Source: an uncultured Bacteroidales bacterium (GTDB taxonomy: Bacteria; Bacteroidota; Bacteroidia; Bacteroidales; UBA3663). From it: DNA of 64,000 bases. This document shows, in pieces, positions 1 to 64,000 of this stretch. A program made the translations under genes and the position numbers. How positions within the stretch are numbered: position 1 is the first letter of the stretch; the number at the start of each line of letters is the position of its first letter. The notes beneath the pieces were generated by a model. It saw only the letters and a program-made list of their open reading frames with translations. It searched no databases and was not told where the DNA came from. The DNA lies in contig CAJOLH010000002.1 in assembly GCA_905235375.1 (NCBI GenBank), positions 13,416-77,415 of the forward strand, read 5' to 3'.

Positions 1-248
1 TATATCAGGTTTGTATGGATTCTGATGTAAACTTCTGGAAAGTCTCTGCTGCTAACCTGCCGTGGACAGTGGTTCGCGATACGGAACTCCTTTTCGATGA
101 GAACGGTATGGTACAGTACAGCGCTGCTGCTGCTCTTTATAACGTCAGCAATATTCCCACAACCTTCATCATGGGTAAAGACGGAGCAGCAATGAGTCGT
201 GTAGAAGATGATTCAAAACTCGAGTCAGCCGTAGCAAAGGTGATGTAA
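1..248 (+). CDS. Thioredoxin-fold (TlpA/AhpC-TSA-like) protein, C-terminal fragment; 5' end lies outside the window
   Basis: The frame is open from the window edge (codons from nt 3 read YQVCMDSD...). The tail ...NLPWTVVRD...NIPTTFIMGKDG... resembles the C-terminal half of Bacteroidota thiol-disulfide oxidoreductases such as the full-length gene at 13415..14446. Confidence 0.5.
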   Translation, partial: YQVCMDSDVNFWKVSAANLPWTVVRDTELLFDENGMVQYSAAAALYNVSNIPTTFIMGKDGAAMSRVEDDSKLESAVAKVM

Positions 249-305
249 TACAATCTTCGCCAGCTACGACGAAGGCGGAGAAAGTTTCATTCTTACGAAA
301 CAGCA

Positions 306-342
306 CATAACGTAGGGCACAAGCTCTACGCTATGTGATTTT
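306..342 (+). terminator. Candidate rho-independent terminator after the partial thioredoxin-like gene
   Basis: 10 bp stem CATAACGTAG (306-315) / CTACGCTATG (326-335) with one mismatch, followed by TGATTTT. Confidence 0.35.
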
Positions 343-403
343 AATAATAATATAATTTAATAACAATCAAATATTAACTAAATTTACAATTTAGAAAAAC
401 ACT

Positions 404-871
404 ATGGCAGAAGTAATGTCAGAAGAGGGTTTCAAGGCAATCCTCGCAGAAATTCAGTATCTGGAAAGCGTAGAACGTCCAAAGGCATCACAGGCTATTG
501 CCGAGGCTCGCGACAAAGGCGACCTTAGCGAAAATGCCGAATATGACGCAGCCAAGGATGCTCAAGGGAAACTTGAAGCAAGGATAGCTCTGCTCAAGGA
601 CAAGGTGGCCAACGCTCGTATCATCGATGCTACCAAACTCAGCACCGACAAGATTCAGATCATGAGCAAGGTGCGTTTGCTCAACCACAGACTCAAGAAA
701 GAGGTATCTTACACTATCGTATCGGAATCGGAAGCCAATTTCCTGGAAGGCAAGATTTCGGTAGCTACCCCTATAGCCAAGGCGCTGCTAAACCACAAAG
801 TGGGAGACATCGTAGAGGTGAGGGTACCAGCTGGTGTGCAGCAGCTCGAAGTTCTTGAAATCAGCCTTTAA
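404..871 (+). CDS. greA: Transcription elongation factor GreA
   Basis: 155 aa. The N-terminal coiled-coil carries the acidic tip (ARDKGDLSENAEYDAAKDAQ), and the C-terminal globular domain contains ISVATPIAKALLNHKVGDIVEV. Confidence 0.95.
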   Translation: MAEVMSEEGFKAILAEIQYLESVERPKASQAIAEARDKGDLSENAEYDAAKDAQGKLEARIALLKDKVANARIIDATKLSTDKIQIMSKVRLLNHRLKKEVSYTIVSESEANFLEGKISVATPIAKALLNHKVGDIVEVRVPAGVQQLEVLEISL

Positions 872-892
872 CCATTTTTTTCATTATTCATT

Positions 893-1285
893 ATGACACT
901 CTTTTCACGAATCGTCGCTGGTGAAATTCCCAGCTATAAAGTTGCTGAAGACGAACAGTTCTACGCATTCCTCGACATCAATCCCGTCGCCAAAGGACAT
1001 ACCCTCGTCATCCCCAAACAGGAGGTGGATTATATCTTTGACGAAAGTGATGAACAAATATCTGCCCACATTGTCTTTGCCAAACGTGTGGCTTCAGCCA
1101 TCAGGAAAGCTATTCCTTGCGTAAAGGTTGGAATATGTGTGATGGGTCTCGAAGTACCTCATGCTCACATTCACCTCATCCCAATGCAGACTGAAGGTGA
1201 TATGAACTTCTATAAGGAGCATCTTAAGCTTGAGGCCGACGAGATGAAAGCAATCTGTGAAAAGATTGCTGCAAACTTTGAATAA
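893..1285 (+). CDS. HIT (histidine triad) family nucleotide hydrolase
   Basis: 130 aa. KGHTLVIPK motif plus the histidine triad VPHAHIHLIP. Confidence 0.9.
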   Translation: MTLFSRIVAGEIPSYKVAEDEQFYAFLDINPVAKGHTLVIPKQEVDYIFDESDEQISAHIVFAKRVASAIRKAIPCVKVGICVMGLEVPHAHIHLIPMQTEGDMNFYKEHLKLEADEMKAICEKIAANFE

Positions 1286-1350
1286 ATGTTTACTTTTCGC
1301 CCAATTCGACACATACTTATAAAGCGAACAAGTAACACCTTATAAAATTT

Positions 1351-2049
1351 ATGAAGAACGAATTTTACAAGTATGCAACCCAGCATGTTGGTCTGAACAG
1401 TAATGCGCTCGACCAATACATGCGTTTTACCAGCCAACAGGCTTCAACACTGACACCCCGTGCCAGTTACATCAACCCATCAATTATCGAGGAGCGACAG
1501 CTCAACGTAGCTCAGATGGACGTATTCAGCCGCTTGATGATGGATCGTATCATCTTCCTCGGCACCGAGATTGACGAATATTCGGCTAATGTGGTACAGG
1601 CCCAGCTACTTTTCCTGGCGAGCACTGAGTCAGATAAGGACATCACGATGTACCTGAATTCCCCCGGCGGTATTGTCAGTGGTGGACTTGCCATCTATGA
1701 CACAATGCAATACATCTCGTGCGATGTTTCGACTGTCGTTACAGGTATGGCAGCATCGATGGCTTCCGTGCTTCTCGTTGCGGGAACCAAGGGAAAGCGT
1801 TTCGCCCTGCCTCACAGTCGTGTCATGATTCATCAGCCACTTGGTGGTACACAGGGTCAGGCCAGCGACATGGAAATCGCCGTGAACGAAATCAAGCGCC
1901 TTAAGGCAGAACTCTACCATATACTTGCCGATCATAGCGGCCAATCTTACAAGCAAATAGAGAAGGATTGCGATCGCGACCATTACATGACAGCCCAGGA
2001 AGCTCTCGAATATGGAATGATTGACAAAATCTTTACTCGCACGAAATAA
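1351..2049 (+). CDS. clpP: ATP-dependent Clp protease proteolytic subunit ClpP
   Basis: 232 aa. DRIIFLGTEIDEYSANVVQAQLLFL, the catalytic Ser context GMAASMASVLL, and IHQPLGG. The stop overlaps the clpX ATG by 1 nt (TAATG). Confidence 0.95.
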   Translation: MKNEFYKYATQHVGLNSNALDQYMRFTSQQASTLTPRASYINPSIIEERQLNVAQMDVFSRLMMDRIIFLGTEIDEYSANVVQAQLLFLASTESDKDITMYLNSPGGIVSGGLAIYDTMQYISCDVSTVVTGMAASMASVLLVAGTKGKRFALPHSRVMIHQPLGGTQGQASDMEIAVNEIKRLKAELYHILADHSGQSYKQIEKDCDRDHYMTAQEALEYGMIDKIFTRTK

Positions 2050-3287
2050 TGGCCAGGACAAAAGAAGATCATTGTAACTTTTGCGGACGCGGACGTTCAG
2101 AAGTGAATCTTCTCATTTCTGGCATAAATGGCTTTATCTGCGATCAATGTGCCGAACAGGCAAAGATGATTCTGGATGAAGCAATGGCCAGAAATCGCAA
2201 GGATGAGATCGACACCCTCGACTTCGCTTCCTTGCCTCGTCCGAACGACATCAAGGAGTTCTTGGATGGCTATGTCATTGGTCAGGAGGAGGCGAAGAAA
2301 GCGCTTTGTGTAGCTGTCTATAACCATTACAAGCGATTGCTTCAACCCAAGGATCATGATGGAGTAGAGATTGAAAAGTCGAATATCATCATGGTCGGTC
2401 GTACCGGCACTGGCAAGACGTTGCTTGCCAGGACAATCGCGAAGATGCTGAAGGTTCCTTTCGCTATTGTCGATGCCACTGTACTCACCGAAGCCGGCTA
2501 TGTAGGCGAAGATGTTGAAAGCATTCTCACCCGCCTGCTGATGGACTGTGACTATGACACGAAGAGAGCCGAGCGTGGCATTGTCTTCATCGACGAAATT
2601 GACAAGATTGCCCGCAAGGGAGATAATCCTTCGATTACACGTGACGTGTCGGGCGAAGGTGTGCAACAAGGACTCTTGAAGCTCCTCGAAGGTTCAAAGG
2701 TCAACGTTCCACCTGCCGGAGGCCGCAAGCATCCAGAACAGAAATTCATTGAAGTGGATACTACCAACATCCTCTTCATCTGTGGTGGAGCGTTCGATGG
2801 AATTGAAACGAAAATCGCTGCCCGTCTGAATACGCACAGTGTAGGTTTCAAGACCGACGAAAAACGAAAGGATGTGGATCGTGATAACCTGCTGCAGTAT
2901 ATTACTCCCGCCGACCTCAAAAAGTTCGGACTTATACCCGAGATTGTCGGTCGTCTGCCCATACTTACTTACCTTGAGCCGCTTGACAAGGATGCACTTC
3001 GAAGGATTCTTACTGAACCAAGAAATGCAATCACCAAGCAGTATGTGAAGCTATTTGCTATGGATGGCATAAAATTGACCTACGATGAAGCAGTCTATGA
3101 CTACATTGTCGCCAAAGCCATCGAATTCAAGCTTGGGGCTCGCGGTCTTCGCAGCATCACCGAAAGCATCATGATGGATGCAATGTTCTCCATGCCTTCG
3201 AGCAACAAGAAGTCATTGAAGATAACTCTTGACTATGCGAAGGAACAGCTTTCGAAATCAAGTCTGGAGCGTATGCAGGTATCGTAA
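2049..3287 (+). CDS. clpX: ATP-dependent Clp protease ATP-binding subunit ClpX
   Basis: 412 aa. N-terminal zinc-binding CNFCGR...CDQC, Walker A GRTGTGKTLLA, Walker B IVFIDEIDK, pore loop GYVGEDV. Confidence 0.97.
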   Translation: MARTKEDHCNFCGRGRSEVNLLISGINGFICDQCAEQAKMILDEAMARNRKDEIDTLDFASLPRPNDIKEFLDGYVIGQEEAKKALCVAVYNHYKRLLQPKDHDGVEIEKSNIIMVGRTGTGKTLLARTIAKMLKVPFAIVDATVLTEAGYVGEDVESILTRLLMDCDYDTKRAERGIVFIDEIDKIARKGDNPSITRDVSGEGVQQGLLKLLEGSKVNVPPAGGRKHPEQKFIEVDTTNILFICGGAFDGIETKIAARLNTHSVGFKTDEKRKDVDRDNLLQYITPADLKKFGLIPEIVGRLPILTYLEPLDKDALRRILTEPRNAITKQYVKLFAMDGIKLTYDEAVYDYIVAKAIEFKLGARGLRSITESIMMDAMFSMPSSNKKSLKITLDYAKEQLSKSSLERMQVS

Positions 3288-3314
3288 TCAAACATCGCCT
3301 TACCACTTATCTGT

Positions 3315-4109
3315 ATGAAAAATGCATTGACATTCGTATTTGCACTGTTCGTAGCATTTGTAACCGTATATGCACAGAACAACGATCCGCGTGCCCATAT
3401 TGAAGCAAATGATTGTCCGAATGGAGCTATTTATCTGCCTGCACCTCCTACACTGGACGAAAGCCGTTTTCTGAATGACTTCGCTCAGTATCGTTGGGGA
3501 GTCCGAGAACGTAACAACAGCGAACGTCTCGAACTTGCGCTGACCGATGGCAGCCGTGATGAAGAATTGTTAATGCAGCGTTTTGCTCCCGCATTGGGTT
3601 TTACCATTACAGCCCAGAATGCGCCCAAGACCTTTCAGTTGATGAGAAAATTACGTTACGATGCAACTGCTGCCTGTGAAATGGCCAAGGTTACATTCGC
3701 ACGTAAGCGCCCTTACCAGCAATTCGGAGAACATACTCCCTGCCCTGAATGGGAGAATGATCGTCCAAATTCCTACCCCTCTGCCCATACTGCGCAGGGT
3801 TGGCTCTACGCCATGGTCCTTACCTATCTTGATCCGGAAAATCAGAACGAGATTCTCAAGATAGGCTACGACTATGGCGTAAGTCGTATCATTTTGGGTT
3901 ATCATTACCAAAGCGATACCGATGCGGGTCGTTTGGCTGCATCGGCAACCTTCGCCCGGCTACTTGCCTTGCCAGGATTTATTGAAGAGCTTCAGGAAGC
4001 TAAAGAGGAATATCAAGCCTTGAAGCATCGGATGATGAATCGGCCTATAGTTGTCCATTACGAGAACGATGTGCATTGTGGCATCGAAGAATATGCCAAT
4101 CCCCAGTGA
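3315..4109 (+). CDS. Class A (PAP2-type) bacterial acid phosphatase, secreted
   Basis: Signal peptide, then the PAP2 signature KRPYQQF ... YPSAHT ... SRIILGYHYQSD (KX6RP / PSGH / SRX5HX3D). Confidence 0.8.
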   Translation: MKNALTFVFALFVAFVTVYAQNNDPRAHIEANDCPNGAIYLPAPPTLDESRFLNDFAQYRWGVRERNNSERLELALTDGSRDEELLMQRFAPALGFTITAQNAPKTFQLMRKLRYDATAACEMAKVTFARKRPYQQFGEHTPCPEWENDRPNSYPSAHTAQGWLYAMVLTYLDPENQNEILKIGYDYGVSRIILGYHYQSDTDAGRLAASATFARLLALPGFIEELQEAKEEYQALKHRMMNRPIVVHYENDVHCGIEEYANPQ

Positions 4110-4163
4110 AGAATAACAAATAAGTAAATGTCCTAAAGATTTCGAAACTATGTTAATCGTTCT

Positions 4164-6737
4164 ATGAATAACGCAATTCCGAAACAACGAAATCTTATGT
4201 CATATAATCTAAATCAAATTTCGCAAATACTTGGATGCACACTACGAGGAAATCGGCTGGCTACAGCCAACACGCAGCCGAAAGTCTCCTTGTTGCTGAC
4301 CGACAGCCGCAGTCTGTCGTTTGCCGACCAAACGCTCTTCTTCGCTATCAAGACCTCGAAGGGCGATGGACATCGATTTATACCTCAGCTCTACAACCAA
4401 GGGGTTCGGGCTTTTGTTATATCAGAAAGCAATGAGGAATTTCGCAACACCTGTCCCGAAGGATGGTTCCTCGTGGTGCCTGATACGCTCAATGCCCTTC
4501 AGAAACTGGCTGCAGCACATCGTCGTCAGTTTGACAACCTTCCCGTCATAGGCATTACCGGCTCCAATGGAAAAACCATCGTCAAGGAATGGCTCTATCA
4601 GTTGCTGAGTCCTTTCCGCAATATCGTTCGTTCACCTCGAAGCTATAATTCACAAATAGGTGTGCCCTTAAGTGTTTGGCAACTCAACGAGGATTGTGAC
4701 CTGGCAATCTTTGAAGCTGGAATCAGCCAACCGGGTGAGATGGAGAAACTCGAACCCATCATCAAACCGACTATCGGCATACTTACCAACATCGGAACTG
4801 CACACGATGCAGGTTTCGAGTCGCAACAACAGAAACTCGTCGAAAAACTTTACCTCTTTCGCAACTGCGATGTCATCATCTACAATGCCGATATCCCTGG
4901 CATAAGTGATGCCCTCGAAATAGCAGGTGTCGGTGCTCGAAGTATGGCATGGACTCGTCGTCATAAAGATGCACAGATTACCGTACTCAATGTAGAACGC
5001 AGTGAGACAGCCACCAAGGTAGATTATCTTGTATTGGGCATAGAGGGAAGCTTCACTATTCCGATGACCGACGATGCTTCTTTCGAGAATGCGATGCAAT
5101 GCCTTTGCCTGATGGTTTATCTTGCCATTTCTCCTGCACAAATAGCCGAGCGGATGGGGCTTCTGGCTCCTCTCGCCATGCGTCTTGAGGTGATGGAAGG
5201 CAAACTGGGTTGCATGATCATTAACGACGTCTATAGCAACGACCTTACTTCCTTGCAGGCTGCACTTGAGTTCCAGAAACGCCGTAGTGTTCCTTCTTTA
5301 ACCAATACACTCGTTTTGAGCGATGTGCCACAAGTGCCGTTAGACGAGTCGCATCTATGTCGAAGGGTTGCACAATTATGCCAAATCTACAATATCAGCA
5401 AACTCATTCTTGTCGGCTCCAGCTCAGTGCATTCGTCGGCAATACTGCGTCACGAACTGAACGAACTTGACCTTCACATTCCTACATCGTTTTTTGAATC
5501 CACCGAAGCCCTACTTGAAAGTGAAACGATACAGCAGTTCCAGAACGAACTGATTCTTCTCAAAGGGGCACGAACCTATCAGTTTGAACGCATCAGCGAC
5601 GAATTGCAGCTTCGTCGCCATGAGACGATATTGGAGATTAACCTCGATGCCATTGTTCACAACCTGAACAGCTATCGCAGTCATCTAAAGCCCGAAACCA
5701 AACTGACCTGTATGGTCAAGGCCTTTGGATATGGTACTGGCAGCTACGAACTTGCCAAGACTCTCCAAGACCAGAATGTCGATTACCTAGCAGTTGCTGT
5801 CGCCGACGAAGGTGCAGAACTGCGTCGGCAAGGCATCAGCACACGTATCATCGTGATGAATCCCGAGATGTCGGCCTTCCGAACAATTATCGAGAATCGT
5901 CTTGAACCCGAAATCTACAGCTTCAGGCTTCTGAATGCTTTCGTCAAGGAAGCTCAACGTATGAGTGTCACCGACTATCCTGTGCATATCAAGATAGACT
6001 CAGGTATGCATCGTCTTGGCTTCCAACTTCCCGAGATGGAGGAGCTGATTAACTGCTTCCAGCATCAGAATGCCATCACTATACGTTCCGTTTTCAGCCA
6101 TTTCGCCACGGCGGACGACCCAAACCAGGAAGACTTTGTACACGAGCAGAAACACCGTTTTGACCTTTGTGCCGACAAACTGAGAGCCTCATTCCCCCAT
6201 AACATCCTACGTCATATCTGCAATTCGGCAGGAATCGAAGTTTATCCGCAATATCAGATGGAAATGTGTCGTCTGGGCATTGGACTCTATGGCTTCGAAG
6301 CAGCTCCAGTTGATATGAATCTACAGCCAGTGGCAACACTTCGCACCACGATCCTGCAAATCAAGTACATTCCTGCCACCGAAACCATCGGCTATATGCG
6401 CAATGGCAAACTGAAACGCGATTCACGCATCGCAATGGTACCCATCGGATATGCTGACGGTTATGACCGTCGCCTCGGCAATGGCAACAGCGAGATGCTC
6501 GTCTTTGGTCTAACAGGCAACAATGAAGGCAAGCTTTGTCCCACCATCGGCAATGTCTGCATGGACGTAACATTCCTCGATGTGACCGATTGTCCACAGG
6601 CGCAAGAAGGTTCGCAGGTCGAGGTATTTGGCAGTCACCTCCCTCTGACGAATATCAGCAACAAATTAGGTACGATTACCTATGAGGTGCTATCTACGGT
6701 ATCATCACGCGTGAAACGTGTTTATTACAAAGAATAA
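4164..6737 (+). CDS. Bifunctional UDP-MurNAc-pentapeptide synthetase (MurF) / alanine racemase (Alr) fusion
   Basis: 857 aa. The N-terminal half has the Mur ligase P-loop GITGSNGKT. The C-terminal half has the PLP-lysine context VKAFGYGTG and a racemase C-terminal region (GYADGYDR...). An alternative start at ATG 4197 is possible. Confidence 0.9.
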   Translation: MNNAIPKQRNLMSYNLNQISQILGCTLRGNRLATANTQPKVSLLLTDSRSLSFADQTLFFAIKTSKGDGHRFIPQLYNQGVRAFVISESNEEFRNTCPEGWFLVVPDTLNALQKLAAAHRRQFDNLPVIGITGSNGKTIVKEWLYQLLSPFRNIVRSPRSYNSQIGVPLSVWQLNEDCDLAIFEAGISQPGEMEKLEPIIKPTIGILTNIGTAHDAGFESQQQKLVEKLYLFRNCDVIIYNADIPGISDALEIAGVGARSMAWTRRHKDAQITVLNVERSETATKVDYLVLGIEGSFTIPMTDDASFENAMQCLCLMVYLAISPAQIAERMGLLAPLAMRLEVMEGKLGCMIINDVYSNDLTSLQAALEFQKRRSVPSLTNTLVLSDVPQVPLDESHLCRRVAQLCQIYNISKLILVGSSSVHSSAILRHELNELDLHIPTSFFESTEALLESETIQQFQNELILLKGARTYQFERISDELQLRRHETILEINLDAIVHNLNSYRSHLKPETKLTCMVKAFGYGTGSYELAKTLQDQNVDYLAVAVADEGAELRRQGISTRIIVMNPEMSAFRTIIENRLEPEIYSFRLLNAFVKEAQRMSVTDYPVHIKIDSGMHRLGFQLPEMEELINCFQHQNAITIRSVFSHFATADDPNQEDFVHEQKHRFDLCADKLRASFPHNILRHICNSAGIEVYPQYQMEMCRLGIGLYGFEAAPVDMNLQPVATLRTTILQIKYIPATETIGYMRNGKLKRDSRIAMVPIGYADGYDRRLGNGNSEMLVFGLTGNNEGKLCPTIGNVCMDVTFLDVTDCPQAQEGSQVEVFGSHLPLTNISNKLGTITYEVLSTVSSRVKRVYYKE

Positions 6738-6760
6738 TTAATCGTTCATTTAGAAACCTC

Positions 6761-8017
6761 GTGATTCGCAAACTCCTTACATTATTGACCTGCATTCTTC
6801 TTTGTCAGACTGTGTCCGCACAAGACATAGCCGACTCGACATTGATGCAATATCTGCGACACGAGGGTTTGGTATCTTATCCTGCACGCGACATTCGTAT
6901 CTATACCAATGCGCATGACAAACTCGTGGATCTTTTCCACGATATTGACAATGCCAAACGAAAGGTGTGGATTGAATATCTGATCATTGCCAACGACAGC
7001 ATAGGAAAACTTTGTATGCAGCACCTTGAACACGCCGCCAAACGCGGTTGCGAGGTCCGCATGATGACCGATGACTATAAAGACTGGGAGCGCGGCTACG
7101 GTATGCGCACTCAAGAGGGCATGGACAGCATACGCAACCTTGGTATTGATTTCGTGACCTTCGATCGATTCCGTTTCCCGTGGATTAACCACGTCTGTCG
7201 CGATCATCGAAAGATTGTGAATATCGATGACAGCATCGGCTACATCGGTGGATTCAATATCGCCGATTACTATGTCAATGGGAATCCTTCCTACGGAGGT
7301 TGGCGTGACACACATATCCGCATAACTGGAGCTGCTGTCGAAGGTATGGCAAAGTACTTCCATCAGCAATATCAAATTCGTGGAACAGGAGGCAAAGGCA
7401 AATACACTTTCGCACGGTACCTTTTCGACGAAGATTACCGGAACATGAACGAGCATACTCCCAAGGTGGTCTATTTCGAAAGGGGCAGAGCCAACAAAAA
7501 GAAGAAGGCAGAGGCACGCAATGCCATTATTGCAGCTTTTGATGCTGTCCAAGATACCATACGACTCGTCTCGCCATATCTCTTGCCCACACATACCGTC
7601 CGTCAGGCGATGATTCGTGCCATCGATCGTGGCGTACACGTTGAAGTACTCTTTTCGAAGAAGGGCGATATGGATATGCTGTCGTATGGCAATTTCCATT
7701 TCGCCAAAAGGCTAATTCGTCATGGAGCCCATGTCTTCCTCTACAAAGGCAGTTTCCATCATAGCAAGATCATGATGATAGATGGAGCAGTTTCGATGGT
7801 GGGCAGTGTCAACCTTAATTCACGCTCGCTCAAATGGGACTATGAGGCGGCCTGTTTTGTTTTCGACAGGAAGACGACAGCCGAACTCAATCGTATCTTC
7901 GAGGAAGACAAGTTACAATGCGACACATTTAGTCTCGAATATTACAAGCAGGAATTTCCACTAAAATTCCGTCGCAAAGGATGGTGGGTCGATCGGTTTC
8001 TGACACCGTTCTTCTGA
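6761..8017 (+). CDS. Phospholipase D-family protein, cardiolipin synthase-like
   Basis: 418 aa with a GTG start and a signal/anchor sequence. Two HKD motifs: HRKIVNIDD...GGFN and HHSKIMMIDG...GSVNLNSRS. Confidence 0.85.
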   Translation: MIRKLLTLLTCILLCQTVSAQDIADSTLMQYLRHEGLVSYPARDIRIYTNAHDKLVDLFHDIDNAKRKVWIEYLIIANDSIGKLCMQHLEHAAKRGCEVRMMTDDYKDWERGYGMRTQEGMDSIRNLGIDFVTFDRFRFPWINHVCRDHRKIVNIDDSIGYIGGFNIADYYVNGNPSYGGWRDTHIRITGAAVEGMAKYFHQQYQIRGTGGKGKYTFARYLFDEDYRNMNEHTPKVVYFERGRANKKKKAEARNAIIAAFDAVQDTIRLVSPYLLPTHTVRQAMIRAIDRGVHVEVLFSKKGDMDMLSYGNFHFAKRLIRHGAHVFLYKGSFHHSKIMMIDGAVSMVGSVNLNSRSLKWDYEAACFVFDRKTTAELNRIFEEDKLQCDTFSLEYYKQEFPLKFRRKGWWVDRFLTPFF

Positions 8018-8107
8018 TGTTTCGGTAATTCGTTATTTCTTTATTTCGAAATCCCGAAATTCCCATTCCAAAATCTTACATTAATTACCCTTAAATAAAT
8101 CCAAACC

Positions 8108-9079
8108 ATGCTTGACGATTATCTTCTTGGTCTTGATGACCTCAAAACACTGCATCAGTACCTTCATGATGTACCCTACGATGTCATTCGCAACAAGCTT
8201 TACACTTGTTACGACCTGTTCGATGCCTTTGACCCCGACGACTCGATGAGTTTCCAACGTTGTTTGGACACCCGTGTTTTCATGCATGTGACAAAGACGG
8301 GCAAGCAATCAACAAGCCGCCGTGAGAACGTTGCGCGCGGCATACATGACACCTGTATTCTGAATGCCATGCGAGCTTTCCTCAACGATTATGATCAGGT
8401 GCAGGTAGTGGGCATAATGGGTGGTCATGCCATGCAACGCACCGATGACGCATATCGTCAGACCGTATTGATCAGCAAGAAGCTGGCAGAATCAGGTTTC
8501 CTGATGATTAGCGGTGGCGGTCCGGGTGCTATGGAAGCAACACACCTTGGCGCATGGATGGCGGGCAGATCTGAAGAAGAGGTAGAGGAAGCCCTGAAAA
8601 TTTTAGCTCCAGCACCGAATTTCAAAAGTCCAGGGTGGCTATCGACTGCTTTCGACGTAATCAGCAAATTCCCACAAAGCCAATATAAGAGCCTTTCTAT
8701 CCCCACATGGTACTATGGACACGAACCGCCTACAGTCTTTGCCACGCATATCGCAAAGTTCTTCAACAACAGTATTCGCGAAGATACAATCCTCACCGAG
8801 GCATACGGCGGACTCATCTATATGCCGGGTAGTGCAGGAACCCTACAGGAGGTGTTCCAAGAGGCAGTGCAAGATCACTATGTCTCGCTGGGATATGCCA
8901 GTCCAATGGTCTTTATGGGCAAAAAATATTGGACTGAGACTGTACCCGTATGGCCCTTCATTCAGTTCATGATGAAGACGGGACAATATAAGAACCTTGT
9001 GCTCGACCTGTGTGACACAATCGACGAGATATACGAGACAATAGTAGATTTCCGATTTTCAAGACCTCCCAAGAAATGA
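8108..9079 (+). CDS. LOG/TIGR00730-family Rossmann-fold nucleotide-binding protein (nucleotide 5'-monophosphate nucleosidase-like)
   Basis: 323 aa. GGGPGAMEA and PGSAGTLQEVFQ motifs typical of the LOG family. Confidence 0.7.
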   Translation: MLDDYLLGLDDLKTLHQYLHDVPYDVIRNKLYTCYDLFDAFDPDDSMSFQRCLDTRVFMHVTKTGKQSTSRRENVARGIHDTCILNAMRAFLNDYDQVQVVGIMGGHAMQRTDDAYRQTVLISKKLAESGFLMISGGGPGAMEATHLGAWMAGRSEEEVEEALKILAPAPNFKSPGWLSTAFDVISKFPQSQYKSLSIPTWYYGHEPPTVFATHIAKFFNNSIREDTILTEAYGGLIYMPGSAGTLQEVFQEAVQDHYVSLGYASPMVFMGKKYWTETVPVWPFIQFMMKTGQYKNLVLDLCDTIDEIYETIVDFRFSRPPKK

Positions 9080-10029
9080 AACGCATCATTCTCTTCACCA
9101 TCGTGCTGTTCTCATGTTTCATCATGAAGGCTCACGATGACCAAACCCTCATGGACGATGCAGATCCTACGAGAATTGATCTATGGTCAACGGGGCAACA
9201 ACCCAATTCTCGTTTGCAAGGCGATGCTCTTCCGACCGACTCTATATCTCGTCAACGAATCTGGCGCTGCGGAGTGCCACGCATTTATGCCTATCTGCCT
9301 GTCAAAGAAGAGCGTTCCAAGACGGCTGTCATCCTCATTCCCGGTGGCGGTTACATCAAACAGGCATACGAGGTGAGTGGTGTTACGATGGCCAAATGGC
9401 TCAATAGCATTGGCATCACAGCTTTTGTTTTGCTCCATCGTCTGCCCAACCAAACAGAACTTATCGACCCTTGGAAAGCGCCGCTTCAGGATGCACAGCG
9501 AGCCATTCGTTATGTGCGTGCCCATGCCGAGGAATATGGCATCGACCCAAATTGCATCGGAGTGATGGGCACCAGCGCAGGAGCTCATTTCTCGGCCTGT
9601 GTAAGTACAATCACCGAAGACTGGTCGGCAGTGGGGGATGAGTACGACGATGTGCCGTTCCTCCCGAACTTCGCCATACTTGTAAGCCCAAACATCAACG
9701 AACAGGAGAACGAAACAGCGGGCAATAGAATGGATTTGTGCGGAGTTTCAAAAGATGATCCTACCTGGGCCAAACTATTTGCCATCGACAAGAGTGTGTC
9801 ATCGAACAATCCTCCCACGCTGATGATTCATGCTGCTGATGATCCTGCTGTCCCAGTCTTGAACAGTGTCAAGATGTTCAAGGCGTTGAAAGAAGCTGGA
9901 GTCGATAAATGCTCCTTGCACATCTTCCCTTTCGGCAAACATTCCATCGCCTTGCGTAACCAGCCGGGTTCTACAGCCCTCTGGCCTGACATCGCCGAAA
10001 AGTGGATGCACGAGGTAGGTGTCTTCTAA
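9076..10029 (+). CDS. Secreted alpha/beta-hydrolase (acetyl-esterase/lipase-like)
   Basis: 317 aa with a signal peptide. Oxyanion IPGGGY, nucleophile elbow GTSAGAH, and a C-terminal Asp/His region (HAADD...GKHS). The ATGA start overlaps the LOG gene stop. Confidence 0.7.
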   Translation: MKRIILFTIVLFSCFIMKAHDDQTLMDDADPTRIDLWSTGQQPNSRLQGDALPTDSISRQRIWRCGVPRIYAYLPVKEERSKTAVILIPGGGYIKQAYEVSGVTMAKWLNSIGITAFVLLHRLPNQTELIDPWKAPLQDAQRAIRYVRAHAEEYGIDPNCIGVMGTSAGAHFSACVSTITEDWSAVGDEYDDVPFLPNFAILVSPNINEQENETAGNRMDLCGVSKDDPTWAKLFAIDKSVSSNNPPTLMIHAADDPAVPVLNSVKMFKALKEAGVDKCSLHIFPFGKHSIALRNQPGSTALWPDIAEKWMHEVGVF

Positions 10030-10081
10030 TCTATCGAAGGGTCGTCAGTTTATTTTGAAAATTTAATACTTTATCATGAGA

Positions 10082-10524
10082 AAGCACTCTGACGCCCATC
10101 AGAGTGCTTTATTCTGTTGCAGTAAGCATTCTGTCGCCCGTCAGAGTGCGCTATTCTGTCGCAGCAAGAACTCTGTCGCCCGTCAGAGTGCACTATCCTG
10201 TCGCGCAAGCATTCTGTCGCCCATCAGAGTACGCTATTCTGTCGCAGCAAGCATTCTGTCGCCCGTCAGAGTGCGCTATTCTGTCGCGCAAGCATTCTGT
10301 CGCCCGTCAGAGTGCCCTATTCTGTCACAGCAAGCATTCTGTCGCCCGTCAGAGTGCGCTATTCTGTAGCAGCAAGCACTTTGTCGCCCGTCAGAGTGCA
10401 ATATTCTGTAGCAGCAAGCACTTTGTCGCCCGTCAGAGTGCGCTATTCTGTAACAGCAAGCATTCTGTCGCGCGTCAAAGTGCGTTATTCAACTGAGCAA
10501 GCACTCTATCGCCCGTCAGAGTGC
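10082..10524. repeat. Tandem array of 11 copies of a 41-42 bp unit, each containing a hairpin (consensus AAGCATTCTGTCGCCCGTCAGAGTGCGCTATTCTGTCGCAGC)
   Basis: Copies were read directly from the sequence. The first and last copies carry the perfect stem GCACTCTGA...TCAGAGTGC. The array lies between the convergent 3' ends of the esterase and GH92 genes. There are no unique spacers. Confidence 0.9.
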
Positions 10525-12672
10525 TTCAGTTCCCCACTTACTGGGCTTTTTGCCAAAAAAGACATCCAATGTTCCTCCACGAACGATGTCCTTATGGTCA
10601 ATCCAGGTTTGATTCAGAGGCTTACCATTGAGCAGCACTTTCTGCACATAGATATTCTTGGCGGAATTGTTGTGGGTGATGATTTGGAACGTCTTTCCTT
10701 CATCGATATGTAGTGTTGCATCCTTCACTATCGCACTGCCTATCTGCCATTTGCCGCCGCAAGGCTCCACCTGATAAAGCCCTAATGAGGAGAGAATGTA
10801 CCATGCCGACATTTGCCCAACATCTTCGTTGCCGCAGAGTCCTGCAGGCTGGTCGGAATAGAGTTCATTCATCACTTGTCGCAAACGTCGAGCGGCTTTC
10901 CAGGGTTGTCCGACATAATTATACAAATAAATAATGTGGTGCGAAGGTTCGTTGCCATGAGCATATTGTCCGATAAGACCCGAGATGTCGGGATTGGCAT
11001 CCTCGTTCAGTTCGCTCGAAGCAAGGAACAAGGAATCAAGGCGAACGACGAAATTATCCTTGCCACCGAAACATTCCACCAGTCCGGCTACGTCATGCGG
11101 AACGAGCCACGCATATTGCCAGGGATTACCTTCAGTATAGTCGGATGTCTGATGACAAGGATTGAAACCTTCTCTCGATCGGAACTCACCTTTGTCATCC
11201 AAAGCACGGAAGTACTGCAACTCTTTGTCAAACATCTTCTTATAACCCATACTGCGCTGATAAAAGTGGGCGCTGTCCTCCTTCATGCCTAATCGGCCCA
11301 AAGCCTTTGCACCTGCCCAATCCGCCAGAAAATATTCCATGCTCTTGCCAACAGGCTCCCAGTCATTGTGATTGTAGGGTACATAGCCTAATTCCTCCAT
11401 CCAATGAAGCGAACGGTTTTGCTTCAAAAGGCTCTCTTTGATTGCTTTTGCTGCCAACGTCGTGTCTATCCCCGCAACATCCTTCAATATCATATCTGCT
11501 AACACAGGAACTCCAGGACAACCAACCATGCAATAGGTTTCGTTGTTCATCAGGTGCCATACGGGCAGTTCGCCCTGCTCCTGATAGATATGGAGCATGG
11601 TCTGAGCATAATCCGGCAATTTGTCACGCATAATAAGTGTAGCCAAAGGATGTGCCGAGCGATAGGTGTCCCAAAGTGACCATGTGGTATAGTTTTGGAA
11701 ATTACCCTCACGATAAACATGATAATCGCTGCCCATATAGTCGCCGTTGATGTCGTTCCAAATCTGCGGCGCTACCAAGTAATGATACATACCTGTGTAG
11801 AAGATGCGCATTTCCTTTAACGACGGCATCGAAACTTCAATGCGACCCAATTCCTTGTTCCATGCCTCTTCAGCAGATTTTCGTACACTATCAAAGTCCC
11901 AGTGATTCAGTTCGGCAATTCTGTTGTTATAGGCATTTCTGAAGCTGGTAGGGGAGAGGGCGACCTTTACAAGAAGTGGGGACGAAGGAGTTGCTTCCTT
12001 TTCGTCGAAAGTCATTACTCCATACTTGCCATCCCACATCAGTTCCTTGATTGGCTCATTGGTTGTAAGTTCAAAATAAACCTCCTGATGGGATGTCCAA
12101 CCATAACTGATACGATAGCCCACGATTGTGTGATCGTCCACTTGTTCGATACGCGCCTGCCGCATTCGGTCGCCGATTCCATTCTCAAGATCGACAACAA
12201 CTCGCCGATCGGAATGGTTTTTATGCCAGGTGAAACGATAAAGCGCCACGCGCGTCGTGGCTGTCATTTCACAATTGATGTCGAATCGATCCAAAAGTAC
12301 ACTGTAATAACCCGGTCGGGCGGTTTCTGTTACATGACGGAAAGGCGAAGCGATACCGAGTCGTGACAATTCAACATCTCCCGAAACGGGCATCAAGGCA
12401 ACATCGCCCAGATCGCTACAACCTGTACCGCTGAGATGAAGTTGTGCAAAGCCCACAATCGAATCACCGCTCTCATGATAGCCTGAGCACCAATCCCAGC
12501 CAACTTTGGTCTGTGTCGGTCCGGCATTCACCATACCTTGAGGCACATTTGCTCCAATGAATACATGTCCATGGTCTCCCGTGCCAATCGTAGGATCGAC
12601 ATACTGTATCCAGTTTTGAGCCGATAGGCAAGCGAACGAAAGCACCAGCGTAAGCGTTACAAAGGTTTTCAT
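10516..12672 (-). CDS. Glycoside hydrolase family 92 (alpha-mannosidase), secreted
   Basis: 718 aa. Signal peptide, then YVDPTIGTGDHGHVFIGANVPQGMVNAGP, the typical GH92 N-terminus, plus conserved central and C-terminal blocks (GNEPSHHIIYLY). Confidence 0.9.
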   Translation of the reverse strand: MKTFVTLTLVLSFACLSAQNWIQYVDPTIGTGDHGHVFIGANVPQGMVNAGPTQTKVGWDWCSGYHESGDSIVGFAQLHLSGTGCSDLGDVALMPVSGDVELSRLGIASPFRHVTETARPGYYSVLLDRFDINCEMTATTRVALYRFTWHKNHSDRRVVVDLENGIGDRMRQARIEQVDDHTIVGYRISYGWTSHQEVYFELTTNEPIKELMWDGKYGVMTFDEKEATPSSPLLVKVALSPTSFRNAYNNRIAELNHWDFDSVRKSAEEAWNKELGRIEVSMPSLKEMRIFYTGMYHYLVAPQIWNDINGDYMGSDYHVYREGNFQNYTTWSLWDTYRSAHPLATLIMRDKLPDYAQTMLHIYQEQGELPVWHLMNNETYCMVGCPGVPVLADMILKDVAGIDTTLAAKAIKESLLKQNRSLHWMEELGYVPYNHNDWEPVGKSMEYFLADWAGAKALGRLGMKEDSAHFYQRSMGYKKMFDKELQYFRALDDKGEFRSREGFNPCHQTSDYTEGNPWQYAWLVPHDVAGLVECFGGKDNFVVRLDSLFLASSELNEDANPDISGLIGQYAHGNEPSHHIIYLYNYVGQPWKAARRLRQVMNELYSDQPAGLCGNEDVGQMSAWYILSSLGLYQVEPCGGKWQIGSAIVKDATLHIDEGKTFQIITHNNSAKNIYVQKVLLNGKPLNQTWIDHKDIVRGGTLDVFFGKKPSKWGTEAL

Positions 12673-12724
12673 AGATTAATTATTTTAGGATGTAACCAAA
12701 TATAGTTTTTACTTCGTCAATAAA

Positions 12725-13246
12725 TCAATACAACTTAATGTACTCAAACGTATTTCCAACCTCTTTCAAATATTGCTCAAAGTCATCATGGCTGATTACC
12801 ACCGTGCCTCGGCAATCGTTGGGATGGAACGACAGCGATGCTGCATTCCTCAAGTTTTCATCCAAGAAGAGGTGGACATGATGCTCTAAATCGTTAATCA
12901 ATCCAAAGGGGGAGACACTCCCTGGTTCCAAACCGAGATAACGCATCATGCGTTCTGGGGATGCAAACGAAAGCTTGCCGCACGATGGCAGTCCCTTGGA
13001 AACAAGCGAAGCCTTCAGTCTTGCCTCCAAGTCATGAATGGCCAAATCGTGGTCGCAGTCGAAACATACAAGATAATGCTTGTTGCCTTTATGATTGCGG
13101 AAAAAGAGGTTCTTGCAATGTACCGAGCCATCGTCCTTCCACCATCGACGCGCTTCCTCGATGGTCTTACCTTCGGGATGGTTATAGTTTGTAAAGGGGA
13201 TATTGTGCTCCCGCAGATAGTTCAATACGGTTTCTTCTCGTGTCAT
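12725..13246 (-). CDS. YbaK/ProX-type aminoacyl-tRNA editing (deacylase) domain protein
   Basis: 173 aa. HCKNLFFRNHKGNKHYLV ... SFASPERMMRYLGLEPGSVSPFGL matches the prolyl-tRNA-synthetase-associated domain pattern. A minus-strand -7 box TATATTTG lies at 13263-13270. Confidence 0.7.
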   Translation of the reverse strand: MTREETVLNYLREHNIPFTNYNHPEGKTIEEARRWWKDDGSVHCKNLFFRNHKGNKHYLVCFDCDHDLAIHDLEARLKASLVSKGLPSCGKLSFASPERMMRYLGLEPGSVSPFGLINDLEHHVHLFLDENLRNAASLSFHPNDCRGTVVISHDDFEQYLKEVGNTFEYIKLY

Positions 13247-13331
13247 ACTGATTTATTTTTTGCAAATATAAGGATTTAATATGAATTATTTGCCATTTAT
13301 CGTCGAATATTTATACTTTTAGTGCAAAATA

Positions 13332-13363
13332 TTTGGGAATGAAAGAAATTTGCAATATCTTTG
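13332..13363 (+). promoter_or_regulatory. Bacteroidota-type promoter (-33 TTTG, -7 TATCTTTG) for the TlpA-like gene
   Basis: TTTG at 13332-13335 and TATCTTTG at 13356-13363, matching TAnnTTTG, with a 20 nt spacer. It sits about 50 nt upstream of ATG 13415. Confidence 0.5.
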
Positions 13364-13414
13364 TCGCGAAAATAAACACTTTTAATTAAAAAGAATATTT
13401 ATCTCAAAAACAAA

Positions 13415-14446
13415 ATGAAACAAATCCTTTTTGCAGCAATTGCTGCGCTGGCTCTCGTTGCTTGCTCAGGCGAGAAGCCGAATCCAAATGCCTACACCAT
13501 CAACGGTACTGTGACAGGTGCTGATGGCGAGACCGTCTATCTCCTTACCCAAGAAGACACCCTGGCATCTACAACTGTTCAGAATGGTGCTTTCACGTTC
13601 AATGGTGATGTCGAACCCCCAAAGGCTGTCCGCGTCTTCATCAGCCGCCAGCTCAACAGCCTAATTTTCCTCGAACCAGGTGTCATCACCTTCAACTTCG
13701 CTGAAGGCGTTGCTTCAGGCACTCCACTTAACGATGCCGACAAGGAACTCAACGACAAGCTGATGGCTATTGAGAAAGCTTCGCAAGTCGAAAATGCCAA
13801 TAATGATAGCCTTAATGATGCGTTTAATGCTATCCTCAACGAAGCTGGTGTGGAGCATGCCGGTGATCTCTTAGGTCTGGAAATCTTCAAAATTCTGGCT
13901 ATGACGAAGCCATTGGCTGAAATCGACAGCGTTATGAAGCTCTATCCTACCTATGCCGCAGATCCTGTTTTGCAGGATTTTGTCGAATCCAAGAAGGTGA
14001 TGGAGGCTACAGCTGCTGGCAAGCCCTACATCGACATCGTGGGTGTAGATGCCAATACTGGCAAAGAGTTCAAACTCTCAGACGTTGTCGCCAAGGGCAA
14101 ACCAGTCATTGTTGACTTTTGGGCATCGTGGTGCAGTCCTTGCCGTGCAGAGATCAACAAATTCCTCTCGAAGTATGCCAAGGAGTACAAGAACAAAGTA
14201 AACTTCGTGGGCATTGCTGTATGGGAAAATAGTATCGACGATACCAAGAAGGCCATGGGCGAACTTCCCATCTCCTGGCCAGTGCTTTATGCAGGCGGCC
14301 GTGGTGCTGACTCTCCAACCGAAGGCTACGGCATCAATGGCATCCCTCACATCATGCTCATCGCTCCTGATGGCACCATCCTCGCACGCGACATCCGTGG
14401 CACTGGCATCAAGGAAGCCATCGATAAGGCGCTTGCCAAGAAATAA
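13415..14446 (+). CDS. TlpA/AhpC-TSA family thiol-disulfide oxidoreductase lipoprotein
   Basis: 343 aa. Lipoprotein signal (ALVAC), thioredoxin-fold active site FWASWCSPCRAE, and YGINGIPHIMLIAPDG. Confidence 0.8.
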   Translation: MKQILFAAIAALALVACSGEKPNPNAYTINGTVTGADGETVYLLTQEDTLASTTVQNGAFTFNGDVEPPKAVRVFISRQLNSLIFLEPGVITFNFAEGVASGTPLNDADKELNDKLMAIEKASQVENANNDSLNDAFNAILNEAGVEHAGDLLGLEIFKILAMTKPLAEIDSVMKLYPTYAADPVLQDFVESKKVMEATAAGKPYIDIVGVDANTGKEFKLSDVVAKGKPVIVDFWASWCSPCRAEINKFLSKYAKEYKNKVNFVGIAVWENSIDDTKKAMGELPISWPVLYAGGRGADSPTEGYGINGIPHIMLIAPDGTILARDIRGTGIKEAIDKALAKK

Positions 14447-14478
14447 GCAATACAGAAATTACTGACTCATTCATATTT

Positions 14479-14511
14479 CCCGTTCGATTCCTTTTTCGAA
14501 CGGGATTTTTT
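14479..14511 (+). terminator. Rho-independent terminator
   Basis: Perfect 9 bp stem CCCGTTCGA (14479-14487) / TCGAACGGG (14496-14504), followed by ATTTTTT. Confidence 0.7.
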
Positions 14512-14560
14512 AGTTTGAACAATTTTGTTTTGTCATCCAAACCTTTCAAAAACCTTTTCA

Positions 14561-14632
14561 AACTAATAAATTTAGTTGGGAAAATGAATTATTAACTAAA
14601 AATATTCGTTTTGAACTATTTTTTTTAGTTCA
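14561..14632. promoter_or_regulatory. Candidate operator sites for the BlaI-like repressor (AACTAA/TTAGTT half-sites)
   Basis: Inverted repeat AACTAA-N5-TTAGTT (14561-14577), another AACTAA at 14594-14599, and TGAACTA-N7-TAGTTCA (14612-14632). All lie upstream of the blaI-like ATG at 14708. Confidence 0.35.
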
Positions 14633-14707
14633 TTTGCATCGTCAAACAGAACAAAAAGTCTCAAGAAGGAGGCTGAAAAGTCTTCAACGAAACAAAATTT
14701 CAATAAT

Positions 14708-15073
14708 ATGAAACAAGAACTAACAGGAAAAGAGGAAGAGGCGATGACCATCTTCTGGAAATACGGACCTCAGTTCGTCAAAGAGATGATAGCGTATTAC
14801 GACGATCCGAAACCACATATCAATACATTATCCACCGTGGTGCGCACGCTTGAAGAGAAAGGGTATGTTAGCCACAAGAGCATCGGCACGTCCTACCAGT
14901 ATTACGCAGTGGTCAGCGACGAGCAATACCACAAGCGCACGCTCACTTCGGTCATCAGCCGTTACTTCCGTGGCTCCTATGTCAACGCCATCTCCGCGTT
15001 GGTAAAAGAGGAGAAGGTTTCGGTCGAGGAGCTGAAGGAATTGATTGAAAAAGTTGAGAAAGGAGGCAATTAA
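14708..15073 (+). CDS. BlaI/MecI/CopY-family transcriptional repressor
   Basis: 121 aa with a winged-helix N-terminus (ELTGKEEEAMTIFW...TLSTVVRTLEEKGYV). It is followed by an M56 sensor-protease gene. Confidence 0.8.
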   Translation: MKQELTGKEEEAMTIFWKYGPQFVKEMIAYYDDPKPHINTLSTVVRTLEEKGYVSHKSIGTSYQYYAVVSDEQYHKRTLTSVISRYFRGSYVNAISALVKEEKVSVEELKELIEKVEKGGN

Positions 15074-15207
15074 TCCTTAATTACGATATGACAGGATTTC
15101 GGGATTTCGTTATAACGGAATAACGGAATAACAAAATATCGAGATACAGAAAACAACCGCACTTCTCAACCTATCTTAAACTTTCAAACCCTTCATAACC
15201 TCATCCT

Positions 15208-16665
15208 ATGGGCACCTTCTTCGCATACATCCTCAAGACGGCGATATTCCTGATCGTCTATTATCTGTTTTACAAGCTGCTGATGAGCCGCGAAACGTTC
15301 CATCGCTTCAATCGTGTGGCGTTGGTGAGCTTGCTGTTGCTCAGCTTTACACTTCCTTTGTTCGAATCGCTATTCAAAGGAGCAGGCACAGGCGAAGGTC
15401 TCGTTGCGCTCGAAGGGATGATCATGATGGCAACACTGGCCGAAGATACCAAAACCACTCAGATTCCCACCTCGCACATCCTGCTTGGAATCATTATGCT
15501 CGTCTATCTCCTGGGTGTGGTCGCATTCACGCTTCGTAGCCTTATTTCATACATAAGTCTTGCCAGACAACTGCGAAAAGGTAAGAGGCAAACACTCAAT
15601 GATGGCATCATCCTCTGCCTGCACGATGAGCAAATTGCGCCCTTCAGCTGGACGCATTACATCGTGGCAAGTCGCAAGGACATCGAGGAGAGCGGCGTTG
15701 CCATCATCAGCCACGAACTGGGTCATATCCATAACCATCACACAATCGACCTTATCCTTACCGAGATAGCCCTCATCGTGCAATGGTTCAATCCCGCTAT
15801 CTGGCTTATGCGCCGCGAGCTGCAAACCGTTCATGAATACGAAGCCGACGAAGCTGTGCTTGAACAAGGTATCGATGCAAAATCCTATCAATTACTACTC
15901 ATAAAAAAAGCTGCTGGTAGCCGACTGCAATCAATTACCAACAGCTTGCACCAAAGTTCAATTAAAAAACGTATCACTATGATGCTAAAGAAAAAATCAA
16001 ATCCGTGGGCACGAGCAAAGTATCTGCTTGCTGTGCCAGTGGCTGCCATCAGCGTAGCCGTGTTATCAACACCTCAGGCCTCGGCGCTCTCCAAAGAGAT
16101 TTCCGAGTGCAAAGTTAACGAGTTTTTCGCAAACCACCAAATTTTGGAACAAAAAAAATCGTCCAAGGTTGAAATATCGGTTAACGGGGAGATAGACAAG
16201 GACGTTGTTTTCATTGTGGATGGCAAAAGAGTGTCGAGCATCGACGACATCAATCCCGAGAACATCGACCACATCGAAGTGCTCAAAGACAAGGATTCAT
16301 TGGCAAAAATGGGTATCACCGATGCCAAGGGAGTCATCCGAATCACTACCAAATCGCTCGCTGAGGTCGAAGATATGCCCGAATATCCTGGCGGTATGGA
16401 GGCGATGATGAAGTTCGTGGCCGAAAACCTCAATTATCCCAAGCAGATGGAGAAGGACAAGGTGGAGGGTCGAGTGCTGTTGTCATTCATTGTCGAGAAA
16501 GATGGTTCGGTGACGAACATTGAGGCGGTTGAGTCGCCCCATCCAGCCCTTACACAAGAGGCAATCCGCGTGGTCAGTTCCATGCCCAAGTGGAAGCCCG
16601 GCAAGCAGGATGGCAAGGAGGTACGCGTGCAGTTCATGTTGCCAATCAACTTCAAGCTGTCCTAA
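15208..16665 (+). CDS. BlaR1/M56-family membrane metalloprotease fused to a TonB C-terminal domain
   Basis: 485 aa with N-terminal TM helices and zinc motif HELGHIHNHH. The C-terminus EYPGGMEAMMKFVAENLNYPKQ...EGRVLLSFIVEKDGSVTNIEAV is TonB-C-like. Confidence 0.8.
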   Translation: MGTFFAYILKTAIFLIVYYLFYKLLMSRETFHRFNRVALVSLLLLSFTLPLFESLFKGAGTGEGLVALEGMIMMATLAEDTKTTQIPTSHILLGIIMLVYLLGVVAFTLRSLISYISLARQLRKGKRQTLNDGIILCLHDEQIAPFSWTHYIVASRKDIEESGVAIISHELGHIHNHHTIDLILTEIALIVQWFNPAIWLMRRELQTVHEYEADEAVLEQGIDAKSYQLLLIKKAAGSRLQSITNSLHQSSIKKRITMMLKKKSNPWARAKYLLAVPVAAISVAVLSTPQASALSKEISECKVNEFFANHQILEQKKSSKVEISVNGEIDKDVVFIVDGKRVSSIDDINPENIDHIEVLKDKDSLAKMGITDAKGVIRITTKSLAEVEDMPEYPGGMEAMMKFVAENLNYPKQMEKDKVEGRVLLSFIVEKDGSVTNIEAVESPHPALTQEAIRVVSSMPKWKPGKQDGKEVRVQFMLPINFKLS

Positions 16666-16702
16666 ACAAGGTACAGAAAACAAGTGAAGTGTTAAAAATC
16701 GA

Positions 16703-16735
16703 ACGGGGGATTTCAATTTTCCCCCGTTTTCTTTG
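16703..16735 (+). terminator. Rho-independent terminator
   Basis: 8 bp stem ACGGGGGA (16703-16710) / TCCCCCGT (16720-16727), followed by TTTTCTTTG. Confidence 0.7.
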
Positions 16736-16762
16736 TATATTCAGAATTTGGTTGTATCTTTG
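16732..16762 (+). promoter_or_regulatory. Bacteroidota-type promoter (-33 TTTG, -7 TATCTTTG)
   Basis: TTTG at 16732-16735, a 19 nt spacer, and TATCTTTG at 16755-16762. It sits 51 nt upstream of ATG 16813. Confidence 0.5.
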
Positions 16763-16812
16763 CGCCATTCATTTCGACATATCGATTACATAAATAAACT
16801 GCTATTACAGAT

Positions 16813-17967
16813 ATGAAATTAGTCATTCTTGCAGTTGCATCATTTATTGCGGCTACTCTATCAGCCCAAACCATCGAACAGGCATCCCGCCGCTGGGACG
16901 CTGGCAAACTTACATGGGACGAATTTCTGGGGGAAAGCAAAAGCGACACGACCATCAATCGGTTCTCCTATAATGTCAAATGGGCACTTGCCACCGAAAA
17001 GATTGGTAACACCACCTATGTCTATTCAAAGTTTACGCCCTACTTCGACCAGACTGAATCGTGGACAAATCCAAAGTTCAAGAACGATGCCATGTTGGAA
17101 TACAACCAGATTATGTTCGACATGCTTGAACTCTACACCCGCCGCGCCACCATCGACTTCAATCGTGCCAGCGGCGAATACTCCAACGAACAGATCCGCT
17201 CTTTCTATCGCAACCAATTTGATAAACGTGTGAAGGAACTTGACGAAGCCACTCGTCGAGGTACCGATGCCAGTCAGTTACCCTTCTTTGCCGCTGGCGT
17301 GGCGCTCGACCTGGAGCGCACCCAATTCAACCCAGCTGCCGTAATCGAAGATGTTCCCGTCAATTTCTTCAGCGCATTATATATAGGTGCAAATAGTCAT
17401 TTCCCAAGTTCCGACTACTATAACCAAACCTTCGGTCTCAACATGGGGGCTGAATTCGGTTGGAAACGTCATCTTTTGGGTCTCGACATGACGCTTGGGT
17501 TCAGTGGCAAGGCAAAGACAGATTTCGATACCCACTACGGATGGATTTATGAGGATGAATCTCTCAACCATTATCAGATTTATGGCATCTACGGTTTCTG
17601 TACCTCCCGCAATAAGAAATTCCAGACCTTCCCCTTCATCGGCATAGGCGCGAATGGAATCATCCATCCTTTGGGGAAAGATTACGACGAAAAGGATCCT
17701 GAGAAGAATGGATTTTCGGCTTGTGCTGGATTGATGTTCGACGTTTTCCTCCATCATCGAATCACGATTCATCCCAATTGGACAAATCTGGCGAATGCCA
17801 CCTATCATGCCATACGCATCAGACCTTATATCAGTCTCACGCAATACAGTCATTTCGGTTGGACACCTGCCATCAATCTCTCAATCTCCTACAACTTGGG
17901 AGGATTTTTGTGGAGCCGCAAATCCTACGGGGGAGACGATGTCAAGTCAACCATCCACGAATACTGA
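16813..17967 (+). CDS. Secreted hypothetical protein, possible outer-membrane beta-barrel
   Basis: 384 aa with a signal peptide (AATLSAQ). The C-terminal half shows alternating aromatic/Gly-rich beta-strand-like segments. I recognised no motif. Confidence 0.5.
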   Translation: MKLVILAVASFIAATLSAQTIEQASRRWDAGKLTWDEFLGESKSDTTINRFSYNVKWALATEKIGNTTYVYSKFTPYFDQTESWTNPKFKNDAMLEYNQIMFDMLELYTRRATIDFNRASGEYSNEQIRSFYRNQFDKRVKELDEATRRGTDASQLPFFAAGVALDLERTQFNPAAVIEDVPVNFFSALYIGANSHFPSSDYYNQTFGLNMGAEFGWKRHLLGLDMTLGFSGKAKTDFDTHYGWIYEDESLNHYQIYGIYGFCTSRNKKFQTFPFIGIGANGIIHPLGKDYDEKDPEKNGFSACAGLMFDVFLHHRITIHPNWTNLANATYHAIRIRPYISLTQYSHFGWTPAINLSISYNLGGFLWSRKSYGGDDVKSTIHEY

Positions 17968-18186
17968 TTCACGACTCACAAAGCTTACACGCATTTCACA
18001 TATTTGCCCAGCTTCTAACGTTAACATCACCTAAACGTAGTTGCCGGGCTTTACTGTAGCCTAACTATGCAAAATATTTACAAATCATAAGGCCTTTTTC
18101 TATTCATCGAAGACTATTTTGCGGGATTTTCTTTAAACTTTCGACATCTGGAAGGTCTAAAACATGTAACAAATCTTCAAAAAACT

Positions 18187-20019
18187 ATGAAAACAGCGCA
18201 TTTACTGGTCTTCTCTTTATTCTTATTGAGTTCCTCTCTTTCTGCACAGGACGAAGTGCAAGAGCGTTTTTCTTTGCAAAACAGAATTATGCCGCAGGAA
18301 AAGTTGCACATTATGACCGACCGCAACATCTATGTCGGCGGCGACACCATCTGGCTGCGTCCCTTCATCGTCGATGGCCTTACCATGAAGCCCGCACTCT
18401 TCAGCCGTTTCATCTACGTCGAGCTTTTGAGCCAAACCGACAGCCTCGTCTTTCGCGCCAAGCTCCACCAGCAGCCCGAACGTGACGACTACAACATGCG
18501 CGGCTACATTCCCCTCGACCCGACTTTGCCATCAGGCATCTACACCCTCGTCGGCTACACGCGTTGGATGATCAATGCAGGCGAACAATACTTCTTCAAG
18601 CGCAACGTGCAGGTGGTCAATGCGCGCGACCTCAGTAGCGGCATTTACCCACGGCTGCTGACACAAACCACTCAGGAGGATGCCTATCATCCCATCGACC
18701 GCACATCGTTGCTCAAAGCCGACCACAACCCACGCGTCCATCATCCCGAAATCAGGATCGACAAGGAAAACTACAGCCAGCGGACCCTTGTGGAAGTGAG
18801 TTTCCGGGCACCCGCCAACACCGTCCTCGCCGCTTCGGTAACCGACGATACAGCTGCACCCATCGACCCGACCAATGCCATCCAATACGAACTCTTCGGA
18901 CAACCGTTCCTCCACAGCATCAAAGACATGGAGAAAGGCAAATTACGCTATCCCGTTTACCTTCCCGAGGAATTTGAAATCATCACCGGACGTGTCAGGA
19001 GCTCCATTCGCGGGCGACTTTTGTCGGGCGTCGAGGTAAGCCTGATCGCCCCGACACAAGGCTATGTGGATGAGCAGGTCACCAACGAAGAGGGTCTATT
19101 CACATTCGACGGCTTTGACCTGCCCGATGGCACCAGGTTCTTCCTGCGTTCACACGACGAGGCTGGCAAGGATGTGGGGGAGATTGAGCTGCTTCCAGAA
19201 CTTTTCGCCAAGGATGTTCACCACCTCGAAGCCACCTCATCCGACGTCGAAAGCCAAGCGTTCTACGACAATCTCATCAACCGAATGAAGTACAACAACG
19301 GCCAGTGGGAGATTCTGCTCAACGAAATCGACGTGGTGGGACGCACACGCGAACAAGAAGACCTTGCTGGACGAAATGCCTATACACGCCTCGACCACAG
19401 CAAGGTGGTTGAATACAAGGACTACACATTCGAGACCCTGCTCAATGCCATCCCCGGTGTCACCGTACGCGACAATCATCCACACTTCCGCAACGAGCCC
19501 TTGCTTGTGATGATTGACAATGTCCTGATCCAACCGCCTTTTGGTATGAAGATACCTGATTACCTCAACCAGATTTGCCCACCTTATTACGTGGATTACA
19601 TGGACATCGTAAACACGACTGCAGTAGCCACTGTCTCGAGAACAATCGGCCCCAAGGGAGGTGCCGCTGGCGGACAAGACAAAGCATTACGCACCCACAA
19701 CTATTGCCTCCGCATCTTCACCTTGAAGGAGATTCCCAACGTCGGCCAGGAATCGCGCGTGAAGGAATTCACACCTCTCGGATACCAGCATCCGCGCACG
19801 TTCAACAACGGTATCTATCAAGGCCCCACCACACCCAATGGCACCGACCAGCGCACCACGCTCTACTGGAATCCAAACCTCATAGTCAATGCCGATGGCC
19901 AATGCTCCTTCCGCTTTTGGACAAACGATGCACAAGGCACCACCTGCACCATCCGCATCGAAGGCGTTTCGGACGATGGCAACATCATATCAACTTCGAA
20001 GACAATACGAATAGAATGA
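18187..20019 (+). CDS. Secreted hypothetical protein with a carboxypeptidase-regulatory-like fold and a Plug-like segment
   Basis: 610 aa with a signal peptide. ITGRVRSS..LSGVEVSLIAP...TNEEGLFTF resembles CarboxypepD_reg. LLNAIPGVTV...PLLVMIDNV is Plug-like. No TonB-dependent barrel follows. Confidence 0.55.
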   Translation: MKTAHLLVFSLFLLSSSLSAQDEVQERFSLQNRIMPQEKLHIMTDRNIYVGGDTIWLRPFIVDGLTMKPALFSRFIYVELLSQTDSLVFRAKLHQQPERDDYNMRGYIPLDPTLPSGIYTLVGYTRWMINAGEQYFFKRNVQVVNARDLSSGIYPRLLTQTTQEDAYHPIDRTSLLKADHNPRVHHPEIRIDKENYSQRTLVEVSFRAPANTVLAASVTDDTAAPIDPTNAIQYELFGQPFLHSIKDMEKGKLRYPVYLPEEFEIITGRVRSSIRGRLLSGVEVSLIAPTQGYVDEQVTNEEGLFTFDGFDLPDGTRFFLRSHDEAGKDVGEIELLPELFAKDVHHLEATSSDVESQAFYDNLINRMKYNNGQWEILLNEIDVVGRTREQEDLAGRNAYTRLDHSKVVEYKDYTFETLLNAIPGVTVRDNHPHFRNEPLLVMIDNVLIQPPFGMKIPDYLNQICPPYYVDYMDIVNTTAVATVSRTIGPKGGAAGGQDKALRTHNYCLRIFTLKEIPNVGQESRVKEFTPLGYQHPRTFNNGIYQGPTTPNGTDQRTTLYWNPNLIVNADGQCSFRFWTNDAQGTTCTIRIEGVSDDGNIISTSKTIRIE

Positions 20020-20061
20020 ATTTCAAACAGCAATAAATCAAATCCTACATCCATACTCAGC

Positions 20062-20088
20062 AATGCCGGCTCTCATTGAGTCGGCATT
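20062..20088. terminator. Hairpin AATGCCGGCTC-N5-GAGTCGGCATT between convergent genes (same element as at 25580)
   Basis: 11 bp stem with one G-T pair. It lies between the 18187 gene (plus strand) and susD-like (minus strand) 3' ends. Confidence 0.45.
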
Positions 20089-20158
20089 GTCATTATCATC
20101 ATTGTTCGTTATCATTCCTTGTCAGCACTCTTACCCCTCAAAATACTTCAGAAATACT

Positions 20159-21811
20159 CTAATACCCTGGGTTCTGATGTAGATTGGGGTTGAGAATCAA
20201 GACGTCGCCAGGGATGGGGAAGACGGTAGTGAAGCCCTTGGGGTCGTCGATAGCGTTGAAGCGGTTATCGTAACGGGTGGTGAACTTGCTAAATCGGATG
20301 AGGTCGTTGCGGCGCCAGCCTTCCCACATCAGTTCGAGCAGACGCTCGGTGAGCAGGTTGTCGAGGGTGGCTTCGCGTTTATCGACAAAGGCACGTTCGC
20401 GTATCATGTTCATTTCGTCCTGGCCGCTCTCGCCATTGCGCACTTTCGCTTCGGCTTTCATTAGGATCACGTCAGCATAGCGGAAGAGGACGATGTCGTT
20501 ATTCTGCAGCGTGCCGTCGTTGTAGGCCGTGTAGTCGGTTTCGTACTTCGCCATGCGTGCCCCGCCATTGCGTTCGAACGGTGAACCAGTGAGGTACTCG
20601 TCCACTTCGAGAGGATGATAGACGAGGGGGTTGCCATAGCCGTCATCGACCAGCTTGTCGTTAACATACACCGTGTCGGCGAAGAAATTGTAGTAGTAAC
20701 GGGGGTCCACCTTCGAGTAGTCACGTTGCTCTGGGTTGTCTGCATAGATGCCATAGGCGTGCATAGTACTGATGGTGGCGCAGGTGCCGTTCTCTGTACC
20801 CCATCCAAGGGCACCTCCGTGGGCGCTGTGTAAGCTTCGGAAAATGTAGTGGAAGGTGTTGTTGTAGTGCGTGTTGTCCATCGGGATTACGAAGATGTTC
20901 TCATGGGAGCTCTCGTTGTGGATCGAGAAGTTCAGCCCATAGTTCTCTTCAAGGTAATAATCCATCGACAGTTCGTTGATGGCTTCGCAATAGGCAATGG
21001 TTGTCTGCCAGGCATTGAGGCGCTCTCCATCGACATCGAAGAAGATGTCCCTGCCGTCGGGTCGATTTTCGTCCGTCCAATTGTCGTCACTATAGATCTC
21101 GGCATTGATTGCCAGCTTAGCCAGCAGGAAGTAGGCAACAGGGCGTGTGAAGCGTCCGTAATAGTTTCCTAACCAGTTGCTACGCTCATATACCAAGTGC
21201 GGTGCAACCTCCTGCAGCTCGTTGAAGATGAAGCGATAGATGGTGCTGCGCTTGCTCTGCACGATGTTCTCAAGCGATTCGTTGTAATCGGTCACCAGAG
21301 GGATGTTGCCGAACATGTCCATCGCATAGAAATAGAACATGGCACGCAGGCCACGTACCTCAGCGGTGTAGGCATCGTACTGCTCGTTGGTCAGCACCAG
21401 GCGGAATCGATAGCGATCGATGAAGTAGAGTGAACGGTTGCAGCGAGCGATGACCTCGTAGAGGTACTTCCATGTGCTGCTCAGCTCGCCGTCCGAAGCT
21501 GTCCACTTATGGTTGTAGAGTCGGTTCCAGAAGCCACCATCGTCCCAGTCAGCGCCGCGCACGGGCATCATCTGCTCATCGGTGGTGATGGAGTTCCAGT
21601 CATAGACGCCGCGAATCGTCCCCTGCAGGCCGTGGCTTGGTGTGCTGCCTCCTATATAATTATAAAGGTCGCCCACAAGGTCGCGTTCGATTTCGACAGC
21701 CGAGGTATAGGCATCGTCTTCCTCGATCTTGCCCTTGGGATATTCTTCAAGGCAGGAGTTGAAAGTCAAACCTGCCAGCAGGGTTCCGAACAATAGAATA
21801 TTTCTTTTCAT
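20159..21811 (-). CDS. SusD/RagB-family outer-membrane glycan-binding lipoprotein
   Basis: 550 aa. Lipoprotein signal (TFNSC), a TPR-like SusD body, and the C-terminal pattern RxELxxEGxRxxDLxR (RLLELMWEGWRRNDLIRF). It lies immediately downstream of susC-like. Confidence 0.9.
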   Translation of the reverse strand: MKRNILLFGTLLAGLTFNSCLEEYPKGKIEEDDAYTSAVEIERDLVGDLYNYIGGSTPSHGLQGTIRGVYDWNSITTDEQMMPVRGADWDDGGFWNRLYNHKWTASDGELSSTWKYLYEVIARCNRSLYFIDRYRFRLVLTNEQYDAYTAEVRGLRAMFYFYAMDMFGNIPLVTDYNESLENIVQSKRSTIYRFIFNELQEVAPHLVYERSNWLGNYYGRFTRPVAYFLLAKLAINAEIYSDDNWTDENRPDGRDIFFDVDGERLNAWQTTIAYCEAINELSMDYYLEENYGLNFSIHNESSHENIFVIPMDNTHYNNTFHYIFRSLHSAHGGALGWGTENGTCATISTMHAYGIYADNPEQRDYSKVDPRYYYNFFADTVYVNDKLVDDGYGNPLVYHPLEVDEYLTGSPFERNGGARMAKYETDYTAYNDGTLQNNDIVLFRYADVILMKAEAKVRNGESGQDEMNMIRERAFVDKREATLDNLLTERLLELMWEGWRRNDLIRFSKFTTRYDNRFNAIDDPKGFTTVFPIPGDVLILNPNLHQNPGY

Positions 21812-21828
21812 ACTGATTACAAGCTAAA

Positions 21829-24546
21829 TTAGAACTGAATGCTGAAGGCGATACTGTAGGAACGGAAGGGAGGATAGCTATACTTGTCGTCGATGCCCAT
21901 GGTGCCATTCACAGCGAAGCTGTTGATCATTGGAGTGAGACCGCTGTAGCCGGTGATTGTGGCAAGGTTGTTGATCGAGAACGACAGGCGCATCGAATTG
22001 ATCTGGTCGGTAATGAGGTCGATCGGGATGTTCCAACCCACGGTCAGGTAGTCGAAATTGAGGTAGTCGCCCGATTCGAGCCAGTAGTCGGTGGCCGTTT
22101 GGTCGTCGATGTTCTTGGCTGGCGCATCCTTCATTACATTGTAGTCGGGGAAGCTTCCCATATTCATGTACGAAAGGCTTGTGCCATTGAAGATCTTGTG
22201 TCCAAAGGCACCGTTCATCTGAAGCGATATGTCGAAGTCGCGGTAGCGAAAACTGATGTTCGAACCAAGCGTCCACTTGGGCATTGCCTGTCCAGCAATG
22301 TAGCGGTCGCCGCCGTCCTCGATGTTGATGAGACCGTTGCCGTCGAGATCCTCGATTTCATAGTAGTTGGTGCCATCGCCCAACGTCTCGATGCCAGTGC
22401 AATGGGGCAGGTAGAACACGCCCAGTGGCTGGCCGACAATCTGATAGACGATTTTGTTGTTGCCGCCGTGGAAGCCTGCGCCGTTGAGCGAGGCGATAGG
22501 TGCCATGTCGGGGGCTGTGAAATAGGTGCCGTTGTAGTTACCGCTTAGCGAGATGAGTTTGTTTTTCTGATAGGAAAGGTTCACGTTGATGTTGAGGTCA
22601 TAGTCGCGCCTGTGTATTGGCGAGTAACCGATGCCGAGCTCGAAGCCCTGATTGCTCATGCGACCCAGATTGGCCAGCATCTTGTCGAAGGTGTAAGGTG
22701 GCACGGGCACGTCGTAGAGATAGAGCATGTCGCGTGTCTTCGAATAGTAGTATTCGGCGGTCAGCACCACCATGTTGTCGAAGAAGCCCATGTCGGCACC
22801 GAGGTTGAACGTGCTACGACGCTCCCAATGTAGGTCTGGGTTGGGGTTCGTCTGGATTGTGTAGGTTACCGTGGCATTGCCGTACCACGGCACGAGACCA
22901 GTGGGTTGAAGGAGGGCCAACGTGTTGTAGGCGGTGATGCCGCCCAAATTGCCCGAAACTCCCGAACCCATGCGTAGCTTCAACAGGCTGAGCCAGTCGA
23001 AATCCTCGAGGAAGGCCTCCTTTCGCAGGTCCCATGTGGCCGAAATCGAGGGGAAGAGGCCCCACTTGTGTTCGTCGGCAAACATTGAGCTGCCGTCGGC
23101 GCGGGCATTGATCGTGAAGGTATAGCGATCCTTCAGCTTGTAATTGGCCTGTGCGAGGAATGAGAGCAAAGCATTGTTGCTGTAGTCACTGCCCGTGGAT
23201 CCGTAGTGCCGTATGCTGCCGGCCTCCAGGTCGTTGAACGAAACGGAGTTGTTGCTCAGGCCGCGCACTGTGACGTTAAAGCCTGTCTGGGTGGTTGACT
23301 GGTATTCGCTCATGAGTTTCACGTCGAGGTGATGGATATCCCATTCGTGGCTCCAGTTACCCGACACGTTGGCGAGCCAGGCTTCGGTCTTGGTTTCAGC
23401 TCGGTCGGCTTGTCCGTGAGCCCACACCGAGTTTGGCTTGAACTGGGCATTCTCGAAAGAGTTGAACGAATACGATCCAAAAACTTCGAGGTTCAATTCG
23501 GAGGTAATGCGATAGGAGAGCTTTAAGTGGGTGTTGAAGTTCAGTATCTTGTCCTTGTCTTCCTCATCGAGCAGGGCGAGCGGATTGTTAATCTGTGAGG
23601 CATTGGTGTTCTTGTCCCAGCCACCACTGCTGTTCCTGCCGTTCGAGAAGGTCGGGTTCTGAGTGGCTGCCGAATAGAAAAGACGCTGTTCGTCGAAGAT
23701 CTCGTTGTTGCGCTGGCTGCTGCCCACTACACCGAGGTCGATGGTCATCAGATCGTCAAAAGCTTTCTGCGTCACATCAACCTTTGCAGCAAAACTGCGG
23801 TAGCCGTTGTTGCGAATCACCGTGTTTTCGCCCATGTATGCCAAGGAGGCGCGGTACTGCTGCTTGTTGCTGCCTCCACTGAAGGCGATGTGGTGGTTCT
23901 GGACAAATCCTGTGCGCTGCAGGCTCTTCTGGAAGTCGGTGTCGTGTCCGCCATCAACATACATTTTCTTTAACTGCCGTGCGGTTGCGATATAGGTGGG
24001 GCCGTCGAGCATCTCGATCTGGCGGTAGGCAGCTTCAATGCCGAAGTTACAGTCGTAAGAGATGTGGAACTGAGAGCCTTGTCCCTTCTTCGTGGTCACC
24101 TGAATGACACCCGAAGCACCCCGCGAGCCATAGGGTGCCGTTTCGGCTGCATTCTTTAGGATGGTGAAACTTTCGATGTCTGCAGGGTAGATGCCAGAGA
24201 GTGTTGATAGGTCGCTATATACGCCGTCGATGATGACCAAAGGTTCGTTGCCGCCTGTCAATGATGTGGTTCCGCGAAGACGCACGCTGCTCAGCATAGC
24301 AATGCGGTCGCCACCGCTCGACTGGACGTTCAGTCCGGCTGCCTGTCCTGTAAGAGCTTGCAGCGAGTTGGTCATCAGTCCTCGGTTTAATCGGCTTTTG
24401 TCGATGACTACAGTCGAGCCGCTCGGCTTCAACCTAAGGCTGTCATTTGTCACCTCAAAGTTGTGCGATTGTGCATTTGCCACCGTACAAAGTGCCAGTA
24501 GCGAAACGATGATTGCCGGGAGCTCCAGCTTTCTTTTTCTGCCCAT
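21829..24546 (-). CDS. SusC-like TonB-dependent outer-membrane transporter
   Basis: 905 aa from ATG 24546 (MGRKRKLELPAI...; the ORF-track start at 24576 is less likely). Plug motifs (IESFTILKNAAETAPYGSRGASGVIQVTTKKG) and the barrel terminal motif ...YSIAFSIQF. Confidence 0.9.
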   Translation of the reverse strand: MGRKRKLELPAIIVSLLALCTVANAQSHNFEVTNDSLRLKPSGSTVVIDKSRLNRGLMTNSLQALTGQAAGLNVQSSGGDRIAMLSSVRLRGTTSLTGGNEPLVIIDGVYSDLSTLSGIYPADIESFTILKNAAETAPYGSRGASGVIQVTTKKGQGSQFHISYDCNFGIEAAYRQIEMLDGPTYIATARQLKKMYVDGGHDTDFQKSLQRTGFVQNHHIAFSGGSNKQQYRASLAYMGENTVIRNNGYRSFAAKVDVTQKAFDDLMTIDLGVVGSSQRNNEIFDEQRLFYSAATQNPTFSNGRNSSGGWDKNTNASQINNPLALLDEEDKDKILNFNTHLKLSYRITSELNLEVFGSYSFNSFENAQFKPNSVWAHGQADRAETKTEAWLANVSGNWSHEWDIHHLDVKLMSEYQSTTQTGFNVTVRGLSNNSVSFNDLEAGSIRHYGSTGSDYSNNALLSFLAQANYKLKDRYTFTINARADGSSMFADEHKWGLFPSISATWDLRKEAFLEDFDWLSLLKLRMGSGVSGNLGGITAYNTLALLQPTGLVPWYGNATVTYTIQTNPNPDLHWERRSTFNLGADMGFFDNMVVLTAEYYYSKTRDMLYLYDVPVPPYTFDKMLANLGRMSNQGFELGIGYSPIHRRDYDLNINVNLSYQKNKLISLSGNYNGTYFTAPDMAPIASLNGAGFHGGNNKIVYQIVGQPLGVFYLPHCTGIETLGDGTNYYEIEDLDGNGLINIEDGGDRYIAGQAMPKWTLGSNISFRYRDFDISLQMNGAFGHKIFNGTSLSYMNMGSFPDYNVMKDAPAKNIDDQTATDYWLESGDYLNFDYLTVGWNIPIDLITDQINSMRLSFSINNLATITGYSGLTPMINSFAVNGTMGIDDKYSYPPFRSYSIAFSIQF

Positions 24547-24595
24547 AGTGTTTAAGGTAATATAGAAAAATATCAATTATTGCATGATTTTACTG

Positions 24596-24603
24596 CAAAG
24601 ATA
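24596..24603 (-). promoter_or_regulatory. -7 box TATCTTTG (minus strand) upstream of susC-like
   Basis: The plus strand reads CAAAGATA at 24596-24603, about 50 nt upstream of ATG 24546. Confidence 0.45.
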
Positions 24604-25247
24604 CACACTCTTCCTAACAATTCCAAATTTCTTGCCGTTTTTTTGCTTCTTGATGCCTATTTTATGGGAGTTAATGGGAGTTTACGTGAGTTAATGGTAA
24701 GCAATACCACCTATGAATCGAATGGATGCCGTAAAACAATGAAACTATTATTAAGATTATAGAGTAAAAGATATCGGATAAAACCATCTCAGAATCACAA
24801 GTAATCTATGAATAATCATAGTATGTCCTCTATCGCATCATAGAGGACATGATTCTTCTGTTGTAAGTTCCACAATGTATCATAGGGGATATGCGATTGT
24901 CGCGAGATGTAACCCAGCGTACAATAGATGACATACCTCCATCGGAAGACCAATTATTTACTGACGAACTCATGATTCAATGATCTTCCCTTTGGGCACA
25001 CTATTCATGACGTATGGAGTAAAGTTCATTTGCAAATCTGAACAACCCCAAAAAAGCAATCATAATTACGATAAATGACAATGTATTTTCTAAAAACCTT
25101 ATTATTCGTAGTGTTTATCCACATTTTACAAGTGAGATACAAGGTTAAATCAAAAAAACTAATTACCTTTGTAACATCAATAAATAGAATTTATGAACCT
25201 GATTTATTAAATACCATTCAATAATCATTAACTTACGTGAGAATCAC

Positions 25248-25540
25248 ATGAAAAAACTAATTGGAATCCTGTCGGCCGTGTAATTGTTGTCGCAGGTTAC
25301 TGTCAACGCTCAAGAAGTGGCAGTACAATTTAAGGTGGCAACCCTCAACGTTGACGGTTTGCCTCAGAAGATTTTATTCATCGTCACCCGCTCCTGCACC
25401 CGAAAACAATCCTGCCTCGATGTTCATGTCCCAAAAGGAAGACACTCCTCTCTTCCTACTCAACTATTACGAGCAGACATTAGCTACCTGGTTCATGCTC
25501 GCAGGCTACAATGTACAGTATGAAACTTGGGACTGGTAAT
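25248..25540 (+). pseudogene. Decayed remnant of an endonuclease/exonuclease/phosphatase (EEP)-family secreted protein
   Basis: ATG 25248 encodes MKKLIGILSAV and then an in-frame TAA (25281-25283). The same frame continues LLSQVTVNAQEVAVQFKVATLNVDGLPQKI, an EEP-like N-terminus. After that the sense is lost (frame shift) and the remnant ends by about 25540. TACCTTTG at 25164-25171 looks like a retained -7 box. Confidence 0.5.
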
Positions 25541-25579
25541 GCCTATCCCCATCTTCATCTACCTTTCCCAATCACAATT

Positions 25580-25605
25580 AATGCCGGCTCCAATGAGTCG
25601 GCATT
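25580..25605. terminator. Hairpin AATGCCGGCTC-N4-GAGTCGGCATT (second copy), followed by ATTGTTTT
   Basis: The arms are the same as at 20062-20088. It lies between the pseudogene (plus strand) and the pectate lyase stop (minus strand). Confidence 0.5.
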
Positions 25606-25640
25606 ATTGTTTTCGCTCGCAGCCTATCCAGCCGCCGTTC

Positions 25641-27986
25641 TCACTTCACCAGCACCACGCGTCTGCCGCTTACCAGCACGCCACGCTGCTCTGGACGAAC
25701 CTTTCGTCCCATCAGGTCATAAGCCACGCCAGCAGGGGAGGAGTCAACACGAACGGTTTGTATCGCATCCTCGCCCTTCACGCGCATCACGATGATGCCC
25801 TGCACATGGAGCGAGCCCGAAGCAGTATTGGTGAGCTGCACATACTTATAAGGAGTGTCGAGCGTGACGCCAAGCTCCTTGACACCCTTGCTTCCACTAT
25901 ATTCGGTTATCTTGGTGAAGTTCACGCCATCGTCACTTCCTAAAACATTGCCCCCAAATGAACCCGTACGTGCCAGATAATAATCAACCGACGTGATGCC
26001 ATCGGGACAATAGACGGTCATCGTGCCCGTGCTCTTGGCAAGCTGAATGGAGCCCACTTTGTCGGAATACACTGTTCCATCGCTGCCTGCCACGTTCGAC
26101 GTGGTTTGGAACTTGCTGTCAGCATCCAGTACGATAACGCCTGAGGCCAGATAGGCATTCACGGTCTCTTCGTTTGCAGCATTGAACCAGAAGTAGTCAA
26201 ACTTTCCGTCGCCCAGATCCGAAGCGATGTATGCCTCGCTGTCAGCCGTTGGTTCGGTACTGCCGCCACCTGCCCACGAAGGGATATATGCATCGTTTTC
26301 GGCCTGATCCATACCCACGCCATCACCGCCATTCACCGTTTCTGCAGCACCTCCATTGCTGATTATCGTGCCATCGGCAAAGCCTACGAGTGTGCTCTGA
26401 TAATTGAGCAGCGCCGTCTTGAGGTCAGTGATCACATCGGAGTTTTCGTCCTGCTTCGAATTGCGGAACGTCCACTTGAAGTCACCATGATTCATGCGCC
26501 CTGCGCCCAATGCGCCTCGAACGATAGTTGGCACATCGGCAGGGGCATCCATCTTATTCTCGAAATATGTGCTTCGAGCGGCGGCATCTGCCTCTGCATT
26601 ATAAGTCGTACCTCCAACGTATGCCTGGGCAGTCACTTCGTCCGAACGATTGGCTACGAGCACGGCATCCCAGCGGCCATTGGTTTGACTGCCATCATAA
26701 TACTGAACTTTCCGCGCATTAAGGATTTCATTGTTGAAGGCCTTGATTACACCGCCATTCTCGCCCGAGAATGTGCCGCTGCCTTCAGCATCCGTACCCT
26801 GCTTCGAAATTAGCATCGGGTACTTGCAGTTACGGAAATAGTTGCTCTCCACGAAAGCCGATCCGCCCATTGTCATGCCCACGCCATACTTCGACACTCC
26901 GTCGAAATAGTTGTTATATACGTGGAAGAACATCGTGCGAATACGTGGATGACGCGAATCGCTGTGGTCGAACCAGTTGTGATGATAGGTGTGCCAGCAG
27001 GCGGTAGTCTCACTCTTCATACCGCCGAGACTTGACTTGCCTGTGTCGAAGAAGTGGTTATACGATACGGTGATGTTCATCGATTCGCCCTTGATATCTA
27101 CCGTTCCGTCGCCCTTGGTCTGGTCGGCATCGCTGCCCGGCTTGCCGTAGAAGAAGTCGCAGTTATGTATCCACACATTCGAGTTGCCGGTGTCGAGCGA
27201 GATGGCATCGTCCATGCAGCACATGATGCCGATGTTACGAACTTCCACACCATGACAGTTACGCACCAGCATACCGAAACCGTGAAAAGCGGCATCTTCG
27301 CCAATGCCTTCAATAGTGATGGGCATATCGTTATATTCGTTCTTGCCCTTCACCTGTAGACCCTCGCCGCTTGAGTCAAAACGGTCCATATCGGCATCCT
27401 TGATGGTACCGATTACGCGGATGTCCAAAGGCGTCGTGTCATATCCCTTTTGATAGCAGGTAATAATGTCCTGCAAGCCCTTTGCTGTGGTGTATTTCGA
27501 CGAGGATGTCTTTACGTCGGTGCTCACCGTCTTGGCATTATCAGCCCAAACATAAATAACCTTTGCACTCTCGCGAAGCGTACCATCGTTACGATAAGCT
27601 CCGATTCCTTCGCTCATACCCACGTGGGCAAAGCCCGAACGATCGTGTGCCGAGGCTGTAAAGACATCTGTCTCCGTTGCGTCATTGCTCACCTCGCCGC
27701 TCACATTCACAGGAACGACCTTGAACTGATACCTTCCGGCCTTCATGCCGACGGCATCGGCACGATAGCAGGTGGGATATTGGCGCACAAGCTCTTTATC
27801 GAGCTGCTTCCATTCGCCACCCTCGGCAGATTTCACATAGACATTGTAGTCGGTAGCCCCCGACACACTCGTCCAGGTCACATAGCCCGACTCAAACCAT
27901 CCTCCTACCTGCTGGACATTCACTTCCGCATGAACCTTCGCATAAAGGCACAGCAGGAATGAGATCAGATAAATAATCCTTTTCAT
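25641..27986 (-). CDS. Polysaccharide lyase family 1 (pectate lyase)-like beta-helix protein with a T9SS C-terminal sorting domain
   Basis: 781 aa with a signal peptide. PL1-type motifs: VWIHNCDFFYG, GDGTVDIKGESMNITVSYNHF, SRHPRIRTMFFHVYNNYF. The C-terminus ...VAYDLMGRKVRPEQRGVLVSGRRVVLVK is a type-A T9SS CTD pattern. Confidence 0.8.
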   Translation of the reverse strand: MKRIIYLISFLLCLYAKVHAEVNVQQVGGWFESGYVTWTSVSGATDYNVYVKSAEGGEWKQLDKELVRQYPTCYRADAVGMKAGRYQFKVVPVNVSGEVSNDATETDVFTASAHDRSGFAHVGMSEGIGAYRNDGTLRESAKVIYVWADNAKTVSTDVKTSSSKYTTAKGLQDIITCYQKGYDTTPLDIRVIGTIKDADMDRFDSSGEGLQVKGKNEYNDMPITIEGIGEDAAFHGFGMLVRNCHGVEVRNIGIMCCMDDAISLDTGNSNVWIHNCDFFYGKPGSDADQTKGDGTVDIKGESMNITVSYNHFFDTGKSSLGGMKSETTACWHTYHHNWFDHSDSRHPRIRTMFFHVYNNYFDGVSKYGVGMTMGGSAFVESNYFRNCKYPMLISKQGTDAEGSGTFSGENGGVIKAFNNEILNARKVQYYDGSQTNGRWDAVLVANRSDEVTAQAYVGGTTYNAEADAAARSTYFENKMDAPADVPTIVRGALGAGRMNHGDFKWTFRNSKQDENSDVITDLKTALLNYQSTLVGFADGTIISNGGAAETVNGGDGVGMDQAENDAYIPSWAGGGSTEPTADSEAYIASDLGDGKFDYFWFNAANEETVNAYLASGVIVLDADSKFQTTSNVAGSDGTVYSDKVGSIQLAKSTGTMTVYCPDGITSVDYYLARTGSFGGNVLGSDDGVNFTKITEYSGSKGVKELGVTLDTPYKYVQLTNTASGSLHVQGIIVMRVKGEDAIQTVRVDSSPAGVAYDLMGRKVRPEQRGVLVSGRRVVLVK

Positions 27987-28004
27987 GATTCTTGTTTACA
28001 TGAA

Positions 28005-30485
28005 TTAAATGTTCGGTTCATCCCAAACCTTGGTGCGCTTACAGTTGACACTTTGGGTCAACTTGCCCACCTTGAGGATAAATTCGCCTTCTTCAAGCGT
28101 CCACTTGCCCTCGTCGTTGACGAATGCAAGGTTCTTGGCAGGAAGTTTGAAAGTCACCGTAGCAGTCTCACCAGGTTTCAAATCCACCTTGTCGAAATTG
28201 CGGAGACGCTTGTTGTCGGGAACCATGCTTGCCACCACATCGCTCGAATAGAGGAGGACGGGCTCTTTGCCTGCCACTGCGCCGGTGTTCTTCACATCGA
28301 CGGTGACGGTCAGTACATCATTCTCATCAAATTCGGTCATGTCAACCTTCAGGTTGCTGTATTCGAAAGTGGTGTAGCTCAAACCGTAGCCGAAGGGCCA
28401 TTGCAGCGAAACTTTGGCATCATAGTTGTAGGCACCCGCCATGGTTCCAACCTCTTCGCTTACCTTGTAGTCATAGTTGGCCAGCGAATTGATTTCACGC
28501 GGATAGGTATATGGAAGCTTGGCCGAGAAGTTGGCATCGCCTGCCATCAGGTTGGCAAGGGCATCGGCTCCATAGTTGCCTGGCAGCAGAATGTCGATGA
28601 CACCCTTTGCCAATGGTTCGATGTCGGCTATCAGGCGCGGACGGCCTTCGTTCAGCACAAGAATGATGGGCTTGCCCGTCTTGGCCAAAGCCTTCACCAG
28701 ATTACGCTGATTCTCGCTCAACCAAAGGTCAGTGAGGTTGCCGGGAGTCTCGCAATAGCTGTTCTCGCCAATACAGGCCACGATGACATCAACGCCTCGC
28801 GCAGCAGCCACAGCCTTGTCGATGTGGGGAGGAAGCTCGTCGTAATAAGCGCCAGCCTCGTTGTATTCCACACCCTTCTCAAGAATGACATTCTTTGCGC
28901 CGAACTTGTTGCAGAAAGCCTCGTAGATGGTGTTGTACTTCTCAGCCAAAGCCTCGATGTTCGAACCCTGCCAGGTGTAGCTCCAGCCACCATTGAGGCA
29001 GCGCATCTGATTGGTATTCGGACCCGTAAGCAGAATCTTCACGCCCTGCTTGAGCGGCAGTATGCCGTCCTCGTTCTTGAGCAGGATTTCGCCTTCTTCA
29101 GCCGAATGGAGTGCCTTTTGGGCAAATTCGTCGCATCCGAACTTCTCATAGCCCTCGCCTCCCGTGTTGGGATTGTCGAAGAGACCCAAGCGATACTTCA
29201 CGCGAAGCACGCGGCGAGCGGCATCGTCGATGCGCGACATGGGCACCTTGCCTTCCTCCACCAATTCCTTCAGCAGCACGCAAAACTCCACACTGTAGGG
29301 GTCCATACTCATATCGACGCCGGCATTGATGGCGATGCGGATGGCATCCTTCTTATCCTTGGCAACCTTCTCACGCTGATAGAGGTTGTTGATGTCGGCC
29401 CAGTCGGTCACAATCATGCCGTCCCACTGCAAGTCCTCCTTCAGCCACTGGGTAAGGTACATGTAGCTCGAATGAACAGGCACACCATTGATCGAAGCGG
29501 AGTTGACCATGATGGTCAAGGCACCAGCCTTGATGGCATTCTTGAAGGGTTCGAAATACTTTTCGCGCAGCATGGCAGGGGAGAGGTAGGCAGGCGTACG
29601 GTCTTTGCCAGTGAAGGGAGCACCGTATGCGAAGTAATGCTTCACGCTCGTTGCTACGTGGTACTTGTCGAGATGATTGGGGTCATCGCCCTGATAGCCC
29701 GCAATCTCTGCCTCAACCATACGCGAATTGACAATGGCATCTTCGCCGAAACTTTCCCAGATACGCGACCAGCGCGGATCACGACCCAGATCGAGCACAG
29801 GATTATATACCCAGGGGCAGTTTGCCGCGCGGCTTTCGTAGGCGGTGATTTCAGCCATCTCCTTTGCTAAGGCGATATTGAACGATGCACCGAGATTGAT
29901 GGGTTGTGGGAAGAGCGTACCACCCTGCACATAGGTCACACCGTGATTGTTGTCAAGACCATAGATGTCGGGGATGCCGAGGTACTCCATCGACTTCTCT
30001 TGAATCTGTGGAATCCAGCGCTGCCATTGTTCAATGGTGCCAGCTACACCAGGGGCATTGAGTACCGAACCCACCTTCCATTTGCTGATGGTAGTGTCGA
30101 GCACAGTCTCGTTGAGTTCCCACGAACGCTTGGTGTCGCTCGTGAAAATGTCGAGACCATAATTGCCCATCTGCTGAATAATCTCTTCATCGCTCTTTTT
30201 CAGAATTTCGGCCACAGCCTTTTCGTCCTGTCCGAACTGAAGCAAAGTCTTGCGAAGCTTGTCGCGATCAATCTTCGCATTCTCGAACTTCATGCCGCCC
30301 AGCACGTCGAGATTCAACTCAAGCATCTGGCCAATCTTCTCATCGAGTGACATCGCTGCCAGTTTCTTCTCGATCTTGGCTTCAAGTTCTGCATCACGAG
30401 GAATTGCCGGCTCAGTCGTTTGCTGCTTATTGCAAGCTGTAGCAACCACAGCCAGGGCAAATGTCAAAAAAAATGTCTTTTTCAT
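28005..30485 (-). CDS. Glycoside hydrolase family 3 (beta-glucosidase/xylosidase-like) lipoprotein
   Basis: 826 aa. Lipoprotein signal (VVATAC), LDEKIGQM, KHYFAYG, the nucleophile context GMIVTDWADI, and a C-terminal Fn3-like domain. An 18 nt gap before the PL1 gene suggests co-transcription. Confidence 0.92.
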   Translation of the reverse strand: MKKTFFLTFALAVVATACNKQQTTEPAIPRDAELEAKIEKKLAAMSLDEKIGQMLELNLDVLGGMKFENAKIDRDKLRKTLLQFGQDEKAVAEILKKSDEEIIQQMGNYGLDIFTSDTKRSWELNETVLDTTISKWKVGSVLNAPGVAGTIEQWQRWIPQIQEKSMEYLGIPDIYGLDNNHGVTYVQGGTLFPQPINLGASFNIALAKEMAEITAYESRAANCPWVYNPVLDLGRDPRWSRIWESFGEDAIVNSRMVEAEIAGYQGDDPNHLDKYHVATSVKHYFAYGAPFTGKDRTPAYLSPAMLREKYFEPFKNAIKAGALTIMVNSASINGVPVHSSYMYLTQWLKEDLQWDGMIVTDWADINNLYQREKVAKDKKDAIRIAINAGVDMSMDPYSVEFCVLLKELVEEGKVPMSRIDDAARRVLRVKYRLGLFDNPNTGGEGYEKFGCDEFAQKALHSAEEGEILLKNEDGILPLKQGVKILLTGPNTNQMRCLNGGWSYTWQGSNIEALAEKYNTIYEAFCNKFGAKNVILEKGVEYNEAGAYYDELPPHIDKAVAAARGVDVIVACIGENSYCETPGNLTDLWLSENQRNLVKALAKTGKPIILVLNEGRPRLIADIEPLAKGVIDILLPGNYGADALANLMAGDANFSAKLPYTYPREINSLANYDYKVSEEVGTMAGAYNYDAKVSLQWPFGYGLSYTTFEYSNLKVDMTEFDENDVLTVTVDVKNTGAVAGKEPVLLYSSDVVASMVPDNKRLRNFDKVDLKPGETATVTFKLPAKNLAFVNDEGKWTLEEGEFILKVGKLTQSVNCKRTKVWDEPNI

Positions 30486-30528
30486 TTGTGTAGGTTTAAG
30501 AAAGCAAATTTACATATATAATACGCCG

Positions 30529-30536
30529 CAAAGTTA
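30529..30536 (-). promoter_or_regulatory. -7 box TAACTTTG (minus strand) upstream of the GH3 gene
   Basis: The plus strand reads CAAAGTTA at 30529-30536, 44 nt upstream of ATG 30485. Confidence 0.4.
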
Positions 30537-30597
30537 TATAAAAAAGTTCATTCTGCAAAGTATTTCCACCGAAAAAAGCAAATTTGTGAATAAAAAT

Positions 30598-30628
30598 TTT
30601 GTCAAGTCAGATTTAATTAATAATTTTG
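30598..30628 (+). promoter_or_regulatory. Bacteroidota-type promoter (-33 TTTG, -7 TAATTTTG) for the RyR/TIR operon
   Basis: TTTG at 30598-30601, a 19 nt spacer, and TAATTTTG at 30621-30628. It sits 39 nt upstream of ATG 30667. Confidence 0.5.
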
Positions 30629-30666
30629 CACGCTCAAGCAAGGTTTACAACCCCTTTTAGCCCATC

Positions 30667-33393
30667 ATGCAAACACCAGATGTTTGGGGAGATATCCCCT
30701 TTTGCAATTATACCTATTCGTTCGACTCACTGCTCAACAGTCCAGACTCGTTAAAGCAAGCCGAATCTTTGCGTATGCTTCGTGATATCTATGTCGTAAA
30801 TGTAGAGTCATCACAAGGAGCCAACCAATTCTTAAAATTCTATCGGCAATGCAGCGAAAATTGGTTGCCCTCGTTATTTTCTTTCGAATCGTTTACGCTT
30901 AAACTAATCCTATTGCTCCTTCTTGTCGTGGGGTTAACAATTCTATTTGTCCCTGCTTTACGAAACAGGATCAACAGCCACGTTGGCACGGTTCGTATGA
31001 TTACCGTTTGCCTTTGCTTGATGTTCCTTGCAGTTCCTCTTGGCAAGGATTATTATCCAATCATGTGTATTACAATCCTGAGCCTTGGGTTGCTTATCCT
31101 TTTCCTTTTTATTTTTGCACGTCTATCCTTATTATTCAAGAAGCATTGGTTCTGGACTGCAATTGTTTTGTTAGCGATTATCACAGCTTTTGTCAATTTT
31201 TCCCAGCCTATACCTTCCTTATCTCAAGTAAAAGTCAATGACAATCCTATCGACAATTACTTCCTAACCGTTACCACGGCTTTACTGCTTTTCACAGTAT
31301 TGTCATTTGTCCTTGCTTTGCATAATTATTTCGATTATAGAAAAAGCACATTAATTTCCGAAAAGAAATACCTTAGGAAACAGAATCTGGGATCATGGGC
31401 TCTCTGTACATGGTGTTTGGCTTTCCTACTTTATTTCATTGGTATATATTATAGTGGCACACAGCGTTCAATTCTCACTTCGCTACTCCGTCCTGCCTTA
31501 TCGGCCAGCAAAATCTTTATTCTTGCCGATAACACAGGAGATATTACCTTGGCTTTTCGTCGCAGTGGAATATTCATGGGTATTCTCTCGTTGACGCGAC
31601 TTTCAGGTTTCCTCGTTTCAGCCCAATTTATCATCAATTTGCTTGGAGCTCGCATCAAGGCCTCTATAAAGATTCGATTAGCGCATTGTTACAATAGTTC
31701 ACTTTACGTGTTCTTCAACATCAATAACGCTTCTGTTCAAGTCGCCAAGACCATTTCTGACACCGTTGGAAATAATCCACTTGTCGTGTTTGTAGATACT
31801 TACGAAGACAATATCTCCAATTCACGAATGACTTTTGGATTCGGTTCCTTTATGTCTTTGTTTACCCATAAGAAGGAAGCTTTTGAGACTATCGATACAA
31901 TTGATAAAAAAGACCTTCCTGCTTTAATTGACATTTCATCTTCAAAATTAGATGGAATATTCGAGGATTTCGATTCATTTTCTTCCATTGGATTAAGAAA
32001 CCTGCAAAGACTAATCAACGAATCTTCCAAAACAGAGTTCTTTTTCCTTTCGGATGATGAAAAAGCAAATATTGCTGGTGCAAAGAAACTTACTGGCTTG
32101 CTTGATAATAAATCCAAGCAGAAGTACATGATCTATTGTAATTGCCGAAACAATAGCTTAAGCCAATTGTTGCAATTCAATGATTATCGAATCGAAACTG
32201 TTGATTTTGCCAAACTGGCCATCGACCAATTAAAGAATAATCAAACAGGTCAGTTGACTGACTTATTGGACTTCGATGATACTGGCTGTTGTTGCTCTCC
32301 ATTCCGTTCGTTGGTGATTGGCCTGAATGAAATCGGCGAGGAAGCCGTCAATTATCTTTATGAATATGGTGCATTTGTAAATCATCAGAAGAAACGTAGC
32401 GATTTCGAATGTAATGTGATTGACCGCAATATGCATGACTTGGAAGGTGGTCTTTATATGCATTTCCCAGTTCTAAAGAACCAAATCAGGAATGTTCGAA
32501 TCAATCTATTACATTACGAAGTAGGAAGCCATAATTTTTGGAACTGGATCGAACAACAAATCTCATCTCTGAATTTCATACTAATTTCCTTAAGAAACGA
32601 AGATGAGCAACTGACTCTGGCCGACGATCTTTACAATCTTGCAGTCCGTCGTCGTCCTAAAGATGCTCCATTGCCTCTTAGAATATTTATTTGCGCATAT
32701 TCTGCCAACAGTGCAAACAAACTTAATTTGATGGCTGAAACCTATAGCAACTTGAATAGTTATGGCAATGTGCAAATAGTACCATTCGGACTGTCCGACA
32801 AACTCTTCGATTACCAATACATCACAAAACAGAAAATTTTAAGCCGTGCAAAGCAGTTCTACCAATCCTACCAAAAAGCGACAGAGAAACTTACGGAGGA
32901 AATGATTTCGTGGGAAAAACGTCGCGAGAATGTTCTTGCAAAGGAAAAGGATGACAACTCAACAGGTAAACTTGCGTCAATCCTTGAACTACTTCGTATG
33001 GAGTCGCAGGATATCAGTAATGAATATCATCGCAGAACAAAAATCTCAATCATCAAGCGTGCTCTTGCTCTTCACGATCAACACCACTACTCGTTACAGG
33101 AGATTTGTGAAGCCTTGCCGAAATCCATTACCTATGACATAAAGGCAAACCATATCTGTAACGATGATTATCTTAATACCTTGATTGAGAACATCGCTGT
33201 ATTGGAACACATTCGTTGGGAGGCAAGTCATGAGATTCAAGGATTCCAATATGATGCCAACGTTAAAAAACAAATACGTTCATTACTCAAAAAACATCCT
33301 TATATGGTGGATTGGAGCGATTTGACCAACGAAATCAAACTATATGACTTCGCAGTAGTAATTACCTCACTAATGATAGAAATAGATGAATAA
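30667..33393 (+). CDS. Polytopic membrane protein with two Rossmann/RCK(TrkA_N)-like modules and a C-terminal RyR domain
   Basis: 908 aa with about seven hydrophobic helices between about aa 78 and 325 (for example LKLILLLLLVVGLTILFVPAL, YFLTVTTALLLFTVLSFVLAL). Rossmann-like beta-alpha-beta starts: SLYVFFNINNASVQVAKTIS..PLVVFVD and RSLVIGLNEIGEEAVNYLYEYGAF...ECNVIDRN. The C-terminus LIENIAVLEHIRWEASHEIQGFQYD...KKHPYMVDWSDLTNEIKLYDFAVV fits the RyR-domain pattern (H..W....GW.YG....K.HP.LV.Y..L...EK..D). I saw no K+ selectivity-filter motif. Confidence 0.7.
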   Translation: MQTPDVWGDIPFCNYTYSFDSLLNSPDSLKQAESLRMLRDIYVVNVESSQGANQFLKFYRQCSENWLPSLFSFESFTLKLILLLLLVVGLTILFVPALRNRINSHVGTVRMITVCLCLMFLAVPLGKDYYPIMCITILSLGLLILFLFIFARLSLLFKKHWFWTAIVLLAIITAFVNFSQPIPSLSQVKVNDNPIDNYFLTVTTALLLFTVLSFVLALHNYFDYRKSTLISEKKYLRKQNLGSWALCTWCLAFLLYFIGIYYSGTQRSILTSLLRPALSASKIFILADNTGDITLAFRRSGIFMGILSLTRLSGFLVSAQFIINLLGARIKASIKIRLAHCYNSSLYVFFNINNASVQVAKTISDTVGNNPLVVFVDTYEDNISNSRMTFGFGSFMSLFTHKKEAFETIDTIDKKDLPALIDISSSKLDGIFEDFDSFSSIGLRNLQRLINESSKTEFFFLSDDEKANIAGAKKLTGLLDNKSKQKYMIYCNCRNNSLSQLLQFNDYRIETVDFAKLAIDQLKNNQTGQLTDLLDFDDTGCCCSPFRSLVIGLNEIGEEAVNYLYEYGAFVNHQKKRSDFECNVIDRNMHDLEGGLYMHFPVLKNQIRNVRINLLHYEVGSHNFWNWIEQQISSLNFILISLRNEDEQLTLADDLYNLAVRRRPKDAPLPLRIFICAYSANSANKLNLMAETYSNLNSYGNVQIVPFGLSDKLFDYQYITKQKILSRAKQFYQSYQKATEKLTEEMISWEKRRENVLAKEKDDNSTGKLASILELLRMESQDISNEYHRRTKISIIKRALALHDQHHYSLQEICEALPKSITYDIKANHICNDDYLNTLIENIAVLEHIRWEASHEIQGFQYDANVKKQIRSLLKKHPYMVDWSDLTNEIKLYDFAVVITSLMIEIDE

Positions 33394-33679
33394 GAAAAAA
33401 TACATTCCGCAACCGATTGACACTACAGGCGTTGAATTGCCTGCTGAACTGTTGGATTTGTCAGAAACCATAGCTCGTAATGTTCATGACATTTGGGCTC
33501 AATCACGCATAAATGAAGGTTGGACCTATGGAGAAAAACGCAATGACGAGAAACGTCAGACACCCTGCCTGGTCGATTATGACGATCTTAGCGAAGAAGA
33601 GAAAGCTTACGATATGAATACATCCCTTGAGTCCTTGCGTCTTATCGTAAAACTGGGCTTCAAAATAACAAAAGATTAA
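33386..33679 (+). CDS. Free-standing RyR-domain protein
   Basis: 97 aa. ARNVHDIWAQSRINEGWTYGEKRNDEKRQTPCLVDYDDLSEEEKAYDMNTSLESLRLIVKLGFKI is a near-textbook bacterial RyR (PF02026-type) pattern. The start overlaps the upstream stop by 8 nt (ATGAATAA). Confidence 0.8.
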   Translation: MNKKKYIPQPIDTTGVELPAELLDLSETIARNVHDIWAQSRINEGWTYGEKRNDEKRQTPCLVDYDDLSEEEKAYDMNTSLESLRLIVKLGFKITKD

Positions 33680-33709
33680 ACGAATCATTAGTCCTTAAAC
33701 CATATATAT

Positions 33710-35092
33710 ATGGGCGAAAAGATTTTTATTAGCTACAAACGAATAGATAAGAAGAAGGTATTGCCTATCGTCGAGGAAATTAGGAAAAAGACGGGGATCA
33801 ACTGCTGGATTGATATGGAAGGTATCGAAAGCGGTGATCAATTCGAACGTATTATCATCCGTGCTATCAAAGGTTGTGATATCCTTGTCTTCATGATGTC
33901 ACGCAACTCGATTGCTCCAATAATCGACACTAAGACAGGTCTTCCAGATTATGACACACAATCGTGGATCGAAAGAGAAGTGAAATTCGCTTTAGACAAG
34001 AAAAAACGTGTCATACCAATTAGCATCGATGGCACAATGGTTTCCGACTGTGATTGGTTGGCATTCAATTGCAACGGAATTGATTGCATAGATTACAGCA
34101 ACCAAGACCAACGTGATAAATTTTTCCGCGATATCACCAGATGGCTGAAGAATACAATCACCGATGTGAAGGAATCAACGGATAAAGGAGCGAAGCCAGA
34201 ACAAAAAATCGAAGTTAGACAGAAACCTAAAGTCGAGGAGAAACAGACTTCACAACAATCTTCACTTCCTACCAAAACCGCAGATTCATCATCTACTCTG
34301 CCGTACTCCTATCTTGCTATAGTCGCTGTGATTGTTGGGCTTGTCATAGCCCTTGCATTTGGACTATGGCCCAAAAACTCAACTGTAGAGCCAACAATTC
34401 CACAAAGTTCGGTCTTCAATGATAGTGCACCCTCTGTAGCTGATTCGCCAGTCTTGAAAGAAAGCGATGTCGTTCCACCCGTTGATAATGAAAAGACAAA
34501 GAGCAATCAGAATAACATTGTGGCTTCAACCCTTCCTGCATCTTCAAAAAATGCAGAACACACGTCTTCTACCAAAACCGTTTCCAACGAAGAAGTTTTA
34601 CCTACTATAAAGGGAGCACCTCACGATCTTGACAGCATTGGCACATGTTATCTGTTTGGCAAGGGTGTGACGAAAAACCAGAAACAGGCTGTCATCTATT
34701 TCCGAAGCGCAGCCCAGCAAGGTTTGGCCAGTGCGCAAACACATCTGGGTAGTTGTTATTATTCGGGCACTGGTGTCAATCAAAACCATCAACAAGCTTT
34801 TGAATGGTTTCTGAAAGCCGCAAAACAAGGAGACCTTACAGCTCAAGATAATTTAGGAAGTTGTTATCTGCTTGGACATGGAACTACTAAAAACCATATT
34901 GCTGCAGTCGAATGGTATAAAAAGGCTGCTGGCAAAGGAAATGCCAGTGCTCAAGCTCATCTCGGTAGCTGTTACCTTTATGGTCAAGGTGTCACCGCAG
35001 ATAAAGATACTGCAATTTATTGGTATGAAAAAGCCGCAGCACAGGGAAACACAACGGCAAAAAAGAATCTTGAGAAGCTATCGACAAACTGA
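33710..35092 (+). CDS. TIR domain - transmembrane helix - Sel1-repeat protein
   Basis: 460 aa. N-terminal TIR_2-type pattern: KIFISYKRIDKK..., CWIDMEGIESGDQFERIIIRAIKGCDILVFMMSRNS, SWIEREV with a candidate catalytic Glu at E90 (nt 33977-33979), and VIPISIDG. It continues through a K/E/Q-rich linker, a TM helix YLAIVAVIVGLVIALAFGLW and an S/P/T-rich linker. It ends in four to five Sel1 repeats (AQTHLGSCYYSGTGVNQNHQQAFEWFLKAAKQG... and others). Confidence 0.8.
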   Translation: MGEKIFISYKRIDKKKVLPIVEEIRKKTGINCWIDMEGIESGDQFERIIIRAIKGCDILVFMMSRNSIAPIIDTKTGLPDYDTQSWIEREVKFALDKKKRVIPISIDGTMVSDCDWLAFNCNGIDCIDYSNQDQRDKFFRDITRWLKNTITDVKESTDKGAKPEQKIEVRQKPKVEEKQTSQQSSLPTKTADSSSTLPYSYLAIVAVIVGLVIALAFGLWPKNSTVEPTIPQSSVFNDSAPSVADSPVLKESDVVPPVDNEKTKSNQNNIVASTLPASSKNAEHTSSTKTVSNEEVLPTIKGAPHDLDSIGTCYLFGKGVTKNQKQAVIYFRSAAQQGLASAQTHLGSCYYSGTGVNQNHQQAFEWFLKAAKQGDLTAQDNLGSCYLLGHGTTKNHIAAVEWYKKAAGKGNASAQAHLGSCYLYGQGVTADKDTAIYWYEKAAAQGNTTAKKNLEKLSTN

Positions 35093-35128
35093 TTAGTCAA
35101 TAACGCGACTTGATATTTGCTAAAAAAT

Positions 35129-35170
35129 AACGAGAGAATCACGATTCGTAAGAATCAAGATTCTCTCGTT
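35129..35170. terminator. Strong hairpin shared by the two convergent operons (likely bidirectional terminator)
   Basis: Perfect 12 bp stem AACGAGAGAATC (35129-35140) / GATTCTCTCGTT (35159-35170), with an A-run upstream and T-containing sequence downstream. It lies between the stops at 35092 (plus strand) and 35203 (minus strand). Confidence 0.6.
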
Positions 35171-35202
35171 CATTATTGATAAAGATGTTCAAGTGGAATC
35201 AT

Positions 35203-36681
35203 TTACCAACAGAAACCTATACCAAACTGGAAATTATTTACGTTATCCTTACAAAAATCTTTGTAATCTCCCGTATATGCCCAGAATGTACGTCGGTAGG
35301 TAAACTTCAAGGCAAATCTAAAATACTTTAGAACAATACCAGCCTCCAAGTCAGCGCCGCCGAAAATATTCTTCTTGGTGTAATCGTCAAGAAATTTATT
35401 ATCAGGAGTAGAATGATAGTCTGAATCGTATTTTTCTTCATCAAAAGAAAGGAAACCTCCATAATGACCGCCAAAACCTGCATGAATATAGATGGGCATC
35501 CAGATATGCCATGTAGGACCAGTGGTAATACAAGCCTCATATTCTAAATTTTCAGGAGATGGAAATTCATCATCGCCTTTCTTTGTCCAACTATTTTCGT
35601 AAATAAATTCCTCATCTTTGTATTCCCCTTGGACATGAGAGGTAAAATGCTCGAAGAAAGATTCATTCGCCATGAGTGTTACATACCAGCCGTTCGTCTT
35701 ATTGTTGTAAAAAGAGCCATAAGTGAATCCAAACATATCATTCTGAGGACTCCATTCAACAATAAATGTACGCGAATGGCTATCCTTGCGAAGACGAGCT
35801 CTACGAACCATTTCCAAACCTTCATTAGCTTGTTTGGTAAACCTGGTACAACCATTATCGATAACCTGATTAAGCATTTGGCTCGCACGGTCGAGATTAC
35901 CTTCGTCCAGTTGTTTCAGTCCCATGTTAATCATAGCTTCACAGTCGCGATCAAAGTTGTGCTGTGCATTATAAAGCGCTTGACGTAATTTGTCATTACC
36001 GTCATAGATAAGGAGTTTGCTATAGGCATTTGCAGATTCATGATATCTAAAGAAATGGTCAGCTTCAACTGCTTGATTATACCAAAGCAGCATTGAGTCG
36101 CACAACTCGATATGATGCAAAATGTTGGCAGTATCATTCAGATATTCGGGGCAGAAGCGGCACAACTCATAGTTATCCTTGGCTTTCTGATACTCGCTAT
36201 TATTGAACGATTCCTGAGCCTTTTCCAGGTAAGTAAAGAATGGACTACGAAGCACAGAATAGGGGTCGCTGACTGTATATTCAAACAACTGTTTGTCCTT
36301 GAGTGGCAATGGCATACGATAGTCCTGGAAACCCGGCACCCTGATTGTCAAACGACGGTTGGAATAGTCTCGACCCGGCTCTTGGGTAATGAACACGATG
36401 CTATAAGTCTTCTTGCCGGCAATCGAATCAACGGTAATGTTCATTTGGTTTTGAGTATCATGCGTAGATTCAAAAGTCAGTCCAAAAGGTTCATGAGTGA
36501 CAAATTGCACCAAAGCTTCATGACGATCGCCACAAGGATAGACACCATAACCAGAAGTCGTTTCCTGTACGTTGAGAAGCTTCAGCTTTTCTTGTCCGAA
36601 CATTGCCATAGTGCTCGTCATCAGCATTGCAATAAGGGCCAATTTATGCTGGGCCGTAAACGAAAATAAAAGTCTTTTCAT
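35203..36681 (-). CDS. Secreted hypothetical protein: N-terminal PEGA-like/TPR-like region plus a C-terminal outer-membrane beta-barrel-like domain (operon gene 5)
   Basis: 492 aa with a signal peptide (...STMAMFGQ). The central helical-repeat region contains NNSEYQKAKDNYELC... and LDEGNLDRASQMLNQVI. The C-terminal third has alternating aromatic/Gly strands and ends ...NNFQFGIGFCW, with the terminal aromatic typical of OM barrels. Confidence 0.65.
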   Translation of the reverse strand: MKRLLFSFTAQHKLALIAMLMTSTMAMFGQEKLKLLNVQETTSGYGVYPCGDRHEALVQFVTHEPFGLTFESTHDTQNQMNITVDSIAGKKTYSIVFITQEPGRDYSNRRLTIRVPGFQDYRMPLPLKDKQLFEYTVSDPYSVLRSPFFTYLEKAQESFNNSEYQKAKDNYELCRFCPEYLNDTANILHHIELCDSMLLWYNQAVEADHFFRYHESANAYSKLLIYDGNDKLRQALYNAQHNFDRDCEAMINMGLKQLDEGNLDRASQMLNQVIDNGCTRFTKQANEGLEMVRRARLRKDSHSRTFIVEWSPQNDMFGFTYGSFYNNKTNGWYVTLMANESFFEHFTSHVQGEYKDEEFIYENSWTKKGDDEFPSPENLEYEACITTGPTWHIWMPIYIHAGFGGHYGGFLSFDEEKYDSDYHSTPDNKFLDDYTKKNIFGGADLEAGIVLKYFRFALKFTYRRTFWAYTGDYKDFCKDNVNNFQFGIGFCW

Positions 36682-36705
36682 AGCTATTGAGTAGTTAATA
36701 TATAT

Positions 36706-37716
36706 TTATTTGATTGTAAAATAATCAAGATTGAATACCTCGTCGCGTTTTATTTCCCTTCCCTCATATTCATTAGGCTGCCACGTGCGAACCTCAATAC
36801 TTGGATTCATGGAATCCTCAAAATTGATCATCAGGAAGAGCCAGCCGACATCCGAATAGGTCGAAGTATTCCAGTATTGCTTAAGGGTTACTCCATAAAT
36901 CTTTTCATGAATGGGATGTTGAATCACCGAAACCTCTTCAAACTTGATGTTGATATAATTGTTCCTGCTGAATATCTTCTGCAACTTGGCGATATATTCC
37001 TTCTTGTTCTGGACCACCAGCTGGTATTGCTGACCGCCTAATCCCTGCAACATTAGATTGGCATCCTTATTACGGTCTTTCTTTCTCAAGATTGTACCCG
37101 TGATGATTAGCGCGTCATCACTATAAACCTGCTTCAGATAACCAAGGTCTTTACGATTGTATGCTGTTCGGAACACCTCAACGAAATCAAGTATCATCTG
37201 TCGACGAACAAGGTCTTCCTCTTTCACGCCATTCACTATGACATTATTATAATTATGCTTTTCAAGCTGCATATTGACCTCGGTAAGATGTCCATTATTG
37301 TCAAACGAGAAAACCATATCCTGAAACAGATTGTCACCTTCGGCACTAAGAACATTCACGGGAATATCACGAAACTGATATCCTCGATTTCCATAAAGGG
37401 TCAAAACATTTCCTTCCACCAGATCTACACTACAGTTGATAGGGCTTTGCTCCCAAAGATCCATGATACTTTTAATCAAAATCTTGTTGTTGGGATCCTT
37501 ATCAGGGAAATGTTCTTTCAACTTATCTTTCAACTTCTTGCCATCTTCCAGTACTGCATCATTGAAAGCTGTGAGCAAACTGGCAGTTTCCTGTTCGATG
37601 TTAGCCTTGGCAGCGGCCGACATCTGACCACTCAAGACCTTTACCTTGACTTGTGCCTGCAAACCCATCACGTAGAAGGGGAGAAGCAACAGAAGGACTG
37701 TTACAATTCTTTTCAT
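36706..37716 (-). CDS. Secreted hypothetical protein, possible NTF2-like C-terminal fold (operon gene 4)
   Basis: 336 aa with a signal peptide (PFYVMGLQA). The segment FVEVFRTAYNRKDLGYLKQVYSDDALIITG resembles the opening helices of NTF2/SnoaL-like folds. The start overlaps the upstream stop by 4 nt. Confidence 0.6.
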   Translation of the reverse strand: MKRIVTVLLLLLPFYVMGLQAQVKVKVLSGQMSAAAKANIEQETASLLTAFNDAVLEDGKKLKDKLKEHFPDKDPNNKILIKSIMDLWEQSPINCSVDLVEGNVLTLYGNRGYQFRDIPVNVLSAEGDNLFQDMVFSFDNNGHLTEVNMQLEKHNYNNVIVNGVKEEDLVRRQMILDFVEVFRTAYNRKDLGYLKQVYSDDALIITGTILRKKDRNKDANLMLQGLGGQQYQLVVQNKKEYIAKLQKIFSRNNYINIKFEEVSVIQHPIHEKIYGVTLKQYWNTSTYSDVGWLFLMINFEDSMNPSIEVRTWQPNEYEGREIKRDEVFNLDYFTIK

Positions 37717-38882
37717 TTTCTTAAATAAGGTATTTCGTTAATAATCTTGTTTCTATTCTTAGAGTTGTCTTTCCCATTAGGGAGATATTCCTCAAAAAGG
37801 GAATAGACATTATGTTGCGGTGTATTGGTGTATAGCAGGGCTGAGAGTGTGGTCGGCTTCTCGGTACCTAATTGGTCGATAGGAATACTCAAGAGCAACA
37901 TGTGGATAAATTCAAACGAGGTATTGCGTAGGATAAGAATACCTGTCAACATTCCTTTCTCAGGCATATATTGGGCTGCTGCAAAATGATCCATCATTCC
38001 TTCATCTTTAAGTCCCGCTAACAAAGTGGGCCAGCTGCAAGTCCACGTTTCATAATGACGGCCATATTGACAATGTGTCACTTCTATAGTCAGCCCCTTG
38101 GGCAGTATATTTCCAAGCAGAAGGTTTTTGACCGATTCCTTCGGATGTTCAGGAGTCCACAAAGCAACTATTGAACTATCTTCCAAAATTTTATAGTAGC
38201 CATCGGCACAAAGTGAATCTATATAGAAGACTTCACCTATCGTATGCCATACATTTTGATTCTGTGTCGCAAACAACTGGTTATAAGAGGGCAATGGATT
38301 CACTGATGCTTTCCCCGTAAAGTTCTGCAGTCTTTTCGATTGCCGCTCATCCTCTTCTTTCTTGTCAGTACCGTAAATCAGTTCCCGATCCTTTGGAATA
38401 TAAAGCAGCAAGGTTGTTTCCGGCTGGCTTCCCGAAATAAAAATCCTGTAGCGATTATTGTCTTCGAAGACTTGAACACCCTTCACATTCTTCAAGATTG
38501 GATATGCCTTTGCAAATGTCTTGAACGGTACTGTGCCGTATGGACATGCCTCTAAGAAGACTCGAACACCATTCTCTTGAATCCATTTGTAGCGTCGTTG
38601 TTCAGACCCATGGAGTACGATTCGCAGCACGATGCGCTCTACGCCACGCCAAAGGTAAGGATTCAAGGCTTGCTGCATCGTGTCGCTGAAGATGGCAACA
38701 CCAATATGACTAAGTTGTCCGTCTGCATCGCGCTCTTCACGAATAGGCAGGTCAGTCTTGAATGTCTGACGCAGTTCCTTTAGTCGCTGTATCTCAAGCG
38801 ACTCTTCGGCGAAAACGTTACCGATAAGTGCTTGTATAGTGACAATCAAAACTGCAAGCAGTCTTCGCATATCAGTATTCAC
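37713..38882 (-). CDS. Secreted hypothetical protein (operon gene 3)
   Basis: 389 aa with a signal peptide (IQALIGNVFA). I recognised no motif. The start overlaps the upstream stop by 4 nt. Confidence 0.6.
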   Translation of the reverse strand: MNTDMRRLLAVLIVTIQALIGNVFAEESLEIQRLKELRQTFKTDLPIREERDADGQLSHIGVAIFSDTMQQALNPYLWRGVERIVLRIVLHGSEQRRYKWIQENGVRVFLEACPYGTVPFKTFAKAYPILKNVKGVQVFEDNNRYRIFISGSQPETTLLLYIPKDRELIYGTDKKEEDERQSKRLQNFTGKASVNPLPSYNQLFATQNQNVWHTIGEVFYIDSLCADGYYKILEDSSIVALWTPEHPKESVKNLLLGNILPKGLTIEVTHCQYGRHYETWTCSWPTLLAGLKDEGMMDHFAAAQYMPEKGMLTGILILRNTSFEFIHMLLLSIPIDQLGTEKPTTLSALLYTNTPQHNVYSLFEEYLPNGKDNSKNRNKIINEIPYLRK

Positions 38883-40966
38883 TTTTCGTTAATTTTATAA
38901 CCATAGGAAAGAAGAACTGGTATCCAGGCATCATACTCTGCTTGAACGGCAAGATTCTTGCATTCGATTGACTTTTCAAAATTGTAGTCTAAACCATGGT
39001 GTTTGCCATTTGCGCAACAATAAGCTCTTGACAATTCTTCAAAAGCTCTTGGGCAACCCATCTCTGCCGCGCGTGTAGTGTGCTCGATATATGAACGATA
39101 ATCGTTCTTCAGCCAATAATAATGACCAAGATCCAACTCAGCATAGGAATTTCCCGCATCAGCTGCCTGATTAAGCCACATCGTTGCTTCGTCCAAATTC
39201 CTCTTGTCGGGCTGACACCATAATAATAGATGTCCTAACTGTTGGATGCTATGCAAGTCGCCCCTGATTGCTCCCTGCCGATAATAATGGGCAGCACTAT
39301 CTACCATCATCGGAGTGAGACTACTACTTAAGTCGCCATCCTCATCCCATCCCATCGAATTAGTTCTCACATACATATCGCCCTTGAGACCGTACCATCG
39401 TGCATCATTCTGGTCTTTTAGGCTTTGCATCCAATATTCCGACGATTTGAGATATTTCCTGCGCGTTGCTGTGCTATGTTCCCCATACTCGTATGCTTCG
39501 TAGAAATAATAACTTGCCAACCAAGCCTTTGCATTTGGGTCGGAAACAACAGTCGCCAGATGTGTCATCGTCTGAATGGCCTTGTTTTCATTTCGCTTCA
39601 CTCCAATACCAAATTGATAAAGGATGGCGAGAGGATAACTTCTGCCTATATACCTTTGCGCATCTTCATTAACCCTCATAAAAATATTCTGCGCCTCATA
39701 GTCATTTCGATAATCGACCTGCTCGGGCATTTCATATTTTGCATAAGTGTCAGGTGCACGATATAGATAAATCTTCTGATTCTGGCCTCTGCGCGTACGC
39801 ATATAACCATTGGAATTGATATTGTTTCTGACATTGCCGAGATTACACTCCAAGACATTCGGACTTACGAGTTTGCAATCAAACGTATATTCCACAGTGG
39901 TGGTAATGCTTTTCCCTGAGCTTAACAGATTAGATGCCTGATCGTTGTCTTGATCCGGATCTGAAGGTGAATCGTTGAACGGAAGTAGATGAGCTATGTT
40001 CGAAACAAGATTGCGTGTCCATTTCAAAAGATTTTTGCTCTGGTCATATTCTTCATCAATGGAAAAAACAAAACTAATCAAATTGCCATTTGTCTTACCC
40101 TCAGCTTCTTCGTTGACAATCACAAAACGCATATCATTTAACAGACGTACACGTTTCATGTAGTTCATCTTCTGGGTCTGTATCGCTTGAATGTAACGCG
40201 ACTCACAGACGATTCCCGATTGATCGGAAATCGAAATGAGATACGTTCCATTGTCGGTTCGCTTGAAACGGAAGATCCACATCTCGCGACCATCTTCAAT
40301 ACAGTTATCACTCACCCAACGTCCCGTGAGGTCAGAATTGGCCGAAGCGGGAATCGTCGTATTCATGTTGAGTTTTGGCAATTCCAGCCCGTAATGTCTA
40401 AGGAAACTGAAACCTTGATAAGGTTTTAATGGGGTTTCTTCAATATTTTTTTGCAGAGGAAATGTGTTGGCAGCAGCTCTTGCTTCCTCATCAGTTGTTA
40501 TCACAGGCACAGCATCCTGAATGGCAAGTTCCCTCTGGCTATCCTGTTCCTCCAAGTCATCAAAATGGTTGATTTTCAGCAAATCCTCAAGTTCTCTTAA
40601 TCTATTTCGTGGTTCAACAATTTTCTCCGAGTCATATTCCAAGGTGAGATATTTTCGATAGAAATAGATTGCACTGGCAAGAGCTTCTGGATTATGTAAG
40701 CGATCATACATGTCTTCATAAATATGTGCCTTCCGAAGATAAGGTGCCGGGTATCCGGGCGATAACTCAATAACGACATCAATAGCCGCCAACGCATCGT
40801 CAAAATTATTTTTGCGCATGAACATTTCTGCCCTCATGAACTGAAGATTCACTTGTGAACGTGTCACTTGTCCATAAGCAATATCTTCCGTCAATTGGGA
40901 TAGGAACGATAGCAATATCATTCCCTGTATCAATAGAAAACGTCTTATGCAACTATCTATTTTCAT
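38879..40966 (-). CDS. Secreted TPR / Sel1-repeat protein (operon gene 2)
   Basis: 695 aa with an N-terminal hydrophobic signal. A TPR-like segment (FMRAEMFMRKNNFDDALAAIDVVIELSPGYPAPYLRKAHIY) is followed by an unknown middle domain. The C-terminus has Sel1-like repeats (AAHYYRQGAIRGDLHSIQQLGHLLLW; ATMWLNQAADAGNSYAELDLGHYYW; TTRAAEMGCPRAFEELSRAY). Confidence 0.7.
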   Translation of the reverse strand: MKIDSCIRRFLLIQGMILLSFLSQLTEDIAYGQVTRSQVNLQFMRAEMFMRKNNFDDALAAIDVVIELSPGYPAPYLRKAHIYEDMYDRLHNPEALASAIYFYRKYLTLEYDSEKIVEPRNRLRELEDLLKINHFDDLEEQDSQRELAIQDAVPVITTDEEARAAANTFPLQKNIEETPLKPYQGFSFLRHYGLELPKLNMNTTIPASANSDLTGRWVSDNCIEDGREMWIFRFKRTDNGTYLISISDQSGIVCESRYIQAIQTQKMNYMKRVRLLNDMRFVIVNEEAEGKTNGNLISFVFSIDEEYDQSKNLLKWTRNLVSNIAHLLPFNDSPSDPDQDNDQASNLLSSGKSITTTVEYTFDCKLVSPNVLECNLGNVRNNINSNGYMRTRRGQNQKIYLYRAPDTYAKYEMPEQVDYRNDYEAQNIFMRVNEDAQRYIGRSYPLAILYQFGIGVKRNENKAIQTMTHLATVVSDPNAKAWLASYYFYEAYEYGEHSTATRRKYLKSSEYWMQSLKDQNDARWYGLKGDMYVRTNSMGWDEDGDLSSSLTPMMVDSAAHYYRQGAIRGDLHSIQQLGHLLLWCQPDKRNLDEATMWLNQAADAGNSYAELDLGHYYWLKNDYRSYIEHTTRAAEMGCPRAFEELSRAYCCANGKHHGLDYNFEKSIECKNLAVQAEYDAWIPVLLSYGYKINEK

Positions 40967-40978
40967 CCAATTAAGAAA

Positions 40979-42337
40979 CTATAGACTGTAAATTACCTTG
41001 CGCTTGTCATAGTTCATTTTACTGACCTTGTTATTCAATCCTGTCTTCATTCGACGAAGGTTCAACAACATTGCATTCTTACGCAATAGTGCAGAATCAA
41101 CATTGTCAGGAACAAACAATCTCATGTCTTTCTTTTCATCTTTCTCAAGCAAAGCAAGCGAACGATGGTCTTTAACGGTTACAACCATGCTGCTCGAATA
41201 ATATTGCATTGGGTATTTCCCTTGTGTGGGAGTGCCATCAGCCAGAATATCGCAACTAACGTCAATCTCAATGTCGGAATTCTTTTTGTCCGTCACCCTT
41301 TTGTATCCATTAGCGTCCATGATGCTTGATAATGTGTCACCAATGAACTTAAAGTCGTCATCCGACAGGTTAAGATAATAGAATGGGGTAGGATCGAACG
41401 AAAATAGTGACATCTGTGCAGTATGTAATTGTTCCATCAGGCGCAGAGGCAGTTCTCCCGAAAAAATATGCTTCGGAAGGTCGAGGAGCGATTGCTTGTT
41501 CAAGCTAACCGTAACAATAGCCTTGTCCGTTTTAGGTGCTTCTGTGACATGAAGCTTGGCAATGCCCTCAGCGTTCGTCATTTTCACATGATTCACCTTT
41601 CCTCCATCACTGACAGTGAATGAGACAGGCAATCCCTGAACGGGTTGTCCGTTATAGGTGGCTTTTGCAAAGATTTCGACAGGAACATCCTCGCCTGGTA
41701 CCATCGGGCACGACTTCTTTTCAAACGTCCAATAGATACTATCCATGCTATGCAGATAGCCTTGATGCAAGACTTCTACCAAGTCGAAATCGTGATAAAC
41801 TATCTGTTTATGCAAAATGGGCACCAGATTCTGGAGAGCATGACAATACACTTCTGCAGCGTTGAACAACTCACCTGTCCGTTTTAACTCTTCAGCTCGT
41901 GTAGCCATCGAATCCACGAGAACTACTATAGCGGAATAGACCGAATCGCAGAATAAGCGATAATCATGTTCTGAAATTTCACAATAAATGTAGCTCTGAT
42001 CATCTGTCACATGCGTCTTGACCGATTTGAAGAATGCGCTGTTTTCGGCGATCTTTACTAACGAAGAATGTTGCTCCACTGGCGCTTGGCCTTTCTCAAT
42101 CAATGAATACTGGTAGGAACCTTCTTCCGAACGTCCGGAGGTCTTTTGACTAACTAAAATGTTTACTGCATTATGACGAGCTTCTTCAAGCGTACTGCCC
42201 GAGGCAACAGCTCTCGTAATCGTGGCAGTGGAAATTGGATTGGTAGTAGCCCATTTAGGTAGCGGTTTGTACTGACAAACAGCTATCACAGGCATCATAC
42301 TGAATAGAAAAAATGAAAATAATAATTTATTTATCAT
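40979..42337 (-). CDS. Lipoprotein with an LPP20-like N-terminal region and a central Ig-like (Big_1-like) domain (operon gene 1)
   Basis: 452 aa from ATG 42337 (MINKLLFSFFLFSMMPVIAVCQ, a lipobox-like Cys). The track's TTG start at 42364 falls inside the predicted -7 box. The central VPGEDVPVEIFAKATYNGQPVQGLPVSFTVSDGGKVNHVKMTNAEGIAKLHV resembles an invasin/Big_1 domain. Confidence 0.65.
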   Translation of the reverse strand: MINKLLFSFFLFSMMPVIAVCQYKPLPKWATTNPISTATITRAVASGSTLEEARHNAVNILVSQKTSGRSEEGSYQYSLIEKGQAPVEQHSSLVKIAENSAFFKSVKTHVTDDQSYIYCEISEHDYRLFCDSVYSAIVVLVDSMATRAEELKRTGELFNAAEVYCHALQNLVPILHKQIVYHDFDLVEVLHQGYLHSMDSIYWTFEKKSCPMVPGEDVPVEIFAKATYNGQPVQGLPVSFTVSDGGKVNHVKMTNAEGIAKLHVTEAPKTDKAIVTVSLNKQSLLDLPKHIFSGELPLRLMEQLHTAQMSLFSFDPTPFYYLNLSDDDFKFIGDTLSSIMDANGYKRVTDKKNSDIEIDVSCDILADGTPTQGKYPMQYYSSSMVVTVKDHRSLALLEKDEKKDMRLFVPDNVDSALLRKNAMLLNLRRMKTGLNNKVSKMNYDKRKVIYSL

Positions 42338-42361
42338 CTTGAATATATATTTAAAGCGGCA

Positions 42362-42369
42362 CAAAGATA
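42362..42369 (-). promoter_or_regulatory. -7 box TATCTTTG (minus strand) for the five-gene operon
   Basis: The plus strand reads CAAAGATA at 42362-42369, 25 nt upstream of ATG 42337. Confidence 0.45.
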
Positions 42370-42630
42370 CTGCTTTTTTTAAAATAAAACTAATTAAAAG
42401 TGAAAAATATGAAAAATTATTGTTTTTTTACTATTCAACTTGCAAAAAATAGTTGTTTTATAACGATATTTTCTTAATAGTTCAAAGTATTTCTTATTGA
42501 AATATTTCCACTAATAACATATTTAATTCATGAATCCACATAGCTCTATATAGACATAGAAAGATTTTCTCATTAATTCTTACGCTAATCATTATTGACC
42601 GTTTATTAACCCTTACAAATTCAATTTTTA

Positions 42631-42640
42631 CCCCCCCCCC
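42631..42640. repeat. Homopolymeric C10 tract in an AT-rich divergent intergenic region
   Basis: TTTTTA-CCCCCCCCCC-ATTTG, read directly from the sequence. Confidence 0.95.
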
Positions 42641-42794
42641 ATTTGTTAAAAATGTTTAAATAATTTTAGATTTTGCTGTTTGAGATTGCTAAATAAATAA
42701 AATAGGCATACTTTTGCGACAAATTAAAACAAAATATACAGATTTGATTAAGAATTGTAACTTGCAAACACCTTTTTAATAACTTTCTTCTAAT

Positions 42795-43130
42795 ATGGAT
42801 GATCTCATACTACGCATCGAAACTATCATGAATGAAGAGTTGTTGTTTAGGAACCCGGAACTCACCATCCGTGATGTTGCGAGAGAACTTGCCACCAATC
42901 GCTTCTACATTTCGAGGGCTATCAACACGCATTTTGGCTATTCTTTTACCGTTTACATCAATCGAAAGCGCATTGAGTATTCCATTACGTTAATGTCTGA
43001 ATTTCCCATGAAGACAATGGATAGCATAGCTACCGAGTCGGGTTTTCTCTCTGAAAAAGCATTCTTCCAAAAGTTCCGGCAAGTCATGAACGATTCGCCC
43101 CGATCATATATGAAGAAACTAAAGCCTTGA
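42795..43130 (+). CDS. AraC/XylS-type helix-turn-helix protein, DNA-binding domain only
   Basis: 111 aa. LTIRDVARELATNRFYISRAINTHFGYSFTVYINRKRIEY...MDSIATESGFLSEKAFFQKFRQVMNDSPRSY is a dual-HTH AraC C-terminal domain with no sensor domain. TACTTTTG at 42709-42716 is a candidate -7 box. Confidence 0.7.
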   Translation: MDDLILRIETIMNEELLFRNPELTIRDVARELATNRFYISRAINTHFGYSFTVYINRKRIEYSITLMSEFPMKTMDSIATESGFLSEKAFFQKFRQVMNDSPRSYMKKLKP

Positions 43131-43152
43131 CCGATTTGGCCAAGGCTTTTTT
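43122..43152. terminator. Rho-independent terminator overlapping the AraC-like stop codon
   Basis: Stem AAGCCTTG / CAAGGCTT (about 43123-43148), followed by TTTTTT (43147-43152). Confidence 0.6.
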
Positions 43153-43168
43153 ATTCAGTATAATTAAA

Positions 43169-43330
43169 TTAATCTTCATCATCCCAGATGCCATTGCGGC
43201 GCTTGCCCCATTGCTGACCTTCATCTGCAGATTTATCACTTACACTTAGCGTAGGACCTGAAGTAGCAATGATCTCAACAGACCCTAAACGGATGAACTG
43301 TAAAGCTGGGGTAATATATATCTTTTTCAT
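43169..43330 (-). CDS. Small ORF (53 aa) immediately downstream of the C10 protease gene
   Basis: Not in the ORF track because it is under 60 aa; I translated it by hand: MKKIYITPALQFIRLGSVEIIATSGPTLSVSDKSADEGQQWGKRRNGIWDDED. It is on the same strand as the C10 gene, 26 nt after its stop. I recognised no motif. Confidence 0.35.
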   Translation of the reverse strand: MKKIYITPALQFIRLGSVEIIATSGPTLSVSDKSADEGQQWGKRRNGIWDDED

Positions 43331-43356
43331 AATGTAATACTTATCATTGTGTTAGA

Positions 43357-45945
43357 TTATTTGACAAAAACTTTACGGACTGAACCATCATCGAGAACAA
43401 TCACATTCAACCCCTTCCGCAAGTCGATAAGACGGTTGCCGTCGATGGAGTAGATCCCAGCGGGAACAGATTCAGTCTTAACCAGATCAATACCCTCCTC
43501 ATCGTTGATAACAGGCAGAGCATAGCTGATGACATTTGAATCTTCATCATCATCTTCATCAAGACGGAGGAAAGCACGGTACTGGGCAGCTTTTCGGTTG
43601 GCAGGAGTGCCATTGTAGCGATAGAATGCTGCCTCATCATTCTGAACTTGCAGAATATAGTCGAATCTTGAATCAAGCGACACATCATTGGTCAATGCCC
43701 CAACCAGCAAACCATCTTGAAATGAAACTTCAGTTCCATCAATGGCATCCGGTCCGGTGAAGGAGTAGTCCTGATTGTAATTGGCAGTCACCACGTATGG
43801 CTTATTACGCGAAATGCTTGATTCTTCTTGCAGTGTCAATACTCCGTTGGAAGTTACTTCCGAACAGCTATAGACCTTCATGCCGTCGGGTAAAGTAGCA
43901 TTGAACGGCAGAATCAGTGTGCCATAGCCTGCGGGACTCACGCCGTAATCAACAGTCAATTTGTCTCGATAGATGAAGGAGATAGACGGGTAGTTGTATG
44001 GCACTGAAAATTTATTATCTGAATAAAAATTAATAGTATATGATTTATTTTTCTCGAGTTCTTCCTTAAATTCGGATAAATCCAAATATCCCTCAAGTTC
44101 ATAGAAAGATGGAACATTATTATAAGAAATACCACGACCACGTATATTATCACCTATTGTTATTATATATAACACATACACAGTTGTCGTACTGCTGGTA
44201 TTATTCTTCACCTTAAAATGCAATTTCAAGTCATCCTCGTAGGGATTGTTGCCATTGTTGAAATATGGCTCTTCCATAAGGTAAACCGACTCGGTTGGTA
44301 GTTCGCCTGAAATGGTTATAGTGGGGTAGTTTTCTTCGAGCAACTTATCCACCTCTACCCAATCCTCGTCGGTTTGTCCTGCCAGGCGGCATACTGGCCT
44401 CAATTGATAAGTTCCCTCATCCCAATTGGAAGGATAGAATTGCAAATCTATAGCAATAGGATTCCTATCTGTTACATTGTCGATATAATTATTATTTCGT
44501 TGAAGGCTCACATTAGTTCGGCTCACCGAATAATATATTTTACTCTCATTAGCAATGTTTACTGCCTTTACACCGTAGTCGAAGACTGATGAAATACAAC
44601 TGAGGTTTTTAAGTGAAGAGAAAAGATGTCCATTCAGATAACCTGTTGAGCGGTTATAATCGTAATTATCTTCATAGATAGTATCTCCAATTTTCAAATA
44701 CATTGCACCACCAGTAGCAGGACATTCAATTTGTCCAAGGTGCGCATAAGCTGAACCTCCAGCATCGGGCATTACGCACAGCACAATCATCTGCCCCTCG
44801 GTATATGCCGAACCTGAACCTGCACCGCCAATACCACTGCCTAAGGGCTGCAATGCTCCGGTGCCTGTCAGGGGGAAACTGCCGTCGCAGTAGCCTCCCC
44901 AACCCCAGTTGAAGGTGAATAATGAGTTTTCCGCATCGTAGCCATCGCAAATAAACTGGTGGCCGCTGCCACTTGATGCCTGACCGCTATAGAGCACTGG
45001 GCGTCCCGCTTGAAGTTCTTTATACACAAGGTTTTCCCAATCATCATCAGTGTAATAAGTGCGGAATTCATTGCGCACCGATTTGTCATATCTGAAATAA
45101 GTGGCAAGTGCATAACCGATATTTTCGGAGAAAGCTCCCGAGCCACTGGTTGCCGAAGTGTTATAGTCCATATCGACCGACACACCCGCATGGTACATCA
45201 GCGTGGCTACGGCATCGGCTGCATCTCCTGTATCAGTTGAATTATAGTTATCGGTCATTGCATTCCATCCGTAGGACGTTTCTCCAAAGTTCGCCGAGAA
45301 TGTGAGGAAACTGTAGGTCTTAGGACTATAGGAGTAACTGCTGGTTCCTGTAGCTGGAAACTTGTATTTATACATTACCTGCGCCATGGCCGTGGCAACA
45401 CAACCTGTCACGAAATCGAAATTATAATCCGTAACTTGACTGTTGGCCACCTGATTGACCATGTTGTTAAAAGGTTCTCCCTGATTCCACTTCGATGGTA
45501 TCAATGAGGAAATACCAGCGCGACTGGTGGTTGCCTTAGACCTTCGGCCTCTCGTCGCATCAGCCTTCTCTGCCCGAGCAATCTGCTCTGTGTATTGGCT
45601 CAGCCACCACTTGAAGTTGTCGGGAGCCTTGTCAAAATCAAATGTGCCGTGGTCACAATAGCCCAGGATCTCGCGGGCAGCCTCGTCACCACCGATGATG
45701 ACAAAGCCCTCGTCCTCTCCTGCATTGAAGACGTAGAAACACGTCTTGCCCTCGCTGCGGGAAGTATAGGCCAACGAAACTTGTGGGGCAACGTCTGCCC
45801 CCTTGGCACGCTTGGTGCCATCGGTCTGATTCGACAGGAATTCGAGAGCGCGCCCTTGTGCCTCTTCGATGCTCACTTCCTGCGCCATAATGGCATTGAC
45901 ATTCATAGCCAAAAGCAATGCCAAGAAATTTGAAAAATACTTCAT
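43357..45945 (-). CDS. Peptidase C10 (streptopain/interpain-like cysteine protease) with a T9SS C-terminal sorting domain
   Basis: 862 aa. Signal peptide and a pro-region (SIEEAQGRALEFL). Catalytic Cys context WNQGEPFNNM...TGCVATAMAQVMYKYKFP, His context GSGHQFICDGYD, then FNWGWGG. A long beta-rich C-terminal extension ends ...PAGIYSIDGNRLIDLRKGLNVIVLDDGSVRKVFVK (T9SS CTD pattern). Confidence 0.85.
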   Translation of the reverse strand: MKYFSNFLALLLAMNVNAIMAQEVSIEEAQGRALEFLSNQTDGTKRAKGADVAPQVSLAYTSRSEGKTCFYVFNAGEDEGFVIIGGDEAAREILGYCDHGTFDFDKAPDNFKWWLSQYTEQIARAEKADATRGRRSKATTSRAGISSLIPSKWNQGEPFNNMVNQVANSQVTDYNFDFVTGCVATAMAQVMYKYKFPATGTSSYSYSPKTYSFLTFSANFGETSYGWNAMTDNYNSTDTGDAADAVATLMYHAGVSVDMDYNTSATSGSGAFSENIGYALATYFRYDKSVRNEFRTYYTDDDWENLVYKELQAGRPVLYSGQASSGSGHQFICDGYDAENSLFTFNWGWGGYCDGSFPLTGTGALQPLGSGIGGAGSGSAYTEGQMIVLCVMPDAGGSAYAHLGQIECPATGGAMYLKIGDTIYEDNYDYNRSTGYLNGHLFSSLKNLSCISSVFDYGVKAVNIANESKIYYSVSRTNVSLQRNNNYIDNVTDRNPIAIDLQFYPSNWDEGTYQLRPVCRLAGQTDEDWVEVDKLLEENYPTITISGELPTESVYLMEEPYFNNGNNPYEDDLKLHFKVKNNTSSTTTVYVLYIITIGDNIRGRGISYNNVPSFYELEGYLDLSEFKEELEKNKSYTINFYSDNKFSVPYNYPSISFIYRDKLTVDYGVSPAGYGTLILPFNATLPDGMKVYSCSEVTSNGVLTLQEESSISRNKPYVVTANYNQDYSFTGPDAIDGTEVSFQDGLLVGALTNDVSLDSRFDYILQVQNDEAAFYRYNGTPANRKAAQYRAFLRLDEDDDEDSNVISYALPVINDEEGIDLVKTESVPAGIYSIDGNRLIDLRKGLNVIVLDDGSVRKVFVK

Positions 45946-46362
45946 AAATTAATAATAAATATTGTTAGGTTTTCATATTGCAGCGCACCAGAATAGCTTT
46001 ATTTTTAAGTATCAAATATAATGATATTTCCCGAAATTCCTTTTATGATTGTATCGGAAAAAACAAAATTCCTTAATTGTATTTCTTTTATTTTTATAAT
46101 TGCAATCTTGACAGTGCATTTTTTACCAATGAATAATGCTTTGACCGAATTGACCAAGGCTTTCTAATTCCATAGATTATTCGTCTTCTTTCAAAGTCAA
46201 TTAGTAATTATCCTAGTCGGATGTTCCCTCTCGGCGATTTATAAGCTACTGGCCATCGTCCGAAGGATCAGTCATAATTGCCATCATCACTGCGCAATAA
46301 TTTAGTTTTCAATAATTATCATTATCGAATTTTGTCAAACATCGACAAACTTGAAAAAAAAG

Positions 46363-46394
46363 TTTGTGGATTTAAGCTGTTTTACATAAATTTG
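46363..46394 (+). promoter_or_regulatory. Bacteroidota-type promoter (-33 TTTG, -7 TAAATTTG)
   Basis: TTTG at 46363-46366, a 20 nt spacer, and TAAATTTG at 46387-46394. It sits 51 nt upstream of ATG 46445. Confidence 0.5.
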
Positions 46395-46444
46395 CGCTTC
46401 AAAAAGAACTGGATAAAAAATCAGGTTCTGATAATTGATACGTC

Positions 46445-48259
46445 ATGTTAAGATTCTATAGTTCGTTGATTTGTTTTTTAGCAGTCAGCATGGTGACACT
46501 GGCTGATGAGGTATTGAGGGGAACGGTGCTCAACGACTCCGACAAGGCCTTCGATGGCGATTCCCGCACATACTTCAGCTCCACCTACAATTATGGCTGG
46601 GCGGGCCTCGACCTGGGCGAACGCCATGTCATCACAAAGGTAGGGTGGATGCCACGCGACAACACCACCAGCCGTATGCTCCTCGGTGTGTTCGAGGGTG
46701 CCAACAGCCCCGACTTCCTCGATGCGCTGCCCCTCGCCATCATCCTCAGTACCGATGAGGTGGGCAAAGCCGGGGAGATGAGTTATGCCGAAGTGACCTG
46801 TTCGCAAGGGTTCCGTTATGTGCGCTATGTGGGGCCAGCCGCCAGCTATGCGCAAGTCGCCGAACTGGAGTTCTACGGTCATGAGGGTATTGGCGACCAT
46901 TCAAACATCACTCGCCTCACCAACCTCCCCACCGTCAGCATTCACACCGTCGATGGCATCATTCCCTACGACAAGGTACACGAGATAGAGGCACAGTTCA
47001 CTATCATCGGCGACAGCACTTACGCGCTGCTCTCCGAACCCGGCACCATCCGCGAACGCGGCAATGCCTCGCGCGGTTTTCCCAAAAAACCCTGGCGCAT
47101 CAAGTTCGAAAGCAAGCAGCACGTGCTCGATGCTCCCGCCCATGCCAAGAAGTGGACACTCATCAATAACTACGGCGACAAGACGCTGATGCGCAACCTC
47201 CTCGCCTTCGAGCTGAGCCATGCGATGGGTATGCCCTATACACCCTACGGACGTGCCGTCGATGTGCTGCTCAACGGCGAATACAAGGGTTGCTACCAGC
47301 TGTGCGACCAAGTGCAGGTACACGAGCAGCGCGTCAACATCGAGGAAATGACCCCACGCGACAATAGCGGCGATGCCCTTACAGGCGGATATTTTTTCGA
47401 GATTGATGCCTATGCCACCAGCGAGCCATCCTATTTCTGGTCGAACCAAAGGAATCCTGTCTCCATCAAGTCGCCCGATGAGGACAGCATCACCACGGCT
47501 CAAAAGAACTACATCAAAGGGCACTTCAACAAGATGGAGAGCGACTGGAACACGTATCTCGACCTCAACACATTCCTGCGGCACTTCCTCGTGGGTGAAC
47601 TGTCGGGCAATATCGACACCTACTGGAGCGTCTTCATGTATAAACATCGCATGAACGACACCATCTACACTGGTCCCGTCTGGGATTTCGACCTCGCGTT
47701 CAACAACGACGGACGCATCACGAATCCCATCTATATGAGCGACTACGTCTATCGTTCGGGCGGAAGCTGTGCAGGCAATATGCGCAGCTTCGTCAACAAG
47801 ATTATCATCAACACTCCAAGCACTAAGCAGCACCTGGTGGACATCTGGGACGAGGCGCGACACAATGGAATCGACGAAGACCACCTTGTTGCCTTCGTCG
47901 ATTCGATGGAGGAGGAGCTCCAGCAGTCTCAGCAACTCAACTTCCTGCGTTGGCCCATCATGAACAGGATTGTGCACCAAAACCCACGAATATGGGGCAG
48001 TTATGCTGCCGAGGTGGAGAATGTGCGCAACTTCATCGCCAAGCGTATCGAATGGATGGACAACAAACTGGGCTACACCTACGTGCCCGAAAGCATCTCA
48101 ACCATCTCCGACGGTGACACCGACGAAATCGACTTCCGCAGTCTCTACCGCGTCTATTCACTTAGCGGACAACTGATCGGCACTGACCTCGACACGCTTC
48201 CCGCTGGCGTCTATATCGTTCGCCAGGGCCATCTAGCCAAGAAGGTGCGACTCAGATAA
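46445..48259 (+). CDS. CotH-family (atypical kinase fold) protein with an N-terminal discoidin (F5/8 type C)-like domain and a T9SS CTD
   Basis: 604 aa. The CotH core contains KKWTLINNYGDKTLMRNLLAFELSHAMGMPYTPYGRAVDVLLNGEYKGCYQLCDQV and YTGPVWDFDLAFNND. The C-terminus reads YRVYSLSGQLIGTDLDTLPAGVYIVRQGHLAKKVRLR. Confidence 0.8.
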   Translation: MLRFYSSLICFLAVSMVTLADEVLRGTVLNDSDKAFDGDSRTYFSSTYNYGWAGLDLGERHVITKVGWMPRDNTTSRMLLGVFEGANSPDFLDALPLAIILSTDEVGKAGEMSYAEVTCSQGFRYVRYVGPAASYAQVAELEFYGHEGIGDHSNITRLTNLPTVSIHTVDGIIPYDKVHEIEAQFTIIGDSTYALLSEPGTIRERGNASRGFPKKPWRIKFESKQHVLDAPAHAKKWTLINNYGDKTLMRNLLAFELSHAMGMPYTPYGRAVDVLLNGEYKGCYQLCDQVQVHEQRVNIEEMTPRDNSGDALTGGYFFEIDAYATSEPSYFWSNQRNPVSIKSPDEDSITTAQKNYIKGHFNKMESDWNTYLDLNTFLRHFLVGELSGNIDTYWSVFMYKHRMNDTIYTGPVWDFDLAFNNDGRITNPIYMSDYVYRSGGSCAGNMRSFVNKIIINTPSTKQHLVDIWDEARHNGIDEDHLVAFVDSMEEELQQSQQLNFLRWPIMNRIVHQNPRIWGSYAAEVENVRNFIAKRIEWMDNKLGYTYVPESISTISDGDTDEIDFRSLYRVYSLSGQLIGTDLDTLPAGVYIVRQGHLAKKVRLR

Positions 48260-48308
48260 AAATCGGGCGGGATGAATCATTGTCATCTCCACCCTTTGTA
48301 TTTGTGAA

Positions 48309-48911
48309 TTATTCCTTCTCTACCATAAACTTCTTCCCTGCGCCCCAAGCCTGACCAATGCTGTTGCCGATAGTGCGATAGCATACGCCAGCGGCATCGA
48401 AGACTATCGGTTTGAGCTTGCCCAAATCGACACGTCCCTTGGCATCGAGGATGCTCTCATCGGCGCTCATGTTCACCACTTCGCCCACCAGAATGCCATC
48501 GGCAAAGCTCACCACCTTGCACTCAAGCGTCAGCGGATATTCGTTGATGATGGGGGCATCCACATTGGGGCTGGGAGAAACGGTGAAGCCTACCCTTGCC
48601 ACCTTGTCGGGCACATCATTGCCGCTCGCAATGCCGAAATAGTCCGACTCTGCCACGGTGCGCTCGTCGGCAAAGCTGACGGTGAATGCGCCAGTGAGCT
48701 GGAGGTTTTCGGTGGTCTTGTGTTTGCTCAGGCTCACTACAATCTGCTTGTAGTCATATTGTCCTGCCCATGCCGCCATCATCACGTCGGGATTGTGGTC
48801 CTTGTCCCATGTGGCGATCATCACACATGGTTGCGGAGTAGTCATCAAAGCCTGGCTGGTGCCAAAGTTCTTGCGGCCTTCTACGGGCTGCACGTTCCCT
48901 TTCTTTTCCAT
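48309..48911 (-). CDS. Flavin reductase-like (FMN-binding split-barrel) protein
   Basis: 200 aa. PQPCVMIATWDKDHNPDVMMAAWAGQ...IVVSLSKHKTTENL follows the Flavin_Reduct pattern. Confidence 0.75.
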   Translation of the reverse strand: MEKKGNVQPVEGRKNFGTSQALMTTPQPCVMIATWDKDHNPDVMMAAWAGQYDYKQIVVSLSKHKTTENLQLTGAFTVSFADERTVAESDYFGIASGNDVPDKVARVGFTVSPSPNVDAPIINEYPLTLECKVVSFADGILVGEVVNMSADESILDAKGRVDLGKLKPIVFDAAGVCYRTIGNSIGQAWGAGKKFMVEKE

Positions 48912-48991
48912 TTCTTAGTTAGTGTTTTGAATGTTGTATGAATTATTTTGCCAATTGCAGCCTGTCATGACAGGCAGATATTAAGACTGTG

Positions 48992-48999
48992 CAAAGATA
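48992..48999 (-). promoter_or_regulatory. -7 box TATCTTTG (minus strand) upstream of the flavin reductase gene
   Basis: The plus strand reads CAAAGATA at 48992-48999, about 81 nt upstream of ATG 48911. A 16 nt palindrome GCCTGTCATGACAGGC at 48960-48975 lies between the box and the start codon. Confidence 0.4.
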
Positions 49000-49165
49000 C
49001 AGATTATTTTTCATTTCACCATAAGAAATTATTTAATTTCACTATTTTGTCTTAAATTTTAATGATTATTTTGATAATTCATTCATCGACTTCTCAGAGA
49101 AAGGAGCTGTAACGTAAATCGAGGCGGGTACGCCCTACATTAGTATGTTTTGGATTTTCGGCGGG

Positions 49166-49660
49166 GGTATGACCAATCTTGGCCAAAAAAGGGTATGCTG
49201 AGGTTGGAGAATGACCAGTTTCGGCCAAGAAAGGGTATGCTGAGGTTGGATGGAGTACTCTGACGGCCGACAGAATGCTTTCTTGGCTTGGAGTATAACC
49301 AATCTTGGCCAGGAAAGGGTATGCCGAGGTTGAATGGAGTACTCTGACGGCCGACAGAATGCTTTCTTCAGTTGGAGTATAACCAATCTTGGTCAAGAAA
49401 GGTTATGCCGAGAATGGAGAATGACCAATTTCGGCCAAGAAAGGGTATGCCGAGGTTGGAAAGAGTACCCTGACGGCCGACAGAGTACCTGCTACGATTG
49501 GAGTATAACCATTCTTGGCCAAAATTGGTCATTCTTCGGCAGGAAATAGCACTCTGACGGCCGTCAGAGTGCTTTCAACGATTGGAGCATAACCATTCTT
49601 GGCCAAAACTGGTTATTCTTCGGTCGAAAACCATATTCTGACGACCGTCAAGATGTTTTC
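49166..49660. repeat. Mosaic of two alternating palindromic repeat units (BIME-like)
   Basis: Unit A is (T/A)ATGACCAATCTTGGCCAAGAAAGGGTATGC(C/T)GAGGTTGGA, centred on the TTGGCCAA palindrome. Unit B is GAGTACTCTGACGGCCGACAGAATGCTTTC, including a perfect 24 nt palindrome GCACTCTGACGGCCGTCAGAGTGC at 49549-49572. At least seven A-type and five B-type copies were read. Confidence 0.85.
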
Positions 49661-49902
49661 TACTTTATCTATCAAGAATTAGACTCACCGCATGATGCGC
49701 TTCTTGCCGTATCGATGACAATGGAGTGACCAGAGACATCGTTCAGGTTTTTGAGATGTGCGACCACTCAAGTTATTATCCGCTGTTGTTCTCGATTTCT
49801 CGAAATGACGCTGCAAATATATGCAAAAAAAGAATCGCTTCCAAATTATTTTGTAAAATATTGCTGCAAAGGGGATAAAAATATCGACAAGTGCCTTTAT
49901 AA

Positions 49903-49979
49903 CTCTACGGATTAAACAGAGTAATCAGATTATCTGCTCAGTCAAACAAAAATCCGTTAAATCTGATAAATCCGTAGAG
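49903..49979. repeat. Long imperfect hairpin with CTCTACGGAT / ATCCGTAGAG outer arms, just downstream of the CotH/LTD stop
   Basis: Outer arms at 49903-49912 and 49970-49979, with inner ATCAGAT/ATCTGAT pairing. The arm sequence is shared with the elements at 61.3-61.5 kb. Confidence 0.6.
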
Positions 49980-50006
49980 CCTGTCAATTATTTTTCGGAA
50001 TTATCC

Positions 50007-53000
50007 TCACGGCACCATCACCTTATATGCCGTGCTCTTGCTGCGGACGATATAGACGCCGGAGGGGAGATCCTGCGTGAGCGGACCATTGCCTTCGCGA
50101 ACGAGGCGGCCATTGAGGTCGAAGATGGAGTAACGGGAGTCCCAGATGTCGTCGGAGAGCACCTGCTGGATGGCACTCTCGGTGGGCTGCTCAACCGAGG
50201 CGGCGATGGTGGTAAGCTGATTGGTGCGCTCGATGGTGGTGCGCGTCAGCAGATAGACGTTGCGCGAAGCATCAGGATAGCGCCCCACGGTTTCGGCAGG
50301 ACGATGGGCGCAATAGGTGAGCGTGTCGCCCCATGAGCCATCGGCAGCGGTGAGTATAACCTGACTCTTGTCCTCGTTTTCGAGCTTGAAGGGAGCATGG
50401 AGGTCTCGTATGCCTACTTCCTTGTCGCACCAGATGATGCGGTAGCCGTGGGCAGGGATGATGGTCGAAACGGGAGTGTCGGCGGCGATGTCGGAGCCAA
50501 TCTGCCACTTGTCGGGCTTGCTCACCTTGTCGGAGATATACATACCCGCGAGGTCGATGTCGTGAGCGGTGGTGTTGTAAAGCTCAATCCAATCGGATTT
50601 CTTCCACAAGTCGTTGATGTAGATGCCATTGTCTGCACTGACCTCGTTGACGACCACAGGTGGGAGAGGGGTTTCGTCCGAAGCGATGGGTTCGAAGCAG
50701 GCGATGAGGTCGCTGGAACTTTCGACGAGCGTATATTCGGGATTGCTGCTCACAAGATTGCCGCCCACAATTTTCCGATTGGTCAGCGATGCGCTCCAAT
50801 AGATGTCGGAAGAAATGCCAGAATTGTTGTGAACCTCGACGGCGATGACGTTTGTACCCTGGCGGAAAAGCGAGGCATCAAGTTTGGTGGTGCCGCTGTC
50901 GGGGTTGTTGGGAGCGTAGGTGGAGGCATACGTATTGTAATTGACGTTGCCGGCAGGCATATTGTAGCGTGCTGCCTCAACGCCATTGACATAGACAATC
51001 ATTCCGTCATCGACGGTGAACGCCAGCTGGAAGGTCTCATTGCCTACAGGAGCTTCGTCAAGGTTGAACGACGTGCGGAAATAGTAGGTCGGATATTTGC
51101 TGTTCACGTTGCCGCCGTAGCCGATGGTGGTGGCGTAGTAGCGACTGCCGCCCACATAATAGCCGAGCGGAGCAGGACCCGACGACCATTGGCTGTCGTT
51201 GTAGTCGGCATCGCGCCAGTTCACGCCATCGAGCGAGCCCTTGTCGTAGTAGCGCCAGGTCTGCGAAGTGGGGAAAAGCTCGACGCTATTGTTCGACGTA
51301 ACGCGCCATCCCGTGAAGGTGTAGCCCGATGGGGCTTCGGCCTTGACGGTGAGGGGCGGATAATACTGGCCGTCGAAGGTATTGGTGGGGATGGGTATGC
51401 CGTTGAACGTGAGGCGTGCCTCGGGGATGCTGGCATGCAGCTTTGCCGTGCGTCGGGTTTGCGAAGTGAGCTTCATTCGGCTGAAGTTTCTGAGTGAACT
51501 CATCAGCTGGCTTTGGCGCGAAGTCGAAAGCGCGGACCTCATGGAATTGGAGGTGTCCCATGGCGATTCGTTGTTGTAGAGCGCCTGCGTGTGTGCCACG
51601 CCATTGGCTACTCTTTCGCAAATCTCGGCACAGCGCGAAGGTTCGAACACCGAGTAGGTGACGAGGCAGAACGTGTCGATGAACTTCTTGCGGAACGTAT
51701 CGTTGTTGAGCAGATTGAGGAAGATGGTGACCACCTCGATCTCCTTGGTGATGTACTGCACCGATTCGCCGTAAAGACGGTTGAAGGTGCAGATTCGCTT
51801 GTTGTTGAAGTCGGTGAATGGCGAACCTGACCAGTCGAAGCCATCGAGGTCGAAGAGCACGAAGCGGAAGCGGCCGTCCTCGCGTCGCGGACGCCATGCC
51901 TTGAGGTTGTTGTTCGGCCAGTCGCCGTTGCGAATATAGAATTGGAATGCCATATAGTTGCAGAACTCGTCCATGTCGAGGAGGTCGCACATGGCGTTGT
52001 AGGCATTCTGGTCGGAGGCCGACTGGGAAAGGGTGAGCAGCTGCTCAATGGCATCGTAGGTGCCACACTTCTGGCAGTAGGCCGAGTCGGGCGACATCTC
52101 AAACTGGTCAATCTCGTCCTCGTCGTACCCGTAGTTGGAATAGACGAAATGCTTATTGTTGGGCTCACGCACATTGATGGCCCCTTTCCAAACGCCATTC
52201 ACAAAGTGGGCGACGGGCTGGTAGGCCTGATAGTCGATATCGAGCCCCGAAGTGGCTGCTATCTGCTGAAGGATGACATCCTTCACGCGGCAGCCATTGT
52301 CGTTGCCGCCGTTGCGAACCTGCAGGGTCTTGTGCTTGAGGTAGGGCTTTTCGGCAAAGAAGGGGTAGAGCAGGTTCTTCTCGCTTTCGTAGCGCTTGTT
52401 GGCCTTGACCTTGAAGGAATAGGGTGTCCATGCGCGGCTCCAACCGCCGCACCGTTCGATGCCCGTCTCCTGCTCAATCAGCAGCTCGCCATCGGCCGTG
52501 AAATAATCGAACACCGCAGGACGCTCCCAGTCCATGTTCCAGTTGCACTTGGAACTCTGTCCGTTGCCCGCACGGCCATTGACACCCCTGACAAAAATGC
52601 CGAGCGAATCGCCATAGAAATTGGCCTGTGTGCCCGTGATGGAAAGGATGGGCAGATCTATATCGCGTGTATTTTTAATTAATGTTCGCGAAACGACGCG
52701 GCTGGGCAGGTAGCCGTCGCGGAAAAGGCGGAAGCGGAATGTGCGGTTGACAGTAGTGGAGAAACTTCCTGACAGCGAGGTGTAACCGTTGGTCTCGGTG
52801 GGTGCGCTGCCATCGGTGGTGTAGCGCAGGGTGCAGCCTTCGGGGATAGTGACTTTCAAGCTGATGCTTGACGAGCTGAAGACCTGCGAAGGGATGTCAA
52901 CCTCAGGATCATCGAGACGTTCGGAGGCGAACTTGCTGCCCGCATTGGTTCTGCCCGGCGTCGGATTGGCACAATAGCTCCACGTTTCGCCTCCATCTGC

Positions 53001-53435
53001 CGTGCGTGCCCACGAGCAGCGCGACACTGCTTCGGGATATTCGAGTGAGAGCATGAGGTTGCCCTGCGCATCGCTGAGATAGAGCGTGCCGCCATCGCAA
53101 TCGAGCTTCATGTCGATGGTCTTGTTCGACCATTTGCTGAAGTGGTCGAACCACAGTATCTTGAAGCCGTTAGGTGGAACAAAGGTGGACTGCGTGACCT
53201 CAGCCTTTATCAACTTGTCCTTATTGTCGCTCAGATACCAGCCGGTGATAGAGATGGCCGAAGACGTTGGGTTGTAGAGCTCGACCCACCCGCCGTAATT
53301 GAATGAGAGATCTACCCATTGATCGATGTTCGATGGGCAGATCTCGTTGATTTGCAGCGATGTGGCTTGTTGCGCTTGTGCCAGGGAGGTCACGGTGACC
53401 ACGAGGGCGGTCAGGAATTTTCTTCGGAATTTCAT
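50007..53435 (-). CDS. Large secreted CotH-family protein with lamin-tail (LTD) domains and a T9SS CTD
   Basis: 1142 aa with a signal peptide. LTD patterns LQINEICPSN...WVELYNPTSSAISITGWYLSD and VVVNEVSADN...WIELYNTTAHDIDLAGMYISD. The CotH core contains LLYPFFAEKPYLKHKTLQVRNGGND...VAHFVNGVWKGAINVRE and FQFYIRNGDWPNNNLKAWRP. The C-terminus reads YSIFDLNGRLVREGNGPLTQDLPSGVYIVRSKSTAYKVMVP. Confidence 0.8.
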   Translation of the reverse strand: MKFRRKFLTALVVTVTSLAQAQQATSLQINEICPSNIDQWVDLSFNYGGWVELYNPTSSAISITGWYLSDNKDKLIKAEVTQSTFVPPNGFKILWFDHFSKWSNKTIDMKLDCDGGTLYLSDAQGNLMLSLEYPEAVSRCSWARTADGGETWSYCANPTPGRTNAGSKFASERLDDPEVDIPSQVFSSSSISLKVTIPEGCTLRYTTDGSAPTETNGYTSLSGSFSTTVNRTFRFRLFRDGYLPSRVVSRTLIKNTRDIDLPILSITGTQANFYGDSLGIFVRGVNGRAGNGQSSKCNWNMDWERPAVFDYFTADGELLIEQETGIERCGGWSRAWTPYSFKVKANKRYESEKNLLYPFFAEKPYLKHKTLQVRNGGNDNGCRVKDVILQQIAATSGLDIDYQAYQPVAHFVNGVWKGAINVREPNNKHFVYSNYGYDEDEIDQFEMSPDSAYCQKCGTYDAIEQLLTLSQSASDQNAYNAMCDLLDMDEFCNYMAFQFYIRNGDWPNNNLKAWRPRREDGRFRFVLFDLDGFDWSGSPFTDFNNKRICTFNRLYGESVQYITKEIEVVTIFLNLLNNDTFRKKFIDTFCLVTYSVFEPSRCAEICERVANGVAHTQALYNNESPWDTSNSMRSALSTSRQSQLMSSLRNFSRMKLTSQTRRTAKLHASIPEARLTFNGIPIPTNTFDGQYYPPLTVKAEAPSGYTFTGWRVTSNNSVELFPTSQTWRYYDKGSLDGVNWRDADYNDSQWSSGPAPLGYYVGGSRYYATTIGYGGNVNSKYPTYYFRTSFNLDEAPVGNETFQLAFTVDDGMIVYVNGVEAARYNMPAGNVNYNTYASTYAPNNPDSGTTKLDASLFRQGTNVIAVEVHNNSGISSDIYWSASLTNRKIVGGNLVSSNPEYTLVESSSDLIACFEPIASDETPLPPVVVNEVSADNGIYINDLWKKSDWIELYNTTAHDIDLAGMYISDKVSKPDKWQIGSDIAADTPVSTIIPAHGYRIIWCDKEVGIRDLHAPFKLENEDKSQVILTAADGSWGDTLTYCAHRPAETVGRYPDASRNVYLLTRTTIERTNQLTTIAASVEQPTESAIQQVLSDDIWDSRYSIFDLNGRLVREGNGPLTQDLPSGVYIVRSKSTAYKVMVP

Positions 53436-53453
53436 GAAGAGGGGTTATTTTTC

Positions 53454-53535
53454 TTATCACGAATTAGAGAATTAGTGAATTAATATTAGACGGATAGAAT
53501 CACTAAAAATTCGATAATTCGCTAATTCGTGATAA
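53454..53535. promoter_or_regulatory. Perfect 14 bp inverted repeat TTATCACGAATTAG ... CTAATTCGTGATAA with a 54 nt loop, between the clpC stop and the CotH/LTD start
   Basis: Arms at 53454-53467 and 53522-53535. The loop contains reiterated GAATTAG-like words. The function is unknown; it could be an operator, terminator or leader. Confidence 0.4.
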
Positions 53536-53544
53536 AATAATATA

Positions 53545-56205
53545 TCAAATCGTGGACTCGAAGCGGGCGAGGGTGGAGTCCTTGTCGGGGTCTTTGTCAA
53601 TGGTGATGCGGACGCCGGCTTCGCCCTGATGCTCGAGCATCTGTTCGCAAAGCATATCCTCGACATATTGCTGCACGGCTCGCTTGAGCGGACGGGCACC
53701 ATACTGCTTGTCGTAGCCCTTCATGCCGAGGAACTCCTTGGCGGCATCGGTGACGGTTATGTCGTAGCCGAGCCCCGTGAGACGACCGATGACCGCGCCA
53801 AGCTCCAGATCGACAATCCTGCGTATGTCGCTCTTATCAAGCTGGTTGAAGCTGATGATGTCGTCAATGCGGTTAAGGAACTCGGGAGCAAAGGTCTTGC
53901 GGAGCGCCTTCAACACGATGGATTGCGCTGCCTCGTTCTCCTCCTTGTCGGTGCGCGACGAGAAGCCGATGCCCGTGCCGAAATCCTTTACCTGGCGACT
54001 GCCGACGTTGGAGGTGAGGATGATGATGGTGTTCTTGAACGACACCTTGTGACCGAGCGAATCGGTAAGGTGGCCTTCGTCGAAAATCTGAAGCATGAGG
54101 TTGAACACGTCGGGGTGTGCCTTCTCGATTTCGTCGAAGAGGACTACGGAGTAGGGGTGACGACGCACACGCTCGGTGAGCTGTCCGCCTTCGTCGTAAC
54201 CCACGTAGCCGGGAGGCGCACCAATGAGGCGCGACACGCTGTACTTCTCCATGAACTCGCTCATATCCACGCGGATAAGGCTATCCTTGGCAGAGAACAT
54301 CTCTTCGGCGAGAATCTTCGCGAGATAGGTCTTGCCTACGCCCGTAGGCCCGAGGAAGAGGAAGGTGCCGATGGGCTTGGCGGGATCCTTGAGTCCGATG
54401 CGGTTGCGCTGAATAGCCCGCACCACCTTGTCGATGGCTGCATCCTGACCGATGACCTTGCTCTTCATGATGTCCTTGAGGGCGAGGAGCTTCTGCCCCT
54501 CGGTGGCGGCAACCTTCTGTACGGGGATGCCCGTCATCTTCGCCACACATTCGGCGATGATTTCGGGAGTAACCTCAGCACGGTTGCTTTTCTGATCCTC
54601 AGCCCACTTGCGGCGTTCCTCCTTGAGCTGCTTGTCGAGGGTACGCTCGCGGTCGCGGCACGATGCAGCCACTTCGAACGTCTGGCTGATGATGGCCTCG
54701 TCCTTCAGGCGCTTGGTCTCCTCAATCTTGGCTTCGAGTTCGGCAAAGATGGCGGGCTGGTTGGCCGAATAGAGGTGCATACGCGAGCCTGCCTCGTCCA
54801 TGGCATCGATGGCCTTGTCGGGGAAATTGCGGTCGGTGACATAGCGGTCGGTGAGGCGCACGCAGGCTTCGAGGGCCTCGTCGGTGAAACGGACGTTGTG
54901 GTGCTCCTCATACCGGTCGCGGATATTACGGAGTATGGTGAGGGTGTCGTCGGCAGATGTGGATTCGACCATGACCTTCTGGAAACGGCGCTCCAGGGCT
55001 CCGTCCTTCTCGATGGTCTTGCGGTACTCGTCGATGGTGGTGGAGCCGATGCACTGGATTTCGCCACGGCTGAGGGCGGGCTTGAGCATATTGGCTGCAT
55101 CCATCGATCCCTGGGCATTGCCTGCGCCCACCATGGTGTGAATCTCGTCGATGAAGAGGATAATGTCCTTGTTGTCCTCCAGCTCCTTGATGACGGCCTT
55201 GAGTCGCTCCTCGAACTGCCCACGGTACTTGGTGCCAGCCACGAGCCCCGCCATGTCGAGACTGATGACGCGCTTGTCGGTGAGGAGCCACGACACCTTC
55301 TTTTCAACGATGCGCTGCGCAAGGCCTTCGACGATGGCACTTTTGCCCACACCGGGTTCGCCGATGAGTATGGGGTTGTTCTTCTTGCGGCGCGACAGGA
55401 TCTGGGTGAGTCGTTCGATTTCGTCATGACGCCCTACCACTGGATCGAGCTTGCCCTCCTTGGCGGCCAGCGTCAGGTCGAAGCCGAACTTGTCGAGGGC
55501 AGGAGTACTCGAATCGGACTGCTGCCCCTGCTTGCGTTGGCGGGTGCGTGATGGCTGGCTACCCAGCGGGCCGTCATCGTCCTCATCCTCGTCATCGGCA
55601 TCCTCGTAGCCGTCACTGTAGATATCGTCGTTGGGCTCGTCGTTCGAGGCTTTCGACAGGTTGTCACGCTGGTTGTCATCGCGTGCCAGTCCGTGAGCGC
55701 GCGCATTGTTCTGCTCGCTGGGGTCGATGTGACCGATTTCGGCCACCTGCTTGTAGTAGGAGGAGTAATCCACATTATACTGCATGAGCAGCTGGCTGAC
55801 CACGCTCTGATCGTCCTTCAGCATGGCCAGGATGATATGCTCGGGAGCCACATTCATCTCCTTCATCATGCGCGCCTCCAGCTGGCTGAGCTTCATCGTG
55901 CGGTCACATTCGCGCGACAAATGCTGCTCGTTCTCGTCGAGGGTGTCGGTGGCGCCGCTGTCGGCGGTGGGCACACTGTCGAAGTTATCGCTCGTGGTGT
56001 TGTAGAGGCTCTGCTCGATATTCATGCGCAGATGGACAAGATCGACACCCTGAAGCTGCAGCGCCTCGATGCCGCGTCCCTTGCCATCGCGAAGGATACC
56101 CAACATGAGGTGTTCGGTTTTGATGACGGGGCTGTGGAACCGATCTGCCTCCTGCTGGCTAAGGGCAAGAATCCGTTTTATGCGCGAATTGAATTTGTTT
56201 GTCAT
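53545..56205 (-). CDS. clpC: ClpC/ClpB-class AAA+ chaperone (Clp protease ATP-binding subunit ClpC-like)
   Basis: 886 aa from ATG 56205 ([23 protein letters not shown]..., a Clp_N repeat). D1 Walker [10 protein letters not shown] and Walker [10 protein letters not shown]2 Walker [12 protein letters not shown] and Walker [16 protein letters not shown]-like segment is present. There is no long ClpB-type middle domain. Confidence 0.88.
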
Positions 56206-56377
56206 TTCTGTCTTCAAAAATAAATCCATTGGACAAAAAGTCCCATAATTTGATGCAAAAATAGGAATAATTTTCGAGAATACGGCTGTTTTTCGAAAAA
56301 AATTCACGAATATTACCTAAAAATGTCACAAGATTGGAGAAAAATCATTATTTTTGCACACCAATATTATAAAATAT

Positions 56378-56905
56378 ATGACACAAAAGGATTTTTCAAC
56401 ATATCTGCAAAAGTCATGCCATCTCGACCGCCAGCAATGCGCCCTGCTACTGAATGCCGTGGGGCGGCAGATGGCCAAGGCAGGTGTCGAACAAATCCCT
56501 GTGACCTTGCCCGGGCTGGGCACCTTCACTTCGCACAAGCATCCCGAATACCTCGAAGAAGACCCCGCTACGGGTCGGCAGACGCTCTATCCGCCGCGCA
56601 TCACCTACCGTATGCAGGGCGAGGAAGAGGGCGCGGGACGCGACTGGCTCGACGGTCAGCTGGCCGAAACGACCAAAACTCCCGTCGAGGAGGCAAACCA
56701 TTTTGTGTCCTCGTTGGCTAAAGGCATACTGACCATTCTGGCACGCGGCGAGGAAGTGGAGGTGAAGGGCATCGGCACATTCCGCACCATCAATTCGAAC
56801 CAAGGCGAAATACAGCGCGTGGCATATACGCCCGACGAGCAAATGAAGGAGCTGGTGAATGCCCCGTTCAACTGCTTCGAGCCAGTGACAATCTATCAGA
56901 AATAA
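56378..56905 (+). CDS. Tandem HU/IHF-like DNA-binding fold protein
   Basis: 175 aa from ATG 56378. The TTG at 56354 lies inside the -7 box TATTTTTG at 56349-56356. Two HU-like segments: LPGLGTFTSHKH...TGRQTLYPPRITYRM and EEVEVKGIGTFRTI. Confidence 0.45.
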   Translation: MTQKDFSTYLQKSCHLDRQQCALLLNAVGRQMAKAGVEQIPVTLPGLGTFTSHKHPEYLEEDPATGRQTLYPPRITYRMQGEEEGAGRDWLDGQLAETTKTPVEEANHFVSSLAKGILTILARGEEVEVKGIGTFRTINSNQGEIQRVAYTPDEQMKELVNAPFNCFEPVTIYQK

Positions 56906-56911
56906 CATACA

Positions 56912-57469
56912 ATGACAACTCACGAAGAACTCAAGGCCGTCACCAGGATTTGCCGTGACGTGTTCACCAAGAAGACCTACGACTATGGCGCATCATGGCG
57001 AATCATGCGCCCCACATCGGTCACCGACCAGCTGCTGATCAAGGCCACGCGCATCCGTTCGCTCCAGATCAAGGGCGAATCGAAGGTGGGAGAGGGTATC
57101 CTGCCCGAATTCATCGGCATAGTCAACTACGGGCTGATAGGATTGATGCAACTCGACTTCGGCCCAGCAAACGGCGTCGATATGGAAGCCGACAAGGTGG
57201 TGGAACTCTACGACAAGTATATGGACAAGACGCTCACCCTGCTCGAAGCCAAAAACCACGACTACGACGAAGCGTGGAGAATGATGCGTATTTCGAGCTA
57301 CGTGGACCTTATTCTGATGAAACTCGAACGCACCAAGCAAATCGAGGACCATAAGGGCCACACGCTGATCAGCGAGGGCATCGACGCCAACTATATGGAC
57401 ATGGTGAACTATTCACTCTTCGCCCTCATCAAGATGGTTTGCGAAGGCGAAGACAAGGAGGAGAGCTAA
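56912..57469 (+). CDS. DUF1599-like all-alpha protein
   Basis: 185 aa. KKTYDYGASWRIMRPTSVTDQLLIKATRIRSL and a second repeat NHDYDEAWRMMRISSYVDLILMKLERTKQI. This matches my recollection of the DUF1599 family and of its neighbourhood with tpiA in Bacteroidota. Confidence 0.55.
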   Translation: MTTHEELKAVTRICRDVFTKKTYDYGASWRIMRPTSVTDQLLIKATRIRSLQIKGESKVGEGILPEFIGIVNYGLIGLMQLDFGPANGVDMEADKVVELYDKYMDKTLTLLEAKNHDYDEAWRMMRISSYVDLILMKLERTKQIEDHKGHTLISEGIDANYMDMVNYSLFALIKMVCEGEDKEES

Positions 57470-57487
57470 GCGGGCTGGCACGAAAGC

Positions 57488-58795
57488 ATGAAGACACTGA
57501 TCCGCATCGTTCAGTTCCTGTTCGCCGCCGTGTTCATCTTCAGCGGTCTGGCCAAGTGCGTCGATCCGGCAGGTACTGCCATCAAGGTGACCGAGTATCT
57601 GCAATATTTCGGCTTCGGCGTGCTGTCCGACCTGTCGTTGGGCATGGCATGGATATTGTGCATCGTGGAATTTATCTGCGGTGTGAACATGCTGCTAGGT
57701 CATGCACGACGTCTCACCCTGTTGGTCAGCACCCTGTTGCTGTTCCTATTCACTCCATTGACGCTTTGGCTAGTGCTCACCGATGCCATCAGCGACTGCG
57801 GTTGTTTCGGCGATGCCATCCATCTGACCAATGTGCAGACGTTCGGCAAGAACCTGATTCTCATGATGATGCTGGTCCTGCTTTGGACCAACCGAGAACA
57901 GATGTATCGGCTCATGGGACGCACGTTCTATGTGTTCTACAGCTATTATTCCCTGGGGCTGGCTGTCTGGCTTTGCTGGATGGGCAGCTGGCGCGAGCCT
58001 TTCATCGACTTCCGTCCGTTCACCCCCGGCACTGACCTGAGAGAGGCGGTGATGGGAGAGGAGCATTCGCAAGCATCGACCGATGACACGACATGGCGCT
58101 GCATCTACCAGCGCGAGGGCATTCGCGAGGAGTTTGCACTCGACAGCCTGCCCGACGAAGCCGAGGGCTGGGAGTTTGTCGAAACGATTGAGCGTCATGC
58201 CGATGGAAGGCTTTCGGAAAGCAATGGGAAAGCAGCTCTCCGGCACATCGACTTCTACGTGAAGACGACCGATGGCGAATTCATCACCGAAGAACTTTTG
58301 TCGAAACCGGGTTATACGTTCCTGCTGCTGAGCCATTCGCTCGACAAGGCATCGCAGCACGACATTGACCGCATAGAGCTGCTTTCGGAATATGCCGGCG
58401 ACAACGACTACGGCTTCGTTTGCATCACCGCCCGTGACGAGAAACAACTGGAACGATGGAAGTACAACACGGGTGCCGAGTATCGTTTTGTCTTCACCGA
58501 TGCCTCAGTCATCGAGACGATGTGCCGCTCCAATCCTGCCGTAATGTTGCTTCGCAATGGTGTCATCTACTGGAAGAAACCACTTTCGAAACTTGATGCC
58601 CAAAGTCTCACAAGTGGCAAGTTAAATGAGCAAACAAGTGGAGATATTGAAGAAATTAACTACAATTACCGAATTTTATTGGTTTTGGTTTTGTTGTTTG
58701 CACCATTATTTTTATATTTGCTCGTTGAAACATTACAATTTCTACATAAACAAACATTAAAAAATATCTCAAAAAAATGCGTAAGAAAATCGTAG
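57488..58795 (+). CDS. DoxX/MauE-type membrane protein with a C-terminal thioredoxin-like soluble domain
   Basis: 435 aa with four N-terminal TM helices ([14 protein letters not shown]...DCGCFGD motif) followed by a soluble domain and a terminal TM helix. The 3' end overlaps tpiA by 19 nt. Confidence 0.5.
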
Positions 58796-59532
58796 CCGGC
58801 AACTGGAAGATGAACACCACCCTCCAGGAAGGAATAGCACTTGCTGAAGGTCTTAAGGAGGCCCTTGCAGGCAAGAAGGTCAATTGTGACGTTGTCGTTT
58901 GTACCCCATTCATCTCTGTAGCATCGGTAGCCAAGGCTGTCGAGGGTAGCGTCATCGGCGTGGGTGCCGAGGATTGCTCTGCACACGAGAAGGGTGCCTA
59001 CACCGGCGAGGTTGCTGCCAACATGATTGCTTCGACGGGCGCCAAGTATGTGATTCTGGGTCACTCGGAGCGTCGCCAGTACCATGGCGAGAACAACGAG
59101 CTGCTCGTGGCCAAGCTCCAGCAGGCACTTGCCAACGGCCTTACCCCAATCTTCTGCGTGGGCGAGGTGAAGGAGGAGCGCGTCAACGGCACCTACAAGG
59201 AAGTCATCGAAGGCCAGATGGAAGCTCTCTACACCCTTTCTGCTGAGGACTTTGCAAAGTGCGTGATAGCATACGAGCCAGTTTGGGCCATCGGTACAGG
59301 TCTGACCGCCACCAGCGAACAGGCTGAGGAGGTTCACGCCTTCATTCGTGCATCGATTGCCAAGAAGTACGATGCAGCCGTGGCTGAGGAAACAAGCATC
59401 CTCTATGGCGGAAGCTGCAAGGGTTCGAATGCTCCCGAGCTCTTTGCCCAGCCCGATATCGATGGCGGCCTGATTGGTGGCGCTGCCCTCAAGGTTGATA
59501 CCTTTATGCCTATCATCGAGGCTTGGAAGTAA
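58777..59532 (+). CDS. tpiA: Triosephosphate isomerase
   Basis: 251 aa. [17 protein letters not shown], the catalytic [11 protein letters not shown], and GGSCKGSNA...[12 protein letters not shown]. Confidence 0.97.
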
Positions 59533-59593
59533 TTTTAACCATCTGTCGCGAGGGGTGAGCGCTTCGGTGATTCACCCTTCGAGACTTTCATTC

Positions 59594-60058
59594 ATGATGA
59601 AAAGATTCCTCATATCTCTTTACTTCATTTGCTCGTTAGCTTTTGCCTTTGGACAGGAGTCGCAGAATATCTGCACTTATCTGCAAGAGACCGGACGTGT
59701 GACTATCCAGCAGGATAAGCGTATCACTGAACTTGTTGGAAATCAGCCGCGTGCTTACTTTGCCGATGGTTCCCGATCGGGCGATGCCTCGCAGAACATC
59801 ATGGGTTATCGCATCCGAGTTTTTTCGGGCAATCAGCAGACGACTTCCAAGAATCGTTGCTATTCCATCCAAAGCTATATCAATCGGGAAATGCCCGAAC
59901 TGCCCACCTACGTGGCTTTCAAGACACCTAATTGGCGTGTGTCGGTGGGTGATTTCCGTACTTCGGAAGAAGCCAGTTCCATGCTGGCCAAGTTACGCAA
60001 GACATTTCCGAACTATGCCAAGGATATGTTTATTGTGAAGGAAAAAATCAATCTTTAA
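59594..60058 (+). CDS. SPOR (peptidoglycan-binding) domain protein
   Basis: 154 aa from ATG 59594 (MMKRFLISLYFICSLAFAFGQ signal). The SPOR pattern is GYRIRVFSGN...NWRVSVGDFRTSEEASSMLAKLRKTFPN. Confidence 0.8.
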   Translation: MMKRFLISLYFICSLAFAFGQESQNICTYLQETGRVTIQQDKRITELVGNQPRAYFADGSRSGDASQNIMGYRIRVFSGNQQTTSKNRCYSIQSYINREMPELPTYVAFKTPNWRVSVGDFRTSEEASSMLAKLRKTFPNYAKDMFIVKEKINL

Positions 60059-60070
60059 CCAATACACAAT

Positions 60071-61099
60071 ATGGATTTAAATGGACGTCGCGAAAGCGGT
60101 AATGTAATAGATCGTCGCGGTCAATCGAGCGGTGGAAGCTTCGGAGGATTCAGCTCTGGTGGAGGTGGATTTAATCTGCTCCAGCTCTTGCTTCAACTGT
60201 TCCTGATGAAGGGTGCCTCAGGTAGCGGCAAAAACAATGCTACCGGCGGCGGCAAGGGCGGATGCGGTTGCTTCATTATCATTCTTGTACTCCTGTTGCT
60301 CTTCTTACTATTGGGCGGCATGGGTGGCAACAGCGGATGCGCAGATTTACTCGGAGGCCTGATGACTGGAGGCGGCATGGGTGCTACCTACAGCGATGAC
60401 GACACAGAGCAGACGTCCACACCTTACCAGGGCTCGGCTCAGGAAGAGGAACTGGCAACCTTCACCAAAAAGATTCTGGCTGGCACAGAAGATGTTTGGA
60501 CAGCTTATTTCCAGAAGATGGGCAAAACCTATCAGGCTCCCAAACTTGTGCTTTTCACCGATGCCGTTCGTTCGGGTTGTGGTGCAGCTTCGTCAAGCAC
60601 AGGACCATTCTATTGCTCAGCTGACCAAACCGTCTATATCGACCTTTCGTTCTTTATGACGATGAAGCAGCAGATTGGCGCAGATGGCGACTTTGCTTAC
60701 GCTTACGTGATTGCCCACGAAATTGGCCATCATGTGCAGTATCTGCTCGGCACACTTGATAAAGTACACGCTCAGATGGCTCGCTATGGTCAGAACAGCA
60801 AGGAGGCCAACCAGCTCAGCGTACGTCTTGAGCTACAGGCTGACTTCTATGCCGGCGTTTGGGCACATCAGGACAATCAAATGTTCGGCTCGCTGGAAGA
60901 TGGCGATATCGAGGAAGGTCTGAATGCAGCCTCAAAGATTGGCGATGACTATCTGCAGAAGAAGGCGCGCGGTTATACTGTGCCCGAATCTTTCAACCAC
61001 GGCACCAGTGCCCAGCGTAATCGTTGGCTGAAACTCGGCATCAATACCGGCGACATCAACAGAGGAGATACTTTCTCACCAAGTTACGAAAATCTATAA
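60071..61099 (+). CDS. YpfJ-family neutral zinc metallopeptidase
   Basis: 342 aa. Gly-rich N-terminus plus a TM helix, then GPFYCSADQTVYIDLSFF and the zinc motif VIAHEIGHHVQ. Confidence 0.8.
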   Translation: MDLNGRRESGNVIDRRGQSSGGSFGGFSSGGGGFNLLQLLLQLFLMKGASGSGKNNATGGGKGGCGCFIIILVLLLLFLLLGGMGGNSGCADLLGGLMTGGGMGATYSDDDTEQTSTPYQGSAQEEELATFTKKILAGTEDVWTAYFQKMGKTYQAPKLVLFTDAVRSGCGAASSSTGPFYCSADQTVYIDLSFFMTMKQQIGADGDFAYAYVIAHEIGHHVQYLLGTLDKVHAQMARYGQNSKEANQLSVRLELQADFYAGVWAHQDNQMFGSLEDGDIEEGLNAASKIGDDYLQKKARGYTVPESFNHGTSAQRNRWLKLGINTGDINRGDTFSPSYENL

Positions 61100-61169
61100 T
61101 TTGCTATTTATATTTCTCACATGAAGATTTATTATTTAGAGTAGTAGTTTTCTAACTATTTATTAATTT

Positions 61170-61199
61170 AGCCCCGGACGGAAGTTCGGGGCTTTTTTG
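61170..61199 (+). terminator. Rho-independent terminator
   Basis: Stem AGCCCCGGAC / GTTCGGGGCT around a GGAA loop (61170-61193), followed by TTTTTT. Confidence 0.7.
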
Positions 61200-61238
61200 A
61201 TTCCGAAAACCTCGTAAACTTCGAAATCTATAATTTAA

Positions 61239-61546
61239 CGGGAGTGCGCAAGCAAAAATCTGTGTGAATCTGAGAAATCTGTGTGACATTAAATCTCTAT
61301 AGACTTCAATGACTTAAGGGACAACAATGTCCTGAACAAGCAAATAATCCTTATTATCCCATGAGACCGTAGAGAAAATTATTCCTTGGCAACTCATGGG
61401 CTATCTCGGGAGTGCGCAAGCAAAAATCTGTGTGAATCTGAGAAATCTGTGTGACATTAAATCTCTACGGACTTGAAGGACTTAAGGGAGTATCAATGTC
61501 GTGCATAATCAAAAATCCTTAAAGTCCCTTAGATCCGTAGAGAAAA
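61239..61546. repeat. Two tandem copies of a roughly 168 bp non-coding unit, each with a conserved 61 nt head and a long imperfect inverted repeat
   Basis: The head CGGGAGTGCGCAAGCAAAAATCTGTGTGAATCTGAGAAATCTGTGTGACATTAAATCTCTA is identical at 61239 and 61407. The tails carry TCTCTACGGA...TCCGTAGAGA arms and have diverged. Confidence 0.85.
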
Positions 61547-61686
61547 TCGGTGAAGGATGAATTTAATTTGGATTATGTTAAGTTGATTTATTAAAAATAC
61601 TGGATAGCCACTACCCTTTAGATTTCGAGAAAAAATGACTATCCAGAATAACAGAACTAATCGTCCTTGCGTAGTTATTAGGAATA

Positions 61687-62265
61687 TCACTTCGTGACAC
61701 ACGTAACGTTGCTGATCATTCCTTTGTGACTATCAGCCTCTTTTGAAAGCGTTTCCGTGAACTCAAGAGTCTTGTTGATTTCGTCATTGGTCGAGAACGA
61801 AGCTTCATACTTGACAATACAATCCTGTATCAACGTAGCCTCGACACATATCTTGTAATTGCCTTTAGGAACAACATCACCCTTCTGATCCTTTAAGTCC
61901 CAGCAGAAAGTCTGAATGCCATTGTTCTGAGGAGTAGCTCCGGTGAAGACATCCAAATCCTCATCGGTCAAATCATTGGCTTTTACGGCATTAACCCATG
62001 CTGGAACACAGTTAGGACGCTTAATGTAACCTCTGACAAGTTCCTCGTCGCCATGTGCCCGACCTTTGGCAGTAAACGTGGTGACAAAGAGCGTACGAAC
62101 CACTTCACCCTGGGCATTTTCTACCCAAACTGCGTACTGGTTTGAACCAGGTCCATCCTGATGTTCATAATTGAACGAGACCTCAACACTTGATGCTTTC
62201 TGCGCACACGAAGTTGCTGCAAATAATGTTGCCGCAACCATGAAACAAGTAAGAATATTTTTCAT
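61687..62265 (-). CDS. Small lipoprotein, DUF2271-like / Ig-like fold (tentative)
   Basis: 192 aa with a lipoprotein signal (FAATSC). QYAVWVENAQGEVVRTLFVT and WDLKDQKGDVVPKGNYKICVEA resemble DUF2271/FlgD-Ig-like patterns. A minus-strand promoter has CAAAGATA at 62301-62308 and CAAA at 62329-62332. Confidence 0.4.
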   Translation of the reverse strand: MKNILTCFMVAATLFAATSCAQKASSVEVSFNYEHQDGPGSNQYAVWVENAQGEVVRTLFVTTFTAKGRAHGDEELVRGYIKRPNCVPAWVNAVKANDLTDEDLDVFTGATPQNNGIQTFCWDLKDQKGDVVPKGNYKICVEATLIQDCIVKYEASFSTNDEINKTLEFTETLSKEADSHKGMISNVTCVTK

Positions 62266-62452
62266 AGGCTGAATGAATTAATGTATTTACAATAGCGATG
62301 CAAAGATAGCAAAATTTGGTCAATCGGACAAAGAATAAATGGAAAAATTAGTTTATTTAGAATATTTTTATGCAAATCAAGGAAAAAATAGTAATTTTGT
62401 GTGCAATAATAGCATCAACTTTGCAAATTCTCCTAACTATCACTATAAATAA

Positions 62453-63391
62453 ATGCATCCGATAGATATAGCTCTCAAGATTGCGACAACAGCCCATGCA
62501 GGACAACTCGACAAGGATGGCTACCCAGTAATACTCCATTCGCTTACTGTAGGTCTCATGGGTCATACCGACGAAGAAAAGATAGCCGGATTCCTGCATG
62601 ATGTGGTTGAGGACAGCAATTTCACCTTCGATGACCTCCTTCAGGCACATATCCCTGTGGGAGTGGTCAACGCCCTGCGCCTCCTCACCCATCGTAAAGA
62701 CATACCTTACTTCGACTACGTTCAGAATATTATTGATTCGGGCAACCCCATAGCTTTGCAAGTGAAGTACAACGACTTGCAGCACAATTTTGCTCGCGGA
62801 AAAGCTTATCCCGAACTTCAGAAGAAACATGGGAAGGCATTGGATATGGTTCGAAAAGCGATAGAAGACTGTTCGAAGGTAGAACTTTACGTAGCTCCCA
62901 AGGATTCAGAGCTCGACGTAGCCATCTTCGCCTGCGGATGCTTCTGGGGTGTGCAGCATCAATACGACAAGGAACCAGGTGTAAAGCGAACCTTGGCAGG
63001 TTATACGGGAGGCAATGAGGACTATCCGACTTACGCGGACGTACGCGACCACAAGACCCATCATGTTGAGGCCATCATTGTGGAATATGACCAGAAGCTT
63101 ACCAGCTACGAAAAACTATGCAAGGTTTTCTTCGAGATTCATGACCCAGCGCAAACCGATGGTGTCGGTCCCGATTTGGGTCCGCAGTATCGAAGCTGCA
63201 TCTTCTATCGTGATGAGGATCAGCTGAAGACCGCCGAATCCATTATCCAGCAGCTACGTAATCGGGGCGACGTGGTGAACACCCTGCTCCTACCCGCTCA
63301 AAAATTCTTCATAGGCGAGGAATATCATCAGCGATATTACGAAAAGACAGGTGGCGAACCCTATTGCCACATCCGAATCAAGAAGTTTTGA
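62453..63391 (+). CDS. msrA: Fusion of an HD-domain (RelA/SpoT-type small hydrolase-like) module with peptide-methionine (S)-S-oxide reductase MsrA
   Basis: 312 aa. The N-terminus AHAGQLDKDGYPVILHSLTV...GFLHDVVEDS has an H...HD...ED metal-site pattern. The C-terminus has the MsrA active site FACGCFWGVQHQY...AGYTGG...THHVEAIIVEYD...IHDP. Confidence 0.85.
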   Translation: MHPIDIALKIATTAHAGQLDKDGYPVILHSLTVGLMGHTDEEKIAGFLHDVVEDSNFTFDDLLQAHIPVGVVNALRLLTHRKDIPYFDYVQNIIDSGNPIALQVKYNDLQHNFARGKAYPELQKKHGKALDMVRKAIEDCSKVELYVAPKDSELDVAIFACGCFWGVQHQYDKEPGVKRTLAGYTGGNEDYPTYADVRDHKTHHVEAIIVEYDQKLTSYEKLCKVFFEIHDPAQTDGVGPDLGPQYRSCIFYRDEDQLKTAESIIQQLRNRGDVVNTLLLPAQKFFIGEEYHQRYYEKTGGEPYCHIRIKKF

Positions 63392-63419
63392 GAATCAAGT
63401 GGTTTTGAACAACAAAAAA

Positions 63420-63450
63420 ACACCGCCCGAACAAAACCGGCGGTGTTTCT
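63420..63450. terminator. Hairpin terminator between convergent genes
   Basis: 8 bp stem ACACCGCC (63420-63427) / GGCGGTGT (63439-63446), with an A7 run upstream and TTTCT downstream. Confidence 0.5.
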
Positions 63451-63498
63451 CGTCTATCTAAGGTGTTTCTCGTCTAAGAAAATTGATTTAAAATTGGC

Positions 63499-64000
63499 TC
63501 AATATGCCAAAAATTGTTTGTCAATCTCTGTGAAGTCACTCTGGTCATCCTTGTAATCCGGATTTGGAATATACCACCAGAGTGTGCTGAAATAATCATC
63601 GAGTACACGGTCATTGAAAACATGACCACGATGGGCATAGGGAAGGTTATGAGCAATGCGCTTGCGCAGATCTTCCTTCATTCTATTGTTAGTACGCTCT
63701 TTACCAAAGTTCAATTCAAGGCTGGAACTGCGGTCGTAGAACGCACCGAATGTGGCTCTTTCGTTGAACAAGTAAATTTCGTCGGCTGAGGTGATGCTGA
63801 GTTCACTTTTCGGGCAGAAGTTGGTCTTGTGCCAAGTGTAAGCACCATTACGGAGCGAAAATTCGCGAAGTGAACGGCCAGGATGGGGTGTAACGCGCTG
63901 CTTCCCCTCTCCTTCGGTCAGCCTCCAGGGTGCCATGTCGAAGAGTTCTTCGTCGATTAAGAAATGCTTTGCCGTGTGGTCGGCACGAACAACGAGCGTG
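63499..64000 (-). CDS. Hypothetical protein, C-terminal part; 5' end lies outside the window
   Basis: The reading frame stays open upstream of Met 63936 to the window edge (...TLVVRADHTAKHFLIDEELFDMAPWRL...). I recognised no family. Confidence 0.5.
   Translation of the reverse strand, partial: TLVVRADHTAKHFLIDEELFDMAPWRLTEGEGKQRVTPHPGRSLREFSLRNGAYTWHKTNFCPKSELSITSADEIYLFNERATFGAFYDRSSSLELNFGKERTNNRMKEDLRKRIAHNLPYAHRGHVFNDRVLDDYFSTLWWYIPNPDYKDDQSDFTEIDKQFLAY

What the first reader, a model, noticed from the sequence alone, without database searches (positions are those of the whole stretch)
30598..35170. Three-gene operon pairing a TIR-domain transmembrane protein with two RyR-domain proteins: candidate NAD-linked signalling or anti-phage system
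Seen in sequence: three co-directional genes sit between a good TTTG/TAATTTTG promoter (30598-30628) and a perfect 12 bp-stem terminator (35129-35170). Genes 1 and 2 overlap by 8 nt (ATGAATAA), and gene 3 follows after 30 nt. Gene 1 (908 aa) has about seven TM helices, two Rossmann/RCK-like modules and a C-terminal RyR domain. Gene 2 (97 aa) is a lone RyR domain. Gene 3 is TIR-TM-Sel1.

Established knowledge: bacterial TIR domains are NAD+ glycohydrolases/cyclases. In Thoeris and related defence systems they make ADP-ribose-derived signals or deplete NAD+. TrkA_N/RCK Rossmann modules bind NAD(H) or other nucleotides. Bacterial and phage RyR domains (PF02026) have no assigned function.

Inference: the TIR protein could generate or consume a nucleotide that the Rossmann/RyR proteins sense, with the polytopic membrane protein acting as effector. 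To my knowledge this gene trio does not match a named defence system (Thoeris ThsA/ThsB, CBASS, Pycsar, AVAST). It also sits in an AT-rich, accessory-looking block.
Basis: partly seen in the sequence, partly recalled or inferred. Interest (0 to 1): 0.85.

Follow-up and report, generated by a model that had tools for sequence, protein, structure and literature searches.

The report
TIR–RyR–channel-like signalling operon in Bacteroidales
A gut-type Bacteroidales bacterium carries a conserved three-gene operon that pairs a membrane-anchored TIR enzyme (a maker of NAD-derived signals) with two ryanodine-receptor-type domains, one of them on a BK/CASTOR-like channel-shaped membrane protein; this looks like an undescribed bacterial version of "cyclic ADP-ribose talks to a RyR domain".

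Summary
Three co-directional ORFs (30667-33393, 33386-33679, 33710-35092) lie between a Bacteroides-type promoter and a strong hairpin, with the stated 8-nt overlap and 30-nt gap.

- **Gene 2:** a canonical RyR domain (Pfam 1.7e-33).
- **Gene 3:** TIR–TM–4×Sel1. Its W86/E90 align with SARM1 W638/E642.
- **Gene 1:** about 7 TM helices, a tandem RCK-like gating ring and a divergent C-terminal RyR domain. The AF2 model (pLDDT 86.6) best matches Slo1/BK, TrkA and CASTOR. HHalign to the RyR profile gives 98.4%.

The trio is syntenic in every orthologue examined, down to 45% identity. Gene 1 belongs to a large unannotated family (1060 clusters). In 66 distant Bacteroidales loci of that family, 36 carry TIR genes, 33 carry canonical RyR genes and 45 carry either. 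These genes are packed next to the family gene and are co-directional with it.

A 2026 preprint shows that phage RyR-domain proteins bind or cleave the TIR products 2'/3'cADPR through H75, W78, H100 and D117. Gene 1 keeps all four residues. Gene 2 keeps three (H100→Thr).

Best reading: a Thoeris-like but receptor-style pathway. TIR makes an ADPR-derived signal, and RyR domains read it on a channel-like effector and on a small partner or off-switch. An anti-phage role, ligand identity and channel activity are all untested. No named system matches.

The parts
30598..30628 (+). Bacteroides-type promoter (-33 TTTG, 19 nt spacer, -7 TAATTTTG), 39 nt upstream of the gene 1 ATG
   Evidence: Sequence read. 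The pattern is enriched 10 against 0.87 expected in the window. A second, divergent copy at 30529-30559 (-) serves the GH3 gene.
30667..33393 (+). Gene 1, 908 aa: polytopic membrane protein with a tandem RCK-like ring and a divergent RyR domain (putative ligand-gated channel-like effector)
   Evidence: ORF. 13 close homologues and 1060 family clusters. AF2 model pLDDT 86.6, pTM 0.80. Foldseek top hits are Slo1/BK, TrkA and CASTOR/DMI1.
30904..31320 (+). Gene 1 residues 80-218: five extra N-terminal TM helices, specific to this clade
   Evidence: Hydropathy segments at 80-98, 106-124, 132-150, 161-179 and 200-218. The wider family aligns only from about residue 230.
31354..31680 (+). Gene 1 residues 230-338: outer helix, short re-entrant helix, loop ('LADNTGD'), then a long inner helix running into RCK1. 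This is the family-wide conserved membrane core and has an M1-P-M2-like layout.
   Evidence: DSSP of the model gives H230-260, H269-285, H295-299 and H301-338, with pLDDT about 88-95. Conserved G252, Y256, F284 and D288. There is no K+ filter motif. The only sequence hint is the KAT3 S5 helix at E 0.07, which is not significant.
31693..32826 (+). Gene 1 residues ~343-720: two Rossmann/RCK-like alpha/beta modules. The second carries the family GxGxxG motif (GFGETG in the consensus, GLNEIG here; G552 and G557 invariant).
   Evidence: Foldseek hits: TrkA 4j9u 2e-5, LjCASTOR ring 6o7c 8.8e-5, MtDMI1 7vm8. Paralogue Pfam Slo-like_RCK 7.3e-6, above the cut-off. Invariant columns.
33160..33390 (+). 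Gene 1 residues ~832-908: divergent RyR domain that keeps H848, W851, H877 and D894
   Evidence: Pfam RyR E 0.049 only. HHalign against the small-RyR profile gives 98.4%, E 7.5e-15. PDB profile hit 6uhi 1.5e-6. The four residues are invariant in 13 homologues and at least 90% conserved in 127. They align to RyDEP-type H75/W78/H100/D117.
33386..33679 (+). Gene 2, 97 aa: stand-alone canonical RyR domain, translationally coupled to gene 1 (8-nt overlap). Key residues are H34, W37, T59 and D76.
   Evidence: Pfam RyR 1.7e-33. PDB 3NRT/6UAG, the B. thetaiotaomicron 'putative ryanodine receptor', 1.6e-35. The Thr at the H100-equivalent position is conserved in the 5 orthologues.
33710..35092 (+). Gene 3, 460 aa: TIR (residues 5-137, nt 33722-34120), K/E-rich linker, single TM (residues 202-220, nt 34313-34369), S/T/P-rich linker, then 4 Sel1 repeats (residues ~307-457, nt 34628-35080)
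   Evidence: Pfam TIR_2 3.4e-17 and Sel1 2.8e-43. SARM1 TIR 6e-7, with W86/E90 aligned to W638/E642. TM. Conserved in orthologues.
35129..35170 (.). 12-bp perfect-stem hairpin between the trio and the convergent minus-strand cluster. The U-tail is on the minus strand only.
   Evidence: Sequence. Folding z-scores -4.2 (+) and -4.7 (-).
35203..42364 (-). Convergent five-gene cluster of signal-peptide proteins (492, 336, 389, 695 and 461 aa). It is co-conserved with the trio in the 6 further orthologous loci with enough flanking sequence, though two of them (L002, L086) run off the locus end within the cluster. A functional link is not shown.
   Evidence: ORFs. Synteny in L001, L002, L006, L008 and L086. 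Only weak Pfam hints: NTF2-like Cds6_C, TPR/Sel1, Big_1, LPP20.

Best explanation
The trio is a membrane-embedded TIR second-messenger module. It follows Thoeris-like logic but is built like a receptor pathway.

**Signal generator (gene 3).** The TIR domain sits on the cytoplasmic face, tethered by one TM helix to Sel1 repeats that are inferred to face the periplasm. A cue perceived by or through the Sel1 side, or phage-induced clustering, is inferred to bring the TIR domains together. The W86/E90 active site would then convert NAD+ into an ADP-ribose-derived nucleotide of the cADPR-isomer class.

**Effector (gene 1).** The signal is read by RyR-type domains. The RyR-like domain at the C-terminus of gene 1 keeps all four residues that phage RyDEP uses to hold 3'cADPR. 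It sits directly behind a tandem RCK gating ring, which is attached to an outer helix / re-entrant loop / inner helix membrane core, as in Slo/MthK/CASTOR channels. Ligand binding is inferred to gate ion flow or otherwise perturb the membrane.

**Partner (gene 2).** Gene 2 is a free RyR domain made in step with gene 1. It keeps the glycosidase dyad (H34, D76) and the adenine-stacking Trp, but has Thr in place of the phosphate-binding His. It most likely acts in one of two ways:
- It pairs with the single RyR repeat of gene 1 to build a two-repeat R12-like module.
- It acts as the system's buffer or off-switch, as a sponge or hydrolase.

**Shown and not shown.**
- Shown: gene structure, domains, catalytic and ligand residues, synteny, and family-wide TIR/RyR co-localisation.
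- Inferred: signal identity, binding, gating, topology of the Sel1 part, and the biological trigger.
- Undecided: whether the output serves phage defence or envelope/environment sensing.
For: 1. **Operon structure.** Promoter, 8-nt overlap and 30-nt gap.
2. **TIR is catalytically competent by sequence.** TIR_2 3.4e-17. The best solved relative is the SARM1 NADase TIR, with W86/E90 aligned to W638/E642. The motif is conserved in 5 orthologues.
3. **RyR domains are nucleotide binders.** RyDEP binds or cleaves 2'/3'cADPR through H75, W78, H100 and D117 (PMC13232231). I aligned a RyDEP orthologue from the same NARP1 context (Aegeus gp81). It gives gene 1 H848/W851/H877/D894 and gene 2 H34/W37/T59/D76. 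The quartet is invariant or at least 90% conserved across 127 family members.
4. **Gene 1 C-terminus is a RyR domain.** HHalign 98.4%.
5. **Channel-like architecture.** The high-confidence model's top Foldseek hits are full-length Slo1/BK (717-894 aligned columns), TrkA and the CASTOR/DMI1 rings. A paralogue passes the Pfam Slo-like_RCK threshold.
6. **Conserved linkage.** The trio is present in all orthologous loci down to 45% identity.
7. **Family-wide linkage.** Among 66 loci of 22-28%-identical relatives in Prevotella, Bacteroides, Muribaculaceae, Parabacteroides and others, 36 have TIR, 33 have canonical RyR and 45 have either.
   - 46 of 50 TIR genes and 36 of 38 RyR genes are co-directional with the family gene.
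   - Density at gene ranks within 3 against ranks of 7 or more: TIR 10.7% against 1.7% (p 1.4e-5); RyR 8.6% against 1.7% (p 3e-4).
8. **Reciprocal sampling.** Starting from small RyR proteins, 3 of 4 loci have TIR and 3 of 4 have a family member, one of them (L089) only a weak paralogue-level match, E 1.4e-10.
9. **Receptor-like TIRs.** 29 of 50 neighbouring TIR proteins are N-terminal TIR, one TM, then an ectodomain such as FGE-sulfatase, Sel1 or CarboxypepD_reg.
10. **Natural fusion.** A gene-1-like protein is fused to a T-type canonical RyR in L059.
Against: - There is no biochemical or genetic evidence of any kind.
- Gene 1 has no recognisable selectivity filter, and its membrane core gives no significant sequence match to any channel. 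Foldseek TM-scores to Slo1 are low (about 0.25), so the match reflects shared architecture rather than a close superposition.
- The window's neighbours are not defence genes (GH3, a secreted-protein cluster, an AraC regulator, a C10 protease). The locus is vertically conserved, which is atypical for defence islands.
- 21 of 66 family loci show neither TIR nor RyR within 10 kb.
- Most tested RyDEP homologues are sponges rather than enzymes, and RyR R12 domains also bind plain ATP/ADP (PMC13232231). The ligand could therefore be an ordinary adenine nucleotide.
- Gene 2 lacks the phosphate-binding His.
- The single fusion case comes from a MAG and could be an assembly error.
Confidence: 0.55

Rival explanations
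1. NAD-level sensing rather than a dedicated messenger. The TIR is a plain NAD+-depleting effector. The RCK/RyR protein is a nucleotide-regulated ion channel whose Rossmann (GxGxxG) and RyR pockets read NAD(H) or ATP/ADP levels, so it responds to the depletion rather than to a cADPR-type signal.
For: - RCK2 keeps the GxGxxG glycines G552 and G557.
- TrkA-type RCK domains bind NAD(H)/ATP (established knowledge).
- RyR R12 binds adenine nucleotides (PMC13232231).
- The closest solved TIR relative is SARM1, an NAD+ consumer.
Against: - SARM1-type TIRs also make cADPR isomers.
- The strict conservation of the terminal-ribose and catalytic contacts (H848, D894), which RyDEP uses specifically on the ribose-ribose-linked ligand, is not needed for ATP or NAD sensing.
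- A free RyR protein that keeps the glycosidase dyad has no obvious role in this model.
- Several TIRs and several RyR proteins occur per island, which suggests signal/receptor pairs.
Confidence: 0.15
2. The chemistry is the same but the system is not an immune system. It is an envelope or environment sensing pathway: the periplasmic Sel1 domain senses a cue, perhaps connected to the co-conserved secreted five-gene cluster, and the outputs are physiological, such as ion flux here and transcription in relatives.
For: - The locus is vertically conserved among glycan-utilisation genes, with no defence neighbours.
- The TIR is anchored to an ectodomain, unlike cytosolic ThsB proteins.
- In 14-15 relatives' loci the family gene is followed by a divergent ECF sigma factor and a C39-like-RyR protein in the anti-sigma position. 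That is a transcriptional rather than a suicidal output.
- Only 1 hit in 2.9 million viral contigs.
Against: - Relatives' islands are rich in typical conflict-system parts: TPR-CHAT, SIR2-TIR, TIR-WD40, nSTAND1, FHA-trypsin and ThsB_TIR.
- Phages carry RyR-domain counter-measures, which implies that the host pathways they target matter for immunity (PMC13232231).
- The Sel1 ectodomain topology is inferred, not shown.
Confidence: 0.35
3. There is no functional unit. The three genes are neighbours through shared descent in one lineage. Gene 1 is a housekeeping RCK-regulated K+ channel or transporter, and gene 2 and gene 3 act elsewhere.
For: - Most close orthologous loci share the same flanks (GH3, pectate lyase), so part of the synteny is simply vertical inheritance.
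- 21 of 66 distant family loci lack both partners within 10 kb.
Against: - The association persists at 22-28% identity across several families with reshuffled gene orders.
- The partners are co-directional and sit within 3 genes or fewer.
- There is an 8-nt translational overlap.
- A fusion case exists.
- The family's own C-terminal domain is a RyR domain.
Confidence: 0.05

Closest known systems
Thoeris anti-phage systems (types I-XI; TIR ThsB plus a signal-activated effector), especially type II (Macro-TM effector), type V (ThsF) and type VII (SLATT), which target the membrane
   Same: A TIR protein with the catalytic Glu is encoded next to a protein that combines a nucleotide-sensor domain with a membrane-spanning part. 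The predicted logic is that an NAD+-derived signal activates a membrane effector (10.64898/2025.12.03.692087).
   Different: - The sensor domain is RyR (PF02026-type), which is not listed among Thoeris effectors.
- The effector has a tandem RCK ring.
- The TIR is membrane-anchored with Sel1 repeats rather than a small cytosolic ThsB.
- There is a third component, a free RyR protein.
- PADLOC and NCBIfam Thoeris models score far below threshold.
- The window shows no defence-island context.
- Defence has not been tested.
Type X Thoeris (TIR plus 'ion channel' effector ThsK; Bacillus sp. BH32, Vibrio; signal unknown)
   Same: It pairs a TIR with a predicted ion channel, and its signal molecule is not one of the known ones.
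   Different: - The type X TIR is a ~140-165 aa cytosolic protein of the type II/VII TIR cluster, with no detectable similarity to the gene 3 TIR (BLASTP E 0.46).
- I could not obtain the ThsK sequence, so effector homology is untested.
- Type X is a two-gene system in Bacillota and Vibrio. This one has three genes and is in Bacteroidales.
RyDEP, phage RyR-domain proteins that hydrolyse or sequester 2'cADPR/3'cADPR (PMC13232231)
   Same: Same domain family. The ligand and catalytic residues align position for position (H75/W78/H100/D117). The spacing is identical in gene 2, and gene 1 has one 4-residue insertion.
   Different: - Host-encoded rather than phage-encoded.
- One copy is fused to a membrane/RCK protein.
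- It is encoded beside the TIR rather than in an NAD-salvage (NARP1) operon.
- Gene 2 has Thr at the phosphate-binding His position.
- The predicted role is receptor or regulator rather than immune evasion.
RCK-gated cation channels (Slo1/BK, MthK, CASTOR/POLLUX/DMI1) and TrkA
   Same: Overall build: a membrane domain ending in a long inner helix that runs into two Rossmann-like RCK modules. These are the best structural matches. A paralogue passes the Pfam Slo-like_RCK threshold.
   Different: - No TVGYG-type or other recognisable selectivity filter.
- No Ion_trans_2 or TrkA_N Pfam hit.
- An additional C-terminal RyR domain.
- Low TM-scores.
- Oligomeric state and conductance are unknown.
Animal ryanodine receptor Repeat12 (R12) domain and the cADPR-RyR Ca2+-release axis
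   Same: Gene 2 is 40-50% similar to RyR repeats (E 1e-54 to RyR2). Here a RyR-type domain sits on a channel-like protein beside an enzyme of the class that makes cADPR (SARM1-like TIR).
   Different: - The membrane part is unrelated to the RyR pore.
- There is a single repeat per polypeptide: two genes here against a tandem in animals.
- Direct cADPR binding to animal R12 is itself unproven.
B. thetaiotaomicron 'putative ryanodine receptor' (PDB 3NRT, 4N05, 6UAG)
   Same: A ~100-aa stand-alone RyR protein from Bacteroidales that aligns full-length with gene 2 (E 1.6e-35).
   Different: It has His at the H100-equivalent position (KKHPCLV), where gene 2 has Thr (RQTPCLV). Its genomic partners were not examined here.

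Membership tests
Pfam RyR domain (PF02026) | Score above the gathering threshold (27.4 bits), gene 2 | tested here: met
   115.1 bits, E 1.7e-33, covering 1-91 of 91 profile positions.
Pfam RyR domain (PF02026) | Score above the gathering threshold, gene 1 C-terminus | tested here: not met
   14.3 bits, E 0.049. Homology is nevertheless supported by HHalign at 98.4%, E 7.5e-15, and by a family-profile hit to PDB 6uhi at 1.5e-6. It is a divergent member.
RyDEP-type cADPR-binding or cADPR-cleaving RyR proteins | Catalytic dyad His75 and Asp117, plus adenine-stacking Trp78 | tested here: met
   Gene 1 H848/D894/W851 and gene 2 H34/D76/W37 align with Aegeus gp81 H75/D117/W78.
RyDEP-type cADPR-binding or cADPR-cleaving RyR proteins | Phosphate-coordinating His100 | tested here: inconclusive
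   Met in gene 1 (H877). Not met in gene 2 (T59, conserved as RQTPCLV in 5 orthologues). 28 of 36 neighbouring small or medium RyR proteins in relatives have His.
RyDEP-type cADPR-binding or cADPR-cleaving RyR proteins | Binding or hydrolysis of 2'cADPR/3'cADPR | not testable with these tools
   Needs EMSA, ITC or TLC with purified proteins.
TIR NADase/cyclase (PF13676 TIR_2) | Domain score above threshold and the catalytic Glu in the aligned position | tested here: met
   63.5 bits against a 28-bit cut-off. E90/W86 align to SARM1 E642/W638 (the SARM1 residue identities come from my own knowledge). Conserved in orthologues.
Thoeris (any described type) | Match to curated ThsB/ThsA or other Thoeris models | tested here: not met
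   PADLOC ThsB hits at E 2.5e-4 or worse, partial; no hits for genes 1 and 2. NCBIfam ThcB4 scores 24.2 bits against a 220-bit cut-off.
Thoeris (any described type) | TIR adjacent to an effector carrying a sensor for the TIR signal | tested here: inconclusive
   Adjacency and conservation are shown. Sensor function of the RyR domain is inferred from RyDEP (PMC13232231).
Thoeris (any described type) | Protection against phage, dependent on the TIR catalytic residue | not testable with these tools
   Needs phage challenge of a host carrying the operon with and without E90A.
Thoeris (any described type) | Enrichment next to known defence genes | tested here: inconclusive
   The window's neighbours are not defence genes. 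Relatives' islands contain CHAT, SIR2-TIR, nSTAND1, ThsB_TIR and TIR-WD40. No formal defence-score calculation was possible.
Type X Thoeris (ThsB plus ion-channel ThsK) | TIR belongs to the type II/VII/X TIR cluster | tested here: not met
   BLASTP of the gene 3 TIR against the type X TIR from Table S1 gives E 0.46.
Type X Thoeris (ThsB plus ion-channel ThsK) | Effector homologous to ThsK | not testable with these tools
   The ThsK sequence is not in the held text. Plasmid loci with a type-X-like TIR all carried Macro effectors.
RCK-gated P-loop cation channels (Slo/MthK/CASTOR) | Tandem RCK (Rossmann-like) gating-ring fold after the last TM helix | tested here: met
   Foldseek probability 1.00 to TrkA, CASTOR, DMI1 and Slo1. 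TM-score normalised to the target is 0.38-0.43 for the isolated rings.
RCK-gated P-loop cation channels (Slo/MthK/CASTOR) | Pfam TrkA_N or Ion_trans_2 signature | tested here: not met
   No such hit for gene 1 at E up to 1. One relative gives TrkA_N at E 0.0076, and a paralogue gives Slo-like_RCK at 7.3e-6.
RCK-gated P-loop cation channels (Slo/MthK/CASTOR) | Pore helix plus selectivity-filter motif between the two last TM helices | tested here: inconclusive
   The helix-loop-helix layout is present (H269-285, loop LADNTGD). There is no TVGYG-like motif and no significant sequence match.
RCK-gated P-loop cation channels (Slo/MthK/CASTOR) | Tetrameric assembly and ion conduction | not testable with these tools
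   Needs multimer modelling or cryo-EM, and flux or electrophysiology.
Sel1 repeat proteins (PF08238) | Repeats above threshold | tested here: met
   145.2 bits, 4 repeats, residues ~315-457.

The most novel reading that the evidence does not exclude
In Bacteroidales the RyR domain is the native receptor module for TIR-made ADP-ribose-derived second messengers. Receptor-like TIR-TM-ectodomain proteins signal across the inner membrane. RyR domains then couple that signal to an RCK-ring cation channel (this operon) and, in relatives, to an ECF sigma / anti-sigma-like pair. This would be a prokaryotic forerunner of the animal 'cADPR opens a ryanodine-receptor channel' axis, and a new, three-component branch of TIR signalling.
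Probability: 0.35. Interest if true: 0.9.

Novelty: new variant of a known kind. Interest (0 to 1): 0.8.

Why it matters
**A cellular role for bacterial RyR domains.** If the reading is right, bacterial RyR domains gain a cellular function as receptors of TIR-derived nucleotides. So far only phage copies have been characterised, as counter-defence proteins. It would also suggest one host pathway that such phage proteins could be aimed at.

**New parts for TIR signalling.**
- A new sensor domain.
- An RCK-ring, channel-like effector.
- A membrane-receptor form of the TIR enzyme.
- Possibly a built-in off-switch.

**Scale.** The system sits in abundant gut and rumen Bacteroidales, in a family of about 1000 sequence clusters that currently has no annotation.

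**A small model for an old question.** Whether cADPR-type ligands act directly on the RyR Repeat12 fold, and whether that can gate a channel, has long been disputed in animal Ca2+ signalling. This operon offers a tractable model: a 97-aa RyR protein, a ~110-aa RyR-like tail and a 140-aa TIR domain.

Tried and rejected
- **Word-indexed homologue search with the wide-family alignment.** It returned only the close clade and wasted one search.
- **The search for related loci with the 127-sequence alignment.** A 28-sequence alignment worked, but its search pattern (EHLRWNAS) restricts the sample, so the taxonomic range of the wide family (all hits Bacteroidales) may be an artefact of the pattern.
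- **Obtaining a type X Thoeris ion-channel effector through its TIR in the plasmid collection.** All six loci inspected were type II (Macro) systems or lacked an annotated neighbour.
- **Sequence evidence for a pore.** A profile of the conserved membrane core against PDB sequences gave only a non-significant hit to the S5 helix of KAT3 (E 0.07). I therefore do not claim a K+ channel.
- **First AF2 model with 13 sequences.** Poor in the membrane core (pLDDT 67). It was superseded by the 127-sequence model.
- **Foldseek against viral structures.** Nothing significant. A phiRSL1 RyR-domain protein appeared only at E 0.36.
- **sigma-70 promoter and terminator scan.** Uninformative for Bacteroidales. 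It missed the hairpin because the loop is longer than 8 nt.
- **Specific kinship between the gene 3 Sel1 repeats and the neighbouring 695-aa TPR/Sel1 protein.** Rejected: only generic repeat similarity, 32% over 60 aa.
- **Recently acquired mobile island.** Rejected: no integrase or transposase nearby, conserved flanks in relatives, and only 1 hit in IMG/VR.

Full report

Yes. ORF listing gives three co-directional + strand genes: 30667-33393 (908 aa), 33386-33679 (97 aa) and 33710-35092 (460 aa). Genes 1 and 2 overlap in ATGAATAA (33386-33393), and gene 3 starts 30 nt after the gene 2 stop.

A Bacteroides-type promoter, TTTG then 19 nt then TAATTTTG, lies at 30598-30628. That two-part pattern occurs 10 times in the window against 0.87 expected, and 0 of 100 shuffles reach 10. 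A second copy on the other strand (30529-30559) serves the divergent GH3 gene.

The 12-bp perfect stem at 35129-35140 / 35159-35170 folds far better than shuffled sequence (z -4.2 and -4.7). Its U-run is on the minus strand, so it primarily terminates the convergent minus-strand cluster and may act bidirectionally.

The 30.5-46.5 kb block is AT-rich (GC 0.34-0.44, against 0.51-0.55 in the 4 kb upstream (26-30 kb) and 0.41-0.60, mostly above 0.50, downstream).

**2. What the three proteins are**

*Gene 2* is a full-length canonical RyR domain (Pfam 115 bits, E 1.7e-33). It aligns end to end with the crystallised B. thetaiotaomicron 'putative ryanodine receptor' (3NRT/6UAG, E about 1e-35) and with the repeats of animal RyR1-3.

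*Gene 3* has the following parts:
- An N-terminal TIR_2 domain (E 3.4e-17).
- One hydrophobic helix at 202-220.
- Four C-terminal Sel1 repeats (E 2.8e-43).

Its closest solved relative is the SARM1 NADase TIR (E 6e-7). In that alignment W86 and E90 fall on SARM1 W638 and E642. The identity of those SARM1 residues as active-site residues is from my own knowledge. The SW(I/T)E(R/K)EV motif is conserved in five orthologues. Because a TIR needs cytosolic NAD+, the Sel1 part is inferred to face the periplasm.

*Gene 1* gives no Pfam family above threshold; RyR scores E 0.049 at residues 833-899. Three lines of evidence define it.
- **The tail is a RyR domain.** A profile of the C-terminal ~140 residues from 156 relatives matches a profile of small RyR proteins with HHalign probability 98.4% and E 7.5e-15. 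A family profile also hits the PDB RyR chimera 6uhi at 1.5e-6.
- **The fold is channel-like.** With a 127-sequence alignment, AlphaFold2 gives a confident model (pLDDT 86.6, pTM 0.80). Its best PDB matches are full-length Slo1/BK channels (E 6.6e-6, 717-894 aligned columns), TrkA, the CASTOR and DMI1 gating rings, and Slo2.2 (the weaker first model already found TrkA and CASTOR). TM-scores to whole channels are low (about 0.25) and are 0.38-0.43 to the isolated rings. The claim is therefore shared architecture, not close similarity.
- **A paralogue carries RCK.** A 663-aa paralogue found beside family members passes the Pfam Slo-like_RCK threshold.

The membrane part of gene 1 has two sections:
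- Five clade-specific N-terminal helices (residues 80-218).
- A family-wide conserved core: helix 230-260, a short helix 269-285, the loop LADNTGD, and a long helix 301-338 that runs straight into the first RCK strand.

That core has the layout of an outer helix, pore helix, filter and inner helix. It has no K+-type filter motif and no significant sequence match to any channel; the only hit is KAT3 S5 at E 0.07. The second Rossmann module keeps the GxGxxG glycines (G552 and G557 invariant).

**3. Are the genes linked?**

*Close relatives.* Gene 1 has only 12 other relatives in the word-indexed search: 11 orthologues at 45-71% identity and one distant member, P0013, at 25%. Every orthologous locus with enough flanking sequence carries the same order, gene 1 then RyR then TIR-Sel1. 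This includes the 45%-identical one, whose upstream genes differ.

*The wider family.* An exhaustive profile search shows that gene 1 belongs to a large unannotated family. It has 1060 clusters at E up to 1e-3 and 430 at E up to 1e-30. Most members are 700-850 aa and cover residues ~230-908, which is the membrane core, the ring and the RyR-like tail. Pfam sees nothing in them except sub-threshold RyR hits.

*Neighbourhoods of distant members.* I fetched 68 loci of distant members (22-28% identity) from species-representative genomes. All are Bacteroidales: Prevotella, Bacteroides, Phocaeicola, Parabacteroides, Muribaculaceae and others. I then called ORFs and searched them with HMMs built from this operon. 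Of 66 usable loci:

| Feature within 10 kb | Loci |
|---|---|
| TIR protein | 36 |
| Canonical RyR protein | 33 |
| Both | 24 |
| Either | 45 |

- 46 of 50 TIR genes and 36 of 38 RyR genes are co-directional with the family gene.
- They concentrate at gene ranks -3 to +5.
- Within 3 genes, TIR density is 10.7%, against 1.7% at ranks of 7 or more (Fisher p 1.4e-5). For RyR the figures are 8.6% and 1.7% (p 3e-4).

*Composition recurs.* TIR-(TM)-Sel1 proteins appear beside distant family members in three further lineages. In one Muribaculaceae locus (L048) the order is the same: family gene, RyR, TIR-Sel1.

*Reciprocal sampling.* Starting from four small RyR proteins chosen only for contig length, 3 of 4 loci had TIR genes and 3 of 4 had a family member, one of them (L089) only a weak paralogue-level match at E 1.4e-10.

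*Fusion.* One MAG encodes a gene-1-like protein fused in frame to a canonical RyR domain of the same Thr type as gene 2 (L059, 902 aa). This is suggestive, but a single case could be an assembly error.

**4. Why RyR next to TIR makes mechanistic sense**

A May 2026 preprint (PMC13232231) reports that the phage RyR-domain protein RyDEP hydrolyses the ribose-ribose bond of 2'cADPR and 3'cADPR, the products of Thoeris TIRs. It also reports that six of eight tested phage homologues bind these signals, some as nanomolar sponges. The residues involved are:
- H75 and D117, which form the catalytic dyad and contact the terminal ribose.
- W78, which stacks on the adenine.
- H100, which coordinates the phosphates.

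I recovered a RyDEP orthologue from the same NARP1 context (Mycobacterium phage Aegeus gp81) and aligned it.

| RyDEP residue | Gene 1 | Gene 2 |
|---|---|---|
| H75 | H848 | H34 |
| W78 | W851 | W37 |
| H100 | H877 | T59 |
| D117 | D894 | D76 |

- In gene 1 the four residues are invariant in the 13 closest homologues and at least 90% conserved in 127 family members.
- In gene 2 the Thr is conserved in all five orthologues.
- Of the 36 neighbouring RyR proteins in relatives whose motif could be read, 28 have His, 7 have Thr and 1 has Tyr.

**5. Most likely mechanism**

Confidence is about 0.55 for the whole chain.

*Shown:*
- An operon that encodes a catalytically intact TIR on a membrane tether.
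- A RyR-tailed, RCK-ring membrane protein.
- A free RyR protein.
- A linkage among these three that is conserved across Bacteroidales.

*Inferred:*
- A cue acting on or through the Sel1 side, or infection, clusters the TIR domains.
- The TIR converts NAD+ into an ADPR-derived nucleotide.
- The nucleotide binds the RyR-like tail of gene 1 and, through the RCK ring, opens or remodels the membrane core, giving ion flux or depolarisation.
- Gene 2 is co-translated with gene 1. It either supplies the second RyR repeat needed for an R12-like pair (RyDEP is a dimer, and animal R12 is a tandem), or it acts as a buffer or off-switch by sequestering or hydrolysing the signal. The second role would be analogous to ring nucleases in type III CRISPR; that analogy is mine.

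*Undecided:* whether the output is abortive-infection-type defence or a physiological response.
- Against defence: the window's neighbours are a GH3 glycosidase, a five-gene secreted-protein cluster, an AraC regulator and a C10 protease. The locus is vertically conserved. The family is nearly absent from viral contigs.
- For a conflict role: relatives' islands are full of TPR-CHAT, SIR2-TIR, TIR-WD40, nSTAND1, FHA-trypsin, PrsW and ThsB_TIR proteins. Phages also invest in RyR-domain counter-measures.

**6. Comparison with known systems**

*What it works like.* It works like Thoeris: a TIR signal activates an effector that carries a sensor domain, and several such effectors target the membrane.

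*Why it is not a member of any described type.*
- PADLOC gives nothing for genes 1 and 2, and only partial sub-threshold TIR hits for gene 3.
- NCBIfam Thoeris and retron-TIR models score about 10% of their cut-offs.
- The December 2025 catalogue of 29 putative Thoeris types contains no mention of RyR, PF02026, RCK, TrkA or Sel1 in its text or in the four supplementary files held as text, two of which were truncated when stored.

*Nearest named system.* That is type X Thoeris (TIR plus 'ion channel' ThsK, signal unknown).
- Its TIR belongs to the small cytosolic type II/VII cluster and shows no similarity to the gene 3 TIR (E 0.46).
- I could not obtain a ThsK sequence, so effector homology remains open.

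*Literature.* Full-text searches found no paper that links host RyR domains to TIR operons or to Bacteroides. The searched library is not exhaustive.

**7. Novelty and scores**

I rate this a new variant of a known kind: TIR second-messenger signalling with a new sensor domain, a new effector build, a receptor-like TIR and a third RyR component.

Interest is 0.8.
- It gives host-encoded RyR domains a testable function immediately after the phage discovery.
- It annotates a ~1000-cluster family in dominant gut and rumen bacteria.
- It offers a small model for the old question of whether cADPR-type ligands act directly on the RyR repeat fold to gate a channel.

The main risks are that the ligand is an ordinary adenine nucleotide, that gene 1 is not a channel, or that the biological role is not immunity.

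Noticed in passing
window 35203-42364 (- strand): A five-gene cluster of signal-peptide proteins of unknown function: 492 aa; 336 aa with a weak NTF2-like Cds6_C hit; 389 aa; 695 aa with TPR and weak Sel1; and a 461-aa lipoprotein-like protein with Big_1 and weak LPP20. It is convergent with the trio and co-conserved with it in every orthologous locus examined, even where the upstream genes differ. It could be the envelope structure or cue that the Sel1 ectodomain monitors, or it could simply be a neighbour.
   Followed up: partly
L010:8135-9677; L034:3802-5377; L052:20570-22079; L053:12144-13635; L088:5458-6931; L090:10129-11773: In 14-15 loci of the wider family, the channel-like gene is followed by a divergent ECF sigma factor. 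This ~185-aa protein matches TIGR02937 over its full length at E 5e-10 to 9e-7, just below the cut-off. Next comes an overlapping ~320-aa protein with a C39-peptidase-like middle and a canonical C-terminal RyR domain, in the position of an anti-sigma factor. This suggests a RyR-controlled transcriptional output.
   Followed up: partly
L059:32-2740: A 902-aa ORF in a Porphyromonadaceae MAG fuses a gene-1-like protein, with its own divergent RyR tail, in frame to a canonical RyR domain that has Thr at the His100-equivalent position, like gene 2. It is either a Rosetta-stone fusion or a lost stop codon in the assembly.
   Followed up: partly
L009-L076 (e.g. L038:16127-17446, L021:14976-16112, L042:14024-15364, L020:14919-17684): TIR proteins around the family are mostly receptor-like: 29 of 50 have an N-terminal TIR, one TM and an ectodomain such as FGE-sulfatase, Sel1 or CarboxypepD_reg. 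SIR2_2-TIR and TIR-WD40 proteins, TPR-CHAT, an M48 peptidase with a zinc ribbon, FHA-like-TM-trypsin and PrsW proteases also recur. Some islands hold up to 5 TIR and 2-3 RyR genes (L060).
   Followed up: partly
L087:5249-7300: In a Paludibacteraceae MAG, a TIR-FGE-sulfatase protein, a small 4-TM-looking 107-aa protein and a 99-aa RyR protein sit together among butyrate-metabolism genes, with no gene-1-family member within 7 kb. The TIR-RyR pairing can therefore occur without the channel-like protein.
   Followed up: no
L085:1384-1794 (Mycobacterium phage Aegeus gene 81): This 136-aa protein is annotated as hypothetical. It lies between the NARP1 genes (phosphoribosyl pyrophosphate transferase and nicotinate ribosyltransferase) and carries H75, W78, H100 and D117. 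It is evidently an unannotated RyDEP orthologue. 139 phage records in the collection carry RyR-domain hits, mostly annotated as hypothetical.
   Followed up: partly
window 42795-45945: A small AraC-type HTH protein (111 aa, +) and an 862-aa C10 cysteine peptidase with an N-terminal I69 inhibitor domain (-) follow the five-gene cluster. They keep that position in the orthologous loci L006 and L008.
   Followed up: no
window 49094-49396: A minus-strand ORF here translates into near-identical repeated peptides (…SAYPFLAKIGYTP… three or four times). This points to a tandem or dispersed DNA repeat in an intergenic, lower-GC stretch rather than a real gene.
   Followed up: no
L004, L005 (P0013, 1018 aa) and P0014-P0023: A second tier of full-length relatives (25-35% identity, 840-1090 aa, also with long N-terminal membrane regions) exists. 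It was seen only on short contigs, so I could not check whether they keep RyR and TIR partners.
   Followed up: no

Follow-up and report, generated by a model that had tools for sequence, protein, structure and literature searches.

Five adjacent genes for exported proteins in Bacteroidales may encode an outer-membrane-anchored periplasmic complex with a three-gene core

Five closely spaced genes that encode only exported proteins, found in a 64,000-nucleotide stretch of DNA from an uncultured Bacteroidales bacterium (the window), raise the question of whether their products act together in the cell envelope and, if so, as what kind of assembly. The initial annotation had proposed an assembly reaching from periplasm to outer membrane that it could not match to the Bat, Tol-Pal, curli, type V pilus and T9SS systems. 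No paper on the cassette was found in the literature. Searches against Pfam, NCBIfam, PADLOC and the PDB gave no match that would place it in a characterised pathway, none being assigned in any profile library, and no enzymatic domain was recognisable in the five proteins of the window.

The five minus-strand open reading frames span 35203-42337 and were found where the initial annotation had placed them (Table 1), with gaps of 12 nt between genes 1 and 2 and 24 nt between genes 4 and 5, as it had also reported. Of two claimed 4-nt overlaps that of genes 3 and 4 (ATGA, 37713-37716) is the one certain overlap of the operon. The other, between genes 2 and 3, would need a GTG start at 38882, whereas the ATG at 38870 sits 8 nt past the gene 2 stop codon and gives a protein of 385 amino acids, the length seen in homologues and obtained with other gene callers. 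Genes 2 and 3 are tightly coupled whichever start applies. The proposed -7 box is present upstream of gene 1, and in 21 of 24 distinct related loci a TAnnTTTG box precedes the gene 1 start, mostly by 28-49 nt; the motif is not enriched across the window as a whole (44 found vs 34.8 expected). Gene 1 most likely starts at ATG 42337, and the alternative TTG at 42364 falls within the promoter box. The terminator postulated behind gene 5 proved to be a strong hairpin (-24.8 kcal/mol, z = -5.9, no fold as good in 200 shuffles) followed by a U-run on the minus strand, and terminator-like sites within the operon were not in excess over shuffled sequence. A short AraC-type HTH gene (110-116 aa) divergent from gene 1 is conserved in the window's clade; in a second clade a 297-aa AraC-family gene lies upstream of gene 1.

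Table 1. Features of the five-gene cassette and its borders (positions in the window)
Feature	Position	Strand	Description or basis
Hairpin terminator, common to the cassette and the convergent TIR-Sel1 gene	35129..35170		folding
Gene 5, 492 aa	35203..36681	-	signal peptide, beta-sandwich, TPR-like helical domain, barrel
Gene 4, 336 aa	36706..37716	-	signal peptide, N-terminal domain of unassigned type, predicted C-terminal NTF2-like domain
Gene 3, 385 aa	37713..38870	-	signal peptide, two alpha+beta domains; alternative GTG start 38882
Gene 2, 695 aa	38879..40966	-	signal peptide, TPR, middle domain without match, Sel1 repeats
Gene 1, 452 aa	40979..42337	-	signal peptide, weakly LPP20-like N-terminal region, helical region, Ig-like domain, C-terminal domain without assignment
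Promoter box TATCTTTG, Bacteroidota-type -7	42362..42369	-	sequence read; positional conservation
AraC-type HTH protein, 111 aa, possible local regulator (tentative)	42795..43130	+	Pfam HTH_18 1e-13

Signal peptides had been claimed for every product, and they were present in all five and also in the orthologues; in most signal peptides of the five families the predicted cleavage site is followed by Gln. We rejected the reading of gene 1 as a lipoprotein, to which a lipobox-like Cys had pointed. This residue is unique to the window and is replaced in orthologues by G or A before the conserved Gln, so that cleavage by signal peptidase I is more likely than lipidation. Of the domains assigned to gene 1, the Ig-like one (Big_1/MG4-type, about aa 228-281) was borne out by matches to Big_1 (1e-6, under the Pfam cut-off) and intimin (2e-5). 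The LPP20-like N-terminus fared less well, with E = 0.19 for gene 1 itself and E <= 0.5 in 3 of 18 orthologues (best 0.0015), all under the cut-off.

In gene 2 an N-terminal TPR region (about aa 33-97) and C-terminal Sel1 repeats (about aa 440-690) flank a middle domain (about aa 200-430) without match, as first described. The protein matched a solved Sel1-repeat protein at E = 1.7e-71, and its Sel1 region also matched AlgK, the partner of AlgE. MotX was among the matches of gene-2-type proteins (72.9 bits vs a family cut-off of 330). The Vibrio flagellar T-ring proteins MotX (Sel1) and MotY (OmpA-like) likewise pair a periplasmic Sel1 protein with an outer-membrane or peptidoglycan-associated partner, but no flagellar genes accompany the cassette and the likeness is limited to generic Sel1 repeats. 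Gene 3 had no sequence match in Pfam, NCBIfam or the PDB. Its AlphaFold2 model (pLDDT 80) gave weak, non-significant NTF2-like matches in the fold search. A near-invariant charged segment, PKxRELIxGTDKKEED, joins its two domains, and short variants of the protein retain the C-terminal part only.

Gene 4 is by far the most conserved subunit: 69 positions are conserved at >=90% (80 distinct sequences), whereas gene 3 has 8 such positions and gene 5 has 27, and the strongly conserved residues are largely polar or charged. The family comprises 911 close matches and 1,532 representative clusters at 50% identity. The only profile that recognises it is the Pfam Cds6_C NTF2-like model (PF24125), which matched 28 of 29 family members, all under the cut-off (best E-value 7.6e-6), over about 60 residues. 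A profile search of the PDB gave no sequence match and did not retrieve 4XZZ. From these sub-threshold matches the C-terminus (about aa 165-320) is predicted to be NTF2-like, in keeping with the fold suspected at the outset.

Gene 5 of the window had no sequence-family match. Its AlphaFold2 model (pLDDT 88) comprises the beta-sandwich (aa 35-138), the TPR-like domain (aa 140-301) and a barrel of 8 long strands (aa 304-491) with short turns at the chain-end side and long loops opposite. TPR proteins were matched in a PDB profile search, and cysteines of the soluble part are conserved. The best structural matches of the barrel in Foldseek were OmpX, the OprF N-terminal barrel, Ail and OmpA (E = 1.6e-5 to 9e-5, probability 1.00), and the C-terminus, FGIGFCW, has the alternating aromatic pattern and ends, as they do, on an aromatic residue. 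Gene 5 thus models confidently as an outer-membrane barrel bearing periplasmic TPR and beta-sandwich domains, and the barrel first suspected from its C-terminus is modelled as 8-stranded and OmpX/OmpA-like. It differs from OmpA in that its soluble domains are N-terminal, with no C-terminal OmpA_C domain for peptidoglycan binding. As in BcsC, PgaA and PelB, a single chain carries a periplasmic TPR region followed by an outer-membrane barrel at its C-terminus, and BcsC was among the weaker fold matches. Those exopolysaccharide exporters, however, form pores of 16-18 strands, and no context of the cassette contained synthase, glycosyltransferase or c-di-GMP genes, whether within it or nearby.

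Comparison of loci separated an almost invariant part of the cassette from a variable one. The five genes keep their order in diverged loci (L001-L012), the flanks of which differ; the conserved unit, however, is genes 3-4-5 rather than all five. In a locus sample biased to the window's relatives, and with our own rather crude gene calling and BLAST clustering, gene 4 was adjoined by gene 3 in 63 of 64 and by gene 5 in 55 of 56 distinct loci with room for a neighbour. The trio stays intact in many Bacteroidales of gut and rumen, and gene order persists where protein identity drops to 22-40%. Of the 29 loci that extended at least 6 kb to each side, 15 yielded a gene 1. Genes 1 and 2 are one among several interchangeable accessory sets: the trio occurs with both, with gene 2 alone, or with three other genes tightly packed against it, which encode a CHASE2 membrane protein (1e-16), a Sel1 and Peptidase_C14 protein with signal peptide (2e-20) and an exported protein without assignment. 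The Sel1 modules of gene 2 and of this caspase protein match each other (hhalign probability 99.2), and the likeness is confined to that module. Since the gene calling and clustering were crude, some accessory genes scored as absent may be over-diverged; in Paludibacter sp. 221, for example, gene 3 is preceded by a gene for a 690-aa TPR protein that is possibly a diverged accessory gene. Fusions were also found. In one protein (P0210) gene 4 is fused to CarboxypepD_reg and OMP_b-brl_2, a beta-sandwich and a barrel, and in five further proteins to another exported domain, which is also encoded on its own between genes 3 and 4.

On balance, and with slightly better than even confidence, we take the five genes to be an operon for an outer-membrane-anchored periplasmic complex with the trio as its core. 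The claim is a general one and extends to no specific biochemical function. It retains the proposal of a periplasm-to-outer-membrane assembly outside the known systems, in that all products are exported, gene 5 has a predicted barrel and no pathway profile applies; the tight gene spacing would suit a stoichiometric assembly. Gene 5 would be the anchor, its barrel in the outer membrane and its beta-sandwich and TPR domains hanging into the periplasm, with genes 3 and 4 as the remaining core subunits. Gene 4, whose NTF2-like domain is extremely conserved, would most likely be the centre of ligand binding or catalysis. Gene 2 may serve as a repeat scaffold whose Sel1 module docks the accessory set to the core, with the Ig-like gene 1 as its lineage-specific partner.

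In the first alternative the cassette would be a hub that tethers or remodels peptidoglycan, with gene 5 as an anchor in the manner of OmpA or Pal and the NTF2-like proteins binding or modifying peptidoglycan or a different envelope glycan. Csd6 (HP0518; spelt 'Cds6' in Pfam and in part of the literature), an L,D-carboxypeptidase of Helicobacter pylori, acts on peptidoglycan, and because of this substrate it works outside the cytoplasm. Its C-terminal NTF2-like domain supplies the one profile that gene 4 matches, the predicted location is likewise extracytoplasmic, the many conserved polar residues would fit a binding pocket and the barrel of gene 5 is OmpA-like. That match is short and sub-threshold, however, and 4XZZ was not retrieved by the PDB profile search. 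Gene 4 also lacks the L,D-transpeptidase-like catalytic domain of Csd6 and has another N-terminal domain and another genomic context, and OmpA_C, LysM, SPOR, YkuD and other peptidoglycan-binding or -processing domains were not found in any of the five proteins. We consider this reading unlikely.

A somewhat smaller chance attaches to there being no complex, only co-transcribed exported proteins that act independently, their synteny reflecting co-regulation. The differing accessory genes among lineages would agree with this, but the adjacency of the trio survives at 25-40% protein identity, starts and stops overlap, gene 4 is found fused to a barrel and to other exported modules, and TPR and Sel1 repeats typically make protein-protein contacts.

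Less probable again is a shuttle for lipids or other hydrophobic ligands, with NTF2-like carriers (genes 3 and 4) docking to gene 5 at the outer membrane as MlaC does to MlaA. In its favour are the NTF2-like domain of gene 4, and perhaps of gene 3, beside an outer-membrane anchor; MlaC itself is a distant relative of the NTF2-like folds, many of which enclose a hydrophobic pocket. Against this, gene 4 conserves mainly polar or charged residues, no MlaC, MCE, ABC-transporter or LolA/LptA-type match was obtained for the proteins or among conserved neighbours, and the alternative caspase and CHASE2 partners are unsuited to transport.

The initial annotation had also entertained a functional link with the neighbouring TIR/RyR operon, and the cassette could accordingly be imagined as the envelope arm of a defence island, sensing phage or envelope damage and signalling to that operon. 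The cassette converges on the TIR-Sel1 gene with a common terminator, both lie within one low-GC block, the TIR protein carries a transmembrane segment followed by Sel1 repeats as found in cassette accessory proteins, and the partners of the trio in other lineages include a caspase, a kind of protease frequent in conflict systems. Yet only five near relatives (L005, L006, L021, L022 and L024; gene 4 85-91% identical) share with the window the adjacency of operon and cassette, and the operon is absent from every other context seen, including at least seven other downstream contexts. Sel1 repeats are moreover generic, PADLOC gave no matches for the five proteins, and no gene 4 homologues were found on phages or plasmids. 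The link is not supported, and we hold the defence reading to be distinctly improbable, slightly more so than the shuttle. An intimin/invasin-type adhesin, with the gene 5 barrel exporting or displaying the Ig-like domain of gene 1, is hardly credible: the intimin-type (Big_1) domain and the barrel do share an operon, but inverse autotransporters join a 12-stranded barrel and its passenger in one polypeptide, whereas here the barrel has 8 strands and belongs to a separate protein, and many loci with the trio lack gene 1.

For the anchored periplasmic complex that we favour, the alternative accessory set resembles the Sel1-containing and CHASE2-linked metacaspases and orthocaspases of bacteria. 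Prokaryotic metacaspases have Sel1 as one of their most frequent partner domains, and descriptions exist of a caspase-CHASE2 fusion and, in Bacteroidetes, of multi-metacaspase operons (PMC3501461). That survey describes no association of caspases with an NTF2-like, TPR-barrel trio (PMC3501461), and the cassette of the window itself contains neither caspase nor CHASE2. In other Bacteroidales the core has three other partners, namely a CHASE2 protein of the inner membrane, the Sel1-caspase, which is exported, and one more exported protein. Because it pairs with different accessory sets, the core resembles a general platform that serves variable effectors or sensors in the periplasm.

The cassette was read from the window sequence as five consecutive minus-strand open reading frames, just as the initial annotation had described them, and its features are collected in the table below together with those of the surrounding region. 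The junctions are tight. Between gene 1 and gene 2 the sequence reads TAG, 12 nt, ATG, and between gene 4 and gene 5 it reads TAA, 24 nt, ATG. Two 4-nt start/stop overlaps had been proposed in addition. The one between gene 3 and gene 4 (ATGA at 37713-37716) is present, while that between gene 2 and gene 3 is ambiguous: a GTG at 38882 would create a GTGA overlap, and an ATG at 38870, located 8 nt beyond the gene 2 stop, yields 385 aa, the length assigned by other gene callers and shared by the homologues. For gene 1, the longest open reading frame begins with a TTG at 42364, which falls within the proposed promoter box, and the ATG at 42337 is therefore the likely start. All five products were said to be exported, and a basic n-region, a hydrophobic core and a cleavage site with small residues were indeed recognized in each of them and in their orthologues, the residue after the predicted cleavage site usually being Gln.

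Features of the cassette, of its surroundings and of the gene 5 product
Feature	Position	Strand	Description
Convergent TIR/RyR operon	30667-35092	+	three proteins: 908-aa, RyR, TIR-Sel1
Terminator	35129-35170		hairpin common to both operons
Gene 5	35203-36681	-	
Gene 4	36706-37716	-	
Gene 3	37713-38870	-	
Gene 2	38879-40966	-	
Gene 1	40979-42337	-	
Box upstream of gene 1	42362-42369		candidate promoter element
Poly-G tract	42631-42640	-	run of 10 G
AraC-family gene	42795-43130	+	111 aa
C10 peptidase gene	43357-45945	-	862-aa protein, Spi-inhibitor prodomain and Peptidase_C10 (streptopain-like), then ~500 residues of unassigned type
CotH kinase-family gene	46445-48259	+	
Gene 5 beta-sandwich	residues 35-138		AlphaFold2 model
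Gene 5 all-helical TPR-like domain	residues 140-301		AlphaFold2 model; profile matches TPR proteins in PDB
Gene 5 barrel	residues 304-491		AlphaFold2 model; 8 long strands, high pLDDT

The box upstream of gene 1 reads TATCTTTG. Window-wide, the motif TAnnTTTG is not enriched (44 found versus 34.8 +/- 5.7 expected). Of 24 related loci that are distinct, however, 21 have a TAnnTTTG box ahead of the gene 1 start, mostly at a distance of 28-49 nt and including some loci with a gene 1 protein that is only ~22-25% identical, and this positional recurrence supports a real promoter. At the other end of the operon, the proposed hairpin terminator is borne out by a folding energy of -24.8 kcal/mol (z = -5.9, with none of 200 shuffled sequences folding as well) and by the U-run that follows it. 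Terminator-like sites inside the operon do not exceed the frequency seen after shuffling of the sequence.

Some further observations were made upstream of gene 1. The poly-G tract lies in the 458 nt that separate gene 1 from the AraC-type gene. It has counterparts of nine G in the related locus L006 and of eight in L009, L021 and L022, is missing from L005 and L024, and lies at a varying distance from gene 1. The tract could permit phase variation by slipped-strand mispairing, or it could be a homopolymer whose length is sensitive to assembly. The AraC-family protein is essentially an HTH_18 DNA-binding domain without a sensor domain; since it is kept at 110-116 aa across the window's clade, it does not resemble a recent truncation. 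In a second clade, a full-length 297-aa AraC gene lies upstream of gene 1. Loci L029, L031-L034, L038, L039 and L053, which represent one lineage, encode an exported protein of 293 aa ~50 nt ahead of gene 1 (e.g. L032:4015-4896). It has no Pfam match and ends in ...GISTSF, and a small barrel of the outer membrane is a possible reading. Most members of this lineage still have a TAnnTTTG box 37 nt upstream of gene 1, so that the 293-aa gene may be a separate transcription unit; no such box was found in L032.

Homologues were collected by word-indexed searches, which returned 911 proteins for gene 4 as well as 44 for gene 5 and 20 for gene 3, the latter two sets stemming exclusively from Bacteroidales assemblies. 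A genome scan with the gene 3 alignment yielded 11 loci only, as its patterns under-sample the family. Named carriers include Barnesiella viscericola DSM 18177, Phocaeicola fibrisolvens, Bacteroides sp. An269 and Paludibacter sp. 221, joined by many rumen MAGs, and the homologues are annotated at source as 'hypothetical', 'nuclear transport factor 2 family' or 'tetratricopeptide repeat protein'. Gene order was then compared in 100 fetched loci plus the window after open reading frame calling and BLAST clustering; calling and single-linkage clustering are crude and the sampled loci are those most similar to the window. In this sample, gene 3 adjoins gene 4 in 63 of 64 distinct loci with sufficient room and gene 5 adjoins in 55 of 56. 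The complete five-gene order is found again in at least five flanking contexts that are unrelated to each other. One odd order was noted by the same crude calling in L085 (gene 3, gene 5, gene 5, gene 4, gene 5), where the three gene-5-like reading frames around gene 4 could reflect an expansion of paralogues or else an artefact of calling or assembly.

The genes beside this trio vary. In the 29 loci for which 6 kb or more was available on either side, genes 1 and 2 are both present in 15, and three have gene 2 only. Six others possess a set composed of a CHASE2 protein, an exported Sel1-Peptidase_C14 protein and an exported unassigned protein, packed as tightly as the genes in the window, one has the caspase-Sel1 gene only, and the accessory set is of another or unrecognised type in four. 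The caspase His and Cys catalytic motifs, AGHG and DACYS, are retained, as judged by eye from one printed sequence. When gene 2 and the caspase protein were aligned by profile-profile comparison, they proved to have the Sel1 module alone in common (probability 99.2). The same method revealed no relationship between gene 3 and gene 4, between gene 1 and the other exported domains, between gene 2 and gene 5, or between gene 5 and a neighbouring putative barrel protein. In five proteins, gene 4 is joined to a further exported domain; elsewhere this domain has a gene of its own, located between genes 3 and 4. In the homologue P0210, gene 4 is fused to a CarboxypepD_reg-like sandwich and an OMP_b-brl_2 barrel, the only such barrel to match that family (1.3e-14). 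In some loci a 261-aa exported protein is encoded between genes 3 and 4; an impression that it is LPP20-like was supported neither by Pfam nor by hhalign.

Gene 4 is by far the most conserved subunit, with 69 positions at least 90% conserved among 80 distinct sequences, many of them polar, as compared with 8 positions in gene 3 and 27 in gene 5. Conserved residues of gene 4 include Y186, N187, D190, Y241, H267, K279, Q280, W282, Y287, D289 and R310-Q313. A profile search of 1.84 billion representatives gave 1,532 clusters for its family, 900 of them at E <= 1e-30, and tblastn against plasmids and phages found no relatives. The gene 4 sequence matches the NTF2-like Pfam family PF24125 Cds6_C with E = 1.8e-4 and 22.2 bits, which is below the cut-off of 27. 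Of 29 family members, 28 are recognized by Cds6_C at E <= 0.01 and four by SnoaL_3, and a PDB profile search with gene 4 found no match. The name 'Cds6' refers in Pfam to Csd6/HP0518 of Helicobacter pylori (PDB 4XZZ), which acts on peptidoglycan as an L,D-carboxypeptidase. The label 'Cif family virulence factor', attached by one source to the gene 4 homologue of Barnesiella viscericola (P0383, WP_025278992.1), looks unsupported, as this protein has no match in NCBIfam release 20.

Gene 5 had been proposed to form an outer-membrane barrel on account of its C-terminus, and structure prediction agrees with this. The AlphaFold2 model, built from an alignment of 39 homologues, has a pLDDT of 88, and its best Foldseek matches are OmpX, the N-terminal barrel of OprF, Ail and OmpA (E = 1.6e-5 to 9e-5, probability 1.00). 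In the model the strand connections are short on the side of the two chain ends and long on the opposite side. The C-terminal sequence ...FQFGIGFCW has the terminal aromatic and the alternating hydrophobic residues of a beta-signal, and G487, G489, F490 and W492 show little or no variation among the 39 homologues. In even-stranded barrels of standard topology the N-terminal domains are periplasmic, and the sandwich and the helical domain of gene 5 would thus be located in the periplasm. No match to OMP_b-brl, OmpA_membrane or similar families was obtained in Pfam and NCBIfam, and the PDB profile search returned TPR matches only.

For gene 3, no sequence match was found in Pfam, NCBIfam or the PDB profile search. 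Its model (pLDDT 80) contains two alpha+beta domains and gave no significant Foldseek match in the PDB, the best NTF2-like fold having E = 0.053. A charged segment, PKxRELIxGTDKKEED, is nearly invariant, and certain variants retain the C-terminal half alone. The architecture first described for gene 2 stands, with TPR at the N-terminus, a middle domain of unassigned type and Sel1 repeats at the C-terminus. The Sel1 match is strong: at profile positions ~440-690, the profile of the family aligns with solved proteins of this repeat class at E = 1.7e-71, the Pfam Sel1 match of the single sequence being below cut-off. An Ig-like domain in gene 1 is likewise corroborated, by Big_1/MG4 matches below the Pfam cut-off and by intimin at 2.4e-5, and PDB profile searches with gene 1 and gene 2 gave Ig and Sel1/TPR matches only. 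Two other suggestions concern the N-terminus of gene 1. The lipobox-like Cys is seen only in the window, with G or A in its place in the listed orthologues, and since it is not conserved we reject the reading of gene 1 as a lipoprotein. The LPP20-like N-terminus is a weak signal (E = 0.18-0.19, below the 25.9-bit cut-off); 3 of 18 orthologues match LPP20 at E <= 0.5 (best 0.0015), all of them below 25.9 bits, and no solved LPP20-family protein was among the PDB profile matches.

We also compared the cassette with known systems. Pfam and NCBIfam scans of the five proteins at E <= 1 yielded generic or sub-threshold TPR, Sel1, Ig and NTF2 matches only and no match to families of T9SS, Tol-Pal, Bat, curli, type V pilus or Mla, in agreement with the earlier failure to place the genes in the first five of these. 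Exopolysaccharide exporters (BcsC/PgaA/PelB) possess a pore barrel of 16-18 strands, whereas gene 5 has 8 strands in ~190 residues and matches BcsC weakly (TM 0.16, Foldseek). Furthermore, exporter operons encode a polysaccharide synthase or glycosyltransferase, which is present neither in the window operon nor as a conserved neighbour in related loci. With OmpA/OmpX-like barrels gene 5 shares the strand number and the beta-signal, without a match to a curated sequence family. PADLOC found nothing among the five window proteins; in a locus with the alternative set it gave one clear match, to a generic caspase model, and a marginal one for the gene 5 protein (E = 0.0065). Literature searches found no paper on the cassette, and a survey of prokaryotic caspase homologues provides general context only (PMC3501461). 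The cassette is assembled from familiar folds and lacks the defining features of every system tested. We rate it as not assignable to a known kind of system, with the word 'system' denoting something known here from genomic evidence alone.

A sensor working with the convergent TIR/RyR operon, as the initial annotation had thought conceivable, is the rival explanation that we reject, because adjacency of that operon to the cassette is limited to the window and to five of its near relatives (L005, L006, L021, L022 and L024, gene 4 85-91% identical), and every other context in the sample lacks it. Of the proteins of this operon, the 908-aa one is a multi-pass membrane protein without Pfam match, the RyR-domain protein has 97 aa (1.7e-33), and the TIR_2 protein shows four Sel1 repeats, weak ThsB-like PADLOC matches and, judged by eye, a transmembrane segment between its TIR and Sel1 parts. 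The TIR/RyR operon, the cassette, the AraC-type gene and the C10 peptidase gene lie in a block at ~30000-46000 with a GC content of 0.39-0.45 versus 0.45-0.59 in most of the surroundings. Gene order of this block is retained in relatives such as L006 and L022, and the 64-kb window contains no tRNA genes.

Export signals, folds, conserved synteny, modularity and gene fusions were observed, and the reading that they support best is a modular complex of the periplasm in which gene 5 would be the outer-membrane anchor, genes 3 and 4 fixed partners, gene 4 the functional centre and the Sel1-bearing proteins adaptors for lineage-specific modules. Physical contacts, the roles of the subunits and any biochemical activity are inferred. 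No inner-membrane subunit or recognisable enzyme was seen in the window's version, so this system appears to span periplasm and outer membrane only. Rival explanations are that the proteins form a peptidoglycan-linked hub or a lipid shuttle, that the genes are merely co-regulated, or that the cassette encodes an adhesin. A bolder version of the modular complex, which we put forward as a rather long shot, is that the trio constitutes a previously unrecognised, widespread envelope machine of the Bacteroidales, with the outer-membrane-tethered NTF2-fold gene 4 as a new periplasmic enzyme or ligand sensor and with swappable Sel1-docked modules that lead to different outputs, e.g. a periplasmic caspase-like protease and an inner-membrane CHASE2 partner. 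If this were true, the caspase/CHASE2 output would be a trans-envelope signalling or proteolysis pathway of an undescribed kind.

Bacteroidales dominate gut and rumen communities, yet inference from Proteobacteria supplies much of what is understood of their envelope. The cassette lacks a functional annotation; its core family comprises ~1,500 clusters at 50% identity, and carriers are found in the cultured genera Barnesiella, Phocaeicola, Bacteroides and Paludibacter. Experimental handles are offered by the modular design, with a fixed trio and partners swapped via the Sel1 module, by the extreme conservation of gene 4 and by the pairing of an exported caspase and a CHASE2 protein with the trio in sister lineages. 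Should the trio serve as a platform on which sensing or proteolysis takes place in the periplasm, it would represent a new type of envelope system and provide a first cellular context for exported bacterial caspase homologues; as a plain structural tether, it would be a lineage-specific envelope component still worth annotating.
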